Assembly (NCBI GenBank): GCA_964624535.1
Contig: CAZUXF010000003.1
Span: 104,308 to 168,307 of the forward strand
From: an uncultured Anaerolinea sp.
Lineage (GTDB): Bacteria; Chloroflexota; Anaerolineae; Anaerolineales; Anaerolineaceae
DNA length: 64,000 bases
Reading direction: 5' to 3'
Part shown: one piece after another, positions 1 to 64,000 of the stretch
Layout of the letters: each line of letters begins with the position of its first letter
Numbering within the stretch: position 1 is the stretch's first letter
The notes under the pieces: generated by a model
What the model was told of the DNA's origin: nothing
The model's input: the letters and a program-made list of their open reading frames with translations, nothing else
Database searches by the model: none
Position numbers and translations under genes: made by a program

Positions 1-1113
1 GGGCATGATGACATGAGTATAATTTTCGTCACCCACAGGCTTGATCACGCCGGGCGTGTTGTTGGCGTTGGTTTCAAGCGCAACGTTGGGGGATTTAACC
101 ACATCCAAAACTTCGCGCAAGAATCGAACATTAAAGGCGATCAATAATCCGGTTCCTTCAATATTGGCTTCCATCTGAATGTCGCTTTTACCAGTCTCTT
201 CGGTGAGGGCGCTAATCTCAACTCTGCCAGCACCGTTCTCTTCGGGAATGACGTTCAAGCGCACCACATTATTGCCTTCTCGAGCGATGATCTCCGCTTG
301 TTTGCAAGCCTTTAAGAAGGCGGGAGTCGAAACCGTAGTGCGGGTCTTGTAATTGTGTGGGATGATGGCGCGGAAATCAGGGAAGTTGCCATCTATCAGT
401 TGTGAAACCAACTCAGCATCTTTGAGGTGGAAAATGACCTGCCCGCGGCCCTGGGGCACCACCATGGTAACCGCTTTATCGGTGTCGGTGGCGATGCGTG
501 CCAACTCGCTCATCGCCCGGGCGGGGATGATGATCGAGAAATTCTGGCTGACCGGGTTCGAAAGAAGTTCTTTGCGCACTGAAATGCGGAAACCATCTGT
601 GGCGGCCAGGGTGATCTGGTTGTCTTGTACTTCCATTTTCACGCCCTGCAAAACGGGTCGGGCTTCATCCGCGGAGGCGGCGAAAGCCACCTGTTGGATC
701 ATTTCCTTAAAATCGACGATGTTTAAGTCCACGCCTTCCGTCAGGTCAGGCACCGGGATGGGCGGGAAGTCTTGCGCATCAATACCCTTGATATCGTGAA
801 CCGAACTGTTGCAGACCAGGTTGATCGTCTGGGTGCGTGTGTCGAGCGTTAATTGAACATTTTCAGGGGGAAAGGTGCCCACCAGGTCAACCAGGGTTCG
901 AGCCGGAACGGTAACTGAGCCTTCTTCCTGGATCTGGGCCGGGATCCAGCAGGTTATGCCTAATTCAAGATTGGTGGCAGAAAGACGCAAACGACCTTCA
1001 TCGGTTGCCACAAGGACGTTGGCCAAAACAGGCAGGGTGCTGCGTGGAGAAACCGCGCGGCTTACCACGCCGAGTCCGTGTGCAAGATGTTGTTGGGTGA
1101 CTGTGGCTTTCAT
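1..1113 (-). CDS. dnaN: DNA polymerase III beta sliding clamp, C-terminal end cut by window edge
   Basis: Not in the ORF track because it runs off the edge. Reverse-strand ATG at 1113..1111 gives MKATVTQQHLAHGLGVVSRAVSPRSTLPVLANVLVATDEGRLRLSATNLELGI... The frame stays open to position 1 (...GVIKPVGDENYTHVIMP). Classic DnaN sequence. Confidence 0.9.
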   Translation of the reverse strand, partial: MKATVTQQHLAHGLGVVSRAVSPRSTLPVLANVLVATDEGRLRLSATNLELGITCWIPAQIQEEGSVTVPARTLVDLVGTFPPENVQLTLDTRTQTINLVCNSSVHDIKGIDAQDFPPIPVPDLTEGVDLNIVDFKEMIQQVAFAASADEARPVLQGVKMEVQDNQITLAATDGFRISVRKELLSNPVSQNFSIIIPARAMSELARIATDTDKAVTMVVPQGRGQVIFHLKDAELVSQLIDGNFPDFRAIIPHNYKTRTTVSTPAFLKACKQAEIIAREGNNVVRLNVIPEENGAGRVEISALTEETGKSDIQMEANIEGTGLLIAFNVRFLREVLDVVKSPNVALETNANNTPGVIKPVGDENYTHVIMP

Positions 1114-1249
1114 GGGCGCCCTCTTATAATTTCAACAATTTTTTATAGTATTAATGAGTATACAACGGACACCTAAAAAAAACCAGTCAACAAATCTCAA
1201 TCAGCGTTGGTAAACTATTGTACAATTTCCATTATCTGAAGGAGGAAAA

Positions 1250-2200
1250 ATGAGTCGTGAACCTGGTGTTTTTCAAAAAACCATCGACCTTTATTATGCA
1301 GGAAAAATCGAAGAAGCCTACGACTTGTTAACCCCTGTCGGTAACCGGTACCCCGATTGGACAGGTCGGGTTTATGAGATTCGTCTTGATCTGGCTGCGT
1401 TATTAGGGAAATTAGACCTGGCGGAAAATATTCTAGAGGAAGCGCTCTCAGAGGGTTTCTATTACGGTGAGAACGTCTTGCGTCTAGATACTGATGTTAA
1501 AGACCTGCAAGGCCGCGAACGCTATGAAGCCCTGGTGAAAAAAAGTCTCGGAATTCTGGCGGAAAATCAACAAATTAGCACGCCAGAAATGTTACTTTTG
1601 GAGCCAATGGTCGAAACCCACGGTCCGATCCCCTGGCTCATGGCGTTACATGGCAACAATTCCAACGCCGGCGCCATGCAGGAGTATTGGGATGGTTTGC
1701 GGCGACGAGGATGGTTGATTGCCCTGCCACAATCTTCACAACTAACAGCCCGAAACCAGTACGTTTGGAACGACATGCCCCTCGTGGAAAAAGAGATCGC
1801 GGCGCATGTTCGAACACTCGAAAATCAGTTTTCGCTGAGCAAACAGAAGGGATTGGTGGCGGGTTTTTCGAAGGGCGGTCACGCGGCGATCCACTGCGCA
1901 TTAAAGTCAATTGTCCCCATCAATGGTTTTCTCGGATTAGCTCCTTATTTTGCGGACCCGTCAGCGATCGCACCTTTGAGTACCGATGGAAATCGAACTT
2001 TATTGAAAGGTTACTTTTTGTTAGGAGAAAATGACCACGAGTGCAACCCAGGCGCCTTGAAACTAACCGAATTGCTGGCGGGAGTAGGGGTTGAGTGCGC
2101 CGTGGAGGTTGTCCCTAAAATCGCTCACTCGATTCCCGACGAAATGGATCCTTACATGAGCCGAGTCTGCAAATTCATTTTTGGTGAAGAATCGGAATGA
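1250..2200 (+). CDS. alpha/beta hydrolase (carboxylesterase/phospholipase-like) with helical N-terminal region
   Basis: 316-aa ORF with SD GGAGG upstream. Has a GFSKGG nucleophile-elbow-like motif and a C-terminal His typical of the dienelactone/carboxylesterase fold. Confidence 0.6.
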   Translation: MSREPGVFQKTIDLYYAGKIEEAYDLLTPVGNRYPDWTGRVYEIRLDLAALLGKLDLAENILEEALSEGFYYGENVLRLDTDVKDLQGRERYEALVKKSLGILAENQQISTPEMLLLEPMVETHGPIPWLMALHGNNSNAGAMQEYWDGLRRRGWLIALPQSSQLTARNQYVWNDMPLVEKEIAAHVRTLENQFSLSKQKGLVAGFSKGGHAAIHCALKSIVPINGFLGLAPYFADPSAIAPLSTDGNRTLLKGYFLLGENDHECNPGALKLTELLAGVGVECAVEVVPKIAHSIPDEMDPYMSRVCKFIFGEESE

Positions 2201-2781
2201 TGAAAAAGCCTTCACCCGACATCAAAGAGATCAAGATATTGCCCCTGACGCCAGAACGCTGGGTTGACTTGGAAACCTTGTTTGGTCCGAGCGGCGCGTG
2301 CATGGGTTGCTGGTGCATGTGGTGGCGGGTGCGCAATAAAGAATTCAACCTATTGGGACGCGAAGGGCTTAAAAATGGCCTCCGAACGCTCGTTCACCAG
2401 GGCGTGGAGGCCGGTTTGATCGCCTACGTGGATGGAATTCCGGCTGGATGGGTGACCATCGCGCCGCGCGCCGAGTATGTGCGCCTCGAAACCTCCAGGT
2501 TGCTCGCGCCGGTGGATGATCAGCCGGTATGGTCCATGCCGTGCTTTTTCGTTCACAAATCTTACCGGGGCAAGGGGTTGATGCGTGTCTTGATCCAGGG
2601 CGCGGTTGATTACGCGCGAACCCACGGCGCGAAGATCATTGAAGTGTATCCCTTCGAATCGCAGGGGCAAACCAGCACGATGAATATTTATACGGGCGTC
2701 GTTTCCGCGTTTCGCGACCTCGGGTTTGTCGAAGTGGAAAGAAGAAAATCCAACCGGCCCATTATGCGCAAGGATTTGTAA
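2197..2781 (+). CDS. GNAT family N-acetyltransferase
   Basis: 194 aa. ATGA overlap with the upstream gene. Contains an acetyl-CoA-binding-like segment (HKSYRGKGLMRVLIQGAVDYA). Confidence 0.65.
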   Translation: MMKKPSPDIKEIKILPLTPERWVDLETLFGPSGACMGCWCMWWRVRNKEFNLLGREGLKNGLRTLVHQGVEAGLIAYVDGIPAGWVTIAPRAEYVRLETSRLLAPVDDQPVWSMPCFFVHKSYRGKGLMRVLIQGAVDYARTHGAKIIEVYPFESQGQTSTMNIYTGVVSAFRDLGFVEVERRKSNRPIMRKDL

Positions 2782-2814
2782 TTTTTTCTCGAAATAATTA
2801 TTTATGTGAATAAT

Positions 2815-2850
2815 TAGAAGAAAAAACTCCCCGTGAAACCTCACGGGGAG
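2815..2850 (-). terminator. intrinsic terminator downstream of tRNA-Leu
   Basis: Perfect 10-bp stem CTCCCCGTGA/TCACGGGGAG (2827-2836/2841-2850) with a 4-nt loop, followed on the minus strand by a T6 run. Confidence 0.65.
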
Positions 2851-2868
2851 CGCATGTTATAATCTAGG

Positions 2869-2950
2869 TGCCGAAGGTGGGAATTGAACCCACACTCCTT
2901 ACGGAACACGATTTTGAGTCGTGCGCGTCTGCCAATTCCGCCACTCCGGC
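2869..2950 (-). tRNA. tRNA-Leu (anticodon CAA)
   Basis: Reverse complement GCCGGAGTGGCGGAATTGGCAGACGCGCACGACTCAAAATCGTGTTCCGTAAGGAGTGTGGGTTCAATTCCCACCTTCGGCA. Has a 7-bp acceptor stem, anticodon loop CTCAAAA, a long variable arm and a TTCAATT T-loop. Confidence 0.9.
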
Positions 2951-3001
2951 AATGCAAATCAGAGTATATCTGACATTTTAGCAAGGGTCAAGGGACTTTT
3001 T

Positions 3002-4069
3002 ATGAAACTAGGAATCATCGGACTGCCGCAATCTGGAAAAACAACCTTGTTCAACGCGCTCACTCGCGCCATGCAACCCACCGGCGTGACCGGCAAGATC
3101 GAAGTGCACACCGCCGTGGTGGACGTGCCCGATCCGCGCGTCGACAAGCTCTCCGCCATGTTCAACCCCAAGAAAACCATTTACACCAAGGTCACCTACG
3201 TTGACATCGCCGGCCTGGATGGGTCCGCGAGCAAGGGCGGTATTTCCGGCGCGCTGCTCAACCAGCTCACCCAGTTGGACGGATTCATCGAGGTGGTGCG
3301 CGTCTTCGAAGACGAAAACGTGATTCATATTAACGAAACGGTCGACCCGATTCGAGACGTACACGCGATGGACAGCGAATTTTTATTGAACGACTTGATC
3401 TCCGTCGAACGAAAGCTCGAACGGCTCAATGAAGAAGTCAAACGCCCCTTGGGTCGTGACAAGGAAGTAGTGGAACGTGAACTGGTTCTTTTCAACCGTT
3501 TCCATGAAACCCTTTCCAAAGACATCCCTCTGCGGGATATCGAGATCAGCGAATACGAAGACAAGATCCTTTCCGGTTTCGGTTTCTTGAGCCGCAAACC
3601 GCTCTTGATCGTGATGAACACTGCGGAAGGGCAACCCTCCCCGGCGTTGGAATACAACCACAAACACAGCAAGGTGGTTTCGTTGCAGGGCAAGCTTGAA
3701 ATGGATATCGCCCAGCTATCCGCCGAAGAAGCCGAGATATTTTTGGCGGAATACGGTATTGAAGAACCCAGCCTGAACCGGATGATCAAGCTCTCTTATG
3801 ACTTGCTCGGATTACAGTCTTTCTTCACCGTTGGACCGGACGAATGCCGGGCCTGGACAGTGCGCCGCGGCGCTCCAGCTCCTGAGGCTGCCGGCGAGAT
3901 TCACTCCGACCTGCAAAAAGGATTCATCCGTGCAGAGGTGGTTTCTTACGAAGACCTGATGAATTTGGGCGGCATGAACGAAGCCAAAGCCAAAGGCAGG
4001 CTACGTCTGGAAGGCAAAGAATACATCGTGCAGGATGGCGACATTCTCAACATCCGCTTCAACCTCTAA
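3002..4069 (+). CDS. ychF: redox-regulated ATPase YchF (Obg-like GTPase family)
   Basis: MKLGIIGLPQSGKTTLFNALT P-loop and a C-terminal TGS-like end (...FIRAEVVSYEDL...GKEYIVQDGDILNIRFNL). Start moved to ATG 3002, because the track's 2921 start overlaps tRNA-Leu. Confidence 0.9.
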   Translation: MKLGIIGLPQSGKTTLFNALTRAMQPTGVTGKIEVHTAVVDVPDPRVDKLSAMFNPKKTIYTKVTYVDIAGLDGSASKGGISGALLNQLTQLDGFIEVVRVFEDENVIHINETVDPIRDVHAMDSEFLLNDLISVERKLERLNEEVKRPLGRDKEVVERELVLFNRFHETLSKDIPLRDIEISEYEDKILSGFGFLSRKPLLIVMNTAEGQPSPALEYNHKHSKVVSLQGKLEMDIAQLSAEEAEIFLAEYGIEEPSLNRMIKLSYDLLGLQSFFTVGPDECRAWTVRRGAPAPEAAGEIHSDLQKGFIRAEVVSYEDLMNLGGMNEAKAKGRLRLEGKEYIVQDGDILNIRFNL

Positions 4070-4120
4070 TCTTGCTCCCGGCCTTGCCGGGAGTACGTTT
4101 ATCTGTAAAGGAGGAACATC

Positions 4121-5191
4121 ATGCCCGGCTTGTTTGACACCCTGACGATAAAGAGCATCACCCTGCGAAACCGCATCGGCGTCAGCCCAATGTGCCAGTA
4201 TAGCTACGAAGATGGTTTTTCAAACGACTGGCAGCTCATGCATTTGGGCGCCAGGGCGGTGGGCGGCGCGGGGTTGGTGATCGCCGAAGCTACGGCGGTG
4301 GAAGCGCGGGGACGTATCACGCCCTACGACGTGGGTATTTGGGACGACGACCACATCACACCTCTTAAACGAGTAACCAGCATTTTGCGATCGCAGGGTG
4401 CGGTGGCAGGCATCCAGATCGCGCACGCCGGTCGAAAAGCCTGTGTTGGCCGCCCCTGGCACGAAGACCGCGGCAAGCCGATCGTCAAAAAAGATTCGCG
4501 ATGGTGGCCAGCGATTGGGCCGAGCGACATCGCTTTTTCTGATGAACACCAGGTTCCGCATGAGATGACGCTAAGGGATATTCACGAAGTACAAAAGGCA
4601 TTTAAACAAGCAGCCCAACGTGCCGTGGAAGCCGGCTTCCAGTGGCTGGAGTTGCACGCCGCGCATGGGTACCTGCTGCACAGTTTTTATTCGCCCCTTT
4701 CCAACCACCGCACGGATGATTACGGAGGAAGTTTCGAAAACCGTATTCGCTTTTTGCTTGAAACTGTTTCACAAATTCAGACCGTGTGGCCTGAAGACTT
4801 ACCGCTAACCGTGCGACTTTCAGGCACCGATTGGATGGATGGGGGTTGGACCATAGAAGACACTGTTTCGCTATCAAAAATATTAAAAGTGAAAGGGGTC
4901 GACCTCATCGATTGTTCTTCAGGTGGAAATGTTTCGAACGCGAAGCTGCCTTTTGGACCGGGTTACCAGGTGCCCATCTCAGAAGCCGTTAGGCGGGATG
5001 CCAACATCGCAACAGCTACAGTGGGGTTGATCACCTCGCCCCAGCACGCGGACGCTATCATCCGCAATGGTCGCGCCGATATCGTCCTGCTTGGGCGTGA
5101 ATTTCTACGCAACGCTTATTGGCCCTTGCAAGCCGCAAAGGAATTGGGCGTCGAGATCCCGGTTCCGCCTCAATATCTGAGAGCTTTTTAG
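4121..5191 (+). CDS. namA: NADPH dehydrogenase / Old Yellow Enzyme, YqjM-type
   Basis: N-terminus ...LRNRIGVSPMCQYS... and HAAHGYLLHSFYSPLSNHRTDDYGGS, both hallmark OYE motifs. SD AGGAGG upstream. Confidence 0.85.
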   Translation: MPGLFDTLTIKSITLRNRIGVSPMCQYSYEDGFSNDWQLMHLGARAVGGAGLVIAEATAVEARGRITPYDVGIWDDDHITPLKRVTSILRSQGAVAGIQIAHAGRKACVGRPWHEDRGKPIVKKDSRWWPAIGPSDIAFSDEHQVPHEMTLRDIHEVQKAFKQAAQRAVEAGFQWLELHAAHGYLLHSFYSPLSNHRTDDYGGSFENRIRFLLETVSQIQTVWPEDLPLTVRLSGTDWMDGGWTIEDTVSLSKILKVKGVDLIDCSSGGNVSNAKLPFGPGYQVPISEAVRRDANIATATVGLITSPQHADAIIRNGRADIVLLGREFLRNAYWPLQAAKELGVEIPVPPQYLRAF

Positions 5192-6000
5192 TCCAAAATT
5201 CCAAACAGATTGGACAGGTTGTTCAGGTCGACACGAGAGGTGAGATCCAGGCTGAGTGGCGTGACCGATACCAATTTTGCCACTTTGAAGGTGTGTGTGT
5301 CTGTGGTCGGATCGTTGAGGTCTTCAGTATGTGGGGCCGGGCGAGCATCGATCTTGGCGGCTGCGCCATCAGTCTCAGGTTCTTTCAGGTAAGGAACAAA
5401 ATAAGGGTGTTTTCCCAGCCGGGTAACGCGCCATTCAGTCTGTGGGGTGGCGCGCGACGGGACATTCACATTTAAAGCCATGACGTCCGCGGGCATTTTC
5501 TTCTCAAGTAAGATCTTGGCAAAGCGCCTGGCAAAGATTGCCGCAGTGAAAAAATCCACTTCGTTGGAATAACCAAGATAATCTTCATTTTCAAGTTGAA
5601 TGGATACCGCCAGGGATGGAATTCCGTGCGAGGCGCCTTCGAGGGCCGCACCCACCGTGCCCGACATGGTGATATCTGTGGCAGGGTTTTCTCCGTAATT
5701 GATCGCTGAAACGACCAGGTCGGGTTTCTTCTTTAATATTCCAAAGATCCCATATTGAACAGATTGAGCAGGGGAACCACCCACGGCGTAGCACGTCCAT
5801 TCTTGATCGCCGATGGTCAACATCATCGGCTTGATCTCGCCATCCGACCAGGCCGGCACGCTGCGCCCGGCGCCGGAGTGCTGCTCGCGCGGCGCGGCCA
5901 CAGTGACGAAACCTATTTTGGAAAGTTCTTTTGCTGCCGCCCACAATCCAGGGGAGGAAATGCCGTCGTCGTTAGTTAGAAGGATTTGAGGTTTTGTCAT
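5188..6000 (-). CDS. surE: 5'/3'-nucleotidase SurE
   Basis: ILLTNDDGISSPGLWAAAKEL N-terminal SurE signature. 270 aa. Confidence 0.9.
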   Translation of the reverse strand: MTKPQILLTNDDGISSPGLWAAAKELSKIGFVTVAAPREQHSGAGRSVPAWSDGEIKPMMLTIGDQEWTCYAVGGSPAQSVQYGIFGILKKKPDLVVSAINYGENPATDITMSGTVGAALEGASHGIPSLAVSIQLENEDYLGYSNEVDFFTAAIFARRFAKILLEKKMPADVMALNVNVPSRATPQTEWRVTRLGKHPYFVPYLKEPETDGAAAKIDARPAPHTEDLNDPTTDTHTFKVAKLVSVTPLSLDLTSRVDLNNLSNLFGILD

Positions 6001-6031
6001 GTTTTTTTCTCGAAATAATTATTGATAGAAA

Positions 6032-6055
6032 CAAAAAAAGAGCGGAACTCCGCTC
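6032..6055 (-). terminator. intrinsic terminator downstream of tRNA-Arg
   Basis: Stem GAGCGG/CCGCTC followed on the minus strand by a T7 run (complement of A-run 6033-6039). Confidence 0.6.
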
Positions 6056-6063
6056 CATTTTAG

Positions 6064-6137
6064 TGCCCTCGGCAGAACTCGAATCTGCAACCTTTTGCTC
6101 CGCAAGCAAACGCTCTGTCCAATTGCGCTACGAGGGC
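6064..6137 (-). tRNA. tRNA-Arg (anticodon GCG)
   Basis: Reverse complement GCCCTCGTAGCGCAATTGGACAGAGCGTTTGCTTGCGGAGCAAAAGGTTGCAGATTCGAGTTCTGCCGAGGGCA. Clean cloverleaf with anticodon stem TTTGC/GCAAA and loop TTGCGGA, so positions 34-36 are GCG. Confidence 0.85.
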
Positions 6138-6202
6138 GGACGTAACAAGCCTGACAAATATACTCTACTTGGATTAAATCGTCAAGAAAAATCCGATATT
6201 CT

Positions 6203-6526
6203 TTAAAGTAAGAGACGCGCAATAGCCACGATCGCCATTCCCACCAAAATGGTGGCAAACATGCTTTTCGTTTTCCAGGCTACCAAACCGGCTGGGAGCG
6301 CCGCCCAAAGATAAAGATTACTCCACACCAGGTTAAGTTTCCCATCCGCCACAAAAAGGGATGGTAGTAACAACGCAGCCAACACCGCCACAGGCACATA
6401 CTTCAACCAGGCTTCAATGAACGGATGTAACTTTTTACCCCTCAAAATCCAGGCGGGCAGGAGGCGTGGAATGTATGTAACAAAACCCATTCCCAAAATG
6501 GTAAGTAGAAAGAGAGAATCGCTCAT
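6203..6526 (-). CDS. azlD: branched-chain amino acid transport protein AzlD
   Basis: 107-aa, very hydrophobic, overlapping the stop of the upstream AzlC-like gene (typical azlCD pair). Confidence 0.7.
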   Translation of the reverse strand: MSDSLFLLTILGMGFVTYIPRLLPAWILRGKKLHPFIEAWLKYVPVAVLAALLLPSLFVADGKLNLVWSNLYLWAALPAGLVAWKTKSMFATILVGMAIVAIARLLL

Positions 6527-7251
6527 GGCACCCCTTCATTGGTTTCTGTGTTCGTTGAAGGACTGTTCTTTCGCCTCGTTTCGAGGATCGCACCGAGTGT
6601 GGCACCAATCACAGTTGCCAGGATGACGTTCCATTGGGTGACACCAGCGACCCACAGGAAGATCGAAAGAGCCGCGCCCAAAAAAGCCACCCAGACATGA
6701 GTCTTCGAATGAATCTGTAAAAGCAGCAAAGCGATGAACATGGCAGGCAAAGCGTAATCCAGCGCCAGGGGTCTGACATCCGTAATCAAGTTACCAGCCA
6801 GAATGCCCATTATCGTGCCAACCACCCATGAACTTTGACAAACCAGGTTGATCGCCATTGCCGTCCTCGCGGAAGTTTCGCCTTTGGCGAAACGCATGCT
6901 GTGAACTGCGAAGGTCTCATCTGTCAACTCGTAACAAAAACCCGCCACTTCTAGCGCGCGCCAGTCTTTCATGTGCGTTGAAAGGGAAGCGCTCATCAGT
7001 AGGTGGCGTAAATTTACGATAAATGTTGTGATTAAGATCGAAAATGGGTTAAGTCCCTGCGCGAAGAAACTGGTAGCCATTAACTGGGCTGATCCAGCAA
7101 AAACCAATAACGACATCAGGATGGTATTCGTTGGACTAATTCCCGCGTTAACAGCTAGTACCCCATAGGCAAAACCCACCGGCACGTATCCCATAATCAC
7201 GGGTACGGCAGGAGCGAGTTTTTGAAATACGGTGGCAGGTTGTTTTTTCAA
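6523..7251 (-). CDS. azlC: AzlC family branched-chain amino acid permease subunit
   Basis: 242-aa polytopic membrane protein with AzlC-like segments (GYVPVGFAYGVLA..., FAGSAQL). Confidence 0.75.
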   Translation of the reverse strand: MKKQPATVFQKLAPAVPVIMGYVPVGFAYGVLAVNAGISPTNTILMSLLVFAGSAQLMATSFFAQGLNPFSILITTFIVNLRHLLMSASLSTHMKDWRALEVAGFCYELTDETFAVHSMRFAKGETSARTAMAINLVCQSSWVVGTIMGILAGNLITDVRPLALDYALPAMFIALLLLQIHSKTHVWVAFLGAALSIFLWVAGVTQWNVILATVIGATLGAILETRRKNSPSTNTETNEGVP

Positions 7252-7426
7252 CAGTCGTTTTGTATGCTTTCAGGGTCAAATAAGCCCTGATTATAACAAG
7301 AACCCATCAGAATTCGAGTTTTTCATAGTAGAATAAAGATCGTTCGATCAAACCAGCGCATTTCACTCAAAAAAAATACGATGACAACGAACAGGTTTTT
7401 TAATCTCTTGATGAAAGGAATTCAAC

Positions 7427-7597
7427 ATGGCCACAAAAATCACCTCTGATTGTATCTCCTGCGGCGCCTGCGAAGCCGAATGTCCCGAAGGAGCCATTAC
7501 CCAGGGTCCTGAATTTTATGTCGTGGATCCGGCTAAATGCACAGATTGCCATGCCTGCTCGGATGTTTGCCCCACCGGCGCCTGCGTCCCTGCGTAG
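7427..7597 (+). CDS. small 2x[4Fe-4S] ferredoxin (56 aa)
   Basis: Too short for the ORF track. MATKITSDCISCGACEAECPEGAITQGPEFYVVDPAKCTDCHACSDVCPTGACVPA carries two CxxCxxCxxxCP motifs. SD AAAGGAA lies 7 nt upstream. Confidence 0.8.
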   Translation: MATKITSDCISCGACEAECPEGAITQGPEFYVVDPAKCTDCHACSDVCPTGACVPA

Positions 7598-7617
7598 TGT
7601 CAAATAAAACCAAACAA

Positions 7618-7648
7618 AGAGACCGTCTGCAAAGAGGGTCTCTTTTTG
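7618..7648 (+). terminator. intrinsic terminator after ferredoxin
   Basis: Stem AGAGACC/GGTCTCT followed by TTTTT. Confidence 0.6.
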
Positions 7649-7672
7649 GTTAAAAAGCCACGATGGTATAAT
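7644..7672 (+). promoter_or_regulatory. extended -10 promoter (TGGTATAAT) for deoxynucleoside kinase 1
   Basis: TGGTATAAT at 7664-7672. This makes the track's TTG start at 7674 implausible. Confidence 0.45.
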
Positions 7673-7715
7673 TTTGTTGAAGAACAAACTCAATTTATTT
7701 GACGGTGAGGGCGCC

Positions 7716-8372
7716 TTGAAAAAATTCATTGCAGTTGCTGGCAACATTGGCGTAGGTAAATCCACCCTGGTCGAAATGATCTGCGGAAGACTGAACAGCA
7801 AACCCTACTTTGAACCCGTCACTGAAAACCCCTATATCTCCGATTTTTATAAAGACATGGTGGCGTGGAGTTTCCACTCCCAAATTTTCTTTTTAACGCA
7901 TCGTTTGAGAATCCACCAGGAGTTGGTTCGTAATTCGAGTTCGGTGATCCAGGATCGTAGTATTTATGAGGATGCAGAAGTTTTCGCCCACAATCTTTTT
8001 GCCCAGGGGCGCATGACCGAACGGGATTACAACACCTACCGCTCCCTTTATCACACTCTCGCCGAGTACCTGCCCCCACCCGATTTAATGATCTATTTGC
8101 GAGCTTCTGTTCCCACATTATTAAAAAGAATCACGCTGCGAAATCGTGATTACGAACAGAAGATCGCACCTGATTATCTTGAGCGATTAAACGCGCTTTA
8201 CGAGAACTGGATCGAACACTTTACGCTTTGCCCGGTTCTCACCGTCCCAGCTGACGAACTTGATTATGTTGCGCACCCAAAACATTTGGAACTGATCATC
8301 AACAAGATCCAGGAAAAACTTACGGGCAAAGAAGAAGTGGTTTTTACAAAAGAAGAAACCAAAAACGACTGA
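7716..8372 (+). CDS. deoxynucleoside kinase (dCK/dGK family)
   Basis: KKFIAVAGNIGVGKSTL P-loop and a DRSIYED segment. I prefer the TTG start at 7716 (SD GGTGAGG 5 nt upstream), which gives MKKFIAVAGNIGVGKST. The track start is 7674. Confidence 0.8.
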   Translation: MKKFIAVAGNIGVGKSTLVEMICGRLNSKPYFEPVTENPYISDFYKDMVAWSFHSQIFFLTHRLRIHQELVRNSSSVIQDRSIYEDAEVFAHNLFAQGRMTERDYNTYRSLYHTLAEYLPPPDLMIYLRASVPTLLKRITLRNRDYEQKIAPDYLERLNALYENWIEHFTLCPVLTVPADELDYVAHPKHLELIINKIQEKLTGKEEVVFTKEETKND

Positions 8373-8426
8373 CAACCCTAATAAGGAGTCAGTAATAAAA
8401 CATTCCTGGTTATTACTTTGGATTAA

Positions 8427-8687
8427 CTAAACAGGATCAACCACTAATTTGATGGCAGTTCTAACTTTGCCGTCAATCTCAACATCAACAAATTCCGGGT
8501 AACACAGTACTTTGATCCCATCTTCTTCCAGGTAGCCCTTGGCCAGCACGAGTGCTTTGACAGCTTGGTTGACTGCACCAGCTCCAATCGCCTGAATATC
8601 TGCGTGTTTGTGCTCACGCATGACACCCGCAATGGCCCCCGCAACAGCGGCTGTACGAGAATTGGCTTTGACCTTAATCACATCCAT
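8427..8687 (-). CDS. spoVS: SpoVS family protein (86 aa)
   Basis: MDVIKVKANSRTAAVAGAIAGVMREHKHADIQAIGAGAVNQAVKALV...RTAIKLVVDPV aligns along its whole length with B. subtilis SpoVS. Internal ATG 8687 has SD GGGAG, so the track's longer N-terminus is rejected. Confidence 0.85.
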   Translation of the reverse strand: MDVIKVKANSRTAAVAGAIAGVMREHKHADIQAIGAGAVNQAVKALVLAKGYLEEDGIKVLCYPEFVDVEIDGKVRTAIKLVVDPV

Positions 8688-8832
8688 GATATTCACTCCC
8701 TTCAGGATCAATGGTCCAACAGTAAGCCATGGGGGCAATTTGCCGAAATCTACCCCGATTGTACAAGAATTTAAGACCAGTTTCAATACATTCAAGGCAT
8801 TGCGGGAGCGTTGTCTATACGAGTGTGTGAGG

Positions 8833-9162
8833 ATTAACTTTCTTTATAAAGATAGATTAATTAATAGTAATGGCAGTAGGGGCTGTGGAAATGTGGATAA
8901 CTCGTCAAATTCCACACCTTCTTGGCAGATACACGGACCTTTCAGATAGATGCCCGAATATCCAGGGGTAGGAGGAGCAATTATCCTCCCCAAGCGTATG
9001 TTGAGAAACCCTGAAAATTAACGAGGGTTAAGTAAACGCTTGTAGTGCCTGTGGAAAATAACTTTTTTTCCACTGAATTATCCACAATGATGCAAGGCAT
9101 GGAAAACTCGTTTATCCACAATAAAGAGGGTGTTATCCACACAAAAAGTGAGGTTATCCACA
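8833..9162. other. candidate oriC / DnaA-box cluster with AT-rich unwinding tract
   Basis: Perfect TTATCCACA at 9078-9086, 9112-9120, 9133-9141 and 9154-9162, and in reverse orientation (TGTGGATAA) at 8892-8900. One-mismatch box TGTGGAAAA at 9050-9058. A roughly 40-nt almost pure A/T tract at 8833-8872. Confidence 0.6.
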
Positions 9163-9188
9163 GGGATCAAATGAAATTGGGGATGAAA

Positions 9189-10181
9189 TCAGCTTGAAAA
9201 GTGGTCAACGACCTCTTCCACGCGGTCAAGCGCGCTATCTAGCACTTCAAGTCTCGCGGGCAGGTGTTTACTTTCGAGGTGAAGTTCATGGCAAAGCGCT
9301 TGCCATTCTTTATATACAGGGTCGGCTTTAGGCAGCGCCGCCGCCACCATCGTCCACACATCCAGCAGGATCCAAACGGCCGCGGCTGGGCGTTCTTCCT
9401 TTAGACTGTGAATGGCTTTTTCGAAATAATTTCTCCGGTTGGGATGAATACTCGGCGGAAAGTTCGGCAGGTTCGCTAGTGAATCAAATGCCGCGCCTAG
9501 ACCGGTCATCCAAGGAGCCCAGTGTTCGTCAGTGACGTCTTCGCTGGTGAAAGCCTCGACCAGGTCACCAGTCAAATCTGACAACCCGGCTGCTGTGGCG
9601 CGAGCAGGCAGGTCAACAAACAAGCGGCGGAGGGTAAGCGGCATTCCGTTAAGTGTGACCGCGGCGTTGGCAGTAAAACGCACCACATCCAGCAACGCCA
9701 GGGTGCGTTTGATGCCTTGAGGAATTGTCCCGTCAACTAAAGCTTGCCAATTTTGCCTTGCCAATCCCAAAAACTTCTGACTTCTGCCGACCACATTGGC
9801 GGGCTGCCAATATTGTGAAACGGCGTTTGAGCGGGTAAGGTCAAACCAATGGGTCGAATCTTGTAAACTGAGAGATGCCGATTCCAGCGCGCCGCCGATC
9901 CAGGGGTCCAGGCGCAATTTCCGGGCTGGCGCAAACGATTCTTGTGTGTAATGTGCGATATCGAGATGCACGTCAGCGTTGATTCGCACGATCTCGCGTG
10001 GCACCATTACGGAGCGATCATGAACACACACCAGGTCGATGTCTGTGATCCCGCCAATGAAGGGTTCGTCATTTAATAGTGAACCGGTCAAATAGACACA
10101 AACCAAACCACGATCTTTTGCCGATAGTTTGGCCGCGTGTTCGCGGGCCAGGTTTAGCAGAATCTCTCGCGTAATGCGCAT
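9189..10181 (-). CDS. hypothetical protein with N-terminal nucleotidyltransferase-fold motif
   Basis: 330 aa. YLTGSLLNDEPFIGGITDIDLVCV fits the GS...DxD minimal NTase signature. The rest looks helical with no recognised domain. SD GGAG upstream. Sits 22 nt downstream of kinase 2, probably in the same operon. Confidence 0.45.
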   Translation of the reverse strand: MRITREILLNLAREHAAKLSAKDRGLVCVYLTGSLLNDEPFIGGITDIDLVCVHDRSVMVPREIVRINADVHLDIAHYTQESFAPARKLRLDPWIGGALESASLSLQDSTHWFDLTRSNAVSQYWQPANVVGRSQKFLGLARQNWQALVDGTIPQGIKRTLALLDVVRFTANAAVTLNGMPLTLRRLFVDLPARATAAGLSDLTGDLVEAFTSEDVTDEHWAPWMTGLGAAFDSLANLPNFPPSIHPNRRNYFEKAIHSLKEERPAAAVWILLDVWTMVAAALPKADPVYKEWQALCHELHLESKHLPARLEVLDSALDRVEEVVDHFSS

Positions 10182-10203
10182 GGCGCTCCGAATCTTAAAA
10201 CTT

Positions 10204-10839
10204 CTAATCTATGGGTAATTGAGGCTGCAACGGAGTTCGGCGCAAGGCTTCTTCGATGCGGGTTTCGATGGTATTAAAATCAGATGGCCGACCGACAAAA
10301 TCAAGGTCGTCGGTTTCGATGATCAACACCTTGCTGGAGTGCGAGGAACCCAGATAATAATCATCATACGACCGGTTTAACTGGTCAATGTAGTCGCGCT
10401 CCATGGAACGCTCATAGGGTCGGTCACGTTGGGCGATGCGTTGCATCAGGGTTTCGGTGGAGGCGCGCAGGTAAACCACCAGGTCTGGCGGCGTCACTTT
10501 TTCAGCCAGGGCTTCTTGCACGCTGTAGTACATGTCTAATTCGTCACCCTGTAAGTTAATCCGGGCGAATAAGGCGTCTTTTTCAAAGGTATAGTCGCTG
10601 ATCACAGCCTTTGCCACTTCAAGCCGCTCGTTGATGTTACGGCGCTGTTGATGGTAGCGGCTGAGCAAGAAGAAGATCTGCGTTTGGAAGGCAAACCGAG
10701 CGCGGTCCGAATAGAAATTACTTAAGAAGGGGTTTTCTTCAAAAACTTCGAGGACCAGATCCGCCTCAAAGGAAGACTGCAGCATCCTGGCGAGGGTGGT
10801 TTTTCCGACCCCGATGACACCTTCAATGGAAAAATACAT
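10204..10839 (-). CDS. deoxynucleoside kinase (dCK/dGK family), second paralog
   Basis: MYFSIEGVIGVGKTTLARML P-loop and the same family architecture as 7716..8372. Extended -10 TGGTATATT upstream on the minus strand at 10896-10904. Confidence 0.8.
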   Translation of the reverse strand: MYFSIEGVIGVGKTTLARMLQSSFEADLVLEVFEENPFLSNFYSDRARFAFQTQIFFLLSRYHQQRRNINERLEVAKAVISDYTFEKDALFARINLQGDELDMYYSVQEALAEKVTPPDLVVYLRASTETLMQRIAQRDRPYERSMERDYIDQLNRSYDDYYLGSSHSSKVLIIETDDLDFVGRPSDFNTIETRIEEALRRTPLQPQLPID

Positions 10840-10949
10840 CTTTGGCTGACTCCAACCGGTTTTCCGGCATGTTGATGGGATTTATTGATATTGAAAATAT
10901 ACCATAAATTAAAAGATGCGATTGACCAGTGAAATTGAAACCCGGCGGT

Positions 10950-11486
10950 TTATTCCCAAGGCCAGAGTTGGCCGCTCTGGTTGACGAACGGGATGATGGC
11001 ATCCAGGGTGGGAAGCGGGCTGCCCAAGCCGGTCATCACGATCGAAAGTTCGCCGCGGTGATGGGTGGAATGGATGAAGGCTTGGGTTAAGAGCTGCCAA
11101 CGCGCCAACTTGAAAGGCTGCCCGCCTATAGGAATTTCTACTATCTCAAGCAGTTTTTCGTCGGTAACCCAACTTAAATATCTCTTCCGTTCCTCCGCAA
11201 CTTGTTCAAATGCCAGGGCAATTTCGGTCAAATTCAACTGTTTATTTGGTGTGTCCTTGGGGTTGACCGGTTTGCCTTCGCAGCGCGCCAAAAAGAAGAA
11301 TTCTGTGGTCAACATGTGCGTCAACAACGCTTGAACTGATCCGTGACTGGGGCTGGAAGGCGCGCAGAAGTCGGTTTCGCTTAACCTCGCGGCGCTTTGC
11401 AGTACAAGATTATTGGCGTGACTGTTGTAATCTTGCAGTACGAGCAGGGCAGATTTATTCATGATTTCCATGAGGCTCTCCATCAC
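10950..11486 (-). CDS. DinB family protein
   Basis: 178 aa with spaced His residues (…THMLTTE…, HSTHHRGEL) typical of the DinB/YfiT four-helix-bundle family. Confidence 0.65.
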   Translation of the reverse strand: MMESLMEIMNKSALLVLQDYNSHANNLVLQSAARLSETDFCAPSSPSHGSVQALLTHMLTTEFFFLARCEGKPVNPKDTPNKQLNLTEIALAFEQVAEERKRYLSWVTDEKLLEIVEIPIGGQPFKLARWQLLTQAFIHSTHHRGELSIVMTGLGSPLPTLDAIIPFVNQSGQLWPWE

Positions 11487-11529
11487 ACGGGATCATCTTC
11501 ATAATAAAAATATTTCAGTCAGGGGAGTC

Positions 11530-11562
11530 AAAAAATGACAACCCCCGGAGATAATCCGGGGG
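11530..11562 (-). terminator. intrinsic terminator after pepF
   Basis: Stem CCCCCGGA/TCCGGGGG followed on the minus strand by TTGTCATTTTTT. Confidence 0.55.
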
Positions 11563-11573
11563 CTGAAAAGCGA

Positions 11574-13346
11574 TTAACGACTGAGTTTTTCCAGCTGGTC
11601 GACCAGGGCGTTCAACACATCGAAGCCGCCTTGCCAGAAGGAAGCCTTGGTCACATCGACACCGGCATCTTTAAGGACTTGCATTGGTGCCACAGAGCCG
11701 CCCGCTGTCAGCAGTTGGATGTATTTGGGCTTAAAGGATTCGCCCTCGGTTTTGAATTGTTTGTAGAGTGAAAGCACGAGGAGTTGCCCGAAGGCGTAGG
11801 CGTAAACATAGAAAGGCACCTGGAAGATGTGCGGAATGGACACCCATTCCCACTTAAATTCGTCGGCTACTTCCACTGCGTCACCAAACTGTTTCTTCAA
11901 GTTTTTCAGGTACGCTTCAGAAACTTCGTCCACTGAGGCGCCGTCGACGATCATTTGATGGGCTTCCTTTTCAAACAAAGCGAAGAATGATTGGCGCAGG
12001 ATGGTGGCGTAGGAATCGTCCATCTGCCTGAAGAGCAGGTCACGTTTGACGGCTTCGTCTGTCTCTTCGACCAAGAGGCGGTCCACCAGCATCATCTCAC
12101 CAAACGTGCTGGCGGTCTCTGCCAGGGGCAGGCAGGCGTGTTGGGTGAAGAGGGTGTGCTTGTCAGCCAGCATCGAGTGGATGGCGTGACCCAATTCGTG
12201 GGCCATCGTGGCCACATCGTCGGTTTTTCCCTGGTAGTTAAGTAGCACCCAGGGGGTCATCTCTGGCACGACGGTGGCGCAGAAGGCTCCGCCGCGCTTG
12301 CCCTTGCGAACCTCGGCGTCAAGATGGTCTTGCTCGAAAACGCGATGAGCCAGTTCTGCAAAATGAGGATCAAACTCGGTGAAACTTTCCAACACTTTTT
12401 TGGCGGCTTTTTCGTAGGGATAAGCTTTGTCTGCTTTGGCAATCGGCGCGTAAATGTCGTAGCGGCGCAATTTTTCCATGCCCAGCAGATTGGCTTTGAG
12501 TTTGAAAAAGCGCTGGAAGACATCGGCGTTCTTATCGGCGGTGGTAAGGAGCAAATCGATCACCGTGTCGGGCAAGTCGTTGGCCAGGTTACGCGCCGAA
12601 ATGGGACTTGAAAAGTGGCGCATCACGATCTCTTCATTACGCCAGTCGCGCACGATGGTCTGGTACATCTGACCCAGAATGTCGCCGTCCTCGCCGTAGA
12701 CACGGTAGAGTTCCTGGTAGGCGCGGGCGCGCAAGTCAGGGTCGGAGCCGCGCACCAGGCTCATCAACTCGCCACGGGTCAACTCTTTGACCTCGCCATC
12801 CACTTCGACCTTAAACACATAGCGGTTGGTGATGGAATCATAGAGGGTGGTCAGGGCGTTGATGCCGGTCACGTTTTTGGTGTTGATGATCTTTTCTTCG
12901 GGTTCACTGAGGGTGTGCTTCTTAAAGTGGCGCATCTCTTCAAGCCAGTAGCGGTAATCCCCAGAGTTTTTCATCAGGCGTTCGGCGGCCGCGTCCGGCA
13001 GGGCTTTCCACCATAAGCCGAAGAATAGCGTTCGATTCTGGATCTCGGATTGTTGTTGTTCGGTTTTGGCTACGAGGGTCAATGCGCCCTGGTTTTGGGT
13101 ATCTTCAGCAAACATCAATCCGGCGTAACTTCCCATGCGGTGCGCCAGGCGGTAAATTCCTTCCAACGCCTGGATAATCTTGAGAAAATCGACTTCACTG
13201 ATACCTTCCTGGAGAAGTGGGCGAAATTTCTCAAATTCTTCTGATAATTTCTCGATGGACTTGAAGTCTTTGTCAAAATCCTTTTCAGATGGATATAGGT
13301 CAGAAAGACTCCAGCGTTTTTGGGTAAATTCGCTCGTTTTTGTCAT
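11574..13346 (-). CDS. pepF: oligoendopeptidase F (M3B family)
   Basis: 590 aa with the HELGHAIH zinc-binding motif. Length and layout typical of M3B. Confidence 0.85.
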   Translation of the reverse strand: MTKTSEFTQKRWSLSDLYPSEKDFDKDFKSIEKLSEEFEKFRPLLQEGISEVDFLKIIQALEGIYRLAHRMGSYAGLMFAEDTQNQGALTLVAKTEQQQSEIQNRTLFFGLWWKALPDAAAERLMKNSGDYRYWLEEMRHFKKHTLSEPEEKIINTKNVTGINALTTLYDSITNRYVFKVEVDGEVKELTRGELMSLVRGSDPDLRARAYQELYRVYGEDGDILGQMYQTIVRDWRNEEIVMRHFSSPISARNLANDLPDTVIDLLLTTADKNADVFQRFFKLKANLLGMEKLRRYDIYAPIAKADKAYPYEKAAKKVLESFTEFDPHFAELAHRVFEQDHLDAEVRKGKRGGAFCATVVPEMTPWVLLNYQGKTDDVATMAHELGHAIHSMLADKHTLFTQHACLPLAETASTFGEMMLVDRLLVEETDEAVKRDLLFRQMDDSYATILRQSFFALFEKEAHQMIVDGASVDEVSEAYLKNLKKQFGDAVEVADEFKWEWVSIPHIFQVPFYVYAYAFGQLLVLSLYKQFKTEGESFKPKYIQLLTAGGSVAPMQVLKDAGVDVTKASFWQGGFDVLNALVDQLEKLSR

Positions 13347-13445
13347 GGCATCCTCAGAAATTTTTTTAATAGTATGCGTTTCCCGGACGGTTTACCGCCT
13401 TGCGATGATTATACCCCGGCGCAAAAACTCTCGCGCGAGTAGCGT

Positions 13446-14231
13446 TCAGGATCGAAAGGCGGCGTGGATCTTGTCCATCAAGGCGGCGTGGACCCCGGGG
13501 GCTGCAACCACCATGTCGAAGGGAGGTTTAAAGAAATCAAGCTCACCCCGCAGATTCGTGACGGTTGCACCAGCCTCCAGGCAGATCAATGCCCCCGCGG
13601 CGATGTCCCATGAGTTGATGCTCATCTCCCAATAACCGTCAAATCGTCCGCAAGCCACATAGCAGATCACGATGGCTGCGGACCCCAGGCGCACCACCCC
13701 TTGGGTGTTAAGCGTCAAATCCCCAAAAAGAGCCAGGTGGCGCACATACGTTTCATCATGATGGTGTGGAAACCCCGTGGAGAGCAGGCTCTTTTGTAAC
13801 TCGCTGGTTTGTGTAACATGAATGGATTCGCTATTCAACCAGGCGCCCTTGCCGCGCTCAGCCGCGAAACATTCGTCGCGCGATGGGTCGTAGACCACAC
13901 CCAACTGCAACTCACCATTTTTCTCATAGGCGATCGAAACCGCGTAAATAGGCACACGGTGGCTGTAATTCACCGTGCCATCCAGGGGGTCGATGTGCCA
14001 GCGGTGAGCCGGGTCGCCAGCGACGATGCCGGTTTCTTCGGTGATGATGGCGTGGGTCGGGAAGAATTCCTTGATTCGCGACATGAGCAAGGCTTCGCAG
14101 GTATGGTCCACTTCAGTGACCACATCTGTTGCGCCTTTATAACCGATGGTATGTTCCGCCAGAAAGCCTTCCCTCGCGATCTTGCCGGCTGCCTTGGCCC
14201 ATTCAATCACCTGGTTCAGAGTGGGTTCCAT
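13446..14231 (-). CDS. inositol monophosphatase family protein
   Basis: WHIDPLDGTVNY and WDIAAG motifs. Confidence 0.8.
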   Translation of the reverse strand: MEPTLNQVIEWAKAAGKIAREGFLAEHTIGYKGATDVVTEVDHTCEALLMSRIKEFFPTHAIITEETGIVAGDPAHRWHIDPLDGTVNYSHRVPIYAVSIAYEKNGELQLGVVYDPSRDECFAAERGKGAWLNSESIHVTQTSELQKSLLSTGFPHHHDETYVRHLALFGDLTLNTQGVVRLGSAAIVICYVACGRFDGYWEMSINSWDIAAGALICLEAGATVTNLRGELDFFKPPFDMVVAAPGVHAALMDKIHAAFRS

Positions 14232-14233
14232 TT

Positions 14234-14869
14234 TTATCGCTCCCCGTTGATCTCGGCGATCAACTGTTCAAAAAAACGATCCAGGTAGGCACTGCGTCCA
14301 CGGGCTAAATCCTTTGCGGTTTGGGTGAAAAGTTTGGCTTCGATCTTTTTAAGTTTGAAAAGGTGCTCGTGGTAGGCGCTGTGGAGTTCACCCTCCAACT
14401 CTTTACCGGTTTGGAGGAATTGTTGGGACGGTTCGGCATAAAAGGGAGTTCTAGCCAGGGCGGCATAAACCATCACACGGACGGCACCGATGGCGCCCAG
14501 CACATCCAGTTTATCGGCATCAAAAATACATTTCGCTTCGATACTTTCGGGAGGTTCCTGGTCGCCTCTGAACCGATGCGCGCGGATGCAATGCTGCACG
14601 GCTTTAACCCGCTCCATTGGCCAACCTTCATCTTTAAGGATCCTGCCGGCAAATTCTGACGAGCGCAGGTGATGCTCGAGGCGGGCATCGCTGCCCGGGG
14701 TGGTGCCGTCCGCGTCGTGGAGCAGGGCGGCGGCGCACACGATCTCGAGGTCGGCGCCTTCGGCTTCGGCGAGCCTTTCGGCCATGCGGTAGACCCGCTC
14801 AATGTGTGAAAAATCGTGTACGGCATCGACGTTTTGATACCATTCTTTGGCGCGTTCAAGGGTCAGCAT
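14234..14869 (-). CDS. HD domain phosphohydrolase
   Basis: H...HD (AALLHDADG) metal-binding motif. 211 aa. Sits immediately upstream of the IMPase gene. Confidence 0.7.
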   Translation of the reverse strand: MLTLERAKEWYQNVDAVHDFSHIERVYRMAERLAEAEGADLEIVCAAALLHDADGTTPGSDARLEHHLRSSEFAGRILKDEGWPMERVKAVQHCIRAHRFRGDQEPPESIEAKCIFDADKLDVLGAIGAVRVMVYAALARTPFYAEPSQQFLQTGKELEGELHSAYHEHLFKLKKIEAKLFTQTAKDLARGRSAYLDRFFEQLIAEINGER

Positions 14870-14898
14870 ATTACTCCATACAAAATTAGGATTTTGCC

Positions 14899-16152
14899 TT
14901 ATTGGATCGGAAAAACCTCACCTTTTTTGATCACCGTTTTAACGAGGTTGCTGCCAAAACGGTAAGCCAGGTGGCGGTAATCCGCGACATCCAGAATTAA
15001 AAGGTCAGCCTGCTTGCCGACCTCGATCGATCCTACATTCGTGTGCTGGCGGATGGCGTAAGCCGCGTTGATCGTAGCCGCGGCAAGCGCCTGTGCGGGA
15101 GTGAGTTTGAGGTAGCGGCAAGCCAGGGCGATGACGAACTGCATGCTTTCACACCAGGCCGTGCCGGGGTTCAGGTCGGTGGCTATGGCGAGGAAGCCAT
15201 CCGCGGAGAGCATCTCTTTGGCGGGTGAATAATGGGCTTCGGCAAGCCCAAAGGGTGTGCAAGGCAGCGAGACGATGACCGTTTCTGACGCGCCCAACGC
15301 GCGGATCTCCTCTGGTGAGGTTTTGACGGCGTGATCGACCGAAACCGCGCCCAATCCACATGCCAGGTCAGCCCCACCCAGATTCTCAAATTCGTCCACG
15401 TGTGCCTTGATCGGAAAACCCAACGCTTTAGCAGTGGTGAGAATTTGACGGGTTTGTTCCAGCGTGAACGCACCTTTTTCGCAAAAAACATCCACGAAGG
15501 GCAGGGGTTTGGAGGTAGCGTTGCTTTGCGACCAGCGCAACACGGCTGGCAACATCTCGTCGCAGACGATTCGGGTGTATTCGTCACCGCGACCCTGGTA
15601 TTCGGCCGGCACGGCATGAGCGCCTAGAAAAGTAGGTGCGATCTCGAGCGGACCCTCATCACCGAGCTGAAGCAGGGTTTCGAGTTGCCGGATCTCAGCG
15701 TTTAATTCCAGGCCGTATCCGCTCTTGGCTTCTGCAGAGGTTGTGCCGTGCGCGAACATGCGCTTGGCGCGCTCGCGGGTTTCTTCCATTAATGTAGATT
15801 GGCTCGCGGCGCGCGTTGCCTGCACGGTGGATTGGATGCCCCCACCCGTTGCCATGATCTCAAGATAAGTCATTCCTTGCAGCCGCATCTCAAATTCCGC
15901 GGCGCGGTCGCCTGCCCAAACCAGATGGGTATGCGGGTCAACGAACCCAGGCAAAACGGCTTTTCCCCCGGCATCCAGGCGGTCTTCGTTGGGGTGGCGA
16001 GTGAGCAGATCGGGCGTCGACCCTGTTTCCACGATCCGACCTTCGCGGATGAGCACCGCCCCGTTGGACAGGATCCCTAAATCCCCCAGGCGGCTGCCGC
16101 GTTGTGGCCCTCCTGCCAGGGTGATCAGTTGCGATGCGGAATGGATCAGCAT
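14899..16152 (-). CDS. hutI: imidazolonepropionase-like amidohydrolase
   Basis: PGFVDPHTHLVWAGDRAAEFEMRLQG and the downstream His/Asp pattern match HutI. No other hut genes are present in the window. Confidence 0.75.
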   Translation of the reverse strand: MLIHSASQLITLAGGPQRGSRLGDLGILSNGAVLIREGRIVETGSTPDLLTRHPNEDRLDAGGKAVLPGFVDPHTHLVWAGDRAAEFEMRLQGMTYLEIMATGGGIQSTVQATRAASQSTLMEETRERAKRMFAHGTTSAEAKSGYGLELNAEIRQLETLLQLGDEGPLEIAPTFLGAHAVPAEYQGRGDEYTRIVCDEMLPAVLRWSQSNATSKPLPFVDVFCEKGAFTLEQTRQILTTAKALGFPIKAHVDEFENLGGADLACGLGAVSVDHAVKTSPEEIRALGASETVIVSLPCTPFGLAEAHYSPAKEMLSADGFLAIATDLNPGTAWCESMQFVIALACRYLKLTPAQALAAATINAAYAIRQHTNVGSIEVGKQADLLILDVADYRHLAYRFGSNLVKTVIKKGEVFPIQ

Positions 16153-16226
16153 ACGACCTCCATAACCAGTTTCTTTCTTTCGAGATTAGTATACCTGACA
16201 GCGCCCCATGAGATCAGAAGAGGGGG

Positions 16227-17402
16227 TTAATCCTGGACGTGTTGTGGGAGTTTAATCCGTTTCAACAGAAAGAGCGCCACCAGGTCGAGTGCCAGGCAAG
16301 AGAGCGCGTTGATGAAAATTCCGCCCTGGTATAACCACGGACCCAGCAGATCGCCAAATGCCCGGCCAAGCGAGAGTGAAGCGATGAACAGAGCCATCAT
16401 CGTCGCCCGGGTTTTGGGCATGACCTCGGTAACCAGGGGCAGGGCGCTGATGATCGCCACTTCAAAAGTCAGGTAAAAGATGAACAACCAGGCGAACGCA
16501 CCAAATTGGGTTTTGCCTAGCAGCGGCAGGGTGAGCATAGCCCCGCCATTCACCAGTAAACCAATGGTGATGGAGCGTTCCTTGCCGAGATGGTCGGCCA
16601 TCCAGGCCGCGAGGCCTTCGCCTCCGAGTTCGGAAAGGCCAATCACCACGGACGCCGCACCCAGCGCCGCGATCTGCAGTCCATAGGCGTCTTGCATCCA
16701 AACACCGAAAACAACATTGACCAATTCGTTGCCGAGAATGAAAGTCATCCCCATGGCCATGGCTATCAGGGCAGGAGCGTAGGTCAAAACATTCTTAATG
16801 TCCGCGAAGATGGTGATAGGTTCAGGCTTCTCAGGTTTGTCGTTGGGGACGAACCACCAGATCATAAGTGTCATAATCGAGCCAGCGATGAGCAGGGCGA
16901 TAAACGGACCATTCCAAAGTGATTTTCCAAGAATCAATCCTGCCAGGGGAACGAGCAGAATAAACGAGAGTGCCCAAGAAAGCTCGATCACGGCCATATA
17001 GAAACCGCGTTTTTTATATGGGGTGTGGTCGCCAAGGTAAGCCTGCATGGCGGGGAGCATCACATTGTTCCCCAGGTTGCCGGCGATGATGGCGATAAAA
17101 AAAGTCAACAGGTTGGGGAAAAGACTCGCCGCGAGCATACCCGCGAGGAAAATACCCATCCCGGAGAGCATGCCCACTTTTCGACCGCGCTGGTCGGCAA
17201 TTGGCGCGAGGAAGGGACCAAGCGCGCTGGTGGCCATGGAGACCGCCATGGCAAGCGATATGGTGCCAATCTCCACGTTCAACCCGCCGGCGAAGACCGC
17301 CAGGAAGGGATAAACCATGCGTGATGATGTGTTGACTACCATCCGGGATAGTGTAAAAATGGACAAACGTACGTTTAATGAAGTCTGCACTTGAATCCCC
17401 AA
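16227..17402 (-). CDS. MFS transporter
   Basis: 391 aa with about 12 hydrophobic segments. TTG start; alternative ATG at 17342. Confidence 0.75.
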   Translation of the reverse strand: MGIQVQTSLNVRLSIFTLSRMVVNTSSRMVYPFLAVFAGGLNVEIGTISLAMAVSMATSALGPFLAPIADQRGRKVGMLSGMGIFLAGMLAASLFPNLLTFFIAIIAGNLGNNVMLPAMQAYLGDHTPYKKRGFYMAVIELSWALSFILLVPLAGLILGKSLWNGPFIALLIAGSIMTLMIWWFVPNDKPEKPEPITIFADIKNVLTYAPALIAMAMGMTFILGNELVNVVFGVWMQDAYGLQIAALGAASVVIGLSELGGEGLAAWMADHLGKERSITIGLLVNGGAMLTLPLLGKTQFGAFAWLFIFYLTFEVAIISALPLVTEVMPKTRATMMALFIASLSLGRAFGDLLGPWLYQGGIFINALSCLALDLVALFLLKRIKLPQHVQD

Positions 17403-17416
17403 AAAAAACGGAATTG

Positions 17417-17448
17417 TAAAAAAAATTCTCCCGGTTGACCGGGAGAAT
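17417..17448 (-). terminator. strong intrinsic terminator after the 85-aa ORF
   Basis: 10-bp stem ATTCTCCCGG/CCGGGAGAAT with loop TTGA, followed on the minus strand by a T8 run. Confidence 0.75.
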
Positions 17449-17464
17449 AATTGTTTATGTGTAT

Positions 17465-17722
17465 TTATTCAATGGTCTTGATCGGCCGTTCGGGTAAATT
17501 ATGAAAATGAACCACTTGCCGGTTGAAGGCGCTCACCCTGCTGATACGTTTCAGCCAATCCAGTTCTTCATCAAGGATATTGTGGCTGAAGTCATGTTCG
17601 CTGACGGCGATAAATTCGCCTGAAGCCACGTCTTGAAACAAGGCGTCGCCCCAATCGACACAAATGGTCCCGTCTTTAAGTACGATAACCCACTGCCGGT
17701 TTACCGGAGTTCCGCTGGACAT
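17465..17722 (-). CDS. hypothetical protein (85 aa)
   Basis: ORF with SD GGTGGA 6 nt upstream. Lies between the Rrf2 regulator gene and a strong terminator. No recognisable domain. Confidence 0.45.
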   Translation of the reverse strand: MSSGTPVNRQWVIVLKDGTICVDWGDALFQDVASGEFIAVSEHDFSHNILDEELDWLKRISRVSAFNRQVVHFHNLPERPIKTIE

Positions 17723-17783
17723 ACGTTTCCACCTACTCTTGGTCGTCGACCTTTTTGCTAATTCTACCCCGGCTGGCCCGAAA

Positions 17784-18185
17784 TTAAAGAGACACCAGGC
17801 TGCTGAAGGTTGTTTTTCGCAGTTTGTTTACCAGGTCTGCCTGTGTTTCGCACCAGATCTTGTGCATCGGGCAGTCATCTGAGAATTCGCACATTTCGGG
17901 CGAGATGGTGCATTCGTTGAGAGAAATCGGCCCGTCGATGGCTTCCACAACTTCAAGAAGCGAAATAGCGGACGCAGGTTTGGGCAATGCCACGCCACCC
18001 CGGGCTCCGCGTGAGGTGGTGATCAAACCCGCGATGTTTAATTGGGAAATGATCTTGGCCAAAAAAGAGGGTGGTATCTTCTGGACTTCTGCGATCTGGC
18101 TGGTGGCAGCCCTCTGTCCAAATTCAAGTTTGGCTAGATAGAGCATGGCCCGAACGGCATAATCAGCTTGCCTGGTAATCTGCAT
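17784..18185 (-). CDS. Rrf2 family transcriptional regulator (three C-terminal Cys)
   Basis: MQITRQADYAVRAMLYLA... winged-helix N-terminus and a CTISPEMCEFSDDCP cysteine cluster, suggesting an Fe-S-binding IscR/NsrR-like protein. Confidence 0.85.
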   Translation of the reverse strand: MQITRQADYAVRAMLYLAKLEFGQRAATSQIAEVQKIPPSFLAKIISQLNIAGLITTSRGARGGVALPKPASAISLLEVVEAIDGPISLNECTISPEMCEFSDDCPMHKIWCETQADLVNKLRKTTFSSLVSL

Positions 18186-18334
18186 CGATATATACCTCTT
18201 TTGGTAAAATTTGTCTTTATTTTACTCTAATTATAGAGATTTCATCTGTTTTTACCAAGTGATATTGATACTAATTATCCAACAAATCTGCAAACCATTG
18301 CATTGGGGCTAAGCCCAAAGGGTATAATACCCGC

Positions 18335-18763
18335 ATGGAAACTTATCGCTTTCACTTTCCGATCACTGTTCGATATGGCGACCTTGACCCTCAATGGCAT
18401 GTCAATAACGCCCGTTTTCTCTCATTTGCAGAACAAGCCCGCTTTGCCTACCTGGTGGAATTGGGATTGTTTGATGGCAAGTCCTTCTGGGATCTGCCCT
18501 TGATCGTAGGCGACGTTCATTGTCGTTACAAGGTGCCGATCGACCCGGGGGTCACCGTGGACGTCGCTACAGGGGTGATCAGTATTGGGCACAAGAGCCT
18601 GGTCATGGGCTGTCGCATCTCCAGCCTGGATGGCGCGGTGACACACGCCGAAATGGAAACCATCATGGTGGCTTACGATTACCGCACCAAATCCGCGGTG
18701 CCCATCTCGGATGATTTGCGGGCAAAGTTAGAAGCTTACGAAGGCAAGACGTTCCAGAAATAA
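18335..18763 (+). CDS. acyl-CoA thioesterase (4HBT/YbgC-like hotdog fold)
   Basis: 142 aa. The ...VRYGDLDPQWHVNNARFLSF... motif is typical of 4HBT thioesterases. Confidence 0.75.
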   Translation: METYRFHFPITVRYGDLDPQWHVNNARFLSFAEQARFAYLVELGLFDGKSFWDLPLIVGDVHCRYKVPIDPGVTVDVATGVISIGHKSLVMGCRISSLDGAVTHAEMETIMVAYDYRTKSAVPISDDLRAKLEAYEGKTFQK

Positions 18764-18775
18764 TAAGAGGTGACC

Positions 18776-19822
18776 ATGCAGCTCCCGCAAGTGGACGAGG
18801 GTTTACTGACCAAGTTTTTAGTGGATCTATTAAAGACTCCCAGCCCGACGGGCTTCACACAAGAAGCCATCGCGCTGGTGGACCGCGTTTTTCGCAACCT
18901 CCCCGGTGTCACCACCCGCGTTCTGCCAAAAGGTGGGTTGTTGGTTACCGTTCAGGGTAAAGCTGAAGACTCCCCGCGGGCACTTACCGCGCATGTAGAC
19001 ACACTCGGCGCCATGGTAAAAACTATTAAGTCAAACGGCCGCCTGGGTCTTTCGCAACTCGGTGGATTTTCGTGGAACACTGTGGAAGGAGAAGGTTGCA
19101 CGGTCTTCACCCGCTCCGGCAAGCGCGTTCGCGGGTCCATTCTGATTGAAAGTCCCTCAGTGCATGTTCACGGCTCTAAGGTTAACGAGACCAAGCGTGA
19201 AGCAGAGCATATGGAAGTGCGCCTGGACGAACGTGTGAACACTACCGAGCAGGTGCAGCAACTCGGCATCAGCGTGGGTGACTTCGTCTCCTTTGATCCT
19301 CGGGTGGAGCTGACCAACGGATTTGTGCGATCGCGCCACCTGGATGACAAGGCTTGTGTCGCCTGCCTGGTGGAGGCGGTGCGCAGCCTGACTTCCGCGA
19401 ACCTCAAGCCCAAACAAACCACTTTCATCTATATCAATGTTCATGAAGAAATGGGACATTTTGCGCTTACCGATTTCCCAGTGGCGATCACTGAGTTGCT
19501 GGCCGTGGACATGGCAGCCGTCGGTGAAGGGCAGGCTTCTGATGAATTTCACGCAACCCTGTGCGTTAAGGACTCAAGTGGGCCTTACCACCACGGTATG
19601 AGCGAGCATTTTCGCAAGTTGGCTGAAGATCACGATATTAACTACAAGGTGGATATTTATCCACATTACGGATCGGACGGCGCGGCTTACTGGCGGGCGG
19701 GCGGTAATGTCCCCGTCGCCTTGATCGGCCCCGGCGTAGACGCCTCGCATAACTACGAACGCACTCACACTGACGCGCTCGTCGATACCACCCGGTGGGT
19801 GCTGGCTTATCTATTGAATTGA
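18776..19822 (+). CDS. M42 family metallopeptidase
   Basis: LLKTPSPTGFTQEA..., AHVDTLGAMV and a C-terminal metal-ligand pattern. Start could be ATG 18776 or GTG 18770. Confidence 0.7.
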   Translation: MQLPQVDEGLLTKFLVDLLKTPSPTGFTQEAIALVDRVFRNLPGVTTRVLPKGGLLVTVQGKAEDSPRALTAHVDTLGAMVKTIKSNGRLGLSQLGGFSWNTVEGEGCTVFTRSGKRVRGSILIESPSVHVHGSKVNETKREAEHMEVRLDERVNTTEQVQQLGISVGDFVSFDPRVELTNGFVRSRHLDDKACVACLVEAVRSLTSANLKPKQTTFIYINVHEEMGHFALTDFPVAITELLAVDMAAVGEGQASDEFHATLCVKDSSGPYHHGMSEHFRKLAEDHDINYKVDIYPHYGSDGAAYWRAGGNVPVALIGPGVDASHNYERTHTDALVDTTRWVLAYLLN

Positions 19823-20000
19823 TACACCCTTTGTGGGCTCTTGTTGATTTCTAATTCAATACTTACACACGCCTGTTAGAATTCTTATACGACGTCCATG
19901 TCGGGCATTGAAAACTGGTACAATCCAGTTGATTTTTGCACCTACAATAAGCCCTTTCTGCCTTTTAGCGGTAGAAAGTTGTAATCAGGAGGATTAGCAT

Positions 20001-22505
<2,505 letters not shown>

Positions 22506-22559
22506 GAACCTCACAAGTAATTCCACATCTACGGATCATGGAATGATATAGGGTCGTTA

Positions 22560-23726
22560 CTACTTGGCTGAGATGTATAAACTCCCGGCAGCCTTACGAG
22601 TTCGTTCATAAGGCAGCACATCCACCAATTCGTAGTCCTGGCTACCCAACCCCAATTGCTCGCCGTAACGCACCACCACGTAGGGGTCCTTGAAGGGGCC
22701 GTGCAGTTGAGAGAATGGATGCGCGTCAATTTGCTGGGCTTCCATGCAATCGGGGATGTTGTCCAGCAGCAAAGGCAGGCTGGCGGTTTTATCCAGGATA
22801 GCCTTGTCAATGGCTACGATGTCGTCCGAGCCAAAAACGCCTTCGTCGGTGAGAATGGGCATGGAGGTGAAGCCAAAGCAGTCGCACACTGGCGTCATCT
22901 GAGTGGCCAGCGCCAGGTGCGTCATCTTTTCAGGCGCGAAGGTGGAGAGGGTGATGGCGGTCGAGATCGCGCACGCCTCCTGGAAGGAGTGGAAATTGAT
23001 TGGGTCGATCTTCAGGCTGCCGGCGGGGGCTACTTCTTGGCAGCGCATGCACTGGTTGCACGGCTCAAAGTGCAAGTGCAGTTCATCGGGATCTTTCTTG
23101 TCAAACACGATGGCATTAAACGGGCACGAATCCACGATCTTCTGCATGGTCGCCCGGTCGCTGCATCTTTCTTTGAACCAATACTTGTCGTAATGATTGG
23201 TGTCATGCAGCTTGCTGCGCGTCTCGCCAACCATGCAGCCAAGGGCGATATTTTTGAAAGCCGCGCCGAAACCGCAGGAGGGGTGGCCTTTGACATGAGA
23301 AAAGTTGACCATGAAACTGGCGTCCTCGACCATACCGGCTACTTTCCAGGTCTTGATGTTTTTATATTCGCGTTCGTGATCGTAATAATACTTGTCTTTG
23401 GGTCCCGCCACCGGGAAAACCGGGCAGCCGAGCACTTCTGTTGTGTATCCGCGGGTTTCACAACCCGCCACATCCCAATCCACGTCAGCGATAAAGGGTT
23501 TGCCGCCGCCATCTTTGATCGCCTGAACTACTTTTCGAACAAACACGGGGTGTATGACCGAATAACCAATATTGTTGCCAACGTGCAACTTCAGGCAAAC
23601 CTGTTCTCCCTTGACCCGGTCTCTCAGATGTAACGCGTCCAGAACCAGGTCTAGTTTGGCGGGCAAGGTTTCTTTGGCGTCGAGCTGCGCCTGATGCGGG
23701 GAACCGTAAAATACCTTGGATTTCAT
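22560..23726 (-). CDS. DUF362 domain protein with 4Fe-4S ferredoxin-type segment
   Basis: MKSKVFYGSP...LKLHVGNN...GGKPFIADV is the typical DUF362 N-terminus. Internal Cys motifs (CPFNAI..., CNQCMRCQEVAP). Start set to ATG 23726 (SD GAGGT). Confidence 0.65.
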   Translation of the reverse strand: MKSKVFYGSPHQAQLDAKETLPAKLDLVLDALHLRDRVKGEQVCLKLHVGNNIGYSVIHPVFVRKVVQAIKDGGGKPFIADVDWDVAGCETRGYTTEVLGCPVFPVAGPKDKYYYDHEREYKNIKTWKVAGMVEDASFMVNFSHVKGHPSCGFGAAFKNIALGCMVGETRSKLHDTNHYDKYWFKERCSDRATMQKIVDSCPFNAIVFDKKDPDELHLHFEPCNQCMRCQEVAPAGSLKIDPINFHSFQEACAISTAITLSTFAPEKMTHLALATQMTPVCDCFGFTSMPILTDEGVFGSDDIVAIDKAILDKTASLPLLLDNIPDCMEAQQIDAHPFSQLHGPFKDPYVVVRYGEQLGLGSQDYELVDVLPYERTRKAAGSLYISAK

Positions 23727-24073
23727 CGGGATTACCTCTGTCGGGTTGGGATGCATTAATATTAACTATTTTAACATAACCACCAAACTCTCCTCGTTCA
23801 TTTTTATAAAAGAGGTTCTCAAAATACTGTGGTTTGCAATACAAGCTGCATTACGAGAGTTGTGCGCTCACCCTTGGATTCATAACCTTCTTTTTCTTGA
23901 CGCCTTGCTTCCTCTCCCGCGGCAAAGCGCCATGACAGACTCAAAACTTGATGCCGTGGGAGAGGGCACGGGGTGAGGGTAAATAGCCAAGGTCATAGGT
24001 GCTGATTTAGCAAATCGCGCCAGTTGACGATGTCCATACAATCCCATACACTTAATTTATCACTGGGAGGCGT

Positions 24074-24595
24074 ATGATCACTTTAAACTCCAAACGACTG
24101 GTCTTGAACCCTCTATCGCTCGAACAGCTCGAGACCGCCCTGGTTTCCATCCGCATGCTGGCCGCGAGTATGGGCGTGCCCATCGTGAGCCGGCTGCTGG
24201 ATGGCGCTGCCGAACGCGCGGTGACGATGAAGATCGAAAAAATGCGCTCCACTCCCCGCGAAAAACACCCCTGGTTTACCTATTGGTTGATCGTTTTAAA
24301 GGAGGAGAAGATCGGGGCTGGCCTGGTGGGTTTTAAAGGAACACCCAACGCCAATGGAGAGATCGAGATTGGCTATGGAATGGACGAACAGTATCAAAGG
24401 TGTGGTTACATGACCGAAGCGGTGAACGCATTGAATGAATGGGCGTTCTCTCACGCGGCGGTGCACGCGATCACAGCAACCCATGTATTAGCCAAAAATT
24501 ACGCATCACAAAAGGTGTTGATTAAAACCGGGTTCGTTGAAGAATTCTCAGACGCTGAATTCATCAACTTTGTTCTTCGCTCTAAAAATCGATGA
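24074..24595 (+). CDS. GNAT family N-acetyltransferase (RimJ/RimL-like)
   Basis: 173 aa with a GNAT core (IGYGMDEQYQRCGYMTEAVNAL). Confidence 0.65.
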   Translation: MITLNSKRLVLNPLSLEQLETALVSIRMLAASMGVPIVSRLLDGAAERAVTMKIEKMRSTPREKHPWFTYWLIVLKEEKIGAGLVGFKGTPNANGEIEIGYGMDEQYQRCGYMTEAVNALNEWAFSHAAVHAITATHVLAKNYASQKVLIKTGFVEEFSDAEFINFVLRSKNR

Positions 24596-24624
24596 TTTTT
24601 ACCAATTTCAAATTAATCAGACTC

Positions 24625-24653
24625 TTGACTTTATCGGTCGTGAAAATTAAAAT
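24625..24653 (+). promoter_or_regulatory. sigma70-type promoter TTGACT-N17-TAAAAT
   Basis: TTGACT 24625-24630, 17-nt spacer, TAAAAT 24648-24653. Predicts a roughly 350-nt leader before ATG 25014. Confidence 0.5.
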
Positions 24654-24659
24654 AAAATC

Positions 24660-24937
24660 GCTACAGACACATCATTTCGAATCAACTTCATCGAAAGAAA
24701 GGTTTTCAAATGCAATTGGAAGAGTCGGGTAACGCCAAAGACGTGCCTCCCCTTAGTTGCCGGGGATTTTTAGCGTTATCCACATTCATCGCAGACAGGG
24801 TCGTGTTGTCTGGTCATAAAAGGCGAACCAACCGCAGTTTTCAACGCGGTATGGATGCGCGTAAAGCCAGGCTCGAAGGCTCTCATGAGGTACCAGTCTG
24901 ATCAATTAAGTTGATCATCTTCGGCATGGAAACCCCG
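24660..24937 (+). promoter_or_regulatory. long structured 5' leader; possible Mg2+-responsive (M-box-like) riboswitch aptamer
   Basis: Multiple local helices. Islands reminiscent of M-box conserved segments occur in the right order: GGAAGAGTC 24718, CCAAAGACG 24735, CATAAAAGGCGA 24815, AAGGCTCTCATG 24876. My by-eye alignment is not conclusive. Confidence 0.35.
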
Positions 24938-24973
24938 CCGGCTGGTGCTTCGGTCACCAGTCGGTTATTTTTT
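24938..24973 (+). terminator. intrinsic terminator inside the leader (attenuator / expression platform)
   Basis: 10-bp stem CCGGCTGGTG/CACCAGTCGG capped by a C(UUCG)G loop, then TTATTTTTT. Sits about 30 nt upstream of SD AAAGGAGG. Confidence 0.7.
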
Positions 24974-25013
24974 AAGCGCCGCGTCCAAAGTGCAATCGAA
25001 AAAGGAGGTTATC

Positions 25014-26282
25014 ATGCCGTTTATCAGTCAACTCATTGGAAGAACCGTCGTCGACTCGGAGGGGAAAAACCTGGGTCACATCGACGAGATCCTCGCCATC
25101 CAAAAGCCAGACCATGTTCACCCAGTTTTGGTCAGCCTGGCGGTTTATGAAAAAAATCTCCTGGTGAATTACCCTATTGCGGAGGTGGCCGTTCTATTCT
25201 CGAGCGTCATCCCCCTGGCGCGCCCGAAAAATGAACTCAAAACTTACTCCCGCACAGGGGACGAGATCGAATTGATCGCCAATGTGCTGGACAAGCAGAT
25301 TATCGACACCAACGGCATTCGTGTGGTGCGGGTGAACGACCTCGAGATCGCCCATGTTAATGGTGATTACTTTGTGTCAAACGTGGATATCGGCTCAACA
25401 GGTATCTTTCGCCGCATCGGATTCAACCGGCTGGCCGAATGGTTGAACTCGGTTTTTGCAAAACGAGCCCAGACCAACATGATCTCGTGGGATTTTGTGG
25501 AGTTATTGGTGCACGACCAGTTTATGCGCTTAAAAGTGCCGGGCGAGAAGATTCGCGATCTACACCCCGCCGACCTGGCCGAACTGCTCAGCGATATGAA
25601 CCACAATGAAAGCCGCAACCTGCTGGATTCGATGGACATCGAACACCTCGCGGACGCCCTGGAAGAAGTGGAGCCGGAATTCCAGGCCACGCTGGTGCAA
25701 GGAATGAGCGACGAACGTGTGGCTGACGTGTTGGAAGAAATGTCGCCTGACGAAGCCGCTGACTTGCTGGCTGAACTGCCGGCCGAGCGCAGCGAGGACC
25801 TGCTCGAGTTGATGGAAGACCAGGAAGCCCGTGAAGTGCGCTTACTGCTTTCTTACCCCGAAGACACCGCGGGAGGCTTGATGACCACCGATGTGGCTAC
25901 CATCCGCCCCGGGTTGACCGCTGCCAAGGCCATTGAAGCCATTCGCGCCGCGGAACCGGATGCCGAGTCAATCTTCTATATTTATGTTACAGACGATGAG
26001 AACCGCCTCCTGGGTGTGTTTTCCTTAAGCGATTTGGTATTGGCCAAACCCAGCACCCAGGTAGCCAACTTTATGCATCCGAAAGTCGTCTCTGCCAATG
26101 TGCTCACCAAACAGGAAGCCCTGGCGCAACTGATCGCCAAATACAACCTGTTGACCATCCCCGTTGTCGATGACGGAAACCGCCTGCTGGGTATGGTCAC
26201 CGCGGATGACGCGCTCGACAAGATCATCCCCACCGCCTGGAAGAAAAAACTTCCGCGCTTCTATTATTACAATCGCGATTAG
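25014..26282 (+). CDS. soluble MgtE-like sensor module: PRC-barrel + MgtE N-domain + CBS pair, no membrane domain
   Basis: The acidic helical MgtE_N region (DLHPADLAELLSDM...ADVLEEMSPDEAADLLAELPAERSEDLLELM) is followed by tandem CBS (GLMTTDVATIRPG...; NLLTIPVVDDGNRLLGMVTADDALDKI). The protein ends without any hydrophobic segment. Start ATG 25014 has SD AGGAGG. Confidence 0.8.
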   Translation: MPFISQLIGRTVVDSEGKNLGHIDEILAIQKPDHVHPVLVSLAVYEKNLLVNYPIAEVAVLFSSVIPLARPKNELKTYSRTGDEIELIANVLDKQIIDTNGIRVVRVNDLEIAHVNGDYFVSNVDIGSTGIFRRIGFNRLAEWLNSVFAKRAQTNMISWDFVELLVHDQFMRLKVPGEKIRDLHPADLAELLSDMNHNESRNLLDSMDIEHLADALEEVEPEFQATLVQGMSDERVADVLEEMSPDEAADLLAELPAERSEDLLELMEDQEAREVRLLLSYPEDTAGGLMTTDVATIRPGLTAAKAIEAIRAAEPDAESIFYIYVTDDENRLLGVFSLSDLVLAKPSTQVANFMHPKVVSANVLTKQEALAQLIAKYNLLTIPVVDDGNRLLGMVTADDALDKIIPTAWKKKLPRFYYYNRD

Positions 26283-26294
26283 GGGGATGTTCGA

Positions 26295-27593
26295 ATGATG
26301 AGATCTTCCCTGCGCACCACCCTGCGCCGCTGGAGCACCCTGCCATTTGCGCGCTCCTTGATCCTGTTTTTTGGCGTTTTCGGCCCGGCCACGATCACCG
26401 CCATGGCCGATAACGACGCTGGCGGGGTGGCAACCTATTCCGTGGCGGGCGCCACGCTTGGTTACCCGGTCTTGTTCATCCTGTTGATCATCACCGTCTT
26501 GTTGGGCGTCACCCAGGAGATGGGTATGCGCCTGACCCTGGTCACCCGCCGAGGTCTGGCTGATCTGATCCGAGAGAAATTTGGCATCCGGGTTTCGCTG
26601 TTGATCTTCAGCGCCCTGCTCATCGCCAACCTGGGCACCCTCACCGTGGAACTCGCGGCGGTTAAAGTAACCAGCGGCATGCTCAATTTGCCAGCAATCC
26701 CGTTCATTTTTTTGATCGTTTTGATCGCAGGTTTGGTCGTCACCAAGGGCAATTACAAGCTCACCCAGGGCATCATGCTCGTTACCAGCCTGTTTTATCT
26801 CGCCTACATCATTTCGGCGGTCAAAGCCAAACCCGATTGGAACCTGGCTCTGACCAATATTTTCTGGCCGCATGGCGTAGAAGTAACCCCTGCCTATTTG
26901 CGCAATTATCTATTGATCGGCATGGGCGTGTTGGGAACCACCATCACTCCATGGGGACAATTTTTTATCAGCAGCTTCGCCTACGACAAGAACATTGAGG
27001 CAGGCAAGATCATCTACTCTCAACTGGAAACTTATGTGGGCGCCTTCCTGACCAATTTTTTCTCTTTTTTCATGGTCGTGGCCACCGCAGCAACCCTGTT
27101 CGTTAATAAAATCCCGCTGGTTTCAGGTGAGGCCGCTGCCATGGCGATCAAACCCTTCGCCGGAGAATTAGCCGGAACCCTGTTTGCCTTCGGCATCCTC
27201 AACGCCGGATTTATGGGATTGATCGTGGTCTCGCTCTCCACGGCATACGCGTTCGCTGAATTTTTTGGTTTGCAAGGCAGCCTGGATAGTAATTACAAAC
27301 AAAGCAAGTCGTTCTACCTGATCTTTATCGTGCAACTCTTGCTGGCAACCGTTTTCGTCATGTTCCCAGGCGTATCCCTCTTTAAACTGGCTATTATCAC
27401 CCAAACCATCAACGCGATCGCCCTTCCGCTCGTTTTTTACTACCTGATCCGCCTGGCCAACGACAAGAGTCTGATGGGTGAACACCGCAACAACGCTTTT
27501 CAAAAATGGTTCACCATAGCGGGCTCAGTTGCCATCTTTGTTGCCTCCTTGTTGACCCTGACGGCCACCTTTTTTCCACGATTGGGGCAGTAA
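26295..27593 (+). CDS. Nramp-family transporter with non-canonical metal-site motifs (NRMT-like)
   Basis: 432 aa with about 11 TM segments and Nramp-like layout. TM1 reads MADNDAGGVAT where canonical MntH has DPGN. TM6 reads GTTITPWGQFF where canonical has A-x-x-M-P-H. Confidence 0.75.
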   Translation: MMRSSLRTTLRRWSTLPFARSLILFFGVFGPATITAMADNDAGGVATYSVAGATLGYPVLFILLIITVLLGVTQEMGMRLTLVTRRGLADLIREKFGIRVSLLIFSALLIANLGTLTVELAAVKVTSGMLNLPAIPFIFLIVLIAGLVVTKGNYKLTQGIMLVTSLFYLAYIISAVKAKPDWNLALTNIFWPHGVEVTPAYLRNYLLIGMGVLGTTITPWGQFFISSFAYDKNIEAGKIIYSQLETYVGAFLTNFFSFFMVVATAATLFVNKIPLVSGEAAAMAIKPFAGELAGTLFAFGILNAGFMGLIVVSLSTAYAFAEFFGLQGSLDSNYKQSKSFYLIFIVQLLLATVFVMFPGVSLFKLAIITQTINAIALPLVFYYLIRLANDKSLMGEHRNNAFQKWFTIAGSVAIFVASLLTLTATFFPRLGQ

Positions 27594-27642
27594 AGCGCTG
27601 TATAACCTAGCGTAAGGCAACTTTATTAATTGTGTTGATTAA

Positions 27643-27671
27643 TTGCTTGAAGAACTTTTTCGACTTATACT
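27643..27671 (+). promoter_or_regulatory. promoter TTGCTT-N17-TATACT
   Basis: Hexamers at 27643-27648 and 27666-27671, upstream of the rhomboid gene. Confidence 0.4.
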
Positions 27672-27708
27672 TTGGGTATAGTACTTGAGGTTTAAGAAGG
27701 AGTACCCC

Positions 27709-28356
27709 ATGCTGCCTATCGGTGATGACAACACCCAACGCCGGATTTTCCCGATTGTGACCTACGGATTGGTCGCGATCAATATCTTCGTTTTCCTGCT
27801 TGAGCTGGTCGGCGGCGACGCATTTATCGTAAAATGGTCGTTCGTGCCTGTTCGCTTCCTTGCCAACCCGGGCGCGGATTTTATCACCCTGTTCACTTCG
27901 CTATTTATGCACGCCGGATGGATGCACCTGGGCGGTAACATGCTTTACCTGCTTATCTTCGGCGATAATGTTGAAGACCGGTTTGGCCATTTCAGATTCC
28001 TGGTTTTCTACCTGGTCGCTGGCCTGGCCGCCATGATGGCTCAATTCTTCGTATCGATGACCACCAACATTCCCAACCTGGGTGCATCTGGCGCCATCGC
28101 AGGTGTGCTGGCGGCTTACCTGCTGCTCTTCCCAGGCCGGCGGGTGCGCGTATTAGTCATGGCCTGGATCGTGACCCTGCCCGCCCTGTTGGTCATCGGC
28201 GCCTGGATTGTGATCCAACTGATCAGCGGAATGGGCACCATCTCTACAACGGCGGATACCGGCGGGGTGGCGTATATGGCGCACATCGGTGGATTCGCGG
28301 CAGGGTTTCTGCTAACCTTATTCATGCGCAAACGCGCGAGACCGGCTTACTACTAA
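27709..28356 (+). CDS. rhomboid family intramembrane serine protease
   Basis: GASGAIAGVLAAY (GxSG) and AHIGGF motifs with six hydrophobic segments. ATG 27709 has SD AAGGAG. Confidence 0.85.
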   Translation: MLPIGDDNTQRRIFPIVTYGLVAINIFVFLLELVGGDAFIVKWSFVPVRFLANPGADFITLFTSLFMHAGWMHLGGNMLYLLIFGDNVEDRFGHFRFLVFYLVAGLAAMMAQFFVSMTTNIPNLGASGAIAGVLAAYLLLFPGRRVRVLVMAWIVTLPALLVIGAWIVIQLISGMGTISTTADTGGVAYMAHIGGFAAGFLLTLFMRKRARPAYY

Positions 28357-28372
28357 ACTCAGGAGTGATCCC

Positions 28373-28699
28373 ATGGCATATGATGAGACTTTAGGGCAAC
28401 GCGTTAGAACGCTGCTCAGCGCTGAACCTGTCGTCGAGAAAAAAATGTTTGGCGGCATCGGTTTCCTGGTCAATGGAAACATGGCCTGCGGCGTCCACGC
28501 TGACAACCTGATCGTCAGGGTGGGCGAAGAGCGCTACGAAGAAATCCTAACCCATCCGCTCGCCCGGCCTTTCGATATGACGGGCAGGCCCATGACCGGC
28601 TGGGTGGAGATCATCCCAACAGGCACCAAACGCGATGTTGACCTGGCTGGATGGGTGCGAACCGGGATGGATTTTTCCAAAACCTTACCGCCAAAATAA
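28373..28699 (+). CDS. TfoX/Sxy N-terminal domain family protein
   Basis: 108 aa. KKMFGGIGFLVNGNMACGV is typical of the TfoX_N domain. Confidence 0.7.
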   Translation: MAYDETLGQRVRTLLSAEPVVEKKMFGGIGFLVNGNMACGVHADNLIVRVGEERYEEILTHPLARPFDMTGRPMTGWVEIIPTGTKRDVDLAGWVRTGMDFSKTLPPK

Positions 28700-28898
28700 T
28701 TGACTCAGCGTCATTCTACCGACGATATAAATCGCATTCTCACTTCAGTAAGTGGTGGGGATGCGATTGGTTAAATTTATATGAGTTGTGTTAGAACGGA
28801 ATTTAACTGATTGACGCGCCTGTTTAACTATTGTATTCTTATTAGAATTCTAAGTTGTGGTCTTGTGTTCAACGTTGAGTGTAAAAGCGAGGTTCAGA

Positions 28899-30155
28899 AT
28901 GGCAAACATGAATGACATCCTGGCCGTTATCCTGGGGGGTGGGCGTGGCTCACGACTTTTCCCATTAACCCAATTGCGGTCAAAACCCGCTGTGCCAATG
29001 GCCGGCCGGTATCGTTTGATCGACATTCCCATCAGCAACTGTATTAACTCGGGTATTCTGCGCATTGGCGTCTTGACCCAATTCAATTCCATTTCGCTGC
29101 ACCGCCATATCGTGCGCACCTATAACTTTGATGCGTTTCACCAGGGCTGGGTGCAGATCTGGGCAGCTGAACAAACCATGGGCAGCACGGACTGGTACCA
29201 GGGGACGGCTGACGCGGTGCGCAAACAGATATTCGAGATCAAAGCGACACGTGCCAAGTTTGTGCTCATCCTCGCAGGTGATCACCTTTACCGCATGGAT
29301 TATGACAAGATGGCCGAATTCCATTTTGGGCATGATGCAGATATTACTGTTGCCGTCCGCCCTGTGAACCGAGATGATGCCGGGCGTTTTGGAATCTTAA
29401 AACGAGACGCCAATCTAAATATCACCGATTTTTATGAAAAACCAAAAGACCCCGAAACCCTCGCTCGGATCGCAAGTCGGGATGATCCAGAAAAACCTTT
29501 CCTGGGGTCGATGGGGATCTACTTGTTTAAGACGGAGGTGTTGATTAACCTCCTTGAATCCTTTGAATACGATGATTTTGGCAGCCATGTCATCCCGGCC
29601 GCGATTAAAACCCATAAAGTGTTCGGTTATGACTTTGATGGTTATTGGGAAGACATCGGCACGATCCGTACTTTCTACGATACCAACCTGGCCCTGGCTT
29701 GCCCCAATCCACCGTTCAACTTCTTTGATCCGGCCAAACCCATTTACAGTCATCCGCGTTTTTTGCCAGGGTCGGTGATTCAAAACTCCCAAATGGAAGA
29801 TGTCTTATTGGCTGAGGGATGTTGCATTAGCAACGCCCGGATCGAACACTCGGTCATAGGCCTGAGAAGCCAGATCCGTGAAGGTGTGACGATCAAAGAC
29901 AGCATCCTGATGGGGAACGACTATTATGAACGGGATTGGGAATCTGAGGGGCGTAAACTTCCCCTGGTAATCGGCTCGGATTGTTACATCGAAGGCGCCA
30001 TTATCGACAAGAACGCGAGATTGGGACCAAATGTTACCATCCGTCCTTTCCCTCGGGGTGTGGATGTGGACGGTAACCCCTGGCTGGTTCGGGACGGCAT
30101 CGTGGTAATCCCAAAGAATGCCGAGATCCCGCCAGGCACCACCATTACGCCTTAA
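28899..30155 (+). CDS. glgC: glucose-1-phosphate adenylyltransferase
   Basis: AVILGGGRGSRLFPLTQLRSKPAVPMAGRYRLIDIPISNCINSGI signature plus a C-terminal left-handed beta-helix. Start set to ATG 28899. Confidence 0.85.
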   Translation: MANMNDILAVILGGGRGSRLFPLTQLRSKPAVPMAGRYRLIDIPISNCINSGILRIGVLTQFNSISLHRHIVRTYNFDAFHQGWVQIWAAEQTMGSTDWYQGTADAVRKQIFEIKATRAKFVLILAGDHLYRMDYDKMAEFHFGHDADITVAVRPVNRDDAGRFGILKRDANLNITDFYEKPKDPETLARIASRDDPEKPFLGSMGIYLFKTEVLINLLESFEYDDFGSHVIPAAIKTHKVFGYDFDGYWEDIGTIRTFYDTNLALACPNPPFNFFDPAKPIYSHPRFLPGSVIQNSQMEDVLLAEGCCISNARIEHSVIGLRSQIREGVTIKDSILMGNDYYERDWESEGRKLPLVIGSDCYIEGAIIDKNARLGPNVTIRPFPRGVDVDGNPWLVRDGIVVIPKNAEIPPGTTITP

Positions 30156-30189
30156 TTCAATTCTGATCAAAAAAACAGGAGCCCACAAA

Positions 30190-33039
30190 ATGAGTTCTCA
30201 ACCCCCAAATTCCGCGCCCAAAAAAGCGGAGGATTATTCGGTTACTTGGTACGCTCTTAGTCCTCACGAAGTTCTGGAGAAACTGGAAACCAAGCAAGAC
30301 CAAGGGTTATCCACCGCTGAGGTTGAACGCCGCCAGCAGATCCACGGCTTGAACCAGTTGCGCGAGAAACCGCGTCCATCGTTCTTGCAACTTGTTCTCG
30401 CCCAGTTAAAATCTTTTGTAGTGATCTTGTTGATCGTCGCCTCGGTAATCTCAATGATCCTGGGCGAGTGGGTAGATTCAGGCGCGATCTTGTTGATCGT
30501 GGTCTTAAACGCCATCCTGGGCGTGGTGCAGGAATCCCGGGCGGAAGAAGCCCTGGCCGCGTTGAAACGCATGGCTGCCCCTGATGCCCAGGTGTTGCGT
30601 GATGGCAAACGCCTGTCAATCCCGGCGGCCCAACTCGTACCCGGTGATATCGTTTACCTCGAGGCTGGCAATTTTGTTCCTGCTGACCTGCGCTTGTTGG
30701 AAGCCGTCAATATGCGGGTTGAAGAAGCCGCGCTCACCGGAGAATCCGTCCCGGTTCAAAAGAACGCGATGCTCACCCTCGAAGCCGGCTCCTCGCTGGG
30801 TGACCGCAAGAACACTGTCTTCATGGGAACCGTCATCTCTTACGGACGCGGACACGGAGTTGTTACCAGCACCGGGATGCATACTCAGTTGGGGTTGATC
30901 GCCAATATGCTTCAATCAGTGGCGGAAGAAGAAACCCCGCTTCAAAAACGGCTTGATCAACTTGGTAAAACTCTTGGCTGGGCTTGTTTGATCGTCTGCG
31001 CCGTGGTCTTCGGGGTCGGAATCCTCCAAGGTGGTAACCCCTTGGAATTGTTCATGATTGCCGTCAGTCTGGCAATCGCGGCCGTCCCTGAAGGATTGCC
31101 CGCTATCGTAACCATCAGCCTGGCGTTGGGAATGCGTGAAATGATCAAACGCCACGCACTCATTCGCCGGCTTTCCTCGGTGGAAACCCTGGGTTCTGCC
31201 ACTGTGATCTGTTCTGACAAGACCGGTACCCTTACCCAAAATGAAATGACAGTTACCCGCATCTGGGTGGACGGACAATTTATTGAAGTCACTGGCCAGG
31301 GGTACGACCCGCGCGGTGAGTTCCAGATCAATCAAAAAAATGTAGATCTTGATAAATTCCCCGCTGTTCGCACTGCGCTGTGGGTTGGCGCCATCAACAA
31401 CGATTCCGTGCTCGAAGAATCTCTCGAAGAGGGAGGCACCAGCCAATACCGCATGGTGGGTGACCCTACTGAAGGTTCAATTCTCGTGGCTGCTTACAAA
31501 GCCGGTGCAGGCTCAAAAGCATTAAGCAACGCCTACCCCCGGCGCAACGAGATCCCATTCGATTCAGACCGAAAGCGTATGGTCACCATTCATAGCATCG
31601 AAGATCCACGCCTGGAAGATATTTCGCCCTTCATCGATCAAACGTTTAAGAATAAACATGTCGTGGCGGTTAAAGGCGCGCCGGATGTAGTTTTGAAATT
31701 GTGTTCAAAGATCCAGTCCCTGGACAATCGTTCAGCACATCCGCTGGATGATGCCGCCCGCAACCAGATCCTGGAAGCTAACGACCAGATGACCCGTGGA
31801 GCCCTGCGTGTTTTGGGTGTCGCCTTCCGCCTGGAAGATGATCTGCCCGCGGAGCTGGTCAGCCATGAACTTGAAAAAGACCTCATCTTTGCTGGTTTGA
31901 TCGGCATGATCGACCCTGCAAGACCGGAGGTCAAACCCGCGCTGCTCACCGCCGCGAAAGCTGGCATCCGCACCTTGATGATCACCGGAGATTACCCCAA
32001 CACCGCGCGCGCGATTGCCGAAAGTATCGGTTTACTCCGCCCTGGGCACAAGGTTCTCACCGGCGCCCAATTAGACGAGATTGACGACAAGCAATTGCTC
32101 AAAGAAGTTGAACTGACTGACGTTTTCGCGCGGGTTTCACCCGAACACAAGATGCGGATCGTCAACGCCCTGCAAGCTAATGGAGAAGTGGTAGCGATGA
32201 CCGGCGACGGTGTCAACGATGCCCCGGCCATCAAACAGGCTGACATCGGTGTCTCGATGGGAATCACGGGCACAGACGTGGCCAAAGATACAGCCGACAT
32301 GGTACTCACCGATGACAACTACGTCAGCATTGTTTCGGCGGTTGAACAAGGCCGTATCATTTACGCGAACATTCGGAAGTTCGTCTACTACCTGATCTCT
32401 TGCAACCTGGGTGAAATTCTGATCATTTTCCTGCCAACCGCTTTTGGGCGTTTGCTCTTCCCGCAACTTACCACCGAGCAGCTTTCACCTCTCGTTCCAG
32501 TTCAATTGTTGTGGTTGAACCTGATTTCTGACGGCGCCCCAGCCCTGGCTCTCGGAACGGAAAAAGGTGACCCCGACATTATGGATCAAGCCCCACGCCC
32601 ACCCAAGGAACCGATCATCAATAAGCAGATGGCCATGGGCGTAGTCTTGCAGACTCTCGCGATCGCTGGTGTTACCCTCTTCGCTTTTTGGCGTGGGCTT
32701 ACCCATACGGAGCTACCCCTCGACCAACGCCTTCCGCTGGCTGAGACCATGGCCTTCGTTACCCTAAGCGCGTCAGAACTGCTGCGAGCCTTCACCGCCA
32801 GGTCCGAGAGATACCCACTTCTCAAGATCGGTATTTTCTCGAACAAGTGGATGAACCTGGCTGTCTTGGCTTCGCTCTTCTTGTTATTGTGTGTCGTTTA
32901 CATACCGTTCCTCAACCCGGTGTTTTCAACCACCCCGTTGAGTTTACGAGAGTGGACGCTCGTTCTTCCACTGCTGCTCATCCCCGCTATCGTGGCCGAA
33001 CTCACCAAGTGGCTGATCTACCGCAAAGCAAACAAGTAA
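30190..33039 (+). CDS. cation-translocating P-type ATPase (P2, Ca2+-ATPase-like)
   Basis: DKTGTLT phosphorylation site plus TGES, MITGD and GDGVNDAPAIK motifs, with 10 TM segments. ATG 30190 has SD CAGGAG. Confidence 0.85.
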   Translation: MSSQPPNSAPKKAEDYSVTWYALSPHEVLEKLETKQDQGLSTAEVERRQQIHGLNQLREKPRPSFLQLVLAQLKSFVVILLIVASVISMILGEWVDSGAILLIVVLNAILGVVQESRAEEALAALKRMAAPDAQVLRDGKRLSIPAAQLVPGDIVYLEAGNFVPADLRLLEAVNMRVEEAALTGESVPVQKNAMLTLEAGSSLGDRKNTVFMGTVISYGRGHGVVTSTGMHTQLGLIANMLQSVAEEETPLQKRLDQLGKTLGWACLIVCAVVFGVGILQGGNPLELFMIAVSLAIAAVPEGLPAIVTISLALGMREMIKRHALIRRLSSVETLGSATVICSDKTGTLTQNEMTVTRIWVDGQFIEVTGQGYDPRGEFQINQKNVDLDKFPAVRTALWVGAINNDSVLEESLEEGGTSQYRMVGDPTEGSILVAAYKAGAGSKALSNAYPRRNEIPFDSDRKRMVTIHSIEDPRLEDISPFIDQTFKNKHVVAVKGAPDVVLKLCSKIQSLDNRSAHPLDDAARNQILEANDQMTRGALRVLGVAFRLEDDLPAELVSHELEKDLIFAGLIGMIDPARPEVKPALLTAAKAGIRTLMITGDYPNTARAIAESIGLLRPGHKVLTGAQLDEIDDKQLLKEVELTDVFARVSPEHKMRIVNALQANGEVVAMTGDGVNDAPAIKQADIGVSMGITGTDVAKDTADMVLTDDNYVSIVSAVEQGRIIYANIRKFVYYLISCNLGEILIIFLPTAFGRLLFPQLTTEQLSPLVPVQLLWLNLISDGAPALALGTEKGDPDIMDQAPRPPKEPIINKQMAMGVVLQTLAIAGVTLFAFWRGLTHTELPLDQRLPLAETMAFVTLSASELLRAFTARSERYPLLKIGIFSNKWMNLAVLASLFLLLCVVYIPFLNPVFSTTPLSLREWTLVLPLLLIPAIVAELTKWLIYRKANK

Positions 33040-33062
33040 TTCATCTTGTTTCCCCGATTAAT

Positions 33063-33092
33063 AAACAGGTGAAGGAATTCCTTCACCTGTTT
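33063..33092. terminator. bidirectional terminator hairpin between P-type ATPase and rnhB
   Basis: 13-bp perfect stem AAACAGGTGAAGG/CCTTCACCTGTTT with loop AATT. Overlaps the rnhB stop codon. Confidence 0.6.
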
Positions 33093-33742
33093 AGAATATT
33101 GTCGACCAGTGGCTTAAAACTCAACCGGTGGATGGCGCACGCGCCTGTCGATTCAAGCGCTTGACGATGTTCTCGGGTACCATAACCTTTATGCCGGTCG
33201 AACCCGTAATTCGGAAATTGTTGATGGGCGTCGATCATCCAGGCATCCCGACTGGTTTTTGCCAGAATGGATGCCGCTGCGATACTCAAGCTGCGCTGGT
33301 CCCCTTTAATGAGCGAGGTTTGAGGTATCTCCACATCCGGCAGTAACAACGCGTCGATCAGGATGTGCTCCGGCTGAAAGTTCATTTGGGCGATCGCGCG
33401 CTCCATCGCCAATCGCGTGGCCTGGATGATGCCCTGACCATCTACTTCACTGTGGTCCGCGGTTCCAACTCCCCAGGTTAGCGCTACCGCTTTAATCTTT
33501 TCGGCAAGTACCTGGCGGGCTGTGGGGCTTACCTGTTTCGAATCACGCACCCCTGCCAATACTACTGAAACCTGCTCATCGCGCGGCAAGACAACTACAG
33601 CCGCGGTCACTGGCCCGGCCCAGGCACCTCGGCCAGCCTCGTCCAAGCCTGCCACCAAGTGCAAGCCTTGCGACCAATAAGATGATTCAAAATCGAGATT
33701 GGGGTTCGCGGGGATTAACCCGCTGTCAATGCGATTGGGCAT
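33083..33742 (-). CDS. rnhB: ribonuclease HII
   Basis: GLDEAGRGAWAGPVTAAVV catalytic motif and DSKQ. 219 aa. Confidence 0.9.
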   Translation of the reverse strand: MPNRIDSGLIPANPNLDFESSYWSQGLHLVAGLDEAGRGAWAGPVTAAVVVLPRDEQVSVVLAGVRDSKQVSPTARQVLAEKIKAVALTWGVGTADHSEVDGQGIIQATRLAMERAIAQMNFQPEHILIDALLLPDVEIPQTSLIKGDQRSLSIAAASILAKTSRDAWMIDAHQQFPNYGFDRHKGYGTREHRQALESTGACAIHRLSFKPLVDNILNR

Positions 33743-33746
33743 GCGT

Positions 33747-34463
33747 TTAATGATGTAGATTGCGGCGAATCTTGATCAATTCAAGCACCGTACGTGCGAA
33801 ATCTCTGACCACCCTCACCTTGGAGCGTTCCCCATAGGTCCAGGTCACGGGCACTTCGTGAATTTTTAAACCGATTTGTTTGGCGATCGCCAGGGTTTCC
33901 ACATCAAAGGTCCAGCCGTGGATCGTCTGCAAAGGGAATAGTTTTTCAGCCGCTTCAGCGGTAAAACACTTGAACCCGCATTGTGTGTCTTTAATTCCTT
34001 TAAAGTTGAGCACCCAAACGAACAGGTTAAAAACACGACCGATCAGGTGGCGGTAATAGGGTTCGCCAATTCGCACAGCCCCCTTTGCCTCGCGTGATGC
34101 GATGGCAATATCCACTCCGTTGAGTTGGGGAGGGAGAAATTTCGGGATCTGGTCGATGGGCATTGAAAAGTCAACATCACAGAAGAAGCGGAACTTCCCC
34201 TTTGCCGCCAACATGCCGGTTTTAACGGCCAGTCCCTTGCCGGGACGTTCTTCGTGAAGCACGGTAACATACTCACGTTCGCTGGCATAATGGCGCGCCA
34301 AATCGAGGGTTGCATCACTGCTCGCGTTTTCAACGATGACCACCTCTACAGAAAAGGGTTGCGACTGGATGAAATCGTCGACAAGTTTGAGGCTTTCCGG
34401 CAAGCGCTGCTCTTCGTTGTGAGCCGGCAAGACAAGTGAGAGAAAGGGATTTTTGTTTTTCAT
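33747..34463 (-). CDS. family 2 glycosyltransferase (polyprenyl-phosphate glycosyltransferase-like)
   Basis: LSLVLPAHNEE... and a DVD motif typical of GT2 GT-A enzymes. Confidence 0.75.
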   Translation of the reverse strand: MKNKNPFLSLVLPAHNEEQRLPESLKLVDDFIQSQPFSVEVVIVENASSDATLDLARHYASEREYVTVLHEERPGKGLAVKTGMLAAKGKFRFFCDVDFSMPIDQIPKFLPPQLNGVDIAIASREAKGAVRIGEPYYRHLIGRVFNLFVWVLNFKGIKDTQCGFKCFTAEAAEKLFPLQTIHGWTFDVETLAIAKQIGLKIHEVPVTWTYGERSKVRVVRDFARTVLELIKIRRNLHH

Positions 34464-34591
34464 GGATTTAATCTACCCAAGAATTGATTATATCTTAGTC
34501 GAAGTAAATTCAATTCCACCCTTAACTGAAAATCCAGGCTATCCCTTTAGTTTGAATTCGTTTTGAATCATTGAGAATGTTGATTTAAAGT

Positions 34592-34641
34592 ATTGTCGGG
34601 GTGGGCGGACTTTATCATCCCTGGATGGGAGAACCGCCGGC
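34592..34641 (-). pseudogene. fragment of tRNA-Pro (3' half, interrupted)
   Basis: 34592-34612 is identical to 34667-34687 (4 nt of 3' flank, acceptor 3' strand and part of the T-arm). After an 18-nt insert, 34631-34641 matches 34688-34698. Confidence 0.7.
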
Positions 34642-34670
34642 TTGCTTAACAAGTGAGTTTAATAGAATTG

Positions 34671-34743
34671 TCGGGGTGGGCGGACTTGAACCGCCGGCCC
34701 CCGCGTCCCAAACGCGGTGCGCTGCCAACTGCGCTACACCCCG
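34671..34743 (-). tRNA. tRNA-Pro (anticodon TGG)
   Basis: Reverse complement CGGGGTGTAGCGCAGTTGGCAGCGCACCGCGTTTGGGACGCGGGGGCCGGCGGTTCAAGTCCGCCCACCCCGA. Canonical cloverleaf with anticodon loop TTTGGGA. Confidence 0.9.
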
Positions 34744-34798
34744 AACCTCTAGAGTATAATCTGAAGCAGTATGAACCGTCAAGGAACCCACATCTGCC

Positions 34799-35716
34799 AT
34801 GGTTGAACCGTCTTCTCGTCGCGCCCCGCGCCCCGCGGTATTAAACGTCATTCTCGCGCTGGCTTGGATGCTGTCCTCCTGTAACCTCTCCCCTTCTGAT
34901 GCAATAGGAGCCACGCTTCAACCCACCCAAGCCACCCAAACGATGGCCGCGGCGCAAACTCTTGCCCAATTCACCCCAGCGGTGACCCTTCAGCCTTGCC
35001 TGGAGACGACCGGAACGATTATCGACGACGCGGCACCTTCTGAGGTGCTCAACGAACCCGTCGTGGTAAAAGTGTATCTTCCCGCTTGCTACCAATCTTC
35101 ACCCGAACGCACATACCCTGTACTTTACTTGCTGCACGGCCAATCCAATTCGAATGACCAGTGGGAACGTCTGGGTTTATTCAACGCCGCGGATGAACTG
35201 ATCGCCGCTAAGGTCATTCCTCCCTTCATCATTGTGCTGCCCAGCGAGTTGCGGTCCAACCAGGACCCCTACCAATCAAAATTTGAAGCGGTCATCCTTG
35301 AGGATGTGCTTCCATATATCGAAGAGGTTTATCGTGTTTGCCCAGGGCGTGCTTGCCGCGCGATCGGGGGTCTGTCTCGCGGGGGTAATTGGGCGGTGCA
35401 TATTGGGCTCTCTAACCCCGACAAATTTATCGCGGTCGGCGCGCACAGCACCCCTCTTTTTTATGGTGAAATATCCAATCTTTATAAAATCGCGGGTCTG
35501 GACAACAATAGTACGAGTTTCCCCGCACTTTTCATCGACGTTGGCAACAAGGATGAAGACCTGAACGACGTTAAAACCTTTGTGACCACGCTTAAGAAAC
35601 TGACCATCCCTTATCAGTTTTCCGAATTTCTCGGTTACCATGATGAAAACTATTGGCGCGCGCACGTGACCGAATACCTGCGTTGGTACTCGGCTCAATT
35701 CGATACGGCACGTTAG
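34799..35716 (+). CDS. putative esterase family lipoprotein
   Basis: Lipobox-like signal (…LALAWMLSSC). YPVLYLLHG and GGLSRGG motifs of the esterase D/enterochelin-esterase-like family. Confidence 0.65.
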   Translation: MVEPSSRRAPRPAVLNVILALAWMLSSCNLSPSDAIGATLQPTQATQTMAAAQTLAQFTPAVTLQPCLETTGTIIDDAAPSEVLNEPVVVKVYLPACYQSSPERTYPVLYLLHGQSNSNDQWERLGLFNAADELIAAKVIPPFIIVLPSELRSNQDPYQSKFEAVILEDVLPYIEEVYRVCPGRACRAIGGLSRGGNWAVHIGLSNPDKFIAVGAHSTPLFYGEISNLYKIAGLDNNSTSFPALFIDVGNKDEDLNDVKTFVTTLKKLTIPYQFSEFLGYHDENYWRAHVTEYLRWYSAQFDTAR

Positions 35717-35733
35717 ATTTCTCGAAATCTGAT

Positions 35734-35770
35734 ATAAAAAAAGCCGGCTAAGACCGGCTTAATTATTTAA
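35734..35770. terminator. bidirectional terminator
   Basis: Stem AAGCCGG/CCGGCTT flanked by an A7 run upstream and a T-rich tract downstream. Lies between the convergent esterase and yjjX genes. Confidence 0.6.
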
Positions 35771-35791
35771 AACTTCTTTACAAATCGAGAG

Positions 35792-36319
35792 CTAATAGAG
35801 ATCAGGGTTTTTAAATGGAATCAGCGCGAAAATAACCGCGGGGACATAGAGGTTCAAGCGGTCGACCGCGTCGCCGGTCAACAAACCGATAGCGCCGTTG
35901 GTCTGTTTGGAATTATTTCTTGAAAAAATTTGGTCGTCTGCCTCTCCCAATTCCACACCCTGCCGCACGAGTTCAGCCACATTTTCCGGAAGAAAAAACT
36001 CGCCGCTGCGCCCCACTCCACGCCGGCCTTCAGACAGAACCACCACCCAGGCAAAGCCGCTCAAGTGAGCGCCCCTGTCCATCACGCCGCCTTCAATGCC
36101 CACCCAAAAATCAGCTTCGGGCATCATGTCCATGGCTTGCAACGCTCGCGCGTCCGCGCCTTCCAGGGTTTCATCATCTGTCATCGGTTGTTCGGATACT
36201 TTTGACTCCACCTTAACCGTTCTCACCTCGAAAGATTCATGCGGGAACATGCGTTTAAAACCATCCAGGGTGGCTTTCAATTTCACAGGGTTGGTGGACG
36301 CGACACACACGATGTTCAT
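35792..36319 (-). CDS. yjjX: inosine/xanthosine triphosphatase (YjjX, DUF84 NTPase)
   Basis: MNIVCVASTNPVKLKA...EQP...EADFWVGIEGG... aligns with E. coli YjjX along its full length. ATG 36319 has SD GAGGAG. Confidence 0.8.
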   Translation of the reverse strand: MNIVCVASTNPVKLKATLDGFKRMFPHESFEVRTVKVESKVSEQPMTDDETLEGADARALQAMDMMPEADFWVGIEGGVMDRGAHLSGFAWVVVLSEGRRGVGRSGEFFLPENVAELVRQGVELGEADDQIFSRNNSKQTNGAIGLLTGDAVDRLNLYVPAVIFALIPFKNPDLY

Positions 36320-36388
36320 TGGCACTCCTCATTTCAGGATAGGATCACCGCCTTCGCGGTTCTCTTATTTTATCCGATAACCGGCTGC

Positions 36389-36434
36389 AAAACAAAAGAG
36401 GGCGGCTGATGGTTTCCCACCAACGTCCGCCCTC
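36389..36434 (-). terminator. intrinsic terminator after DUF4332 gene
   Basis: Stem GAGGGCGG/CCGCCCTC followed on the minus strand by TTTTGTTTT. Confidence 0.55.
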
Positions 36435-36452
36435 GAGTAAACCTGAAAACGT

Positions 36453-36857
36453 TTAGTAACTGACTTTGCGGGGTAGTTTCTTAGCCTGGTCCACCCAGTC
36501 CGAGATTTGTTCGGCGGTGGGCATTTTGCGCACCAGTTTTTTCTTGTCGTTCACTTCGACCATCTTGTCGAACAGATTCTTGGGAACCCGTTTGGATAAT
36601 TCCACAATGGTGTCCACACCGGCTTCTTCCAGCAGGTCGGAATACTCACTACCAACGCCTTTGATGCGATACAGATCCGATAGGTTCACCCATTCCAGGA
36701 TCAAGGCATCGCCGATGCCGGTTTTCTCAGCCAATTCCTTGCGTCCCTTGGGGGTTGCGCCTGCATCCAACAACGCGTCCGTGGTTTTAATGCCAATACC
36801 AGCAAGTTTCTTCTTGTACGCGGGTCCGATCCCTTCTACATCCATGATACTAGGCAT
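36453..36857 (-). CDS. DUF4332 domain protein (helix-hairpin-helix repeats)
   Basis: VEGIGPAYKKKLAGIGIKT and IKGVGSEYSDLLEEAGVDT HhH-like repeats. 134 aa. Confidence 0.65.
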   Translation of the reverse strand: MPSIMDVEGIGPAYKKKLAGIGIKTTDALLDAGATPKGRKELAEKTGIGDALILEWVNLSDLYRIKGVGSEYSDLLEEAGVDTIVELSKRVPKNLFDKMVEVNDKKKLVRKMPTAEQISDWVDQAKKLPRKVSY

Positions 36858-36986
36858 ATTCTTCCTCCTGTTTCAATAGTTGGACAAAAACGATAAGCAG
36901 TTATTAGTATAGACCGAAATTCTTGTGGTTGCAACCACAAAGCAACGTGCAACTATGCAATGGGTCCCTCGTGTATAATACCTTCC

Positions 36987-37274
36987 ATGAGTCTAACGTT
37001 ACGTGAAGTGGAACACATCGCCAGCCTCGCGCGGTTGGAGTTGACGGAATTAGAAATGGAAAAATACCGTCAGCAACTATCGGCGATCCTGGATTATGTG
37101 ACCATGCTGCAGGAATTGGACACTTCCGACATCCCTCCGACTTCCAGTGTTTTGCCAGCCGGAGGAGAGTTACGCCTAGATGCCGCCGGAATTTCGCTGC
37201 CCACTTCTGTTTTACTTAAGAACGCGCCTGACACCTTCAACGCGCAATTCCGTGTTCCCCCGGTGATGGAATGA
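36987..37274 (+). CDS. gatC: Asp/Glu-tRNA amidotransferase subunit C
   Basis: MSLTLREVEHIASLARLELTELEMEKYRQQLSAILDYV is the typical GatC sequence. ATGA overlap with gatA. Start moved to ATG 36987. Confidence 0.85.
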   Translation: MSLTLREVEHIASLARLELTELEMEKYRQQLSAILDYVTMLQELDTSDIPPTSSVLPAGGELRLDAAGISLPTSVLLKNAPDTFNAQFRVPPVME

Positions 37275-38749
37275 AGACTGACCTCACCACGCTTTCTCTC
37301 ATTAACATGCAATCCGGCTTGCGCGCCGGGGATTTTACCAGCCACGATCTTGTTTCAGCGCACCTCGAGCGCATCCAACGACTCGAACCCACGCTTCGAG
37401 CGTTTATCACCTTGACCACCGACCGCGCCCTGCGAGAAGCACGCCTTGCGGATGAGCGCATTTCAACGTCTCGCAAACACAACCAGCTGGCGGTGCTTCC
37501 CCCTCTAACGGGCATTCCCATCGCGGTCAAAGATTTGATCACGGTGGCCGGGGTGCGCTGCACCTGCGGCTCGAATGTTTTGGGAGACTGGGAATCGCCC
37601 TTCACGGCCACCGCTGTGCAACGTCTCTTTGACGCCGGCGCGATTTTGATCGGCAAGACCAACACGGACGAATTTGCCATGGGTTCCTCCACCGAGTCTT
37701 CGGCGTTTGGCCCGACCCACAATCCATGGGATGTCTCACGCGTACCGGGTGGATCCTCAGGCGGCAGCGCCGCGGCTGTGGCGGCCCGGCTTGTCCCTGT
37801 TGCCATCGGCTCGGACACAGGCGGTTCGGTGCGTCAGCCCGCCGCGTTTTGCGGGGTGACCGGTATCAAACCCACCTACGGGCGTGTCTCGCGTTACGGA
37901 CTGGTGGCTTACGGTTCCTCGCTGGATTCGATGGGGGTCTTCGCGCGCAGCGCGGAAGACGCCGCGATCTTGTTGCAGGTCATGTCCGGTTTTGACCCGC
38001 TCGACGCCACTTCTTCCAGCCAGCCCGTGGCGGAACTCACAGACTCACTCAATGACTTGAAGGGTGTTCGGGTAGGGGTGCCCAGGGAATATTTTCTTGA
38101 AGGAATTCAACCGGAAGTCTCCGAGCGCATACAGGTCGCGATCGACCAATTCAAAAACCTCGGCGCGGAGATTATCCCAATCTCTCTACCACACACTCGC
38201 TTCGCCTTGCCGGTGTATTACCTTATCGCCCCGGCCGAAGCCTCCGCCAACCTGGCGCGCTACGATGGCGTCCGTTTCGGCAAACGGGACGCTTCGGGAT
38301 CGCTCCTCAGCATGTTTCGCAAAACCCGCGGCCAGGGCTTTGGACCTGAGGTGAAAAGGCGCATCATGCTTGGCACCTACGCCCTTTCAGCCGGGTATTA
38401 TGACGCGTTTTACGGCCAGGCACAAAAAGTGCGCACCCTGATCAAACGTGATTTTGAACTTGCCTTTGAAACTGTGGACGTGATCGCCTGCCCGGTGACA
38501 CCCACCACCGCTTTTAAGATCGGTGGGCACGGAGACGACCCCCTATCGATGTATCTCGAAGACGTCTTCACCCTCCCCGCCAACCTGGCCGGGGTACCCG
38601 GCATCGCCTTCCCCGTGGGGCAGGATAGCGACAACCTGCCGGTGGGTATGCAGTTGATGGGGCGTCCGTTTGAAGAAGAGTTGCTTATTAAGGTCGTCAA
38701 GGTTTATCAAAAGACCACCGAACACCACATACAATTTTCGTCTTTGTAG
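37271..38749 (+). CDS. gatA: Asp/Glu-tRNA amidotransferase subunit A
   Basis: Amidase signature GGSSGGSAAAVAA and IGSDTGGSVRQPAAFCG. Confidence 0.9.
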   Translation: MKTDLTTLSLINMQSGLRAGDFTSHDLVSAHLERIQRLEPTLRAFITLTTDRALREARLADERISTSRKHNQLAVLPPLTGIPIAVKDLITVAGVRCTCGSNVLGDWESPFTATAVQRLFDAGAILIGKTNTDEFAMGSSTESSAFGPTHNPWDVSRVPGGSSGGSAAAVAARLVPVAIGSDTGGSVRQPAAFCGVTGIKPTYGRVSRYGLVAYGSSLDSMGVFARSAEDAAILLQVMSGFDPLDATSSSQPVAELTDSLNDLKGVRVGVPREYFLEGIQPEVSERIQVAIDQFKNLGAEIIPISLPHTRFALPVYYLIAPAEASANLARYDGVRFGKRDASGSLLSMFRKTRGQGFGPEVKRRIMLGTYALSAGYYDAFYGQAQKVRTLIKRDFELAFETVDVIACPVTPTTAFKIGGHGDDPLSMYLEDVFTLPANLAGVPGIAFPVGQDSDNLPVGMQLMGRPFEEELLIKVVKVYQKTTEHHIQFSSL

Positions 38750-38835
38750 TTTTTTCTTCCAGTAATTAAGCGATTGTAAGAACCATGAAACTCCTTTATT
38801 GATTTTTACGTATATTTAGATATGGAGGAAGAATA

Positions 38836-39285
38836 ATGTCCAATCAAAACGTACCCACTTCATCAGTAAACGTTCCCAACCCCGGCCCAGGCTGCCTGGT
38901 GCGCGGGCTGTATTTCATCTTTATCGGTTCCTGGCTCGGCTTGATCTGGGTGTTGCTTGCCTGGTTCTTTAACCTGACCATCATCGGCCTGCCGCTTGGG
39001 CTAGCCATGATCAACCGAATCCCCCAGGTGATGACCCTGCGCCCTGAACGCGTGCAGACCACCGTCACAGTTCGCGATGGCGCCCCCGTCGTCCGGCAGA
39101 CACCGTTGACCCAGCCGCCCTTCCTGCTACGCGCGCTTTACTTCGTGGTGATCGGCTTCTGGTTCAGCCTGGTATGGACCCTGCTGGCCTGGATCTTCAC
39201 CGCCTTCACCCTAGGTTTTGGCCTGCCGCTGGCGTTCTGGATGTTTGACCGCACACCCTGCGTGACCACTCTCGCCCGAATTTAA
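38836..39285 (+). CDS. YccF domain membrane protein (two DUF307 repeats)
   Basis: Internal duplication: ...LYFIFIGSWLGLIWVLLAWFFNLTIIGLPLG... and ...LYFVVIGFWFSLVWTLLAWIFTAFTLGFGLPL... Confidence 0.7.
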   Translation: MSNQNVPTSSVNVPNPGPGCLVRGLYFIFIGSWLGLIWVLLAWFFNLTIIGLPLGLAMINRIPQVMTLRPERVQTTVTVRDGAPVVRQTPLTQPPFLLRALYFVVIGFWFSLVWTLLAWIFTAFTLGFGLPLAFWMFDRTPCVTTLARI

Positions 39286-39304
39286 TTTAGGTCGCTAAGT
39301 CTGT

Positions 39305-39332
39305 AGCCCTTCCACGATGGAAGGGCTTTTTT
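39305..39332 (+). terminator. intrinsic terminator
   Basis: 10-bp stem AGCCCTTCCA/TGGAAGGGCT followed by T6. Confidence 0.8.
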
Positions 39333-39444
39333 GTGACCATAAGCAACCCTACAAGGAGTAACTTCCATCGACCAAAACCCGGCCACGGTGTAAAATGAAG
39401 ACAGTAGTTTTTAATGTCTCGAGCACTCAAAAAGGTTACTCTAC

Positions 39445-40458
39445 ATGAATCCTCATTATAAGATCGTCATCCCCATGGCCGGCTTGGGTTCACGCATGCG
39501 CCCCCACACCTGGAACCGACCCAAGCCGCTGCTTTACCTGGCCGGCATGACCGTGTTGGATCACGCCCTGGATCAATTCAAAAGTCTCCCTCATCTTAGC
39601 GAAGCCGAATATGTCTTCATCGTCAGCCCCAACCAGGGCGAACAGATCCAGGAGCACATGCAGGCAACGCACCCCGATAAAGTGGTGCATTTCGTGGTGC
39701 AGGAGCAAATGCAAGGCCAATCGCAGGCCATTTCGCTTGCCAGGGAATACCTGGACGCCCCCGTGCTGGTTGCTTTTTCTGACACCCTGATCGAAACAGA
39801 CCTGTCATTTCTTTCTCAAGATTCGGCGGACGGCATCGCCTGGGTCAAGCCGATGGACGATCCGCGCCGTTTCGGCGTGGTGGAAGCGGACGCCGCCGGG
39901 TGGGCAAAACGATTGATCGAAAAACCCACCGACATGAGCAACAACCTGGTCGTGGTGGGGTTCTATTATTTCAAACACGGTGAAGACCTGGTCAACGCCA
40001 TCGACGAACAAATGAAACGCGGCGCTAGCTTAAAGGGTGAATATTTCCTGGCTGACGCGATCAACATTCTGTTGGAACGAGGTGCCCGCATCAAAGTGCG
40101 CCAGACCGAAACCTGGCTGGATGCCGGCATTCCGGATTCCTTACTGGCCACCAACCGTTTTCTGCTGGATCACGGCCGCTGTACCTGCCCGACACAAAAA
40201 TCGATTGAAGGTGTTTCCATAATCGAGCCGGTGTCTATCTCTGAAGGCGTCACCCTGGTTTCTGCGGTCATTGGCCCCCACGTGACCCTTGGCGAGGGCT
40301 GCGTGCTCGAAAACGTGGTCATCCGTAATTCGATCATCGAGGCCGGCACGCGCATCAAGGATATGGTGGTGGAAGGTTCGATCGTGGGTCGCGATGTGAC
40401 GTTGGAAGGCCGACCTGAACAACTCAATATCGGCGACAATTCGTGGGTGACCCGCTAA
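39445..40458 (+). CDS. sugar-phosphate nucleotidyltransferase with C-terminal left-handed beta-helix
   Basis: VIPMAGLGSRMRP...KPLL N-terminal NTP-transferase motif and C-terminal hexapeptide-like repeats. Confidence 0.7.
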   Translation: MNPHYKIVIPMAGLGSRMRPHTWNRPKPLLYLAGMTVLDHALDQFKSLPHLSEAEYVFIVSPNQGEQIQEHMQATHPDKVVHFVVQEQMQGQSQAISLAREYLDAPVLVAFSDTLIETDLSFLSQDSADGIAWVKPMDDPRRFGVVEADAAGWAKRLIEKPTDMSNNLVVVGFYYFKHGEDLVNAIDEQMKRGASLKGEYFLADAINILLERGARIKVRQTETWLDAGIPDSLLATNRFLLDHGRCTCPTQKSIEGVSIIEPVSISEGVTLVSAVIGPHVTLGEGCVLENVVIRNSIIEAGTRIKDMVVEGSIVGRDVTLEGRPEQLNIGDNSWVTR

Positions 40459-40505
40459 TCCCGGGAAATCTTATTACGAAAAATATTTGAATTCGAGGAG
40501 CATTA

Positions 40506-41666
40506 ATGCGCGATCAATACCTTTCCCGACGAGTTTCTGGTTTGCGCCCATCGGGCATCCGCAAGTTTTTTGACATTGCGGCTACGATGAAAGATGTGAT
40601 CTCTCTAGGGGTGGGGGAACCTGATTTCACCACACCTGAGCCGATCTTGCGGGCAGGCATCCAGGCGCTTGAGCGTGGCGAGACGCATTACACCTCCAAT
40701 TACGGCATCATCGAATTGCGCCGAGCGCTCGCGACCCACCTCGAAAAACTTTACGGGGTCAAATACGACCCGCAAACCCAGATTGTGATCACGGTGGGCG
40801 GCTCCGAAGCCCTGAACCTGGCGGCCATCGCCTTGATCAACCCAGGCGACGAAGTCATCATCCCAACTCCTTGTTTTGTTTCCTACCAGGCAGCCGTCAT
40901 CCTGGCGGGCGGTATCGCCGTGGAAGTGCCCTGCCGGCTCGAAAACAATTTTGATTTTGACCCGGACGAATTAAGGGCGGCCATCACCCCGCGTACCAAG
41001 GCCATCCTGGTTGGCTTCCCCAACAACCCCACCGGCGCGGTGGCCAGCCGTGAAAACCTGCTCGAAGTTGCCAAGATGGCCGAAGAGCACGACCTGATCG
41101 TGATCTCGGACGAGATCTACGACCGCCTGGTCTACGGCAGCAAGCATGTTTGCTTCCCGTCCTTCCCGGGTGTGTTCGACCGCACCCTTTTGTTGGGTGG
41201 CTTTTCCAAGGATTATGCCATGACCGGCTGGCGCATCGGCTACGCCGCCGGGCCGGAGCACATCATCAGCGGCTTGTTGCGCGTGCATCAATTCATGGTC
41301 ATGTCCGCGCCCACCATGTCGCAAATGGCCGCGCTTGAGGCGCTCTTGAGCGGCGAAGAATACGTAAAAAAAATGGTGGCGGAATACGACCGCCGCCGGA
41401 AATTACTGGTCAGTGGTCTCAACCAGATCGGCTTGCCTACCTTTGAGCCGAAAGGCGCGTTTTACGCCTTCCCCAAGGTGAGCGTCACCGGCCTGGACGA
41501 CGAAGCCTTCTGCGAGCGGCTCTTGAAAGAGGAACATGTCGCCATCATCCCCGGCAACTCGTTCGGCGCTGGTGGTGAAGGCTTCGCGCGCTGTTGTTAC
41601 GCCACGGGGTATAACCAGTTGGAAGAAGCCCTCGAACGGATTGAAAGGTTTGTCGGCAGAATCTAA
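40506..41666 (+). CDS. class I/II PLP-dependent aminotransferase
   Basis: 386 aa. SFSKDYAMTGWRIGY places the PLP lysine in its typical context. Confidence 0.8.
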   Translation: MRDQYLSRRVSGLRPSGIRKFFDIAATMKDVISLGVGEPDFTTPEPILRAGIQALERGETHYTSNYGIIELRRALATHLEKLYGVKYDPQTQIVITVGGSEALNLAAIALINPGDEVIIPTPCFVSYQAAVILAGGIAVEVPCRLENNFDFDPDELRAAITPRTKAILVGFPNNPTGAVASRENLLEVAKMAEEHDLIVISDEIYDRLVYGSKHVCFPSFPGVFDRTLLLGGFSKDYAMTGWRIGYAAGPEHIISGLLRVHQFMVMSAPTMSQMAALEALLSGEEYVKKMVAEYDRRRKLLVSGLNQIGLPTFEPKGAFYAFPKVSVTGLDDEAFCERLLKEEHVAIIPGNSFGAGGEGFARCCYATGYNQLEEALERIERFVGRI

Positions 41667-41704
41667 GAAACAGGGTGGGGTTTTTCCCCACCCTGTTTCT
41701 TTTA
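41667..41704. terminator. bidirectional terminator
   Basis: 14-bp perfect stem GAAACAGGGTGGGG/CCCCACCCTGTTTC with loop TTTTT, then TTTT. Lies between the convergent aminotransferase and coaX genes. Confidence 0.8.
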
Positions 41705-42469
41705 TAATTGGTTGTGTTGGTAAATAATCCTCACCCCGAGCAGGGTAAGCTCCGGTTCCACCGCATCAATACAGGTTACCTCCCCGGCGATCAGGTTCGC
41801 CAGCCCGCCGGTGGCAACCACTTTGGCGTCCCCACCTAATTCCTTTTTCATGCGCGCCACGATACCTTCCACCAGGCCAGCAAAACCGTAGATCAAGCCG
41901 GCTTGCAGCGAGAGGATCGTGTTGGTGCCGATGACGTGTTCCGGTTTATGCAGATCAACTGCCGGCAACATCGCGCCTGCTTTAAAGAGTGATTCGGCGC
42001 CGGTACCGATGCCGGGCGCGATGGCCACGCCTTCAAACACCTTGTCGCGGGAGACCGCCAAAAACGTGGTGGCCGTGCCGAAGCCGATCACGATCACCGG
42101 GGTACCGTATAACTGGATCGCACCCACCGCGTTGGCGATCAGGTCTGGGCCGACCTCAGCCGGGTTGTCGGTGTTGATACGAATGATCGGCTTCTTCACC
42201 TGGCCAACAATTACAGCGTCCAGGTCGAGGTGTCGTTTGACTAAATCGCGAAAGGCGATGGTCAAATCTGGCACCACGGAGGAAATGGCACACCCGTCAA
42301 TGGTTTCCTTTTGAATGTTTTCGCTGGCGAACAAAGAGAGCAGCAGCACACCATATTCATCCGCCAACTTGCTGGCATCTGTGAAAATGCGCCAGTGCGT
42401 GACCAGATTGTCCCCCTGGTACAAACCCAGTTTGATGTTGGTGTTGCCAATGTCGATGCAAAGGATCAT
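41702..42469 (-). CDS. coaX: type III pantothenate kinase
   Basis: MILCIDIGNTNIKLGLY N-terminus and ...VIGFGTATT..., ATGG motifs. Start moved to ATG 42469. Confidence 0.85.
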   Translation of the reverse strand: MILCIDIGNTNIKLGLYQGDNLVTHWRIFTDASKLADEYGVLLLSLFASENIQKETIDGCAISSVVPDLTIAFRDLVKRHLDLDAVIVGQVKKPIIRINTDNPAEVGPDLIANAVGAIQLYGTPVIVIGFGTATTFLAVSRDKVFEGVAIAPGIGTGAESLFKAGAMLPAVDLHKPEHVIGTNTILSLQAGLIYGFAGLVEGIVARMKKELGGDAKVVATGGLANLIAGEVTCIDAVEPELTLLGVRIIYQHNQL

Positions 42470-42489
42470 GGTCACCTCATTGTAAACAG

Positions 42490-42858
42490 TTACTGTAATC
42501 CCAGAGAGCCCAGGATGCTGTCGATGCCAGAGACCAACCCGCCGAAGATCAACACGGCTAACACAATCAACAAGACGCAAAGACCAAGATAAATAAATCC
42601 AAGCCACTGCCCCGTGGACGCGAGCTTTTTGCCACCGAGTTGACCATCAGATCGGCGTATCATCCGTTTCGCGCGTCCGCCGGCAAAAATTGCCACCAGG
42701 GCTGTGATCGGTGCCAGGAAAATCGCCAGTAGTAATTTCATGTCCACAAGGGAATGGAAGAACAACAGCAAGTAAGTCAAAACGCCACTTGCAAAACTTA
42801 CCAGAGCGGAAAGTGTAAGCCGCTTGGATTTCGGTGGCTCAACAGTTGGTTCATTCAT
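42490..42858 (-). CDS. small membrane protein (DUF4190-like)
   Basis: 122 aa with three or four hydrophobic segments. Immediately upstream of coaX. Confidence 0.5.
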   Translation of the reverse strand: MNEPTVEPPKSKRLTLSALVSFASGVLTYLLLFFHSLVDMKLLLAIFLAPITALVAIFAGGRAKRMIRRSDGQLGGKKLASTGQWLGFIYLGLCVLLIVLAVLIFGGLVSGIDSILGSLGLQ

Positions 42859-43113
42859 CGCGACACCTCCTCAAAGGTTAAACCGTTAAAAACATTATAG
42901 CAGGTGGAAACATCGTTGGTATGATTGGGCTTTTGGGTTAAAAAGAAAGAATGCCATAATCTGCAGGGTCAATTGTTGTTATACTAATTTTGTCCACACA
43001 AGAATCCTCCCGATTTGAACGGGGAACCCGCACTCCCGCCTCATTTCAACTTCATCGCTGCCACTTGAACCCCGCCTTTATCAGGATGGGTGTTTTTGCA
43101 AATGAGGTGAAAA

Positions 43114-45426
43114 ATGAACTGTGTGAATTGTGGAACCCCACTGGCTTATTCTGATAAAGCTTGCCCGATCTGCGGTACTCCCCGCCCGCTCGTCGGGCAG
43201 GATTTTGCCGACCTCGAAAAACGCACGGCAGATCTATACATGCAACATACCAACCGGCAGATCACCGAAGAGCATTACCGCGCCATTCTCAGACAGTGTG
43301 TTTTGCCAGACCCTTCCGGCGGTGCCTGGACGCTCGATCCGGCTTTCCGCGACTGGCTTTGGTTTGATGGAAAGCGATGGGTCAAACGCAACCCTTACAA
43401 GAGCATGGGTTCACCCAAAAAGGTTAAAAAAAGCGGTTCTGGGAGCAATTCGAAGGTCTGGCTGTGGATCGTACTTGGCGTCGCCCTCGCGTTGATCCTG
43501 ATCGAAGTCACCCTGGTGGGCTGGCAGAAGGGCTGGCTGCGTTTTGGCCCTCGCCAAAGTTACGCGGTGGCGGCGGTCGCCTACCGGGTGGATGACCTGC
43601 CCCCCGCGCTTTCCATGTATGTGGGCAGACCCGACCAGGATCCGTTCACGCTGCCTGAAGGTCGATATTACATTGAAGCCATCGACCAAAACTCTGAAGG
43701 TGTGTCGATGGGGATTGTGGAAATCGAGAACGATGGAACCAATCAAACGCCGGTCATTTTTCCACGCTTGTTCGCGCGTGAAGATGCTCTTCTGAGCCCA
43801 TACCAGGTGGTTGAACTCAACGAAGTGATGGATTTTATCCTCTTAACCGAAGTCTCAAGAATCACCTTCTATCAAACCATTTCAAGCGATTTTTCAAACT
43901 TGCCTTACGCTGCCGATGAAGACATCTCCATGAGCAGCCTGGATCCACTTTTTGAGACTTTTTTCGCCATGGAAAACCAGACCGCGGTTGTATCTGAGGC
44001 GCTGGAAAACTTCCAATCCCGCGCGCTCGCGGCTCTTTCTTCGGCTTCCGCACAAATGGACGTGAACAATGGGGCACCTTTCTTAGCCAGACCCAGGCAG
44101 ATCACCGGTTTATTGGTCAAGTTTGCCAGTTTTTTCGGCAGGGGCAGCGCGGCGGCAGACAATGCCAGAACAGAAATGCTGGCGGCTTACGCCGAAATGA
44201 CACAGGAACAACGCGACGAAGCCTTTCAGATGGTCGAAGACCATAACCGGGCTGGCGCGGAAAATTTCGCTGAATTCATCGTCAAGTTGGAAAACGGAGA
44301 GGTCAGCAGCAGTTCTACCCTCGGCGCCCGCCGCGATCTCTACAATGATTGGGGCTATCAGGCCGCTGCTCAAACCCCCGGGATTAACCGTCCCTGCCTG
44401 AATACCGCCCATACCGAAGGCGCGGAGTTGGTCACCGCTGGAGCTGAATTGTATGTGGACATCATTAAAACCGTGCTCACCACCAATTTTCCTGACATTA
44501 AGACCGGGGTGGATTGGGCTGAAAAAGCCGACAAGTGGTCCACCTACATCCGCGATTTGATGAACGATCCAGCCCAAGCCGCCGAGAACTTCACCTTTGA
44601 CCAGCTTAAAGACGCCCTGACGGACAAGATCAAGGGCGATCTTGGGGAGATCAACCCGGGAATAAGTGACGATGAGGTCGAGGAGATTGCCGGCGAGATC
44701 GCCCAAGCCATCGTCGATGAAAATAAGAGCCAATTGGAAGTCGTGAAAACGGAAGCGCCAGGTTTCTTCGATTGGGTTTTTGGAAATAGACCCACCAAGA
44801 CTGAACGGCCAAACACGACCGACGAGGAAGAATTGGAGTATCCCACCGAGACGCCAACCTTGATGCCCTCAACGACTGCCACGAACGAGGTTACCAACAC
44901 GCCCGAGCCGACCCTGGATTACTCCTGGATCGACCCGTATGTGTCTACCGTCTCCGAGGAATTAACCAACCTTGGATACGACATGGACGTCATCGCTGGG
45001 TTCACAGAAACGTTACGGGGCTGCCTGCGTAGCGCTGTGGAAGAACGCAGGTCGGCCAGCTCCGCGCAGAACAGTTGTCGTGGATCGATCGATAATTTCA
45101 AAAAGAGCCCTACACCGACACCTGAAATGCGAACCTTTGGCGGAGCCTGGAATAGCGGGGTGTTGTGCGGAGAAGCCGACGACCCCAAGTACACGTGGGT
45201 GGTGAGTTTAAGCCAGGCCGCGAGCGGCGCCGTAACGGGAACGATCAGTTTTCACAATTGCCCAGGCGGCGGCGCTGTGTATTACTCCGTCAGCGGTCAG
45301 GCAACCTCTTCTTCAGTTCTGGTGTTGAACGCCCGCAAGACCAATGGGCGGGGCGACCTGGGTGGCAATTCCGCCAGCAGCGCCGTGATCCACATCCAGT
45401 TTTATGGACCACCGAGATTTAATTAA
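43114..45426 (+). CDS. orphan 770-aa zinc-ribbon membrane-anchored protein
   Basis: N-terminal CVNCGTPL...CPICGTP zinc ribbon, K/S-rich linker and a single TM (VWLWIVLGVALALILIEVTLVGW). A roughly 620-aa predicted extracytoplasmic part carries a T/P/E-rich linker and a Cys-containing C-terminal domain. No family recognised. Confidence 0.55.
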   Translation: MNCVNCGTPLAYSDKACPICGTPRPLVGQDFADLEKRTADLYMQHTNRQITEEHYRAILRQCVLPDPSGGAWTLDPAFRDWLWFDGKRWVKRNPYKSMGSPKKVKKSGSGSNSKVWLWIVLGVALALILIEVTLVGWQKGWLRFGPRQSYAVAAVAYRVDDLPPALSMYVGRPDQDPFTLPEGRYYIEAIDQNSEGVSMGIVEIENDGTNQTPVIFPRLFAREDALLSPYQVVELNEVMDFILLTEVSRITFYQTISSDFSNLPYAADEDISMSSLDPLFETFFAMENQTAVVSEALENFQSRALAALSSASAQMDVNNGAPFLARPRQITGLLVKFASFFGRGSAAADNARTEMLAAYAEMTQEQRDEAFQMVEDHNRAGAENFAEFIVKLENGEVSSSSTLGARRDLYNDWGYQAAAQTPGINRPCLNTAHTEGAELVTAGAELYVDIIKTVLTTNFPDIKTGVDWAEKADKWSTYIRDLMNDPAQAAENFTFDQLKDALTDKIKGDLGEINPGISDDEVEEIAGEIAQAIVDENKSQLEVVKTEAPGFFDWVFGNRPTKTERPNTTDEEELEYPTETPTLMPSTTATNEVTNTPEPTLDYSWIDPYVSTVSEELTNLGYDMDVIAGFTETLRGCLRSAVEERRSASSAQNSCRGSIDNFKKSPTPTPEMRTFGGAWNSGVLCGEADDPKYTWVVSLSQAASGAVTGTISFHNCPGGGAVYYSVSGQATSSSVLVLNARKTNGRGDLGGNSASSAVIHIQFYGPPRFN

Positions 45427-45503
45427 ACATAGACGTAAACCAGGTTGATTTATTCAATAGCTCGCGAGACGGACATTTTGGGGTTAATGATAAAATCAAC
45501 CCC

Positions 45504-46967
45504 ATGATGAAATACGAACCCGTCATCGGTCTTGAAGTCCATGCCGAACTGGCCACCGCTACCAAAATGTTCTGTGCGTGCCCCGTCGTCGATAACACCG
45601 ACGCCGCGCCTAACACGGCGGTTTGCCCTGTATGTGCCGGCATGCCCGGTACCCTGCCTGTACTCAACCAAAAAGCGGTCGAGTACGGCATCCGCGCTGC
45701 CCTGGCTTTGGATTGCGCGGTGCAACGGGTTTCGATTTTTGCACGTAAAAATTATTTCTACCCCGATCTCCCTAAAGGTTACCAGATCTCTCAATACGAA
45801 GAACCGCTTGCGGTCAACGGGAAACTGGTTGTGGATACCCCGCATGGGGAGAAAACGATCCGCATCCGGCGGGTTCACCTTGAGGAAGACACCGGAAAAC
45901 TGACCCACTTAGTAGAAGCAAAAAATGAGTGCTCATTGGTGAATCTGAACCGTGCAGGGGTGCCCTTGCTCGAGATTGTGACCGAACCAGACATGCACTC
46001 GCTGGAAGAAGTTCGCTCTTACGCCACTCAGTTGCGTGCCATCCTCCGTGAGATTGGTGTCAACTCCGGTGACATGGAAAAAGGTGTCATCCGTTTTGAG
46101 GCTAACGTTTCAATTCGGATAGTTGGTAGCAGCGAGTTGGGCACGCGTGTTGAGATCAAAAACCTCAACTCATTCCGCGCCATGGAACGGGGCATCGCCT
46201 ATGAACTTGATCGCCAGTCTCGATTGTTGGAAAAGGGCGGCAAGGTGATCCAAGAAACCCTGGGCTGGAACGAAGCTGAACAAGTCACCTATTCACAACG
46301 TTCGAAAGAAGAAGCTCACGATTACCGCTATTTTCCGGAACCCGATCTGCCCCCGCTGGTAGTGGAGTCAGACTGGGCGGAACAGATCAGACAGGGTCTG
46401 CCAGAACTTCCCCGCGAAAAATCTTCACGCCTTCAGCGTGATTACGATTTAAAACCAAGCGAGGCTGCCAAGCTGTCTGAAGACCGGGAGATTGGTGAAT
46501 TCTTTGAAACCTGTGTCAAGTCGCTCAAGAGAGGCACGGCGCGGAATGCCGCAGCCTGGATCACTGGCGAATTGTTTGCCTGGTTGAATCAAACCGGCAC
46601 ACCCTTTCAGTCTATCGCGGTCAATCCGGAGGGTTTGGCTGAATTGATCGACCTTGTGCAACAAGGGATCGTCAATCAGAATAGCGCCAAGCTCGCGCTG
46701 GTTGAAATGCTAACCACAGGTGTTAGAGCAGATGCTGTGATCAACACCTTAAACCTGGTTCAAAACTCAGATGGCGACATGATTTCGAGACTTATTCGTG
46801 AAGTCATCCAGGCCAACCCAAATGAACTTGAAAATTACATTTCAGGCAAAGAGACACTTGCCAACTGGTTTTTTGGTCAGGCCATGCGAGCCGCAGACGG
46901 TAAAGCCAATCCGGCCATGCTTAAATCAGAGTTGGAAAATCAACTGCAAAAACTAAAATCCCTATAA
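45504..46967 (+). CDS. gatB: Asp/Glu-tRNA amidotransferase subunit B
   Basis: YEPVIGLEVHAELATATKMFC...NRAGVPLLEIV... canonical GatB sequence. 487 aa. Confidence 0.9.
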   Translation: MMKYEPVIGLEVHAELATATKMFCACPVVDNTDAAPNTAVCPVCAGMPGTLPVLNQKAVEYGIRAALALDCAVQRVSIFARKNYFYPDLPKGYQISQYEEPLAVNGKLVVDTPHGEKTIRIRRVHLEEDTGKLTHLVEAKNECSLVNLNRAGVPLLEIVTEPDMHSLEEVRSYATQLRAILREIGVNSGDMEKGVIRFEANVSIRIVGSSELGTRVEIKNLNSFRAMERGIAYELDRQSRLLEKGGKVIQETLGWNEAEQVTYSQRSKEEAHDYRYFPEPDLPPLVVESDWAEQIRQGLPELPREKSSRLQRDYDLKPSEAAKLSEDREIGEFFETCVKSLKRGTARNAAAWITGELFAWLNQTGTPFQSIAVNPEGLAELIDLVQQGIVNQNSAKLALVEMLTTGVRADAVINTLNLVQNSDGDMISRLIREVIQANPNELENYISGKETLANWFFGQAMRAADGKANPAMLKSELENQLQKLKSL

Positions 46968-46993
46968 CGCTCAACATTGGTTTAAATACCCTC

Positions 46994-47037
46994 TTGACAA
47001 CCATATACATTTTTGATATTATATCGTCATGCGATAT
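46994..47037 (+). promoter_or_regulatory. promoter TTGACA-N17-TATTAT with overlapping palindromic operator
   Basis: TTGACA 46994-46999 and TATTAT 47017-47022. Inverted repeat ATATCG-N5-CGATAT at 47021-47037 starts in the last two bases of the -10 hexamer and extends downstream; likely the PadR autoregulatory site. Confidence 0.55.
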
Positions 47038-47086
47038 AGCGTTATCCGATGCAACATTACACGATATAACGAAAGGCGTAGTAATA

Positions 47087-47425
47087 ATGGATGAAAACAA
47101 AATCATAGAACTGGTCAAGAAAGCCACACCGCTTACAGAAGCCTCCTTCTACATTTTAGTCTCGCTCAAAGAACCGTTGCACGGTTATGGTGTGATGCAG
47201 AAGGTTGGAGAAATCAGTCAAAACAGGGTTCTGTTGGGTCCAGGCACATTGTATGGGGCGCTTTCCAACATGCAATCTCTCGGGTTGATCGAGGCGGTGG
47301 ACGAAGCAGGCAGCGAACGGCGCAAGCTCTACCACATGACCGAAATCGGACAACGCGTGGCGGAACACGAAGTAAACCGTTTTGAAGAACTCGCCCGTCA
47401 CGGGCGGTATCTATTAGGAAAATGA
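47087..47425 (+). CDS. PadR family transcriptional regulator
   Basis: YILVSLKEPLHGYGVMQKV winged-helix signature. Start moved to ATG 47087. Confidence 0.8.
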   Translation: MDENKIIELVKKATPLTEASFYILVSLKEPLHGYGVMQKVGEISQNRVLLGPGTLYGALSNMQSLGLIEAVDEAGSERRKLYHMTEIGQRVAEHEVNRFEELARHGRYLLGK

Positions 47426-47440
47426 GGAACCCATGAAGAG

Positions 47441-47986
47441 TTGACCAAAAAAGTCGTTAAAATCATATTCGCCTGGGAAGACGAAAAAGAAGAAAAATGG
47501 CTGGAAGAGATGGCCGCCCAGGGTTGGAAGCTCGAACATGCCGCGCCGTATGTCTATCACTTTCGCAAAAGCCAACCCGAAACAGTGGTCATCCGATTGG
47601 ATTACAAGAACACGCTTGACAAGGATTACCAGGAATACCAAACTCTTTTCCGCGACGCGGGATGGGAACTCGTGGTCACCTTTGCCAATTGGCACTATTT
47701 TAGGATCAATCCGCAGAACAACGAAACGCCCGAGATCTACAACTCCAATCGCGCCAAGTCTCAAAAATATCGGCGTCTTTTGATAGGGTTAGCACCCATC
47801 CTGATCATTTTTGTGAGCGTTTTCAATCCTGTGTTTTATCGAAATCAACTCCAGGAAACAGGCTCATTGGCAGATTTTTCCGGAGTGGCGTCAATCGTTC
47901 GACTTGTGCTGCTGGTTATCCTTATCTATGCCTTCATCCGGATCATTTACAAAATTCGGAAATTAGAATCAATGAACAAAGAATAA
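47441..47986 (+). CDS. DUF2812 domain membrane protein (PadR partner)
   Basis: FAWEDEKEEKWLEEMAAQGWKL is the typical DUF2812 N-terminus. Two C-terminal TM segments. TTG start. Confidence 0.65.
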   Translation: MTKKVVKIIFAWEDEKEEKWLEEMAAQGWKLEHAAPYVYHFRKSQPETVVIRLDYKNTLDKDYQEYQTLFRDAGWELVVTFANWHYFRINPQNNETPEIYNSNRAKSQKYRRLLIGLAPILIIFVSVFNPVFYRNQLQETGSLADFSGVASIVRLVLLVILIYAFIRIIYKIRKLESMNKE

Positions 47987-48007
47987 TCTGTCAAACCGCA
48001 CAACAAT

Positions 48008-48043
48008 CGCCAATATCCTCATATTAATATGAGGATATTGGCG
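48008..48043 (+). terminator. 17-bp perfect hairpin after PadR/DUF2812 operon
   Basis: CGCCAATATCCTCATAT-TA-ATATGAGGATATTGGCG. The downstream tract is only moderately T-rich. Confidence 0.5.
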
Positions 48044-48056
48044 TAATTATGACTAT

Positions 48057-48210
48057 TGTGCGCAGTTTTACGCTATTTGTCATATTGACGACGCACTCCT
48101 TCTCGGATAACCTTAACCCGGTTAAGACAGGAGAAAGAATCAGTGCGGTATTTGATCCGATCAACTGCGCATTTCAGCGGGCACAGGACCGATGTGCCTG
48201 CTTTTGTTTT
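48057..48210 (+). ncRNA. unclassified structured RNA (leader or sRNA) ending in an intrinsic terminator, upstream of gdh
   Basis: Closing helix TGCGCAGTT (48059-48067) / AACTGCGCA (48163-48171). Nested helices CGCACT/AGTGCG, CTCCT/AGGAG and CTTAAC/GTTAAG. Terminator 48177-48210 has a 9-bp stem followed by TTTTGTTTT. Confidence 0.45.
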
Positions 48211-48276
48211 AACCGCCGATTTTAATTTGTAAGCCGATTTCAGATTTCGTATTCTTATTTCTAAGGAGAGAACTGA

Positions 48277-49563
48277 ATGTCAAACACGATTAATGCTTTC
48301 GAAATGGCGCAACGTCAGTTTGATCATGTGGCCGAGCTTCTAAACCTCGACCCGCAAGTGAGCGAGATCCTGCGGTGGCCGCTGCGCGAGTTTTCTTTCC
48401 GCATCCCCGTGCGCATGGATGACGGCACCGTACGCGTCTTCCAGGGTTTCCGGGTGCAGCACAATGACGCCCGCGGACCCAACAAAGGTGGCATTCGCTT
48501 CCACCCGGCTGAAACCATCGACACCGTGCGCGCCCTGGCCACCTGGATGACCTGGAAATGCGCCGTGGCTGACATCCCCTTGGGCGGCGGCAAAGGCGGC
48601 GTGATCGTCGACCCAGCCACGCTTTCCAACGCTGAAAAAGAACGTCTGGTGCGCGGATGGGTGCAGGTCATGTGGCGCAATATTGGCCCCCGCCAAGACG
48701 TCCCCGCTCCTGACGTTGGCACGACCCCCCAGATGATGGCCTGGATGATGGACGAATACTCCAAGTTGAACGGCGAATACACCCCTGGTGTGATCACCGG
48801 CAAACCCCTCGGCGGCGGCGGATCCCTTGGCCGTACTGAAGCCACAGGCTACGGCGTTATTTACACCGTCCGCGAAGCCATGAAACACCTAAAACTGGAT
48901 CCCACCAAATGCACCGCAGCGATCCAGGGTTTTGGCAACGTCTCGCAATACGCGGCCATCGGATTCTGCGAAATCCTTAAGGGCAAGGTTTTATGCGTTT
49001 CGTTCTACGACCGCGCGGATAAAGTCTCTTACACCGTCAGCAAAGCTGACGGCGTGGACGCCCGCTTCTTGATGACCATCACTGACCAATACGGTTCCAT
49101 CGATAAAGAAAAAGCCAAGGCGGCCGGTTACGTCATCGAAGACGGCGGCGAATGGATCAAGAAAGACGTGGATGTGCTCATCCCCGCCGCGCTTGAAGGC
49201 CAGATCACCGGCGAGACTGTAAAACTGGTCGGACCGCGCGTCAAGATCGTGGCTGAGGGCGCCAATGGCCCCACCACTCCCGAGGCCGACGAGGTCTTTA
49301 AGGCTAAAGGTGTCTTTGTCATCCCCGATTTCCTCTGCAACGCCGGTGGCGTTACGGTTTCTTACTTCGAAGGTGTTCAAAACGACATGAACTATTACTG
49401 GACCCGCGAGGAAGTGCTCGAGAAACTAGACACCAAGATGACGGTTGCCTTCCATGGCGTGCTCGACATGAGCCTCAACCGCAAGGTATACACTCGCGAT
49501 GCTGCCTACATGGTGGCCATCGACCGCGTGGTCAAAGCCATGCAGCTCAGAGGCTGGGTCTAA
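48277..49563 (+). CDS. gdhA: NAD(P)-dependent glutamate dehydrogenase
   Basis: PLGGGKGGV catalytic-lysine motif, a GFGNV dinucleotide fold and a 428-aa Glu/Leu/Phe/Val dehydrogenase layout. Confidence 0.9.
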   Translation: MSNTINAFEMAQRQFDHVAELLNLDPQVSEILRWPLREFSFRIPVRMDDGTVRVFQGFRVQHNDARGPNKGGIRFHPAETIDTVRALATWMTWKCAVADIPLGGGKGGVIVDPATLSNAEKERLVRGWVQVMWRNIGPRQDVPAPDVGTTPQMMAWMMDEYSKLNGEYTPGVITGKPLGGGGSLGRTEATGYGVIYTVREAMKHLKLDPTKCTAAIQGFGNVSQYAAIGFCEILKGKVLCVSFYDRADKVSYTVSKADGVDARFLMTITDQYGSIDKEKAKAAGYVIEDGGEWIKKDVDVLIPAALEGQITGETVKLVGPRVKIVAEGANGPTTPEADEVFKAKGVFVIPDFLCNAGGVTVSYFEGVQNDMNYYWTREEVLEKLDTKMTVAFHGVLDMSLNRKVYTRDAAYMVAIDRVVKAMQLRGWV

Positions 49564-49630
49564 GACTGTTTATATTTTAAGAAAACCTCACGCGTTTCCG
49601 TTGAGGTAGCGTGTTATTCTCCTTATTTGT

Positions 49631-49654
49631 AAGGGCGACCGGCGGGTCGCCCTT
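49631..49654. terminator. GC-rich hairpin between gdh and DUF2804 gene
   Basis: AAGGGCGACC-GGCG-GGTCGCCCTT, a 10-bp perfect stem. Confidence 0.55.
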
Positions 49655-49685
49655 GCGATTTAAATGGTTTGATTTTTAATCAAAA

Positions 49686-50723
49686 CTACCATTTGGCGTT
49701 ATGTTCTTCCGCCCACCCAATCAAATCGGTTACATCCAATTTTTTACCCTCATCCGTCACCAAGGTCCCGTTGTAGTGACCGAACATCTGGTGCACTTCG
49801 CTGCGCAGAATCTTCAGATCGGTTTTTGCCACACGCTCAAAGAAGGGGGTGAAAACCAGGTTGAGCCGTCCGTCCGGGCTGACCATTTTCCAGGGAGCCT
49901 TAAAGTTCTGGTTATCGTAGGAGAATTTCACTTCTCCCAACTTGTGCACCTTACCGTCAAGGATGAAGCAATTCTCAGTGGCCGCCGAGGTATCTCCAAA
50001 ACCAAACCCAAGGTTCAAGCCGATGGTGCGTTTGTTCTTTAAGAACCCTGACGCGCTCGCCCAAACCCAGAAAGACTCGTATTCCCACACGCCACGCCCC
50101 CAATCCAGGTTGCCCAGGCACGTACTCGGCGTGATCTCGAAGCGATTTCCCTGGTATTCCACCCAACCGGAAGCGGGCATGCAATTGATCTTGCGATTGT
50201 AGTAAAAGCGTTTGCCCTGAATGGGAATGACGATATTCATGGATTCGTGTTTTGACGGGACAACAAATTCAAGTTCGGCGTTAAGCGTGGTTTTTCCAAA
50301 CCCAGGCCACCGCACGAAGAGAGTACGCTTTTCCCCATTCACGTTAAAACGCAAGGTCTTGCCGCCGCCCTCATAGCGGGTTTCCCCCGCATCGCTATTA
50401 CGCGGGATCGAAACGCCGTTGGCAAACGGGAGCGTGAGCGTTTGTTCTTCATACTTGCCCGATGCAAACTCGATCACGTAGGCAAACACCATCCCCAGGT
50501 AGCCGATGTCGCTGACTGTGAAGGAAAAGAAATGAGTCGGTGTGGTGACCGCGTAATAATCCCACACTTTGACGCGCATTCCCTGCAGGAACTTCAATGC
50601 ATAAAAATGGCAGTCTTCCAGGTTACAGTCCAGCACCTGCTGAGTCGCCCACCCCGTCTGGGTGAGGTTGCCAGCCTTGTCTAATAATTTGCCGGGTCCT
50701 GCCAGCACACGTTGTTCGCTCAT
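49686..50723 (-). CDS. DUF2804 domain protein
   Basis: 345 aa. The N-terminal third (…WDYYAVTTPTHFFSFTVSDIGYLG…) resembles DUF2804 family members. Confidence 0.55.
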   Translation of the reverse strand: MSEQRVLAGPGKLLDKAGNLTQTGWATQQVLDCNLEDCHFYALKFLQGMRVKVWDYYAVTTPTHFFSFTVSDIGYLGMVFAYVIEFASGKYEEQTLTLPFANGVSIPRNSDAGETRYEGGGKTLRFNVNGEKRTLFVRWPGFGKTTLNAELEFVVPSKHESMNIVIPIQGKRFYYNRKINCMPASGWVEYQGNRFEITPSTCLGNLDWGRGVWEYESFWVWASASGFLKNKRTIGLNLGFGFGDTSAATENCFILDGKVHKLGEVKFSYDNQNFKAPWKMVSPDGRLNLVFTPFFERVAKTDLKILRSEVHQMFGHYNGTLVTDEGKKLDVTDLIGWAEEHNAKW

Positions 50724-50751
50724 GAAATCAACCTCTCTTTTGATGTAGTCT

Positions 50752-51564
50752 CTATTTCAACGTTGTTTTATCGAGATAATCCAGAACCATCTCGGCGAAA
50801 CTTTCCGGCTGGTCGAGGATGGCAAAATGACCGGCATTGTCAATGACCTTGTAGGTGCAGTTCGGTTCTCGTGCCGCCCATTTGGGCGCGATCTTGCGAA
50901 TATCGCCCGAAATATCGTTGTCGCCATGAGTCAACAAAAACGGCTTCTGGATGCGGTAATCCGGCTCGGCGTGAAGGCAGCGCGTCACACCCGTCCAGAT
51001 GGTGATGAATTCTTTTTTGATCAGCCGTGAAAAGGCATCATACATGTATCGCTGCACTTCCGGCCGGTCGGACGCGTAAGGCAGGCTGGCTTTTTTTAGG
51101 GTTTCGTAGGGATACAAATTCATTAAAGCAGGAGAAGCGTCGACGAGGAATTTTTCGAACGCGCTATGATTCCAGGTGATGCAGGTGCCGTCCGCGATGA
51201 CCAGGGCGCGCACCCGATCTGGGTGCCTGAACACCATTTCCTGGGCTACATACGTGCCGGTGGAATGCCCAACCAGGATGGCGTTTTGAATACCCACTTC
51301 ATCCATCAACGCGGCCAGGTCCTCAACCGCAAGTGGAACGGTGAAGGCTTCGCCCATGGGTTGCGAGCTGCCGTGCCCCCGCGCGTCCCAGCACAACACC
51401 TGATAACGTTCCAGAAATCTTGGAATGAACGGATCAAAAGAGTGGTGGTCGACGCAAGCGCCGTGAAGCAAGATAACCCAGGGATGTTTGTCTTCGCCCC
51501 CCACCCAATAGTGCAGCGGACACCCTTTGCGATGGAAGACCTTTTCATTCAAACGATTGTCCAT
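50752..51564 (-). CDS. alpha/beta hydrolase
   Basis: LLHGA... and VGHSTGT nucleophile elbow, with a C-terminal GHF. 270 aa. Confidence 0.75.
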   Translation of the reverse strand: MDNRLNEKVFHRKGCPLHYWVGGEDKHPWVILLHGACVDHHSFDPFIPRFLERYQVLCWDARGHGSSQPMGEAFTVPLAVEDLAALMDEVGIQNAILVGHSTGTYVAQEMVFRHPDRVRALVIADGTCITWNHSAFEKFLVDASPALMNLYPYETLKKASLPYASDRPEVQRYMYDAFSRLIKKEFITIWTGVTRCLHAEPDYRIQKPFLLTHGDNDISGDIRKIAPKWAAREPNCTYKVIDNAGHFAILDQPESFAEMVLDYLDKTTLK

Positions 51565-51617
51565 GTTTCCTCATCAAATTTTAAATATTTAACTAATTAT
51601 ACGCACATGTCCGATAA

Positions 51618-51647
51618 CAAAAAAACACCCCTGAGGGTGTTTTTTTC
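51618..51647 (-). terminator. intrinsic terminator after acyltransferase 1
   Basis: A-run / ACACCC-CTGA-GGGTGT / T-run. Functional in both directions. Confidence 0.65.
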
Positions 51648-51668
51648 TACCAATAATTAGGGAATCGA

Positions 51669-52373
51669 TTAAGCTGTTTCGAAGGCGCCGGGCAGGCTGC
51701 GATTGTTGCGAACCCAGCGTTGTTCACTTTCGTAAGCCAGTCTACGGATCTTGAGCATGACTTCCTGCGCGGTTTCTTTGACAAAGTCGTGGTTTTCCAC
51801 GTCGCCCGAAAAACGCAAGGGTTTGCCGACGGTGATGCTATAAGGTCCTCGCAAGTACCAATGACTGGTCTCCTGTTTTCCGCTGACGGTTGATTTCAAC
51901 GTGTGAAGACGATTTTTCAATAGGTGAATACCGACCGGAAAGACAGGGGCGCCACTTTCTATTGCAAGGCGCGCGACTCCGGTGCGGGCTTTGTGAAACC
52001 CACCACCGAGTGGACTGATCAACCCTTCCGGGAAGATCATGATCGTATGCCCGGCTTTGAGGTGTTCGAGCGCTTCATCAATGGCTTCCTGACCATGCCC
52101 TGGCTTAACCGAAATATGCCCAGACCGGCGCAAGTACTCTCCAAGGATGGGAACATGGAAGAGAACATCGTTGATCATGATAAAGGATTGATGCCCCAAC
52201 ATGGATGCCACGAAGAAGGGATCCCCCGTACTGGGGTGATTGGGCGCGATAATCTTGGCCCCTGCCGGGAAAGGCGATTTCTGGTGCACGTCCATATCCA
52301 GCATGGTTCCGGTGTAGGTTTTTACCACGGGTTTTGAAACGCCGTAGAGCATTTTTTGAACAACTTTCTTCAT
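51669..52373 (-). CDS. lysophospholipid (1-acyl-glycerol-3-phosphate-type) acyltransferase, paralog 1
   Basis: NHPSTGDP (HX4D block) and IFPEG block. Start moved to MKKVVQK (ATG 52373). Confidence 0.75.
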   Translation of the reverse strand: MKKVVQKMLYGVSKPVVKTYTGTMLDMDVHQKSPFPAGAKIIAPNHPSTGDPFFVASMLGHQSFIMINDVLFHVPILGEYLRRSGHISVKPGHGQEAIDEALEHLKAGHTIMIFPEGLISPLGGGFHKARTGVARLAIESGAPVFPVGIHLLKNRLHTLKSTVSGKQETSHWYLRGPYSITVGKPLRFSGDVENHDFVKETAQEVMLKIRRLAYESEQRWVRNNRSLPGAFETA

Positions 52374-52613
52374 TAGGCTTTCTCGCTTCCGTCCTCTATA
52401 GAATAGATCTAGCATACCGGGCTAGGATAGTCGCCGCATTGGCTTCAGGTCACAACCTGGTCATGAGAATGGACATATTTTTATGGAGTGAAGACGGGGG
52501 TAGGAATATGACTTCTCAGGTAATTACTAAAACCCCGTTACGCGCGGAGAGTTGCACATCAAAAATTACAAAAATGTTAACTACACCGAGGGCTAAATCT
52601 TGAAAGAGGATCT

Positions 52614-53318
52614 TTAGATCGATTCGATCAACCCGGCCACGGGCGGATGATTTTGCTCCCAGCGGCGTTTGCTTTCACCCGCCAGGCCCATGATCTTGAC
52701 CATGATCCGGTGGGCGACTTCCTTCGCCAAAATCCGGTCTTCAGCATCCCCTTGAAAACGCATCGGGTTACCCAGGGTAATGGCGTAGGGTCCGCGCAGG
52801 TACCAGTTGCTATAAGTCGGCTTGCCGCTAACGATGGATTTTAGCGTTTGGAGCCGATCTCGCTGCAAGTATATGCCCACCGGGAAGACTGGTGCTCCGC
52901 TGGCCAACGCCAGGCGGGCTACCCCGGTACGCTCCTTAACATAGCCGCCCTTCATTGGGCTGTTCGCCCCTTCAGGGAAGATCATGATCGTGTGCCCTCC
53001 CGCAAGACGGTCGAGAGCCTGGTCAATGGCTTCCTGCCCGCGCCCGCGGATGACGGGGATGTGCCCCAATCTGCGCAAGAATCCGCCCATCACTGGCACC
53101 TGGAACATGACGTCCGTGATTAATATATACGATTGATGTCCCAGAATCGCCGCCATAATGAACGGGTCAGAGACGCTGGGGTGGTTCGGCGCGATGATCT
53201 TTCCGCCAGGTGAAAATGGGGATTTTTGCTCCACATCCATTTCCAACATGACCTGTGTGTATGTTTTAATCAGTGGGACAGATGCCCCGTAAAGTGTCTT
53301 TTCAACAATTTTCTTCAT
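52614..53318 (-). CDS. lysophospholipid acyltransferase, paralog 2
   Basis: NHPSVSDP and IFPEG blocks. Roughly 60 percent identical by eye to the 51669..52373 product over its full length. Confidence 0.75.
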   Translation of the reverse strand: MKKIVEKTLYGASVPLIKTYTQVMLEMDVEQKSPFSPGGKIIAPNHPSVSDPFIMAAILGHQSYILITDVMFQVPVMGGFLRRLGHIPVIRGRGQEAIDQALDRLAGGHTIMIFPEGANSPMKGGYVKERTGVARLALASGAPVFPVGIYLQRDRLQTLKSIVSGKPTYSNWYLRGPYAITLGNPMRFQGDAEDRILAKEVAHRIMVKIMGLAGESKRRWEQNHPPVAGLIESI

Positions 53319-53497
53319 TTACTACCTGGCTGTTTTTTTTAATCTGATCGTATCAAAAGCATAAACCGCGCAGTCGCATTAAACATTACTCTCAGGGCAC
53401 AAATCCACCCTGCCATAAGACATATCTTAATCAAACGCTCCCGCCAACAATGAGGTTTTTAGAGATTGTTCAAGTTAAGTAGAAATCAAGGAATTAT

Positions 53498-54160
53498 TTA
53501 TTTCTTCTTTAAATTATCCAGGTGGGGGGTCAAGAGTTTCACCCACTGGATGTATCCCGGAGACATTAAATGCAGGTGGTCGTTGGTGAACTCGGCCTTG
53601 AGCGCGTTATTTTCATCCGCGAAATGTGGAAATAGGTCGATAAAAGTGTAGCCAAAATCCTTGGCCATTTTTTCAAGGGCGGCATTGAGGTTAAGGATAT
53701 TTTTCGCGTAACGTTTCGCCCGCGGCAGGATGGATTGAACGAAAACACGAGTTTCTGGCGATTTTTCCTTGCAGTTCTTGAGAATCTCAAGGTAATTGGC
53801 CAAAATCTCGTTGTCGTGACGGTAATTCCACCAGTTAAGATCGTTAGTGCCGATCAGGATAAAAAGCGCGGAAGGCCCGCAGCAGAGGATGTCGTCCAGG
53901 CGTTCCAAAACCCCCACAGTGTCGTCCGCGTTGATACCGCGGTTCTTTATATTGAGCCCCGGAAAAAGTTCGTCCCAGCAGCCGCCATCGGTAATACTGT
54001 CGCCCAAAAAGACGATGTCGCCCTTGTTGATCTTCGAATAGCGGTAAAGATCAGCGCGCTGCTGATAATGCGTGCGTTCGAGCCGTTCCACCGCCAGACG
54101 CGTGATGGTGAACAACCCCAAAGTGACAGCCAACATAACGAGCAAGAAAATTATGGTCAT
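53498..54160 (-). CDS. SGNH/GDSL hydrolase with N-terminal membrane anchor
   Basis: FLGDSITDG block I, GTND block and DHLH block V. N-terminal hydrophobic helix. Confidence 0.75.
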   Translation of the reverse strand: MTIIFLLVMLAVTLGLFTITRLAVERLERTHYQQRADLYRYSKINKGDIVFLGDSITDGGCWDELFPGLNIKNRGINADDTVGVLERLDDILCCGPSALFILIGTNDLNWWNYRHDNEILANYLEILKNCKEKSPETRVFVQSILPRAKRYAKNILNLNAALEKMAKDFGYTFIDLFPHFADENNALKAEFTNDHLHLMSPGYIQWVKLLTPHLDNLKKK

Positions 54161-54197
54161 GGCTGCATTATATCAGACCCTTTTAGTCTGATTGTGT

Positions 54198-54761
54198 TTA
54201 AGGCTCCAGACAATAGGGTCCTGAACTGAACGCCGAATCCGGGTCAAGGTTGTTGTCAAATTCATCATAGATTTTGATCACGGCAATCTCTGGGAATTGA
54301 CTTAGATTTTTATGAATCAGGTTGGTAACCGAATACGCAGCGCCATTATTGGCGCATGTACCCGCCAAATAAAAGCGCGCTACGCCGCTTTCCAAGGTAA
54401 ATTGGCGAATACCATTGAACCCGCTGGTAACCAACATCAACCCCTGTGCAGTTTCCTCCGCGGTGGGTCCCTGGAAGAAAGCGTCCAACACTGCACGCAT
54501 TGGGTTGACCCCTTCCGGCAGCGGACGGCTGACCGCGACCTCATAAGGTTCCGTGCCAATTTCAAAGCGTGCCTGGTCGGTGAAATAAACGGTCATGGTT
54601 TGCGGCGTTGTAGGTTGCGATGTGACCGCCATCGTGGCAACTTCCGCGTTGGGCGCGAGGGTGATGGTTGGCGGAGTGGGGGTGAGGTTTAGCGAGATCG
54701 AACAGCCCAGCATGAAAACCAGGATGACAGTAAACCCTAAAACCTTGAATATCCGGTTCAT
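54198..54761 (-). CDS. GerMN-domain lipoprotein
   Basis: Lipobox LGC at the N-terminus. VYFTDQ...AVLDAFFQGPTAEE...GL resembles the GerMN domain. Confidence 0.55.
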   Translation of the reverse strand: MNRIFKVLGFTVILVFMLGCSISLNLTPTPPTITLAPNAEVATMAVTSQPTTPQTMTVYFTDQARFEIGTEPYEVAVSRPLPEGVNPMRAVLDAFFQGPTAEETAQGLMLVTSGFNGIRQFTLESGVARFYLAGTCANNGAAYSVTNLIHKNLSQFPEIAVIKIYDEFDNNLDPDSAFSSGPYCLEP

Positions 54762-54838
54762 GATCCCTCCTTTGTTAATCTAATTATAGGATATCCAAGC
54801 CCTTTCAGGTAAAATAAATTCGCCAAACAAGGAGAAAA

Positions 54839-55879
54839 ATGCTTACTAACGTTGAAATCCTCGACTGCCTCAAAAAAGTCATGGACCCTGAGCTTGGACG
54901 CAACATTGTGGAGCTAGGCATGGTGCGTGAGATCCAGGTGAACGCAACTGGAGAGATCACCTTCACACTGGCTCTAACCATCCCCGGCTGCCCGTTGAAA
55001 AGCCAGATGGAACATGATGCACGAATGGCTCTTATGGCCTTGCCCGGTGTTACCGACGTCAAGATCACCTTTGGGGCGATGAGCGAGGACGAGAAAAAAG
55101 CCATCTTTTCCAAGGGCAAACCCGAATTGCCCAAACTAAACAAATTCAATCGGATTGAAAAGGTCATAGCGGTGCTCAGCGGAAAAGGCGGCGTGGGTAA
55201 ATCCTCCGTGACGGCGCTGTTGGCGGTAGGGCTGGCACGCGCCGGTAAAAAGGTTGGCATCCTGGACGCAGACATCACGGGTCCCAGTATCCCGCGCCTC
55301 TTCGGTCTGCCCCCCGGCGGGTTGCGCGGTGGGGATCAGGGCATCTTACCGGCGGTCACTCCCCTGGGCATCAAGGTCGTTTCCACGAATCTTATGGTTC
55401 CTGACGAGAACGCCTCAATCATCTGGCGCGGACCGCTTATTTCGGGAACCATTCAGCAATTTTGGCGAGAGGTCTTGTGGGGCAAACTGGATGTGTTGCT
55501 TGTCGATCTTCCCCCCGGCACTTCCGATGCTGCCTTGACCGTGATGCAAACCCTGCCGGTCAACGGCACGGTGCTCGTCTCCACACCACAGGAACTTGCC
55601 GGCATGGTGGTGCGAAAAGCGGATTTCATGCTCAAACAATTAAAAATGCCCGTCGTGGCGGTGGTTGAGAACATGAGTTCCTTCACCTGTCCGAATTGCG
55701 GCGAGGAGCACTTCATTTTCGGCACCAGCCACGCTGAACCCCTCGCCAAAGCCGTGGGCACGGATACCTGGGTGAGCCTGCCGATCGATCCGCGCATCGC
55801 CGCCCTGGCAGACGCCGGCCGCATCGAAGAAATTGACACCACCCGCCTGGAGAAGATACTCGCGATCTGTTCGGGTTGA
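54839..55879 (+). CDS. apbC: Mrp/NBP35 family Fe-S cluster carrier ATPase with N-terminal DUF59/MIP18 domain
   Basis: VLSGKGGVGKSS deviant Walker A, CPNCGEEHFIFG cluster-binding motif and an N-terminal VMDPELGRNIVELGMV. Confidence 0.85.
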   Translation: MLTNVEILDCLKKVMDPELGRNIVELGMVREIQVNATGEITFTLALTIPGCPLKSQMEHDARMALMALPGVTDVKITFGAMSEDEKKAIFSKGKPELPKLNKFNRIEKVIAVLSGKGGVGKSSVTALLAVGLARAGKKVGILDADITGPSIPRLFGLPPGGLRGGDQGILPAVTPLGIKVVSTNLMVPDENASIIWRGPLISGTIQQFWREVLWGKLDVLLVDLPPGTSDAALTVMQTLPVNGTVLVSTPQELAGMVVRKADFMLKQLKMPVVAVVENMSSFTCPNCGEEHFIFGTSHAEPLAKAVGTDTWVSLPIDPRIAALADAGRIEEIDTTRLEKILAICSG

Positions 55880-55919
55880 CCGCTTAATGGATCAGTTTTC
55901 GGTGTAAGAAGGAGGGAAG

Positions 55920-56357
55920 ATGCTCACAACCAAATTGATTGGCGCGCTCACCGCTGTGGCTTTTTTGCTTTCGGCGAGCCTGGTTTTCGCGTTCAGGCTG
56001 GCACACCGGCCCGACTGGGGCCGGATGCTGGGTTGGTTTGAATTTGCCCTGGTAGTTCCGCTGATTTACCTGCTGATCAAAGCTCCCGGTGAAGATCGGG
56101 CGTTTTTATACTACATACAGATCGGTGCGATCCTGGTCTGGCTGGCGGTCGAGTTTTTGCTGGATTATGTATATAAACTGAATTTTCGCGAGATCCGCTG
56201 GGCGGTGATCGCCTATGTGACGCTCTTTTTCGCAGGCGCTGGCGGATTGGTGGGCATCGCATCGAGCGCCGGGCGGCCGTGGAATTGGATCTCGATCGCG
56301 CTCTTTCTGATTACCGCCGTTCTAGCGTTTGTGCAACGTCGGGTGACCGGGTTATAA
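55920..56357 (+). CDS. hypothetical membrane protein
   Basis: 145 aa with four hydrophobic segments. SD GGAGGG. Confidence 0.5.
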   Translation: MLTTKLIGALTAVAFLLSASLVFAFRLAHRPDWGRMLGWFEFALVVPLIYLLIKAPGEDRAFLYYIQIGAILVWLAVEFLLDYVYKLNFREIRWAVIAYVTLFFAGAGGLVGIASSAGRPWNWISIALFLITAVLAFVQRRVTGL

Positions 56358-56366
56358 GAAATCGCC

Positions 56367-57872
56367 CTAACCTCCAACCAGCAGCAGCGCCGCCACCCCC
56401 ACGATCAATACCAACGCCAGCCCGATGGGCAGGGTAATGCGCAAGACCTCACCCTCACGTCCCTTGAGACCGGTGGTGGTGCCGCCCACGGCGAGTTTGG
56501 CCGGGGCCACCATGCTGCCCAGCGACCCACCCACGGTTTGCGCCGCCAGCAAAATCACCGGCGAGATGCCTAACAACTGCGCGACGCCTTTTTGCATGGC
56601 GCCAAACAGCACGTTGGAATTGGTATTACTGCCGGTGGCGAAAGCCCCGATCATCCCGACCAACGGTGAGAACAACGGGTAGACCAACCCCATTAATTTT
56701 GAGAGCCCCTCGGCGATCTTGAGGGTCATGCCGGTATGCTCCATCAATGCCGAAAGGGCGATCATGAAAAGCGTTCCCAGGCTGGCCGGGATGGCCGCCT
56801 TAACCATGCGCGACAAAGCCGGCTTCATCTTGCCGATCGGCAGTCCTTTGAAGCGTGGAATCACCAGAATGGCAAATAAACAGGTTACCAACATCAACAC
56901 GCCGGGGTGCATAAGGAAGCGGAACACATATCCCTGGGCGGCCGCGGTGGAGAAACCCTGCGCGCTGGCCACGGCCGGGAAGGATAACGTCCAGATGACG
57001 GCGGAGAGGGCGCGGTTGACCGGCGGGATCACGGTGACCACCAGCATGGCCGCGATCAGGAAGCCATAGGATAACAACCCTGTTTTGAGCGCCGGGTTGG
57101 ATTCAAACTTGAGCTTCCAGCCCTCGGGTTTTTGGCTGAGGAGTGTGCCGCCGAGGATGCCCGCGAAACCCGCCACGAACGACGCCACCGGGATCAAGCC
57201 CACCAGGCAGGTCACGTATTGCACGCCGGCCACGAAAATCCCTAATAACACCGTCCGCCACCAGTGCTGTTTTTGTTTCAACACGTAGGTCACCGCCAGG
57301 CCGGTTAGCAGCACGACGATGCCCAACAGAAAAACCGTGGTGGGGAAAAGTTCCGCCTGATTGGCACCGGTAACGTCCGCCAGGGTGCGGAAAGCCAATG
57401 CCATGCCGCTCATCGTCACCGCCCAGGAATGCCCTATCGCGGAAGCGGCCACGGCCACCAGGGGGGTGACCCCCAACGCCATCAACATGGGTGAAGCGAT
57501 GGCGATCGGAAGGCCGAAACCGGCCAGGTTTTCGATGATGCCGGTCAACATCCAGGCTTCAACGATCAGCAGCCAGCCGCGGTCGGGGATGAAACCTTCG
57601 AGGGCGAGGGCGATGGCGCGGATGCCGCCGGCCTGATCCACCAGGTGGTAGAGCAGCAAGGCAGGCCAGATCACCAACAGCACGTTCGCCGTCACCAGCA
57701 GGCTCTTGACCTGCGAAACCCACAAGACTTCCCAGTTCAACCCAAAAGCCAGGAATGCCACAGCCAACCCAACCACCCAACCGGCAAAGCCGGCCACGTG
57801 GCTGCCGGAGCGAAACACCAGCATCATCACCAGCACGATCAATATGGGCAGCAGGGCAAGTAAGTAAGGCAT
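56367..57872 (-). CDS. lctP: L-lactate permease family transporter
   Basis: Roughly 500-aa polytopic protein with LctP-like segments. Start MPYLLALLPIL (ATG 57872) is preferred over the track start at 57917. Confidence 0.7.
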   Translation of the reverse strand: MPYLLALLPILIVLVMMLVFRSGSHVAGFAGWVVGLAVAFLAFGLNWEVLWVSQVKSLLVTANVLLVIWPALLLYHLVDQAGGIRAIALALEGFIPDRGWLLIVEAWMLTGIIENLAGFGLPIAIASPMLMALGVTPLVAVAASAIGHSWAVTMSGMALAFRTLADVTGANQAELFPTTVFLLGIVVLLTGLAVTYVLKQKQHWWRTVLLGIFVAGVQYVTCLVGLIPVASFVAGFAGILGGTLLSQKPEGWKLKFESNPALKTGLLSYGFLIAAMLVVTVIPPVNRALSAVIWTLSFPAVASAQGFSTAAAQGYVFRFLMHPGVLMLVTCLFAILVIPRFKGLPIGKMKPALSRMVKAAIPASLGTLFMIALSALMEHTGMTLKIAEGLSKLMGLVYPLFSPLVGMIGAFATGSNTNSNVLFGAMQKGVAQLLGISPVILLAAQTVGGSLGSMVAPAKLAVGGTTTGLKGREGEVLRITLPIGLALVLIVGVAALLLVGG

Positions 57873-57967
57873 CAATAAAGTCTCATCAGCGCACAGAAAA
57901 CCGCCAGTGGCGGTCAAAGTGTTATCTTACCCCCTTCGCTCGGATTTATCCAGTACACCCTTTTAGT

Positions 57968-58006
57968 TAAACAAAAACCTGCCAGAGGAAAAATCCATGG
58001 CAGGTT
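57968..58006 (-). terminator. intrinsic terminator
   Basis: Stem AACCTGCCA/TGGCAGGTT followed on the minus strand by TTTTGTTT. Confidence 0.6.
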
Positions 58007-58040
58007 AATGGTTATTTATTTCTAGAAAATATTCGTCTGG

Positions 58041-58631
58041 TTAAGCGGCCACCAGGGTCATCACGTAGACGATCACACCAAACACGAGCGAAAGCACGGA
58101 CATAAATCCAAAGATCACCCGCACCTTGCTTTCAGGATTGACGATCGAACCATAAGCCGACAAGGCCAAGCCCACCGCGAAGATGAGCACGACTAATTGC
58201 AGTTGGTCGGCCTTGTTGCCCGCGGTGTTGGCATCGTCGAAAGCGGTCATGGCTTCTTCATAGGTGGCGTCGGCATCGGTGTACATGGCGGTGTAATACT
58301 CGTCGTCAAAGGGGCCGTTCTCGCGCTCCATGCTGAGAGTGAGGTCTTCAGAGAAACTGGTGTAATAGTAATCGGCCAGGTCAGCGTTGACGCCGTCATT
58401 GATGTACCAGCCGTCGTACATGGTGAAGTCGTAGATCACGAATTGGTTGGCTTCAAGATAATAGGTGTTGGATTCGGACAATTGTTTTTGTCCTTCGACA
58501 TTAAAATCGCTTTCCTTTGAATCATAAAGGGAGGATTGGTAAGCCGCGGCGGCGATGAGGACGGAGAGCAGCGCTACCAATATTCCCAACGTCCATTCAG
58601 AACTGATGGTTTTAAAGAACTTGCTTTGCAT
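58041..58631 (-). CDS. hypothetical membrane protein (N- and C-terminal TM, acidic Tyr-rich middle)
   Basis: 196 aa. SD AAGGAG. No domain recognised. Confidence 0.5.
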   Translation of the reverse strand: MQSKFFKTISSEWTLGILVALLSVLIAAAAYQSSLYDSKESDFNVEGQKQLSESNTYYLEANQFVIYDFTMYDGWYINDGVNADLADYYYTSFSEDLTLSMERENGPFDDEYYTAMYTDADATYEEAMTAFDDANTAGNKADQLQLVVLIFAVGLALSAYGSIVNPESKVRVIFGFMSVLSLVFGVIVYVMTLVAA

Positions 58632-58749
58632 TGTGGGCTCCTTGTGATGAATTGGAAGTTAACATTAAAGGGGATTTCCCCCCGGTTGCATAAAGCCATC
58701 CGTATCTACATTTATCGGATTGATTTTGGAAAACTTGATTGGAAATTGA

Positions 58750-61008
58750 TTATTCCACGCTCTCGAGATTTGCCAGCGAAGCAAGCAGACGTTTCATGCC
58801 TATGGACGAGAAATGAATTTCCACGGTTTCCTCACCATCGGAATCCACCTTGCTATCCAGTACGATGCCTTCACCCCAATCTTCGCGATCAGGCTTGCGC
58901 ACGCGCATGCCGGCTTTGAATTTCGGCTCTTTCGTGGAGGGCATCACCGTCTGGGTCACCCGGCGGGTCACACCGGTGGTGCTCCAGCGAAAGTCGTCTT
59001 CGCGCGCTTCGCGCCGGGTGGTGTTGCGCCGGCCTTGATTGACGACCAAATCATCACTGATATCGGCCAGGAACCGAGACGCTTCGCTATACTCCCATGA
59101 GCCAAACCCAGAACGGCGCTCGGCGCGCAGCAGGTATAACTGGTTGCGGGCGCGGGTCAACCCTACATAGAACAGGCGGCGTTCCTCAGACATTTCCTCA
59201 GGGTCGTCGCGCGAACGGCTGTGCGGAAGCAAGCCTTCGTCCAGGCCGATGATGAACACCTGATTGTATTCCAACCCCTTGGCGGAGTGCAGGGTCAGCA
59301 GCGTCACCGCCCCCTGCTCTTTTGCAGTGTCTACTGACTCTTCGTTGCTTGGAATAGTATCCCCCGCGCTGCTTGGGATGGTATCCTGGTCAGAGACCAG
59401 GGCCAGGTTCTGCAGAAATTCGGTCAGCCCCTTTTCCTCGAAGTCGAAGGCCAGCCGGCGCAACTCCAGCACGTTTTCCCAGCGGTCGTTGCCGTCATCG
59501 CTCTGGTCGTTGATGTAACGCTCGTAGCCCACGTCGTGGACGATGCGGTCGAACAAGGCGGCAATTGATGAACTGCTTTTGGCGGCCTGCCACTCATTGA
59601 GCAGCGCGCCGAAATCCGCGACGATGGCCGCGGCACGCCCGACCTGCTGCCAATAAGGGGACGCGTCGCCGTTCCTGCCGAGATCCAGCAGCACATCGCC
59701 GGCGCTGATGCCGGCCATGAAAGCCGCGTTCTGCAACGCGCTGACGGTCTTATCACCGATGCCGCGCGGCGGCACGGAGATCACGCGTAATAAACTGACC
59801 TCGTCGGCGGGGTTTTCGAGCAGACGCAGGAAGCAGATCATGTCCTTAACTTCCTTGCGGCCGTAGAATTTCTGCGCGCCGATCAACCGGTAAGGCAGGT
59901 TGGCGTGCATGCAGGCTTCTTCGATCACGCGCGATTGGGCGTTGGTGCGGTACATCACCGCGAAGTCATTGGCGGTGGCTTTGCGCGATGAAATGTATTG
60001 CTGGATGGTATCCACGACGAAGCCGGCTTCAGCGATATCATCAGTGGCCACGTACTGGACGATCTTGTTGCCCGGGCCGCGGTCGCTGAACAGGTGCTTG
60101 GGTGTGCGGTTTCGATTACGATCGATCACCTGCCGGGCGGCATCCAGCACGGTTTGTGTGGAGCGGTAATTTTGCTCAAGCAGGATCTTCTCGCACTTCG
60201 GGAAGTCCTTTTCAAAGCGTTGCACGTTGCGATAATCCGCACCGCGCCAGCGGTAGATGGACTGGTCCTCGTCGCCCACCACAAAAATATTCTTATGATA
60301 CGCGGAGAGGTGTTTAAGCAGCTGGTATTGCGCCAGGTTGGTGTCCTGGAACTCGTCGACCAGCACATGTTGAAAGCGCCGCGCGTATTTTTCAGAAATG
60401 GACGGGTTCTCCTGCAACAACCGGGCTGCCCAAAGCAGCAGGTCGTCGAAATCCACGGCGTTGGAGGTCTGCAGCATCTCCTGGTAGCGCTTGTAGACGC
60501 GCTGCACCACCTCGTCTCGGTAGGTGCGCAAGGGCATGTCGGTGGGCATCAACAGTTCGTTTTTGGCGGCCGAGATTGCGGCGTGAACGCCCGCGGGGCG
60601 GTGGGTTTTGTCGTCAATGTTGAGTTCGTGCAGGGCGCGCTTGACCAGGGTCTCCTGGTCGGAGCTGTCGAAGATCACAAAATTGGAGCTGAAAGGCAGG
60701 GCGTTTGCCTCGCGTCGCAGCAGACGGGCGCACATGGCGTGGAAGGTTCCCAGCCAGATGCCCTCCAGGTCGCGGCCCACCATGCTGACCACGCGCTGTT
60801 CCATCTCACGGGCGGCTTTGTTGGTGAACGTCACGGCGATGATGTCGTAAGCCGGCACACCTTCACGCTCGATCAGGTAGGCCAGGCGGCGGGTGAGCAC
60901 GCGCGTCTTCCCTGAGCCGGGGCCAGCCAGCACCAGCGTCTGCCCGGCGGTGGCGGTAACCGCTCTCAGTTGCTGCGGATTTAAGTTGTCAAGCAGGGAA
61001 TCGGCCAT
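58750..61008 (-). CDS. pcrA: ATP-dependent DNA helicase PcrA/UvrD
   Basis: LNPQQLRAV...AGPGSGKTRVLTRR motif I, DEFQDTN motif II, and full SF1A motif order. 752 aa. Confidence 0.9.
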   Translation of the reverse strand: MADSLLDNLNPQQLRAVTATAGQTLVLAGPGSGKTRVLTRRLAYLIEREGVPAYDIIAVTFTNKAAREMEQRVVSMVGRDLEGIWLGTFHAMCARLLRREANALPFSSNFVIFDSSDQETLVKRALHELNIDDKTHRPAGVHAAISAAKNELLMPTDMPLRTYRDEVVQRVYKRYQEMLQTSNAVDFDDLLLWAARLLQENPSISEKYARRFQHVLVDEFQDTNLAQYQLLKHLSAYHKNIFVVGDEDQSIYRWRGADYRNVQRFEKDFPKCEKILLEQNYRSTQTVLDAARQVIDRNRNRTPKHLFSDRGPGNKIVQYVATDDIAEAGFVVDTIQQYISSRKATANDFAVMYRTNAQSRVIEEACMHANLPYRLIGAQKFYGRKEVKDMICFLRLLENPADEVSLLRVISVPPRGIGDKTVSALQNAAFMAGISAGDVLLDLGRNGDASPYWQQVGRAAAIVADFGALLNEWQAAKSSSSIAALFDRIVHDVGYERYINDQSDDGNDRWENVLELRRLAFDFEEKGLTEFLQNLALVSDQDTIPSSAGDTIPSNEESVDTAKEQGAVTLLTLHSAKGLEYNQVFIIGLDEGLLPHSRSRDDPEEMSEERRLFYVGLTRARNQLYLLRAERRSGFGSWEYSEASRFLADISDDLVVNQGRRNTTRREAREDDFRWSTTGVTRRVTQTVMPSTKEPKFKAGMRVRKPDREDWGEGIVLDSKVDSDGEETVEIHFSSIGMKRLLASLANLESVE

Positions 61009-61178
61009 TTTTTCTTTTCTTTTTGTTTTTTTTGGTTTCTTCTTTGCAAAATTACTTTTTCGTGTCTTGCGTCTTTTCGTGGTTTCGCATTTGAACTAAA
61101 TCAAGCGAACTAAAGTAACCAATATCTTGCCATTTTTGTTCTTTTTAATATTTTTTTGTGTTTTCGTTGTTATTTTAT

Positions 61179-62075
61179 TTACTTCGCATCCAACCGGAAA
61201 TCATAGATTCCACCCTCAACCGGATATTTTTTACCGCAATTTCCACATTTCAGCAGCGGAGGAGTATCCGCGAGCGGAGTTTGGCAGGCCGGGCAGGCAA
61301 ACCCACCCGCGGAAAGTGTCTGAGACGCTGACAAGTCCTTTGCCAACGCTGTGGCGCGCAGGAACACGCTGGGGGTCAACTGCCACAACCCGCCGGTGAG
61401 CCCGGCCAGGCTGTCGAGCCAGGCGAGCAGCCCGGTGGGGATGACGCGCTTCAAGAAGCCGACGCGGAAGTGGCTGACGGTGATGGTGCGGTCGATCGTA
61501 AACCCGGCATCGCGCATCCAGGCACGGACGGCGGCGGGGTGGAAGTCAAAATTGAGCGGCAGATACTCCACCGGTTCGAGGGTGTAAGGCGACCAAGCCT
61601 GCTTGCCGAGCAGCCGGCGCAGCATCGATTTCAGGTTGCGCTTGTTGGCGTATTCTAATATGAAGGTGGCGTTCGCCGAGAGAACCCGCCGCACCTGGGC
61701 CAGGGCCGCGGGGGCGTCTTTCATGTGGTGCAGCGTGCGGATCATGGTGGCGCCGTCAAAGCCGCCTGGCACGAAGGGCAGGCGGTAAACGTCCGCGGCG
61801 ACGAAGGTGTAGCGCGGGTTGTCGCCCAATCGGTCGCGGGCTTGTACCAGTTGCGTACGCGAATAATCCAGGAGGGTGATCTTGTCGTAACCAGTGTAGC
61901 GCGGGGTGTTGCGTCCGGCGCCGGCGCCAAGCTCGAGCAGGTGCGCGCCGCGCGCGGGGAGCAGTTTCTTGAGCGCGATGGCCTCGCAGGCGTCCTCGTA
62001 GGCGCGCCCGCCCTTCTCCCAGAAGGAAGTCTGGTAGTCGGAGCCTTCGTAATTGCAAACAGGGGGAGTGGTCAT
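61179..62075 (-). CDS. class I SAM-dependent methyltransferase with C-terminal Trm112-like zinc ribbon
   Basis: LLELGAGAGRN SAM motif I. C-terminus has CPACQTPL...CGNCGKKYPVEGGIYDF. Confidence 0.7.
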   Translation of the reverse strand: MTTPPVCNYEGSDYQTSFWEKGGRAYEDACEAIALKKLLPARGAHLLELGAGAGRNTPRYTGYDKITLLDYSRTQLVQARDRLGDNPRYTFVAADVYRLPFVPGGFDGATMIRTLHHMKDAPAALAQVRRVLSANATFILEYANKRNLKSMLRRLLGKQAWSPYTLEPVEYLPLNFDFHPAAVRAWMRDAGFTIDRTITVSHFRVGFLKRVIPTGLLAWLDSLAGLTGGLWQLTPSVFLRATALAKDLSASQTLSAGGFACPACQTPLADTPPLLKCGNCGKKYPVEGGIYDFRLDAK

Positions 62076-62097
62076 GGGGTCAACTCTCGAGGGTTAA

Positions 62098-62210
62098 AAG
62101 TGCGTCCGGACAGGTTTGCCGGCGGCGCCCAGAGATACCTCCTTACCGCTGCTTCCTCTCGGACCTGACGGGGTTCGCAGGGCTCTGCCGCGCCGGTCCC
62201 ATCCGGGCGC
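62098..62210 (-). ncRNA. ffs: signal recognition particle RNA (4.5S-type small SRP RNA)
   Basis: Minus-strand sequence GCGCCCGGAUGGGACCGGCGCGGCAGAGCCCUGCGAACCCCGUCAGGUCCGAGAGGAAGCAGCGGUAAGGAGGUAUCUCUGGGCGCCGCCGGCAAACCUGUCCGGACGCA. It contains the universal domain IV motif GUCAGGUCC-GNRA-GGAAGCAGC (compare E. coli GGUCAGGUCCGGAAGGAAGCAGCC). Terminal helix GCGCCCGGA/UCCGGACGC, followed by CUUUU. Confidence 0.85.
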
Positions 62211-62216
62211 GACATA

Positions 62217-62245
62217 AGGATACCGCAGGAGGGGCGCGGTGTCAA
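62217..62245 (-). promoter_or_regulatory. promoter TTGACA-N17-TATCCT for ffs
   Basis: On the minus strand, TTGACA is at 62245-62240 and TATCCT at 62222-62217. The first base of the SRP terminal helix lies 7 nt downstream. Confidence 0.6.
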
Positions 62246-62258
62246 CGAGGAGGTGGGC

Positions 62259-62299
62259 AATGTTGTAGGGGCGGGTTCTGAACCCGCCCCTACAACATT
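62259..62299. repeat. GC-rich REP-like perfect hairpin
   Basis: AATGTTGTAGGGGCGGGTT-CTG-AACCCGCCCCTACAACATT, an 18-19 bp perfect stem. Sits between the GH25 gene and the ffs promoter. Confidence 0.6.
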
Positions 62300-62370
62300 C
62301 TTTGGGTTATTCCTCTGTGACCCCGTGCCTCCGTGAGAGATTATCGCATAAGGGCAGGTCGCCCCTACGA

Positions 62371-63393
62371 TTAATGCAATTCGGGGTGGGCGGCCCACAA
62401 ACGGGCCAGCTTCTCGGCGTCGGTTAGCTCGGCCGGCGGCGGGGGCGGAGGTGGAGGGGTCGACCCCAAGCGTTGCACATATTCGGGGTTTAGACTGATC
62501 CACTCGGATTTGATGTTGCTGATGCGGCCGAAGCCGTTCTTTTCCTCGAAAATGCCATACTCGCCGGGGAAGTCCGCGCGGCGCAAACGTGGATACAGGG
62601 TGCCCGGCCCGGTGCGCACGGTCAGGTTGTAGATCAGGATCTTGACTCTGAATAACTCCATGGTTTCCACCTTTCCAAAAAACGCGGCGTACTCCTGGGC
62701 GCTTGCCATCCAGGCGTTGAGATCCAAAAATTTGTACTGCATGCCCATGCTGATGCCGTCCGCGGTGCCGTCGTCGTTGACGTCGCCATCCGAGGCGTAT
62801 TGCCAGATCAGGCACTTGCCCGCCCAACCCGCGTTGCCCACCGCGCTCAGCACGGACTGCACCGTCTGGGCTTCGTTGTACCAGGCCACCCACAGGGGGC
62901 GGTCTTTAAACCAGGCCGCGAACCAATTCAGCATGCCCAGTGAACAGTAAATGCCGTTGAACTTGCCATTCAACACATCCATGCGTTCAAGGAACGCCCG
63001 CGCGATGGCCTGCGCCCTGGCCGCCACGGTGGAGATTGGCGGTGAGTAAGACGGGTTGCCGTTCTCGATATCCAGAAAGACGCTGCCCTCTGGATCAGCC
63101 TTGAGCGCGTTCCAACAGGTCTCGGCTTGCAGCCGGCCCCAGTCCGCGTCTGATACGCCGAAGTTGGCGTTACCTGTGTTGTGATTGGAGTAATAATCCA
63201 TATACCAGTAGGGGATGCGGTTGACGCGCGTCTTGGCGTTTTGCCAGTTGACCACGAAGCGCGAATCGATCGAGCGCCCGTAGCCCACGCGGATGGCGGC
63301 AAAATTGCCGCTGACCTTGCTCCAATCAATGACACCATTGAACAAGCTCACGTCAATTCCGCGGATCGGAAAAGATGAATATTGAATTCCCAT
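62371..63393 (-). CDS. GH25 muramidase with SH3-like domain, poly-Pro linker and short C-terminal tail
   Basis: RGIDVSLFNGVIDWSKV, FLDIENG and IWQYASDG are GH25 motifs. An SH3b-like segment is followed by PPPPPPPPP. ATG 63393 (SD GGAG) is preferred over TTG 63456. No signal peptide with either start. Confidence 0.75.
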   Translation of the reverse strand: MGIQYSSFPIRGIDVSLFNGVIDWSKVSGNFAAIRVGYGRSIDSRFVVNWQNAKTRVNRIPYWYMDYYSNHNTGNANFGVSDADWGRLQAETCWNALKADPEGSVFLDIENGNPSYSPPISTVAARAQAIARAFLERMDVLNGKFNGIYCSLGMLNWFAAWFKDRPLWVAWYNEAQTVQSVLSAVGNAGWAGKCLIWQYASDGDVNDDGTADGISMGMQYKFLDLNAWMASAQEYAAFFGKVETMELFRVKILIYNLTVRTGPGTLYPRLRRADFPGEYGIFEEKNGFGRISNIKSEWISLNPEYVQRLGSTPPPPPPPPAELTDAEKLARLWAAHPELH

Positions 63394-63519
63394 GCGCTTT
63401 CTCCAGGGCGAGTGCCGGTCGAACCATTCAGACCGTGGCACTTCGCGATTGTCCAAATATCCAGTTTGCTTGTTGCAAGAAAAGAACCAGCCGCTTCAGA
63501 ATACGTCCAAGAAACACAC

Positions 63520-63548
63520 TTGACTTAATAGAACGTTTGTTTTATAAT
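63520..63548 (+). promoter_or_regulatory. promoter TTGACT-N17-TATAAT
   Basis: Hexamers at 63520-63525 and 63543-63548, 29 nt upstream of the VOC gene. Confidence 0.55.
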
Positions 63549-63577
63549 AAAAAGATCACATTCACCTGGAGGGAAAG

Positions 63578-63988
63578 ATGCAACCCACGAAATTCGGCCA
63601 CCTGGTGGTGCACAGTGCCCCGCAAAATCGCTCATTTTACAAAGACCTGTTCGTTTTCCTTGGATGGAAGGTGCTTTACGACGTCCCTGAAATGCTCGGC
63701 GTTGGAGACGCCACCGACGGAAGCCTGTGGTTCGGCGACCCGCTCAAGCAGCACGCCAACGATTATGACGGTATCGGCGTCAACCACATCGGCATCTCCG
63801 CCCCCACTCGCGCCACCGTGGACGAAACCGTGGAATGGCTCAAACAGCGCGGCATCCCCGCCCTTTTTGAAACCCCTCGGCATCGCGCCGAGTTCAGCGC
63901 CAGCGAGAATGACACCTATTACCAGGTCATGTTCGAATCCCCCGACAGGGTATTGTTTGAAGTGGTCTACGTCGGCCCCAAAGCCTGA
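63578..63988 (+). CDS. VOC (glyoxalase/bleomycin-resistance/dioxygenase) family protein
   Basis: 136 aa with paired beta-alpha-beta-beta-beta-type segments (FGHLVVHS..., VNHIGISA...). SD GGAGGG. Confidence 0.65.
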   Translation: MQPTKFGHLVVHSAPQNRSFYKDLFVFLGWKVLYDVPEMLGVGDATDGSLWFGDPLKQHANDYDGIGVNHIGISAPTRATVDETVEWLKQRGIPALFETPRHRAEFSASENDTYYQVMFESPDRVLFEVVYVGPKA

Positions 63989-64000
63989 CGCTCCATTTTG

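Follow-up and report, generated by a model that had tools for sequence, protein, structure and literature searches.

Where does chromosome replication begin in a bacterium whose dnaA gene has no DnaA boxes beside it? The question is raised by a dense group of DnaA boxes in the genome of an uncultured Anaerolinea sp. The window, by which we mean the whole 64,000-nt stretch of DNA that was analysed, is C3:104308-168307 of this organism's own genome (G000), a 2.76-Mb draft in 40 contigs that is 97% complete. Between spoVS and a nucleotidyltransferase-like gene for a protein of 330 aa, here ORF330, there is a gap of 500 bp, 59% A+T, in which an initial annotation saw a candidate oriC uncoupled from dnaA and dnaN. 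The follow-up analysis supports that reading: the box cluster is unique, an accompanying DnaA-trio module is conserved, the skew switches of relatives coincide with it or lie near it, a parS pair is nearby, and dnaA is boxless. We think it very probable that the segment 8833-9162 is the chromosomal replication origin, oriC. If so, an origin would be placed for a class that is uncultured and environmentally abundant. To our knowledge there is no experimental study of Anaerolineae origins, and a literature search for origins of Anaerolineae or Chloroflexi found no specific paper.

How unusual is the cluster? The perfect box, TTATCCACA, occurs seven times in the window where 0.36 occurrences are expected, and none of 100 shuffles reached seven. 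Five of the seven fall within 270 bp, and a recount agreed exactly with the positions and orientations first given for them: one at 8892-8900 on the minus strand, and four on the plus strand, starting at 9078, 9112, 9133 and 9154. These four direct boxes form a distal array (9078-9162), the last three members of which are spaced by 21 bp; the array lies 186-262 bp from an inverted pair of boxes at the left end of the cluster, and has the opposite orientation. When up to two mismatches are allowed, 12 boxes are found between 8828 and 9186, a span of ~360 bp, and weaker boxes are among them, at 8884 (minus strand, two mismatches), 9050-9058 (minus strand, one mismatch) and 9066-9074 (plus strand, two mismatches). 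The claim that the only other perfect copy in the window is at 24776 did not survive the recount, as there is a further one at 19657. Both are isolated boxes, in the 19648-19665 region and at 24776-24784; one is inside a coding sequence, beside an inverted box with two mismatches, and the other is in the leader of an MgtE-like/Nramp operon.

The draft as a whole has 36 perfect boxes, and the spoVS-ORF330 locus is the only place where more than one is found within 500 bp. It is also the sole intergenic DnaA-box cluster of the 2.76-Mb draft; the draft being incomplete, at 97% in 40 contigs, these uniqueness counts apply to the assembled contigs. A rival locus with a stronger cluster, for example at dnaA, would have told against the proposal, and a search of the draft found none. 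Secondary clusters of near-consensus boxes, all of which are inside coding sequences, were examined and set aside (C32, C6, C3:189 kb, C12, C10:54 kb and C1:210 kb).

The left end of the cluster is of particular interest. An AT-rich tract at 8833-8864 on the plus strand is the presumed DNA unwinding element, and a T/A-rich block is found at the same place in 14 of 14 loci in a box-anchored alignment, which comprises 12 loci of the genus, a further genus member and a locus from another family. The 40-mer 8833-8872 had been described as nearly pure A/T, which is an overstatement at 85% (34/40); its candidacy as the unwinding element stands, as no other 40-mer of the spacer is less stable, and it is in the top 0.03% of the window at the sequence level. 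DnaA-trios of the 3'-GAT-5' type, 5'-TAA TAG TAA TGG CAG TAG-3', occupy 8862-8879 of the plus strand. Read from the box outward they are TAG CAG TGG TAA TAG TAA, and the middle A is present in five of the six. Across the 14 loci the trio consensus is TAG-TAR-TMG-TCG-TAG with the 3-nt phase kept, and in 12-13 of them TAG is the trio that adjoins the GC spacer. The GC spacer, GGGC at 8880-8883 on the plus strand, separates the trios from the boxes, and is G/T-G-G-C in 10-13 of the 14 loci. Next are two tandem DnaA boxes on the minus strand: a weak, trio-proximal box, ATTTCCACA, at 8884-8892, which has two mismatches and reads TGTGGAAA on the plus strand, and a perfect, trio-distal consensus box at 8892-8900, which reads TGTGGATAA on the plus strand and is 12 bp from the first trio. 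The two boxes have one base in common, so that they are offset by 8 nt, and this offset is kept in 13 of the 14 loci. The same overlap is kept across the class, as seen in the window (8884-8900) and 44 class genomes.

How does this arrangement compare with known basal unwinding systems (BUS)? The published search rules ask for a box with at most two mismatches and, no more than 16 bp from it, three or more NAN trios. In published examples the 3'-GAT-5' trio is the commonest, especially next to the box; the spacer between box and trios peaks at 10-13 bp, with a GC spacer that averages 4 bp; and where there are tandem boxes, the one far from the trios is usually nearer the consensus, with a gap of up to 3 bp between the boxes. 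In the window, 12 bp separate the trios from the perfect box at 8892-8900, five trios of the TAG type are in phase, with 3'-GAT-5' favoured and the strongest trios near the box, and the trio-far member of the tandem pair is the one nearer the consensus, with the GGGC as a short GC-rich gap. The strand polarity of the trios agrees with that of the C. difficile trio sequence (PMC7561715). Judged by its architecture, the cluster has at its left end a complete predicted basal unwinding system.

The incC part of the B. subtilis oriC consists of DnaA boxes 6/7, a GC cluster, DnaA-trios and an AT-rich 27-mer (Richardson 2016/2019, Pelliciari 2021). The window resembles incC in the order and polarity of its elements, in having 3'-GAT-5' trios that are strongest near the boxes, in having the consensus box on the side far from the trios, in its 12-bp spacer, which falls within the 10-13 bp peak, and in having distal boxes a few hundred bp away. 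In B. subtilis the distal boxes are required, and can act from as far as several hundred bp away, whichever way they are oriented, with helical phasing. There are also differences from B. subtilis. The candidate origin in the window is not flanked by dnaA and dnaN, and it is a single spacer rather than a bipartite structure around dnaA. Its tandem boxes overlap, whereas the published rules allow a gap of up to 3 bp.

The mnmG-mioC gap of the E. coli chromosome, which holds oriC and is likewise away from dnaA, was also checked. There, TAGGATCGCACTGCCC-TGTGGATAA (R1) comes after the 13-mer region, and R2 and R4 have the opposite orientation. The strand polarity of the module in the window is also that of the E. 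coli DUE and R1. The two loci share an AT-rich element, TAG-containing trios, a GC-rich stretch and the TGTGGATAA box, and just as R1 is inverted relative to R2 and R4, the pair near the unwinding element of the window is inverted relative to the far direct boxes. The E. coli oriC differs from the window in lineage and in neighbouring genes. Unlike E. coli, the window has no GATC/13-mer repeats and no evident IHF site, and in place of a mixture of high- and low-affinity sites it has four perfect direct boxes with 21-bp spacing.

What might happen at such a site? The mechanism is predicted to be an ordinary one, of the basal-unwinding-system type. DnaA-ATP would bind at the tandem pair (8884-8900) and at the four direct boxes of high affinity (9078-9162), and the pair would direct a DnaA filament leftward onto the plus-strand trios (8862-8879). 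The filament would stretch and open the AT-rich tract at 8833-8864, where helicase would be loaded and bidirectional replication begun. The distal array probably aids by looping or oligomerisation, as do the right half of the E. coli oriC and, in B. subtilis, the distal boxes of incC. We infer DnaA binding, unwinding and origin firing from the architecture, the conservation, the uniqueness and the position of the locus relative to the skew of relatives.

Is the arrangement preserved in related organisms? Among loci fetched from relatives in the genus, 10 of 11 have a comparable box cluster in the spoVS-ORF330 gap, and at the ORF330 end of the spacer the relatives have arrays of two to four direct boxes with a spacing of 20-22 bp. 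Within the gap the AT tract, the trios and the box pair are still detected by BLAST, and these elements, along with the GC spacer, are the best-conserved part of the spacer. A strict core pattern, TAG-N4-TGKGGAWW-WGKGGANAR, has 46 matches in 44 of 301 class genomes, or about one per genome among the 44 that match, and the reversed control has two. In a member of another family (G024), the same two-part module is found between unrelated genes, 20 kb from spoVS, so that it is the module that is conserved and not its neighbours. These results would extend the DnaA-trio unwinding module to the Chloroflexota, with unusually clean conservation.

The genes next to the spacer are as had been proposed, spoVS on the left and a gene with a nucleotidyltransferase-like product on the right. 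spoVS (8427-8688, minus strand; Pfam PF04232, E 4e-34) is transcribed away from the origin, and a promoter scan found a promoter-like sequence for it, TTGAAA-17-TACAAT, at 8758-8786, ~50 bp from the AT tract; this sequence block is also kept in relatives. ORF330 (9189-10181, minus strand) ends 27 bp from the last DnaA box. Its product has no Pfam or NCBIfam match. There are more than 687 homologues in the Chloroflexota, mostly unnamed, with the labels Anaerolineaceae or Chloroflexi. The organism is accordingly no Firmicute, even though it has spoVS. The predicted model of the ORF330 protein has a pLDDT of 86, and its top PDB folds are ANT(4') nucleotidyltransferases (E 9e-4, TM 0.36-0.44). A GS...DxD motif is conserved in ORF330. 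In the genus, the gene always adjoins the origin and always lies downstream of one for a deoxynucleoside kinase. Genes for such kinases, two in all, are found on both sides of the spacer here, outside spoVS and ORF330. An Rfam scan of the spacer gave no match.

The initial annotation had stressed the distance of the cluster from the genes that often mark an origin, and correctly so. The dnaN gene (1-1113, minus strand; TIGR00663, 303 bits), the only one of the genome, ends 7.7 kb from the box cluster and has no dnaA beside it; the gene upstream of it is instead a divergent alpha/beta-hydrolase-like gene. The window lacks dnaA, which is on contig C10 between a gene for an FAD oxidoreductase and that for RNase J, and no DnaA boxes are found in the 464-bp gap upstream of it or in the 290-bp gap downstream. 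The boxless state of the upstream gap counts against a classical dnaA autoregulation in the lineage. The same 464-bp gap (L006:9375-9839, in C10 of G000) is AT-rich. Synteny with a relative would put dnaA about 180-200 kb from the candidate origin in G000. Because dnaA is elsewhere and without boxes, the origin and the initiator gene are uncoupled, as they are across the class, and the position of the origin is lineage-specific, with only a loose linkage to dnaN.

Two complete genomes of relatives also have no boxes at dnaA. The first (G238; 2.57 Mb, same family) has dnaA at 0.2-1.5 kb, at a distance of 165 kb from the cluster; no box is closer to this dnaA than 58 kb, and 7 kb separate dnaN from the cluster. 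This genome has a single cluster of at least three perfect boxes, and another perfect pair at 189.9 kb. In the second (G274; 4.69 Mb), three of the 10 perfect boxes are at the module, which is its only cluster of at least three, and no boxes are found at a divergent dnaN-dnaA pair 702 kb from the module. Sequence deposits that begin with dnaA at position 1 would therefore misplace the origin, by 165 kb in one complete relative and by 700 kb in another. This is of relevance to coverage-based estimates of growth rate (peak-to-trough), to skew-based checks of assemblies and to origin databases.

The draft has only two perfect parS sites (TGTTTCACGTGAAACA), at C3:100683 and 100718, 35 bp apart. 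The pair (C3:100683-100733) is 12.5 kb from the cluster and ~3.6 kb to the left of window position 1. In four relatives, parS pairs are found 25-44 kb from the homologous site. The parS sites and parAB are also uncoupled, since parB is on another contig (C15). In G000 the parS pair sits in a gap between two plus-strand genes.

Does strand composition place an origin at the cluster? Third codon positions throughout the genome are strongly C-rich on the coding strand, with a skew of about -0.12. Because this coding-strand bias swamps the raw replication signal, we used GC3 skew corrected for gene strand, on the basis of our own, rather crude, gene calls. Raw GC skew and gene-strand bias were tried on the window's own contig and proved uninformative, the coding bias being dominant and gene orientation being untied to replication. 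The clearest replication landmark of the draft is at C1:208.7 kb, where corrected GC3 skew switches sharply from +0.10 to -0.07. This is a sign change of the terminus type, and the site was rejected as an origin on that account. On the two sides of this switch, the share of plus-strand genes is 57% versus 54%, so gene orientation is nearly independent of replication direction. It had been cautioned that the ~9 kb to the right of the cluster are all minus-strand genes, which would be head-on to a rightward fork. Every gene from 9189 to 18185 is indeed on the minus strand; given that gene orientation is untied to replication direction, the caveat carries little weight.

The skew of the contig itself is the weak point of the oriC reading, as there is no clean minimum at the site. 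To the left of the site, corrected GC3 skew is -0.007 +/- 0.010; to the right it is +0.024 +/- 0.020 in the next 17 kb, then -0.048 +/- 0.015 at 130-178 kb and +0.061 +/- 0.014 beyond 178 kb. The best change point falls 65 kb further right than the site. The change point at C3:~178 kb, outside the window, is of the origin type; the genome box scan found no box cluster near it. Might rearrangement be responsible? Gene order near the site differs among three species of the genus (G000, G001 and G016), and relative to G001 the segment C3:73.6-109.5 kb, which includes window 1-5200 and carries dnaN, is inverted, with a breakpoint ~3 kb from the origin, next to the cluster. Such an inversion and other rearrangements can blur the skew of the left arm; they do not fully account for the pattern. 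The 130-178 kb block (window 25700-64000 and beyond) is collinear with G001, yet its skew is significantly negative here and positive there, and because of this collinearity the sign of the block is not accounted for by rearrangement.

Relatives give a clearer picture. In G016 the raw cumulative minimum is at 281.0 kb and the homologous site at 281.2-281.4 kb; in G007 the minimum is at 63.0 kb and the site at 62.5-63.0 kb. The 787-kb contig of G001 has a single V with its minimum at 103-123 kb, and the cluster, by far the strongest of the contig, is at 132 kb; dnaA of this genome, at 316 kb, is inside a region of uniformly positive skew. In G024, of the other family, the switch is at 287-290 kb and the module at 307 kb. 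The distance from switch to site is therefore close to zero (within 1 kb) for G016 and G007, and 10-30 kb for G001 and G024. Among six more distant genomes of the class, five give a skew signal that is weak or ambiguous locally, in the +/-60-80 kb around the module. The sixth is the complete G238, where the signal was seen only when the whole chromosome was sampled: the 14 samples (14/14) from the site to ~1370 kb are mostly positive and none is below -0.005, and the skew is negative at 1490-2330 kb. The point opposite the terminus is at ~143 kb in this chromosome, and the cluster is at 166.4-166.7 kb.

Could the cluster have some other function? One might propose a locus for DnaA titration or reactivation, which buffers free DnaA while the true origin is elsewhere, in the manner of E. 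coli datA/DARS or the DnaA-box clusters (DBCs) of B. subtilis. In datA and the DBCs, too, a number of consensus boxes are packed into a few hundred bp with no linkage to dnaA. A group of such boxes as dense as this one, remote from dnaA and on a contig without a clean skew minimum at the site, is in keeping with such a function. So are the extra box pairs of relatives (G001 at 497.8 kb, G238 at 189.9 kb), from which it follows that non-origin DnaA sites do exist in the group. We nevertheless regard a titration locus as improbable. Phased trios, a GC spacer and an AT tract are not needed for titration, yet they are what is best conserved in the spacer; neither G000 nor the two complete relatives has an alternative origin cluster; and it is here, not elsewhere, that relatives have their skew switches. 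In contrast to datA and the DBCs, the window cluster has a trio/unwinding module, is the sole cluster of its genome, and is at the skew switch in relatives.

Nucleotide-supply genes are among those that DnaA regulates in model bacteria, and as deoxynucleoside kinase genes bracket the spacer and the spoVS promoter-like site is close to the AT tract, it might be argued that the cluster is not an origin at all, and is instead a DnaA-dependent operator for spoVS and/or the flanking kinase and ORF330 genes. It would be surprising if this were so. The four perfect boxes are at the 3' end of ORF330, which is not a promoter position. The module is not tied to these genes, since in G024 it is found among unrelated ones 20 kb from spoVS. 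The trios and the skew would be left unexplained, and an operator role could in any case coexist with origin function. As for a chance build-up of box-like words, the AT-richer composition of the spacer speaks for it and nothing else does; the shuffles (0/100), with the retention of the arrangement across the genus and of the core module across the class, leave this notion almost no credibility, and conservation refutes it. An origin of replication remains the reading that we favour.

Is there any sign that the putative origin responds to the supply of DNA precursors? NrdR is a dATP/ATP-sensing repressor of ribonucleotide reductase, and G000 encodes it. A scan with the canonical NrdR consensus (ACACWATATATWGTGT) gave no good matches genome-wide, so a position weight matrix (PWM) of our own was needed, and was built solely from three boxes upstream of the G000 ribonucleotide reductase gene. 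These three NrdR-type palindromes, at C30:13842, 13993 and 14024 (span 13842-14039), are of a lineage variant, CCnCCATATATGGnGG. In the published NrdR operator two boxes of 16 bp, in which C4, A6, A8, T9, T11 and G13 are conserved, are separated by 15-16 bp (PMC13584703). The C30 palindromes keep five or six of these six key positions, and two of them, 31 bp apart, have the published layout.

A degenerate NrdR-type palindrome, CCCGAATATCCAGGGG, is found in the window at 8953-8968, +61 from the consensus DnaA box, with a PWM score of 10.9; 82 positions in the whole genome score at least as high. It keeps four of the six key positions, C4 and T11 being lost, and the place where a partner would be expected, 8922-8937, scores 1.3 and is unrecognisable as a box, so that the two-box layout of an operator is absent from the window. 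In eight relatives, boxes at +59 to +61 from the consensus DnaA box score 11.5-17.4 and keep five or six of the six key positions, and four relatives have a weaker partner at +29/30. Seven class genomes have the full 6/6 core at the same offset from the module, against ~0.05 expected. The NrdR-type boxes at a fixed offset inside the putative origin are, from this pattern, a real feature of the lineage, of which the window copy is a decayed example. One tentative proposal, about which we have considerable doubt, is that Anaerolineae origins, bracketed as they also are by two deoxynucleoside kinase genes, carry NrdR sites, at +60 bp and more weakly at +30, and that initiation would thereby be gated directly by the DNA-precursor pool if NrdR binds them. 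As the boxes are decayed in G000, such a coupling of NrdR to initiation may be lost or weakened here. The recurrence of an NrdR-type box in the origin offers a testable lead on coupling between dNTP supply and initiation; in relatives, as in several other families, these boxes stand out clearly.

Follow-up and report, generated by a model that had tools for sequence, protein, structure and literature searches.

A conserved operon of a pore-less MgtE-like protein and an Nramp-related magnesium/manganese transporter in an Anaerolineae-type Chloroflexota genome, with a predicted leader-peptide attenuator

What does the sensor of a magnesium channel do when it is encoded without its channel? The question is raised by two adjacent genes in a 64,000-nucleotide stretch of DNA from an uncultured Anaerolinea sp. 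(the whole stretch that we analysed, henceforth the window), the first of which resembles the cytoplasmic part of MgtE and the second an Nramp-fold transporter. An earlier note had read the pair as an uptake system for Mg2+ (or another hard cation) in which a complete MgtE gating apparatus regulates an unrelated pore in trans. On our reading, the two genes form an operon for divalent-cation uptake, of the mgtE-like/nrmT type, in a Chloroflexota genome that the names of the closest relatives place in Anaerolineae (see Table 1); both genes were recovered at the same positions, together with all the sequence features on which that reading had drawn, including the gap of exactly 12 nt between the TAG of gene 1 (26280-26282) and the ATG of gene 2 (26295). 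Gene 1 is preceded by GGAGG at 25004-25008. A terminator scan found no terminator-like site in the spacer, and inside gene 1 it returned three weak (5-7 bp) matches, no more than in shuffled sequence. The operon is real and strongly conserved, and it is predicted to encode first a soluble cation sensor resembling MgtE and then a magnesium/manganese transporter related to Nramp. The pairing of an MgtE fragment with an NRMT is already known, having been reported in 2014; the new detail here is the predicted leader-peptide attenuator ahead of the operon.

Table 1 Features of the operon and of its leader, with positions in the window (amino-acid positions refer to the encoded protein).
Feature	Position	Strand	Remarks
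Sigma-70-like promoter TTGACT, 17 nt spacer, TAAAAT	24625-24653	+	Consensus scan 10/12; pattern match only
Putative uORF / leader peptide MQLEESGNAKDVPPLSCRGF...	24710-24901	+	63 codons; SD-like GAAAGG upstream
Conserved heptapeptide K-D-V-P-P-L-S	24737-24757	+	Within uORF
Predicted antiterminator 5' strand GGUACCAG	24889-24896	+	Pairs with 24942-24949, part of terminator 5' arm
Predicted small hairpin UGAUCAA-UUAAG-UUGAUCA	24899-24917	+	Includes uORF stop codon
Predicted intrinsic terminator	24937-24973	+	11-bp stem (7 G-C pairs) 24937-24965, then UUAUUUUUU; terminator scan
Gene 1	25014-26282	+	422 aa soluble PRC-barrel / MgtE_N / CBS-pair protein
PRC region	aa 1-175 (25014-25538)	+	Gene 1
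MgtE_N	aa 183-284 (25560-25865)	+	Gene 1
CBS pair	aa 289-405 (25878-26228)	+	Gene 1
Invariant basic tail IIPTAWKKKLPRFY	aa 404-417 (26223-26264)	+	Gene 1
Intercistronic spacer	26283-26294	+	12 nt, holds GGGGGA, the ribosome-binding site of gene 2
Gene 2	26295-27593	+	432 aa NRMT-type Nramp-related divalent cation transporter
TM1 D41-A-G-G44	26415-26426	+	Gene 2; aligns with EleNRMT D55-A-G-G58
TM6 T215-T-I-T218-P-W220	26937-26954	+	Gene 2
TM10 residue Q370; alpha3 residue E119			Gene 2

Gene 2 is, judged by its sequence, an Nramp relative of the NRMT clade (SLC11/Nramp family), as had been proposed from its altered TM1 and TM6 signatures. It has about 10 hydrophobic segments and matches the Pfam Nramp profile (PF01566) over positions 1-356 of 357 (E 1.1e-66), and it scores 84.7 bits against the NCBIfam MntH model, for which the cut-off is 430. 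Its best solved relative is EleNRMT of Eggerthella lenta (PDB 7QIA; E 3e-63, 217.6 bits, identity 33%), the next relative scoring 75 bits and canonical MntH structures about 33 bits (E ~1e-7). TM1 retains its Asp but has Gly in place of the metal-ligand Asn (D-x-G-G vs D-P-G-N), with DAGG present in 61 of 84 tabulated NRMT sequences. The four binding-site residues of EleNRMT that matter for Mn2+/Mg2+ transport, i.e., D55, G58, T224 (whose mutation to Ala abolishes Mg2+ transport) and Q379 (PMC8806188), are all kept in gene 2, as D41, G44, T215 and Q370. Fold and alpha3 Glu (E119, E133 in EleNRMT) are likewise common to the two proteins, and the first His of alpha6b, a residue of the proton pathway, is replaced by W220, which points to proton-uncoupled Mg2+/Mn2+ transport as in EleNRMT. 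They differ at the canonical Met position (Thr218 in gene 2, Ala227 in EleNRMT) and in TM6b (PWGQFF vs PWMMFF), and the work on EleNRMT involved no partner protein. As for the proposal that these motifs identify a Mg2+ system, the NRMT signature stands, but the motifs do not settle selectivity for Mg2+, because EleNRMT carries both Mg2+ and Mn2+ (PMC8806188) and a homologue from A. capsulatum behaved as a Mn2+ transporter.

Gene 1 is not an MgtE channel, because its match to the mgtE profile is partial and below the cut-off and because no transmembrane helix was found in it. Specifically, NCBIfam mgtE (TIGR00400) is matched with a score of 193.5 (cut-off 232.75) and just across positions 18-252 of 450 in the profile, which means that the pore half is missing; the protein has 17 aa more after the CBS pair, without the C-terminal five-helix TM pore domain, and its sole 19-aa hydrophobic window (aa 49-67) is a PRC-barrel beta-strand in the AF2 model. 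Pfam profiles were matched for PRC (27.6 bits; cut-off 21.2), MgtE_N (94.2 bits) and CBS (two copies, 66 bits), and the isolated N-terminus reached 31 bits against PF05239 (PRC-barrel; cut-off 21.2) in two stretches. The AF2 model is all-beta over aa 1-90 (pLDDT about 80-95) and poor over aa 95-176, i.e., the second PRC stretch, and over the tail. The best solved relative is the cytosolic domain of Thermus MgtE (2YVY, E 2e-44). Thousands of proteins conserve a pore-less architecture (405-430 aa) that starts with a PRC region, and the PRC region (~175 aa) was detected in nearly all full-length partners (i.e., homologues of gene 1 that accompany an NRMT). Among 27 aligned Anaerolineae homologues, mean column identity is 77% and the tail LDKIIPTAWKK[KR]LPRFY is invariant.

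How much of the MgtE sensor is retained can be read from its Mg2+ sites, for whose roles in Thermus thermophilus (Tt) MgtE we relied on PMC5882242. In the Tt cytoplasmic domain (PDB 2YVY/2YVX/5X9G), which has the N-domain and the CBS pair in common with gene 1, the sites Mg4, Mg6, Mg7 and Mg5 drive Mg2+-dependent closure; the ligands of Mg4, Mg6 and Mg7, and D250 of Mg5, are found in gene 1 as well. Across 70 partner proteins, Asp occupies the position of Tt D91 in 56, of D95 in 64 and of D247 in 58, and that of E59 holds Asp or Glu in 50. Where N-domain and CBS pair meet, the Mg2+ ligands are conserved, but a basic tail stands in for the acidic plug-helix residues, E258/D259 of Tt aligning with K410/K411. 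Because these plug ligands are Lys, the Mg5 ligand D226 is Asn and the ATP-stacking F227 is Leu in gene 1 (R187 of the ATP site being Ser), the gating details of MgtE are not transferable to it. Of the "complete" gating apparatus claimed in the earlier note, what holds is the pore-less MgtE cytoplasmic module, with plug ligands, D226 and F227 replaced and a 175-aa PRC-barrel region added. Moreover, the MgtE module acts on its own channel, whereas that of gene 1 would act on an unrelated LeuT-fold carrier.

The note knew of no experimental description of such regulation, but neither the pairing nor the idea of regulation is new. Shin et al. (PLoS Genet 2014, PMC4072509) reported that most NrmT genes follow a gene for a homologue of the MgtE N-terminal cytoplasmic domain, speculated that this partner exerts feedback control from the cytoplasm or serves as a metal chaperone, and co-expressed one pair (A. 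capsulatum Acp2976/Acp2977), in which the partner left the rescue of a Mg2+-transport mutant unchanged. Our literature search found no later papers testing the partner. Gene order and strand in their operons (the Ca_c0685 operon and Acp2976-Acp2977) are as in the window, and in the Acidobacteriaceae locus L072 a 420-aa partner likewise adjoins the transporter. There are also differences: the partner of C. acetobutylicum is split into two genes and that of the window is a single gene; an M-box is present in many, though not all, operons of the type described by Shin et al., while the window operon has a predicted uORF attenuator and no M-box; and the PRC-barrel N-terminal region and the basic tail go unmentioned in their description (the term "PRC-barrel" is absent from the paper).

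The pairing is conserved well beyond these examples. We surveyed 88 NRMT loci, of which 77 were informative, using an 11-sequence NRMT alignment and the search pattern TT[IV][TA][PA][WY][GM]QF; since the pattern leaves out EleNRMT-like PWMMFF proteins, the counts are biased to the subfamily of the window. Of the 77 informative loci, 62 have the partner as the immediate upstream neighbour, in the same orientation, and 69 have it within 5 kb; about 10% have no partner within 5 kb, which counts against gating in trans. These loci come from Chloroflexota, CPR, Actinomycetota, Bacillota, Armatimonadota, Nitrospirota, Acidobacteriota, Planctomycetes and DPANN archaea, with gaps of 0-120 nt across phyla, and in 7/7 metagenomic contigs that we looked up the partner is again 5' of the NRMT gene (gaps 15-20 nt). 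Adjacency is therefore far beyond chance, and a lack of conservation, which had been named as a ground for refuting the two-component reading, does not apply. Some genomes (e.g., L017, L069) contain a full-length mgtE besides the partner. No simple correlation was found between the type of partner tail and the TM6 motif of the NRMT.

Considering this, we favour, with a probability of roughly 0.55, an NRMT uptake operon whose soluble sensor gates the transporter in trans and whose expression is set by a leader attenuator; for the partner, gating in trans is the model that we infer as the best supported by the sequences. By homology, the widened, Met-less and Asn-less site of gene 2 would accept hydrated Mg2+ and also Mn2+, and the protein, like EleNRMT, is probably a uniporter that is uncoupled from protons and powered by the membrane potential. 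An uncoupled importer can overload the cell, which may be why the operon also encodes a soluble sensor. At high cytosolic Mg2+, the acidic ligands of gene 1 would clamp its N-domain and CBS pair together, and the compact, Mg2+-bound protein could then slow or block the transporter by binding its cytoplasmic face through parts foreign to MgtE, i.e., the PRC-barrel N-terminus and/or the invariant basic-aromatic C-terminal tail. In effect, feedback gating in the manner of MgtE would operate in trans. Precedent exists in K+ uptake by KtrAB and TrkAH, where a soluble cytoplasmic ligand sensor encoded beside the membrane subunit gates it in trans. Those systems use RCK/KTN nucleotide-binding rings and serve another ion and transporter fold, where gene 1 uses MgtE_N/CBS, and the sensor-transporter interaction is proven for them and proposed here. 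Against gating in trans, C. acetobutylicum NrmT (PMC4072509) and EleNRMT (PMC8806188) transport without a partner.

The ion itself might be a different one, with an operon of the same architecture primarily importing Mn2+ (or a mixture of transition metals) and the partner sensing Mn2+. The NRMT of A. capsulatum, whose gene adjoins that of a partner and lacks an M-box, gave full rescue of a mutant in Mn2+ transport but only weak rescue of a Mg2+ mutant (PMC4072509), Mn2+ is transported as well as Mg2+ by EleNRMT (PMC8806188), and the window operon has no M-box either: at Rfam gathering thresholds, neither an M-box (RF00380) nor another known riboswitch was found in the whole window, and at E up to 5 the region 24400-25200 gave two chance snoRNA matches and no M-box. 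However, the window NRMT falls inside an Anaerolineae clade that includes M-box members, and its TM1/TM6 motifs are identical to those of the M-box-controlled L036 (ADNDAGG / GTTITPWGQFF), whereas Acidobacteria-type proteins differ (VDNDAGG / PWMQFY). We found an M-box upstream of 13 related operons, either directly 5' of the partner gene (L036, L037, L049 in tandem, L063, L065 and L079, and the Anaerolineae loci L006, L007, L008, L010, L014 and L034) or, in L017, some 2 kb 5' of it, with a full-length mgtE in between. Such M-box control of close relatives speaks, indirectly, for Mg2+ as a substrate of gene 2. The Mn2+ riboswitch yybP-ykoY, by contrast, was detected neither in the window nor in the 38 related loci (of 88) scanned with Rfam. 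We thus consider a primarily Mn2+-directed operon unlikely.

Slightly less probable still is a partner that gates nothing, and instead takes the ion from the NRMT as a cytoplasmic metallochaperone or buffer, or relays cation status elsewhere, e.g., to the ribosome, a candidate target given that PRC-barrels, that of RimM among them, bind to proteins of the ribosome. The fold serves for protein binding in general, and gene 1 has a weak match to RimM (E 0.005), which is a mere hint. The chaperone alternative was already raised by Shin et al. (PMC4072509), and the partner-free transport cited above fits it. Yet the tight operon coupling suggests that partner and transporter work as a stoichiometric pair, and the residues kept are those that drive the Mg2+-dependent N/CBS closure used in MgtE gating. 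To our knowledge, hydrated Mg2+ at millimolar levels needs no chaperone. Finally, although gene 1 has no pore and pipelines often annotate its type as "magnesium transporter MgtE", the notion of a decayed or truncated mgtE pseudogene lying by accident beside an unrelated Nramp gene is refuted by the thousands of pore-less proteins, the 77% identity among Anaerolineae homologues, the partner's place 5' of the NRMT in most loci of many phyla and the genomes that have a full-length mgtE in addition, and can be given practically no weight.

The attenuator of the favoured reading lies in a 418-nt intergenic leader, with the promoter-like site at its start. Homologues of the uORF were found in eight loci (L003, L012 and L083-L088); they are 37 to 63 aa long, and 7/8 end at the same aligned TGA, that of L085 lying three columns further on. 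In pairwise comparisons the KDVPPLS codons have 38 synonymous differences and 0 nonsynonymous ones, and changes at third codon positions outnumber those at first or second positions about twofold; the frame appears to be translated, with selection acting on the peptide. Its last 3 sense codons form the antiterminator strand. Across the eight sequences the antiterminator helix is 90.6% paired, with compensatory changes in 5/8 pairs, and the small hairpin, which is present in the minimum-free-energy fold, is 79% paired with 2 compensatory pairs; together they are 85.7% paired (24-50% in slid controls). The terminator helix, which forms in the leader's minimum-free-energy fold (z = -2.8), is paired to 93%, 5 of its pairs being compensatory. 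On whole two-helix structures, slid controls gave 19-50%. Terminator and antiterminator are predicted to be mutually exclusive, with one strand under the footprint of a ribosome at the uORF.

The window leader would thus be a ribosome-dependent attenuator, i.e., a second regulatory layer, where the leader of its closest Anaerolineae relatives and of other lineages is an M-box. A ribosome at the uORF stop codon would cover the antiterminator strand, so that the terminator forms and the operon is off, and one stalled at the D-V-P-P-L-S codons would leave the antiterminator free and the operon on. Stalling would be expected at low Mg2+, or at low prolyl-tRNA or EF-P activity, as for enterobacterial mgtL/mgtP. 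The structure is borne out by covariation, and the signal is proposed, more tentatively, from the Pro-Pro codons and the analogy with mgtL. In trp-type attenuators and in mgtL (mgtA) and mgtP (mgtCBR), as proposed here, the position of a ribosome on a short translated uORF selects terminator or antiterminator, and mgtL/mgtP also have conserved Pro codons in the leader of a cation-transport operon; in type-B relatives of the window operon, a uORF and a Mg2+-sensing RNA share one leader, as in mgtA. The peptides differ (MQLEES..KDVPPLS here, MEPDPTPLP in mgtL, compared with which the N-terminus here is weakly D/E/P-rich), as does the host phylum, Chloroflexota, and the window terminator is intrinsic whereas the mgtA leader uses Rho. 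The leader peptide has 3 entries in the protein database, which are no gauge of its distribution because small ORFs are rarely called.

That both proposals hold in full, i.e., that the PRC-barrel/MgtE_N/CBS protein is a detachable subunit closing the NRMT at high Mg2+ and that the KDVPPLS attenuator, reading Mg2+ via ribosome stalling, replaced the M-box in one Anaerolineae lineage, is a tentative and rather doubtful combination. NRMTs are proton-uncoupled importers of the most abundant divalent cation of the cell, and their partner is a defined, widespread family of ~420 aa (PRC barrel, MgtE N-domain, CBS pair and often a basic tail) that travels with them from DPANN archaea and CPR bacteria to Firmicutes with its Mg2+-clamp residues kept. 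Gating in trans is therefore a concrete, testable proposal with defined candidate docking elements and, if true, would make this the first transporter of an unrelated fold to come under the control of an MgtE-type sensor in trans. The KDVPPLS attenuator, if true, would be a Chloroflexota counterpart of enterobacterial MgtL and would add to the cation-transport operons beyond Proteobacteria that are regulated through the ribosome. Genes of the two types are routinely mis-annotated, gene 1 as "magnesium transporter MgtE" and gene 2 as "Mn2+/Fe2+ NRAMP transporter", and predictions of metal homeostasis for uncultured lineages are therefore distorted.

Two neighbours of the operon were also considered. 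The P-type ATPase at 30187-33039 was rejected as an MgtA, being a Ca2+-type (PMR1/SERCA-like) ATPase. The downstream rhomboid protease was tested by analogy with B. subtilis YqgP, a rhomboid protease that cleaves MgtE, and was rejected as a conserved functional partner: it is syntenic in the closest relatives only, namely L003, L083, L084 and the two L001/L002 contigs, whose NRMT sequence is that of the window itself.

We found two co-oriented genes in the window's ORF table exactly where the earlier note had placed them (see the table below). In the protein of the upstream gene (gene 1), Pfam places two CBS domains (66 bits) behind a PRC-barrel (27.6 bits; cut-off 21.2) and an MgtE N-domain (94 bits). 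It has no transmembrane helix, and its C-terminus lies 17 residues past the second CBS domain. The NCBIfam mgtE equivalog model matched it below cut-off and only over positions 18–252 of 450, meaning that the pore half is missing, and among solved structures the protein comes closest to Thermus MgtE's isolated cytosolic domain (E = 2e-44). The claim of a gene for a pore-less MgtE cytosolic module is thus borne out, and the gap to the downstream gene (gene 2) is exactly the claimed 12 nt. No NCBIfam model reached its cut-off for either gene, and public names can mislead: among database homologues the pore-less partner (i.e., the gene 1 homologue) is often called 'magnesium transporter (MgtE)', while transporters of the gene 2 type appear as 'Mn2+/Fe2+ NRAMP family transporter' or 'Mn transporter'. 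Gene 2 is also in frame with gene 1, only one TAG and four codons lying between them (26280–26297), so that read-through would yield a fusion protein; given that the spacing in relatives differs (15–20 nt, with the frame not always kept), this arrangement is probably due to chance.

Features of the operon, its leader and its surroundings (window coordinates)
Feature	Position	Remark
DUF362-family gene (minus strand) and GNAT acetyltransferase gene	22560–24595	upstream of leader
Leader	24596–25013	418 nt upstream of gene 1
Promoter-like site	24625–24653	
uORF (upstream ORF)	24710–24901	63 codons, MQLEESGNAKDVPPLS...
Antiterminator strand	24889–24896	GGUACCAG, last three uORF sense codons; can pair with terminator 5' arm 24942–24949
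Small hairpin	24899–24917	spans uORF stop codon
Terminator	24937–24973	11-bp GC-rich hairpin, then U-tract
Ribosome-binding site of gene 1	25004–25008	GGAGG ahead of start; last element of leader
Gene 1 (partner)	25014–26282	
Intercistronic gap	gene 1 TAG 26280–26282 to gene 2 ATG 26295	12 nt including GGGGGA
Gene 2 (NRMT)	26295–27593	
Rhomboid protease gene	27685–28356	about 90 nt downstream of NRMT gene
Large P-type ATPase gene	30187–33039	four genes downstream

Gene 2 encodes a full-length Nramp-fold protein of 432 aa (Pfam E = 1e-66) with the altered signatures that had been read from the sequence, namely D41-A-G-G44 in TM1 and T215-T-I-T218-P-W220 in TM6. Its proposed membership of the Nramp-related (NRMT) clade also held: the Eggerthella lenta NRMT (EleNRMT; PDB 7QIA) is by far its closest solved relative (217.6 bits, E = 3e-63), compared to only about 33 bits for canonical MntH/DMT structures. 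All four EleNRMT site residues (D55, G58, T224 and Q379) are kept as D41, G44, T215 and Q370, and so is the α3 glutamate (E133 in EleNRMT, E119 in gene 2). Both proteins carry Trp at the first α6b His position of proton-coupled Nramps, whereas the canonical Met position is Thr218 in gene 2 and Ala in EleNRMT. Transport by EleNRMT covers Mg2+ and Mn2+, excludes Ca2+ and is not proton-coupled (PMC8806188). By homology, gene 2 would therefore be an NRMT-type uncoupled divalent-cation importer; since its identity to EleNRMT is just 33%, its ion preference is something we infer.

To determine how widespread the pairing is, we aligned diverse NRMT representatives, took 80 loci from one-genome-per-species contigs and searched their ORFs with gene 1 profiles; three loci were cut by contig ends and uninformative, leaving 77. 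In 62 of these, a co-oriented pore-less MgtE_N/CBS gene ends about 0–120 nt ahead of the NRMT gene; a further 7 have one within 5 kb that is not adjacent, while in the remaining 8 the profile search detected no partner within 5 kb. Moreover, an Nramp gene lay 15–20 nt downstream of the gene 1 homologue in all 7 independent metagenomic contigs. The neighbour survey thus demonstrates deep conservation of the pair across Chloroflexota, many CPR/Patescibacteria, Actinomycetota, Bacillota, Armatimonadota, Nitrospirota, Acidobacteriota, Planctomycetes and DPANN archaea. A full-length mgtE accompanies the partner and nrmT in some Chloroflexota loci, in one case in the order partner, mgtE, nrmT (L069, 2241–6197), so the partner might act on more than one transporter. 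In one Patescibacteria locus (L028, 105–1350) two separate ORFs make up the partner (PRC-barrel and N-domain, then CBS), resembling the split partner that Shin et al. reported for Ca_c0685 of C. acetobutylicum, though this could be an assembly frameshift.

The pairing itself had been described before. Shin et al. (2014, PLoS Genet; PMC4072509), who defined NrmT, found a partner gene with most NrmT genes and suggested feedback control from the cytoplasm or a metal-chaperone role for it. Their text describes the partner simply as a small ORF with homology to the cytoplasmic domain of MgtE, and the terms 'CBS' and 'PRC-barrel' do not occur in it. We found no later work on the partner: it is not discussed in the EleNRMT paper, in Cellier's 2022 Nramp analysis, in a 2023 review of transporter regulation or in a 2026 review of Mg2+ transporters. 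The operon thus belongs to a known kind and its arrangement is not novel; the association, already published, was rediscovered from the sequence, with the observation confirmed and its interpretation largely right. What we add is incremental: the wide spread of the pair, which extends to CPR bacteria and DPANN archaea, a PRC-barrel N-terminus in nearly all full-length partners, a charge-reversed partner tail, and a putative uORF attenuator where relatives have a Mg2+ riboswitch (M-box, RF00380).

Partners are 405–430 aa long, i.e., not small fragments, with an N-terminal M-x-[FY]-[FILV]-S in almost every lineage and a first stretch of about 175 residues that matches the PRC-barrel region of gene 1. 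An AF2 model of gene 1 showed a confident beta-barrel at residues 1–90 and confident MgtE_N and CBS parts, with residues 95–176 and the C-terminal tail poorly modelled. We then transferred the sites of Thermus MgtE (PMC5882242; PMC5529423) by pairwise alignment and tallied them over 70 partners. The residues that hold the N-domain on the CBS domains at high Mg2+ (PMC5882242; PMC5529423) are largely conserved: the Mg4 ligands D91 and D247 are Asp in 56 and 58 partners, respectively, the Mg6 ligand D95 is Asp in 64, the Mg7 ligand E59 is Asp or Glu in 50, and D250 is acidic in most sequences aligning at that position. D226, by contrast, is mostly Asn, and the acidic residues of the plug, E258/D259, are matched by K410/K411 in the window protein, meaning that of the complete gating apparatus claimed earlier the N/CBS clamp stands and the plug does not. 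These lysines sit within the tail LDKIIPTAWKK[KR]LPRFY, which does not vary among 27 Anaerolineae homologues; Thermoleophilia and one archaeal locus have similar tails, Nitrospirota partners have basic tails of a different sequence, and CPR partners have no basic tail. Given that the clamp ligands are kept while the plug residues are Lys in an altered tail, the alignments point to a conserved domain-closure sensor with a rebuilt output end. The adenine-stacking F227 is replaced by Leu in 58 of the 70 partners and R187 by Ser in the window protein, the latter making MgtE-like modulation by ATP doubtful.

We propose that the NRMT would import Mg2+ (and Mn2+) without proton coupling, and that the partner would close upon binding Mg2+ and then inhibit the transporter in trans via its PRC-barrel and/or basic tail. 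Two observations count against gating by the partner, namely that transport proceeds without it, and that the sole published co-expression experiment had no effect: the A. capsulatum transporter restored a Mn2+-uptake mutant, and co-expressing the pair rescued a Mg2+-transport mutant no better (PMC4072509). That experiment scored growth rescue and not protection from overload (PMC4072509), the latter being the phenotype expected of a negative gate; in MgtE itself, loss of gating causes Co2+/Ni2+ hypersensitivity while complementation is still normal (PMC5529423).

Control of related operons bears on the substrate. Of 13 loci spread across the phylogeny, 6 carry an M-box immediately ahead of the partner gene according to Rfam searches (one of them in tandem). 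M-boxes were also detected in seven Anaerolineae-type loci, whose NRMTs are, where measured, 66–71% identical to the window protein. In one of these seven (L017, 1531–6209) the M-box precedes a full-length mgtE, followed by the partner and nrmT. The window protein is nested within an Anaerolineae clade holding M-box members (neighbour-joining tree), and its TM1/TM6 motifs ADNDAGG and GTTITPWGQFF are those of the M-box-controlled L036, whereas Acidobacteria-type proteins, kin of the Mn2+-preferring A. capsulatum protein, have VDNDAGG and PWMQFY instead. Together, these observations favour Mg2+ as a physiological substrate, while leaving room for Mn2+. CPR NRMTs, including those of two Roizmanbacteria loci (L013 and L016), form the sister group of the Anaerolineae NRMTs; this grouping and the 66% identity of the L013 protein to that of the window suggest lateral transfer between Chloroflexota and CPR. 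A number of MAGs (L015, L019–L023) that bear the label 'uncultured Gammaproteobacteria' group with CPR sequences and may be wrongly named.

In the window itself no M-box was found, and its leader matches no Rfam family; it looks like a ribosome-dependent attenuator. The same layout, also without an M-box, is shared by the related loci L003, L012 and L083–L088. The uORF, which the database lists just as an unnamed hypothetical protein of 63 aa, has a conserved N-terminus (M-Q-L-E-E-[ST]-x-x-S-K-D-V-P-P-L-S), with 38 synonymous and 0 nonsynonymous pairwise differences in the KDVPPLS codons; the remainder varies, as does the length (37–63 aa), and the same aligned TGA ends 7 of 8 uORFs (three columns further in L085). 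Pairing reaches 90.6% in the antiterminator helix, where 5 of 8 pairs show compensatory changes, and 93% in the terminator helix, with 5 compensatory pairs, compared to only 19–50% in slid controls (scored on whole two-helix structures, small hairpin included). The arrangement has the geometry of classical attenuation: when at the stop codon of the uORF, a ribosome would cover the antiterminator and let the terminator form, while one stalled earlier, at V-P-P, would leave the antiterminator available, such that stalled ribosomes would switch the operon on. The nearest parallel is with enterobacterial mgtL (MEPDPT...), where translation of acidic and proline codons reportedly (Park 2010, Gall 2016) fails at low Mg2+, turning mgtA on; by this analogy, we infer the signal sensed by the window uORF.

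In relatives with an M-box, the homologous uORF is shorter (M-D-A-D-[GS]-I-P-L-S...) and a second terminator separates the M-box from the partner gene; the uORF element thus accompanies the riboswitch there and stands alone in the window's lineage. Composite leaders in L006 (3275–3735), L007, L008, L010, L014 and L034 run from the M-box and its terminator through a strong-SD uORF (M-D-A-D-[GS], with IPLS in some) and the second terminator to the partner gene, the uORF stop lying within the terminator loop in L006 and L010. They recall Salmonella mgtA, whose leader likewise combines a Mg2+ riboswitch with a leader ORF.

Among the neighbouring genes, DUF362 and GNAT are both syntenic in L086 and L088, and GNAT only in L084 and L087, so that in these relatives the leader always starts after the acetyltransferase stop codon. 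The P-type ATPase was rejected as an MgtA-type Mg2+ pump, being of the Ca2+ type (PMR1/SERCA-like) and just under the equivalog cut-offs. For the rhomboid protease, which has no extra sensing domain, synteny does not extend beyond the closest relatives (L003, L083, L084 and the two L001/L002 contigs with the window's own NRMT sequence); YqgP, a rhomboid of B. subtilis, regulates Mg2+ uptake by cleaving MgtE (reviewed in PMC10710835).
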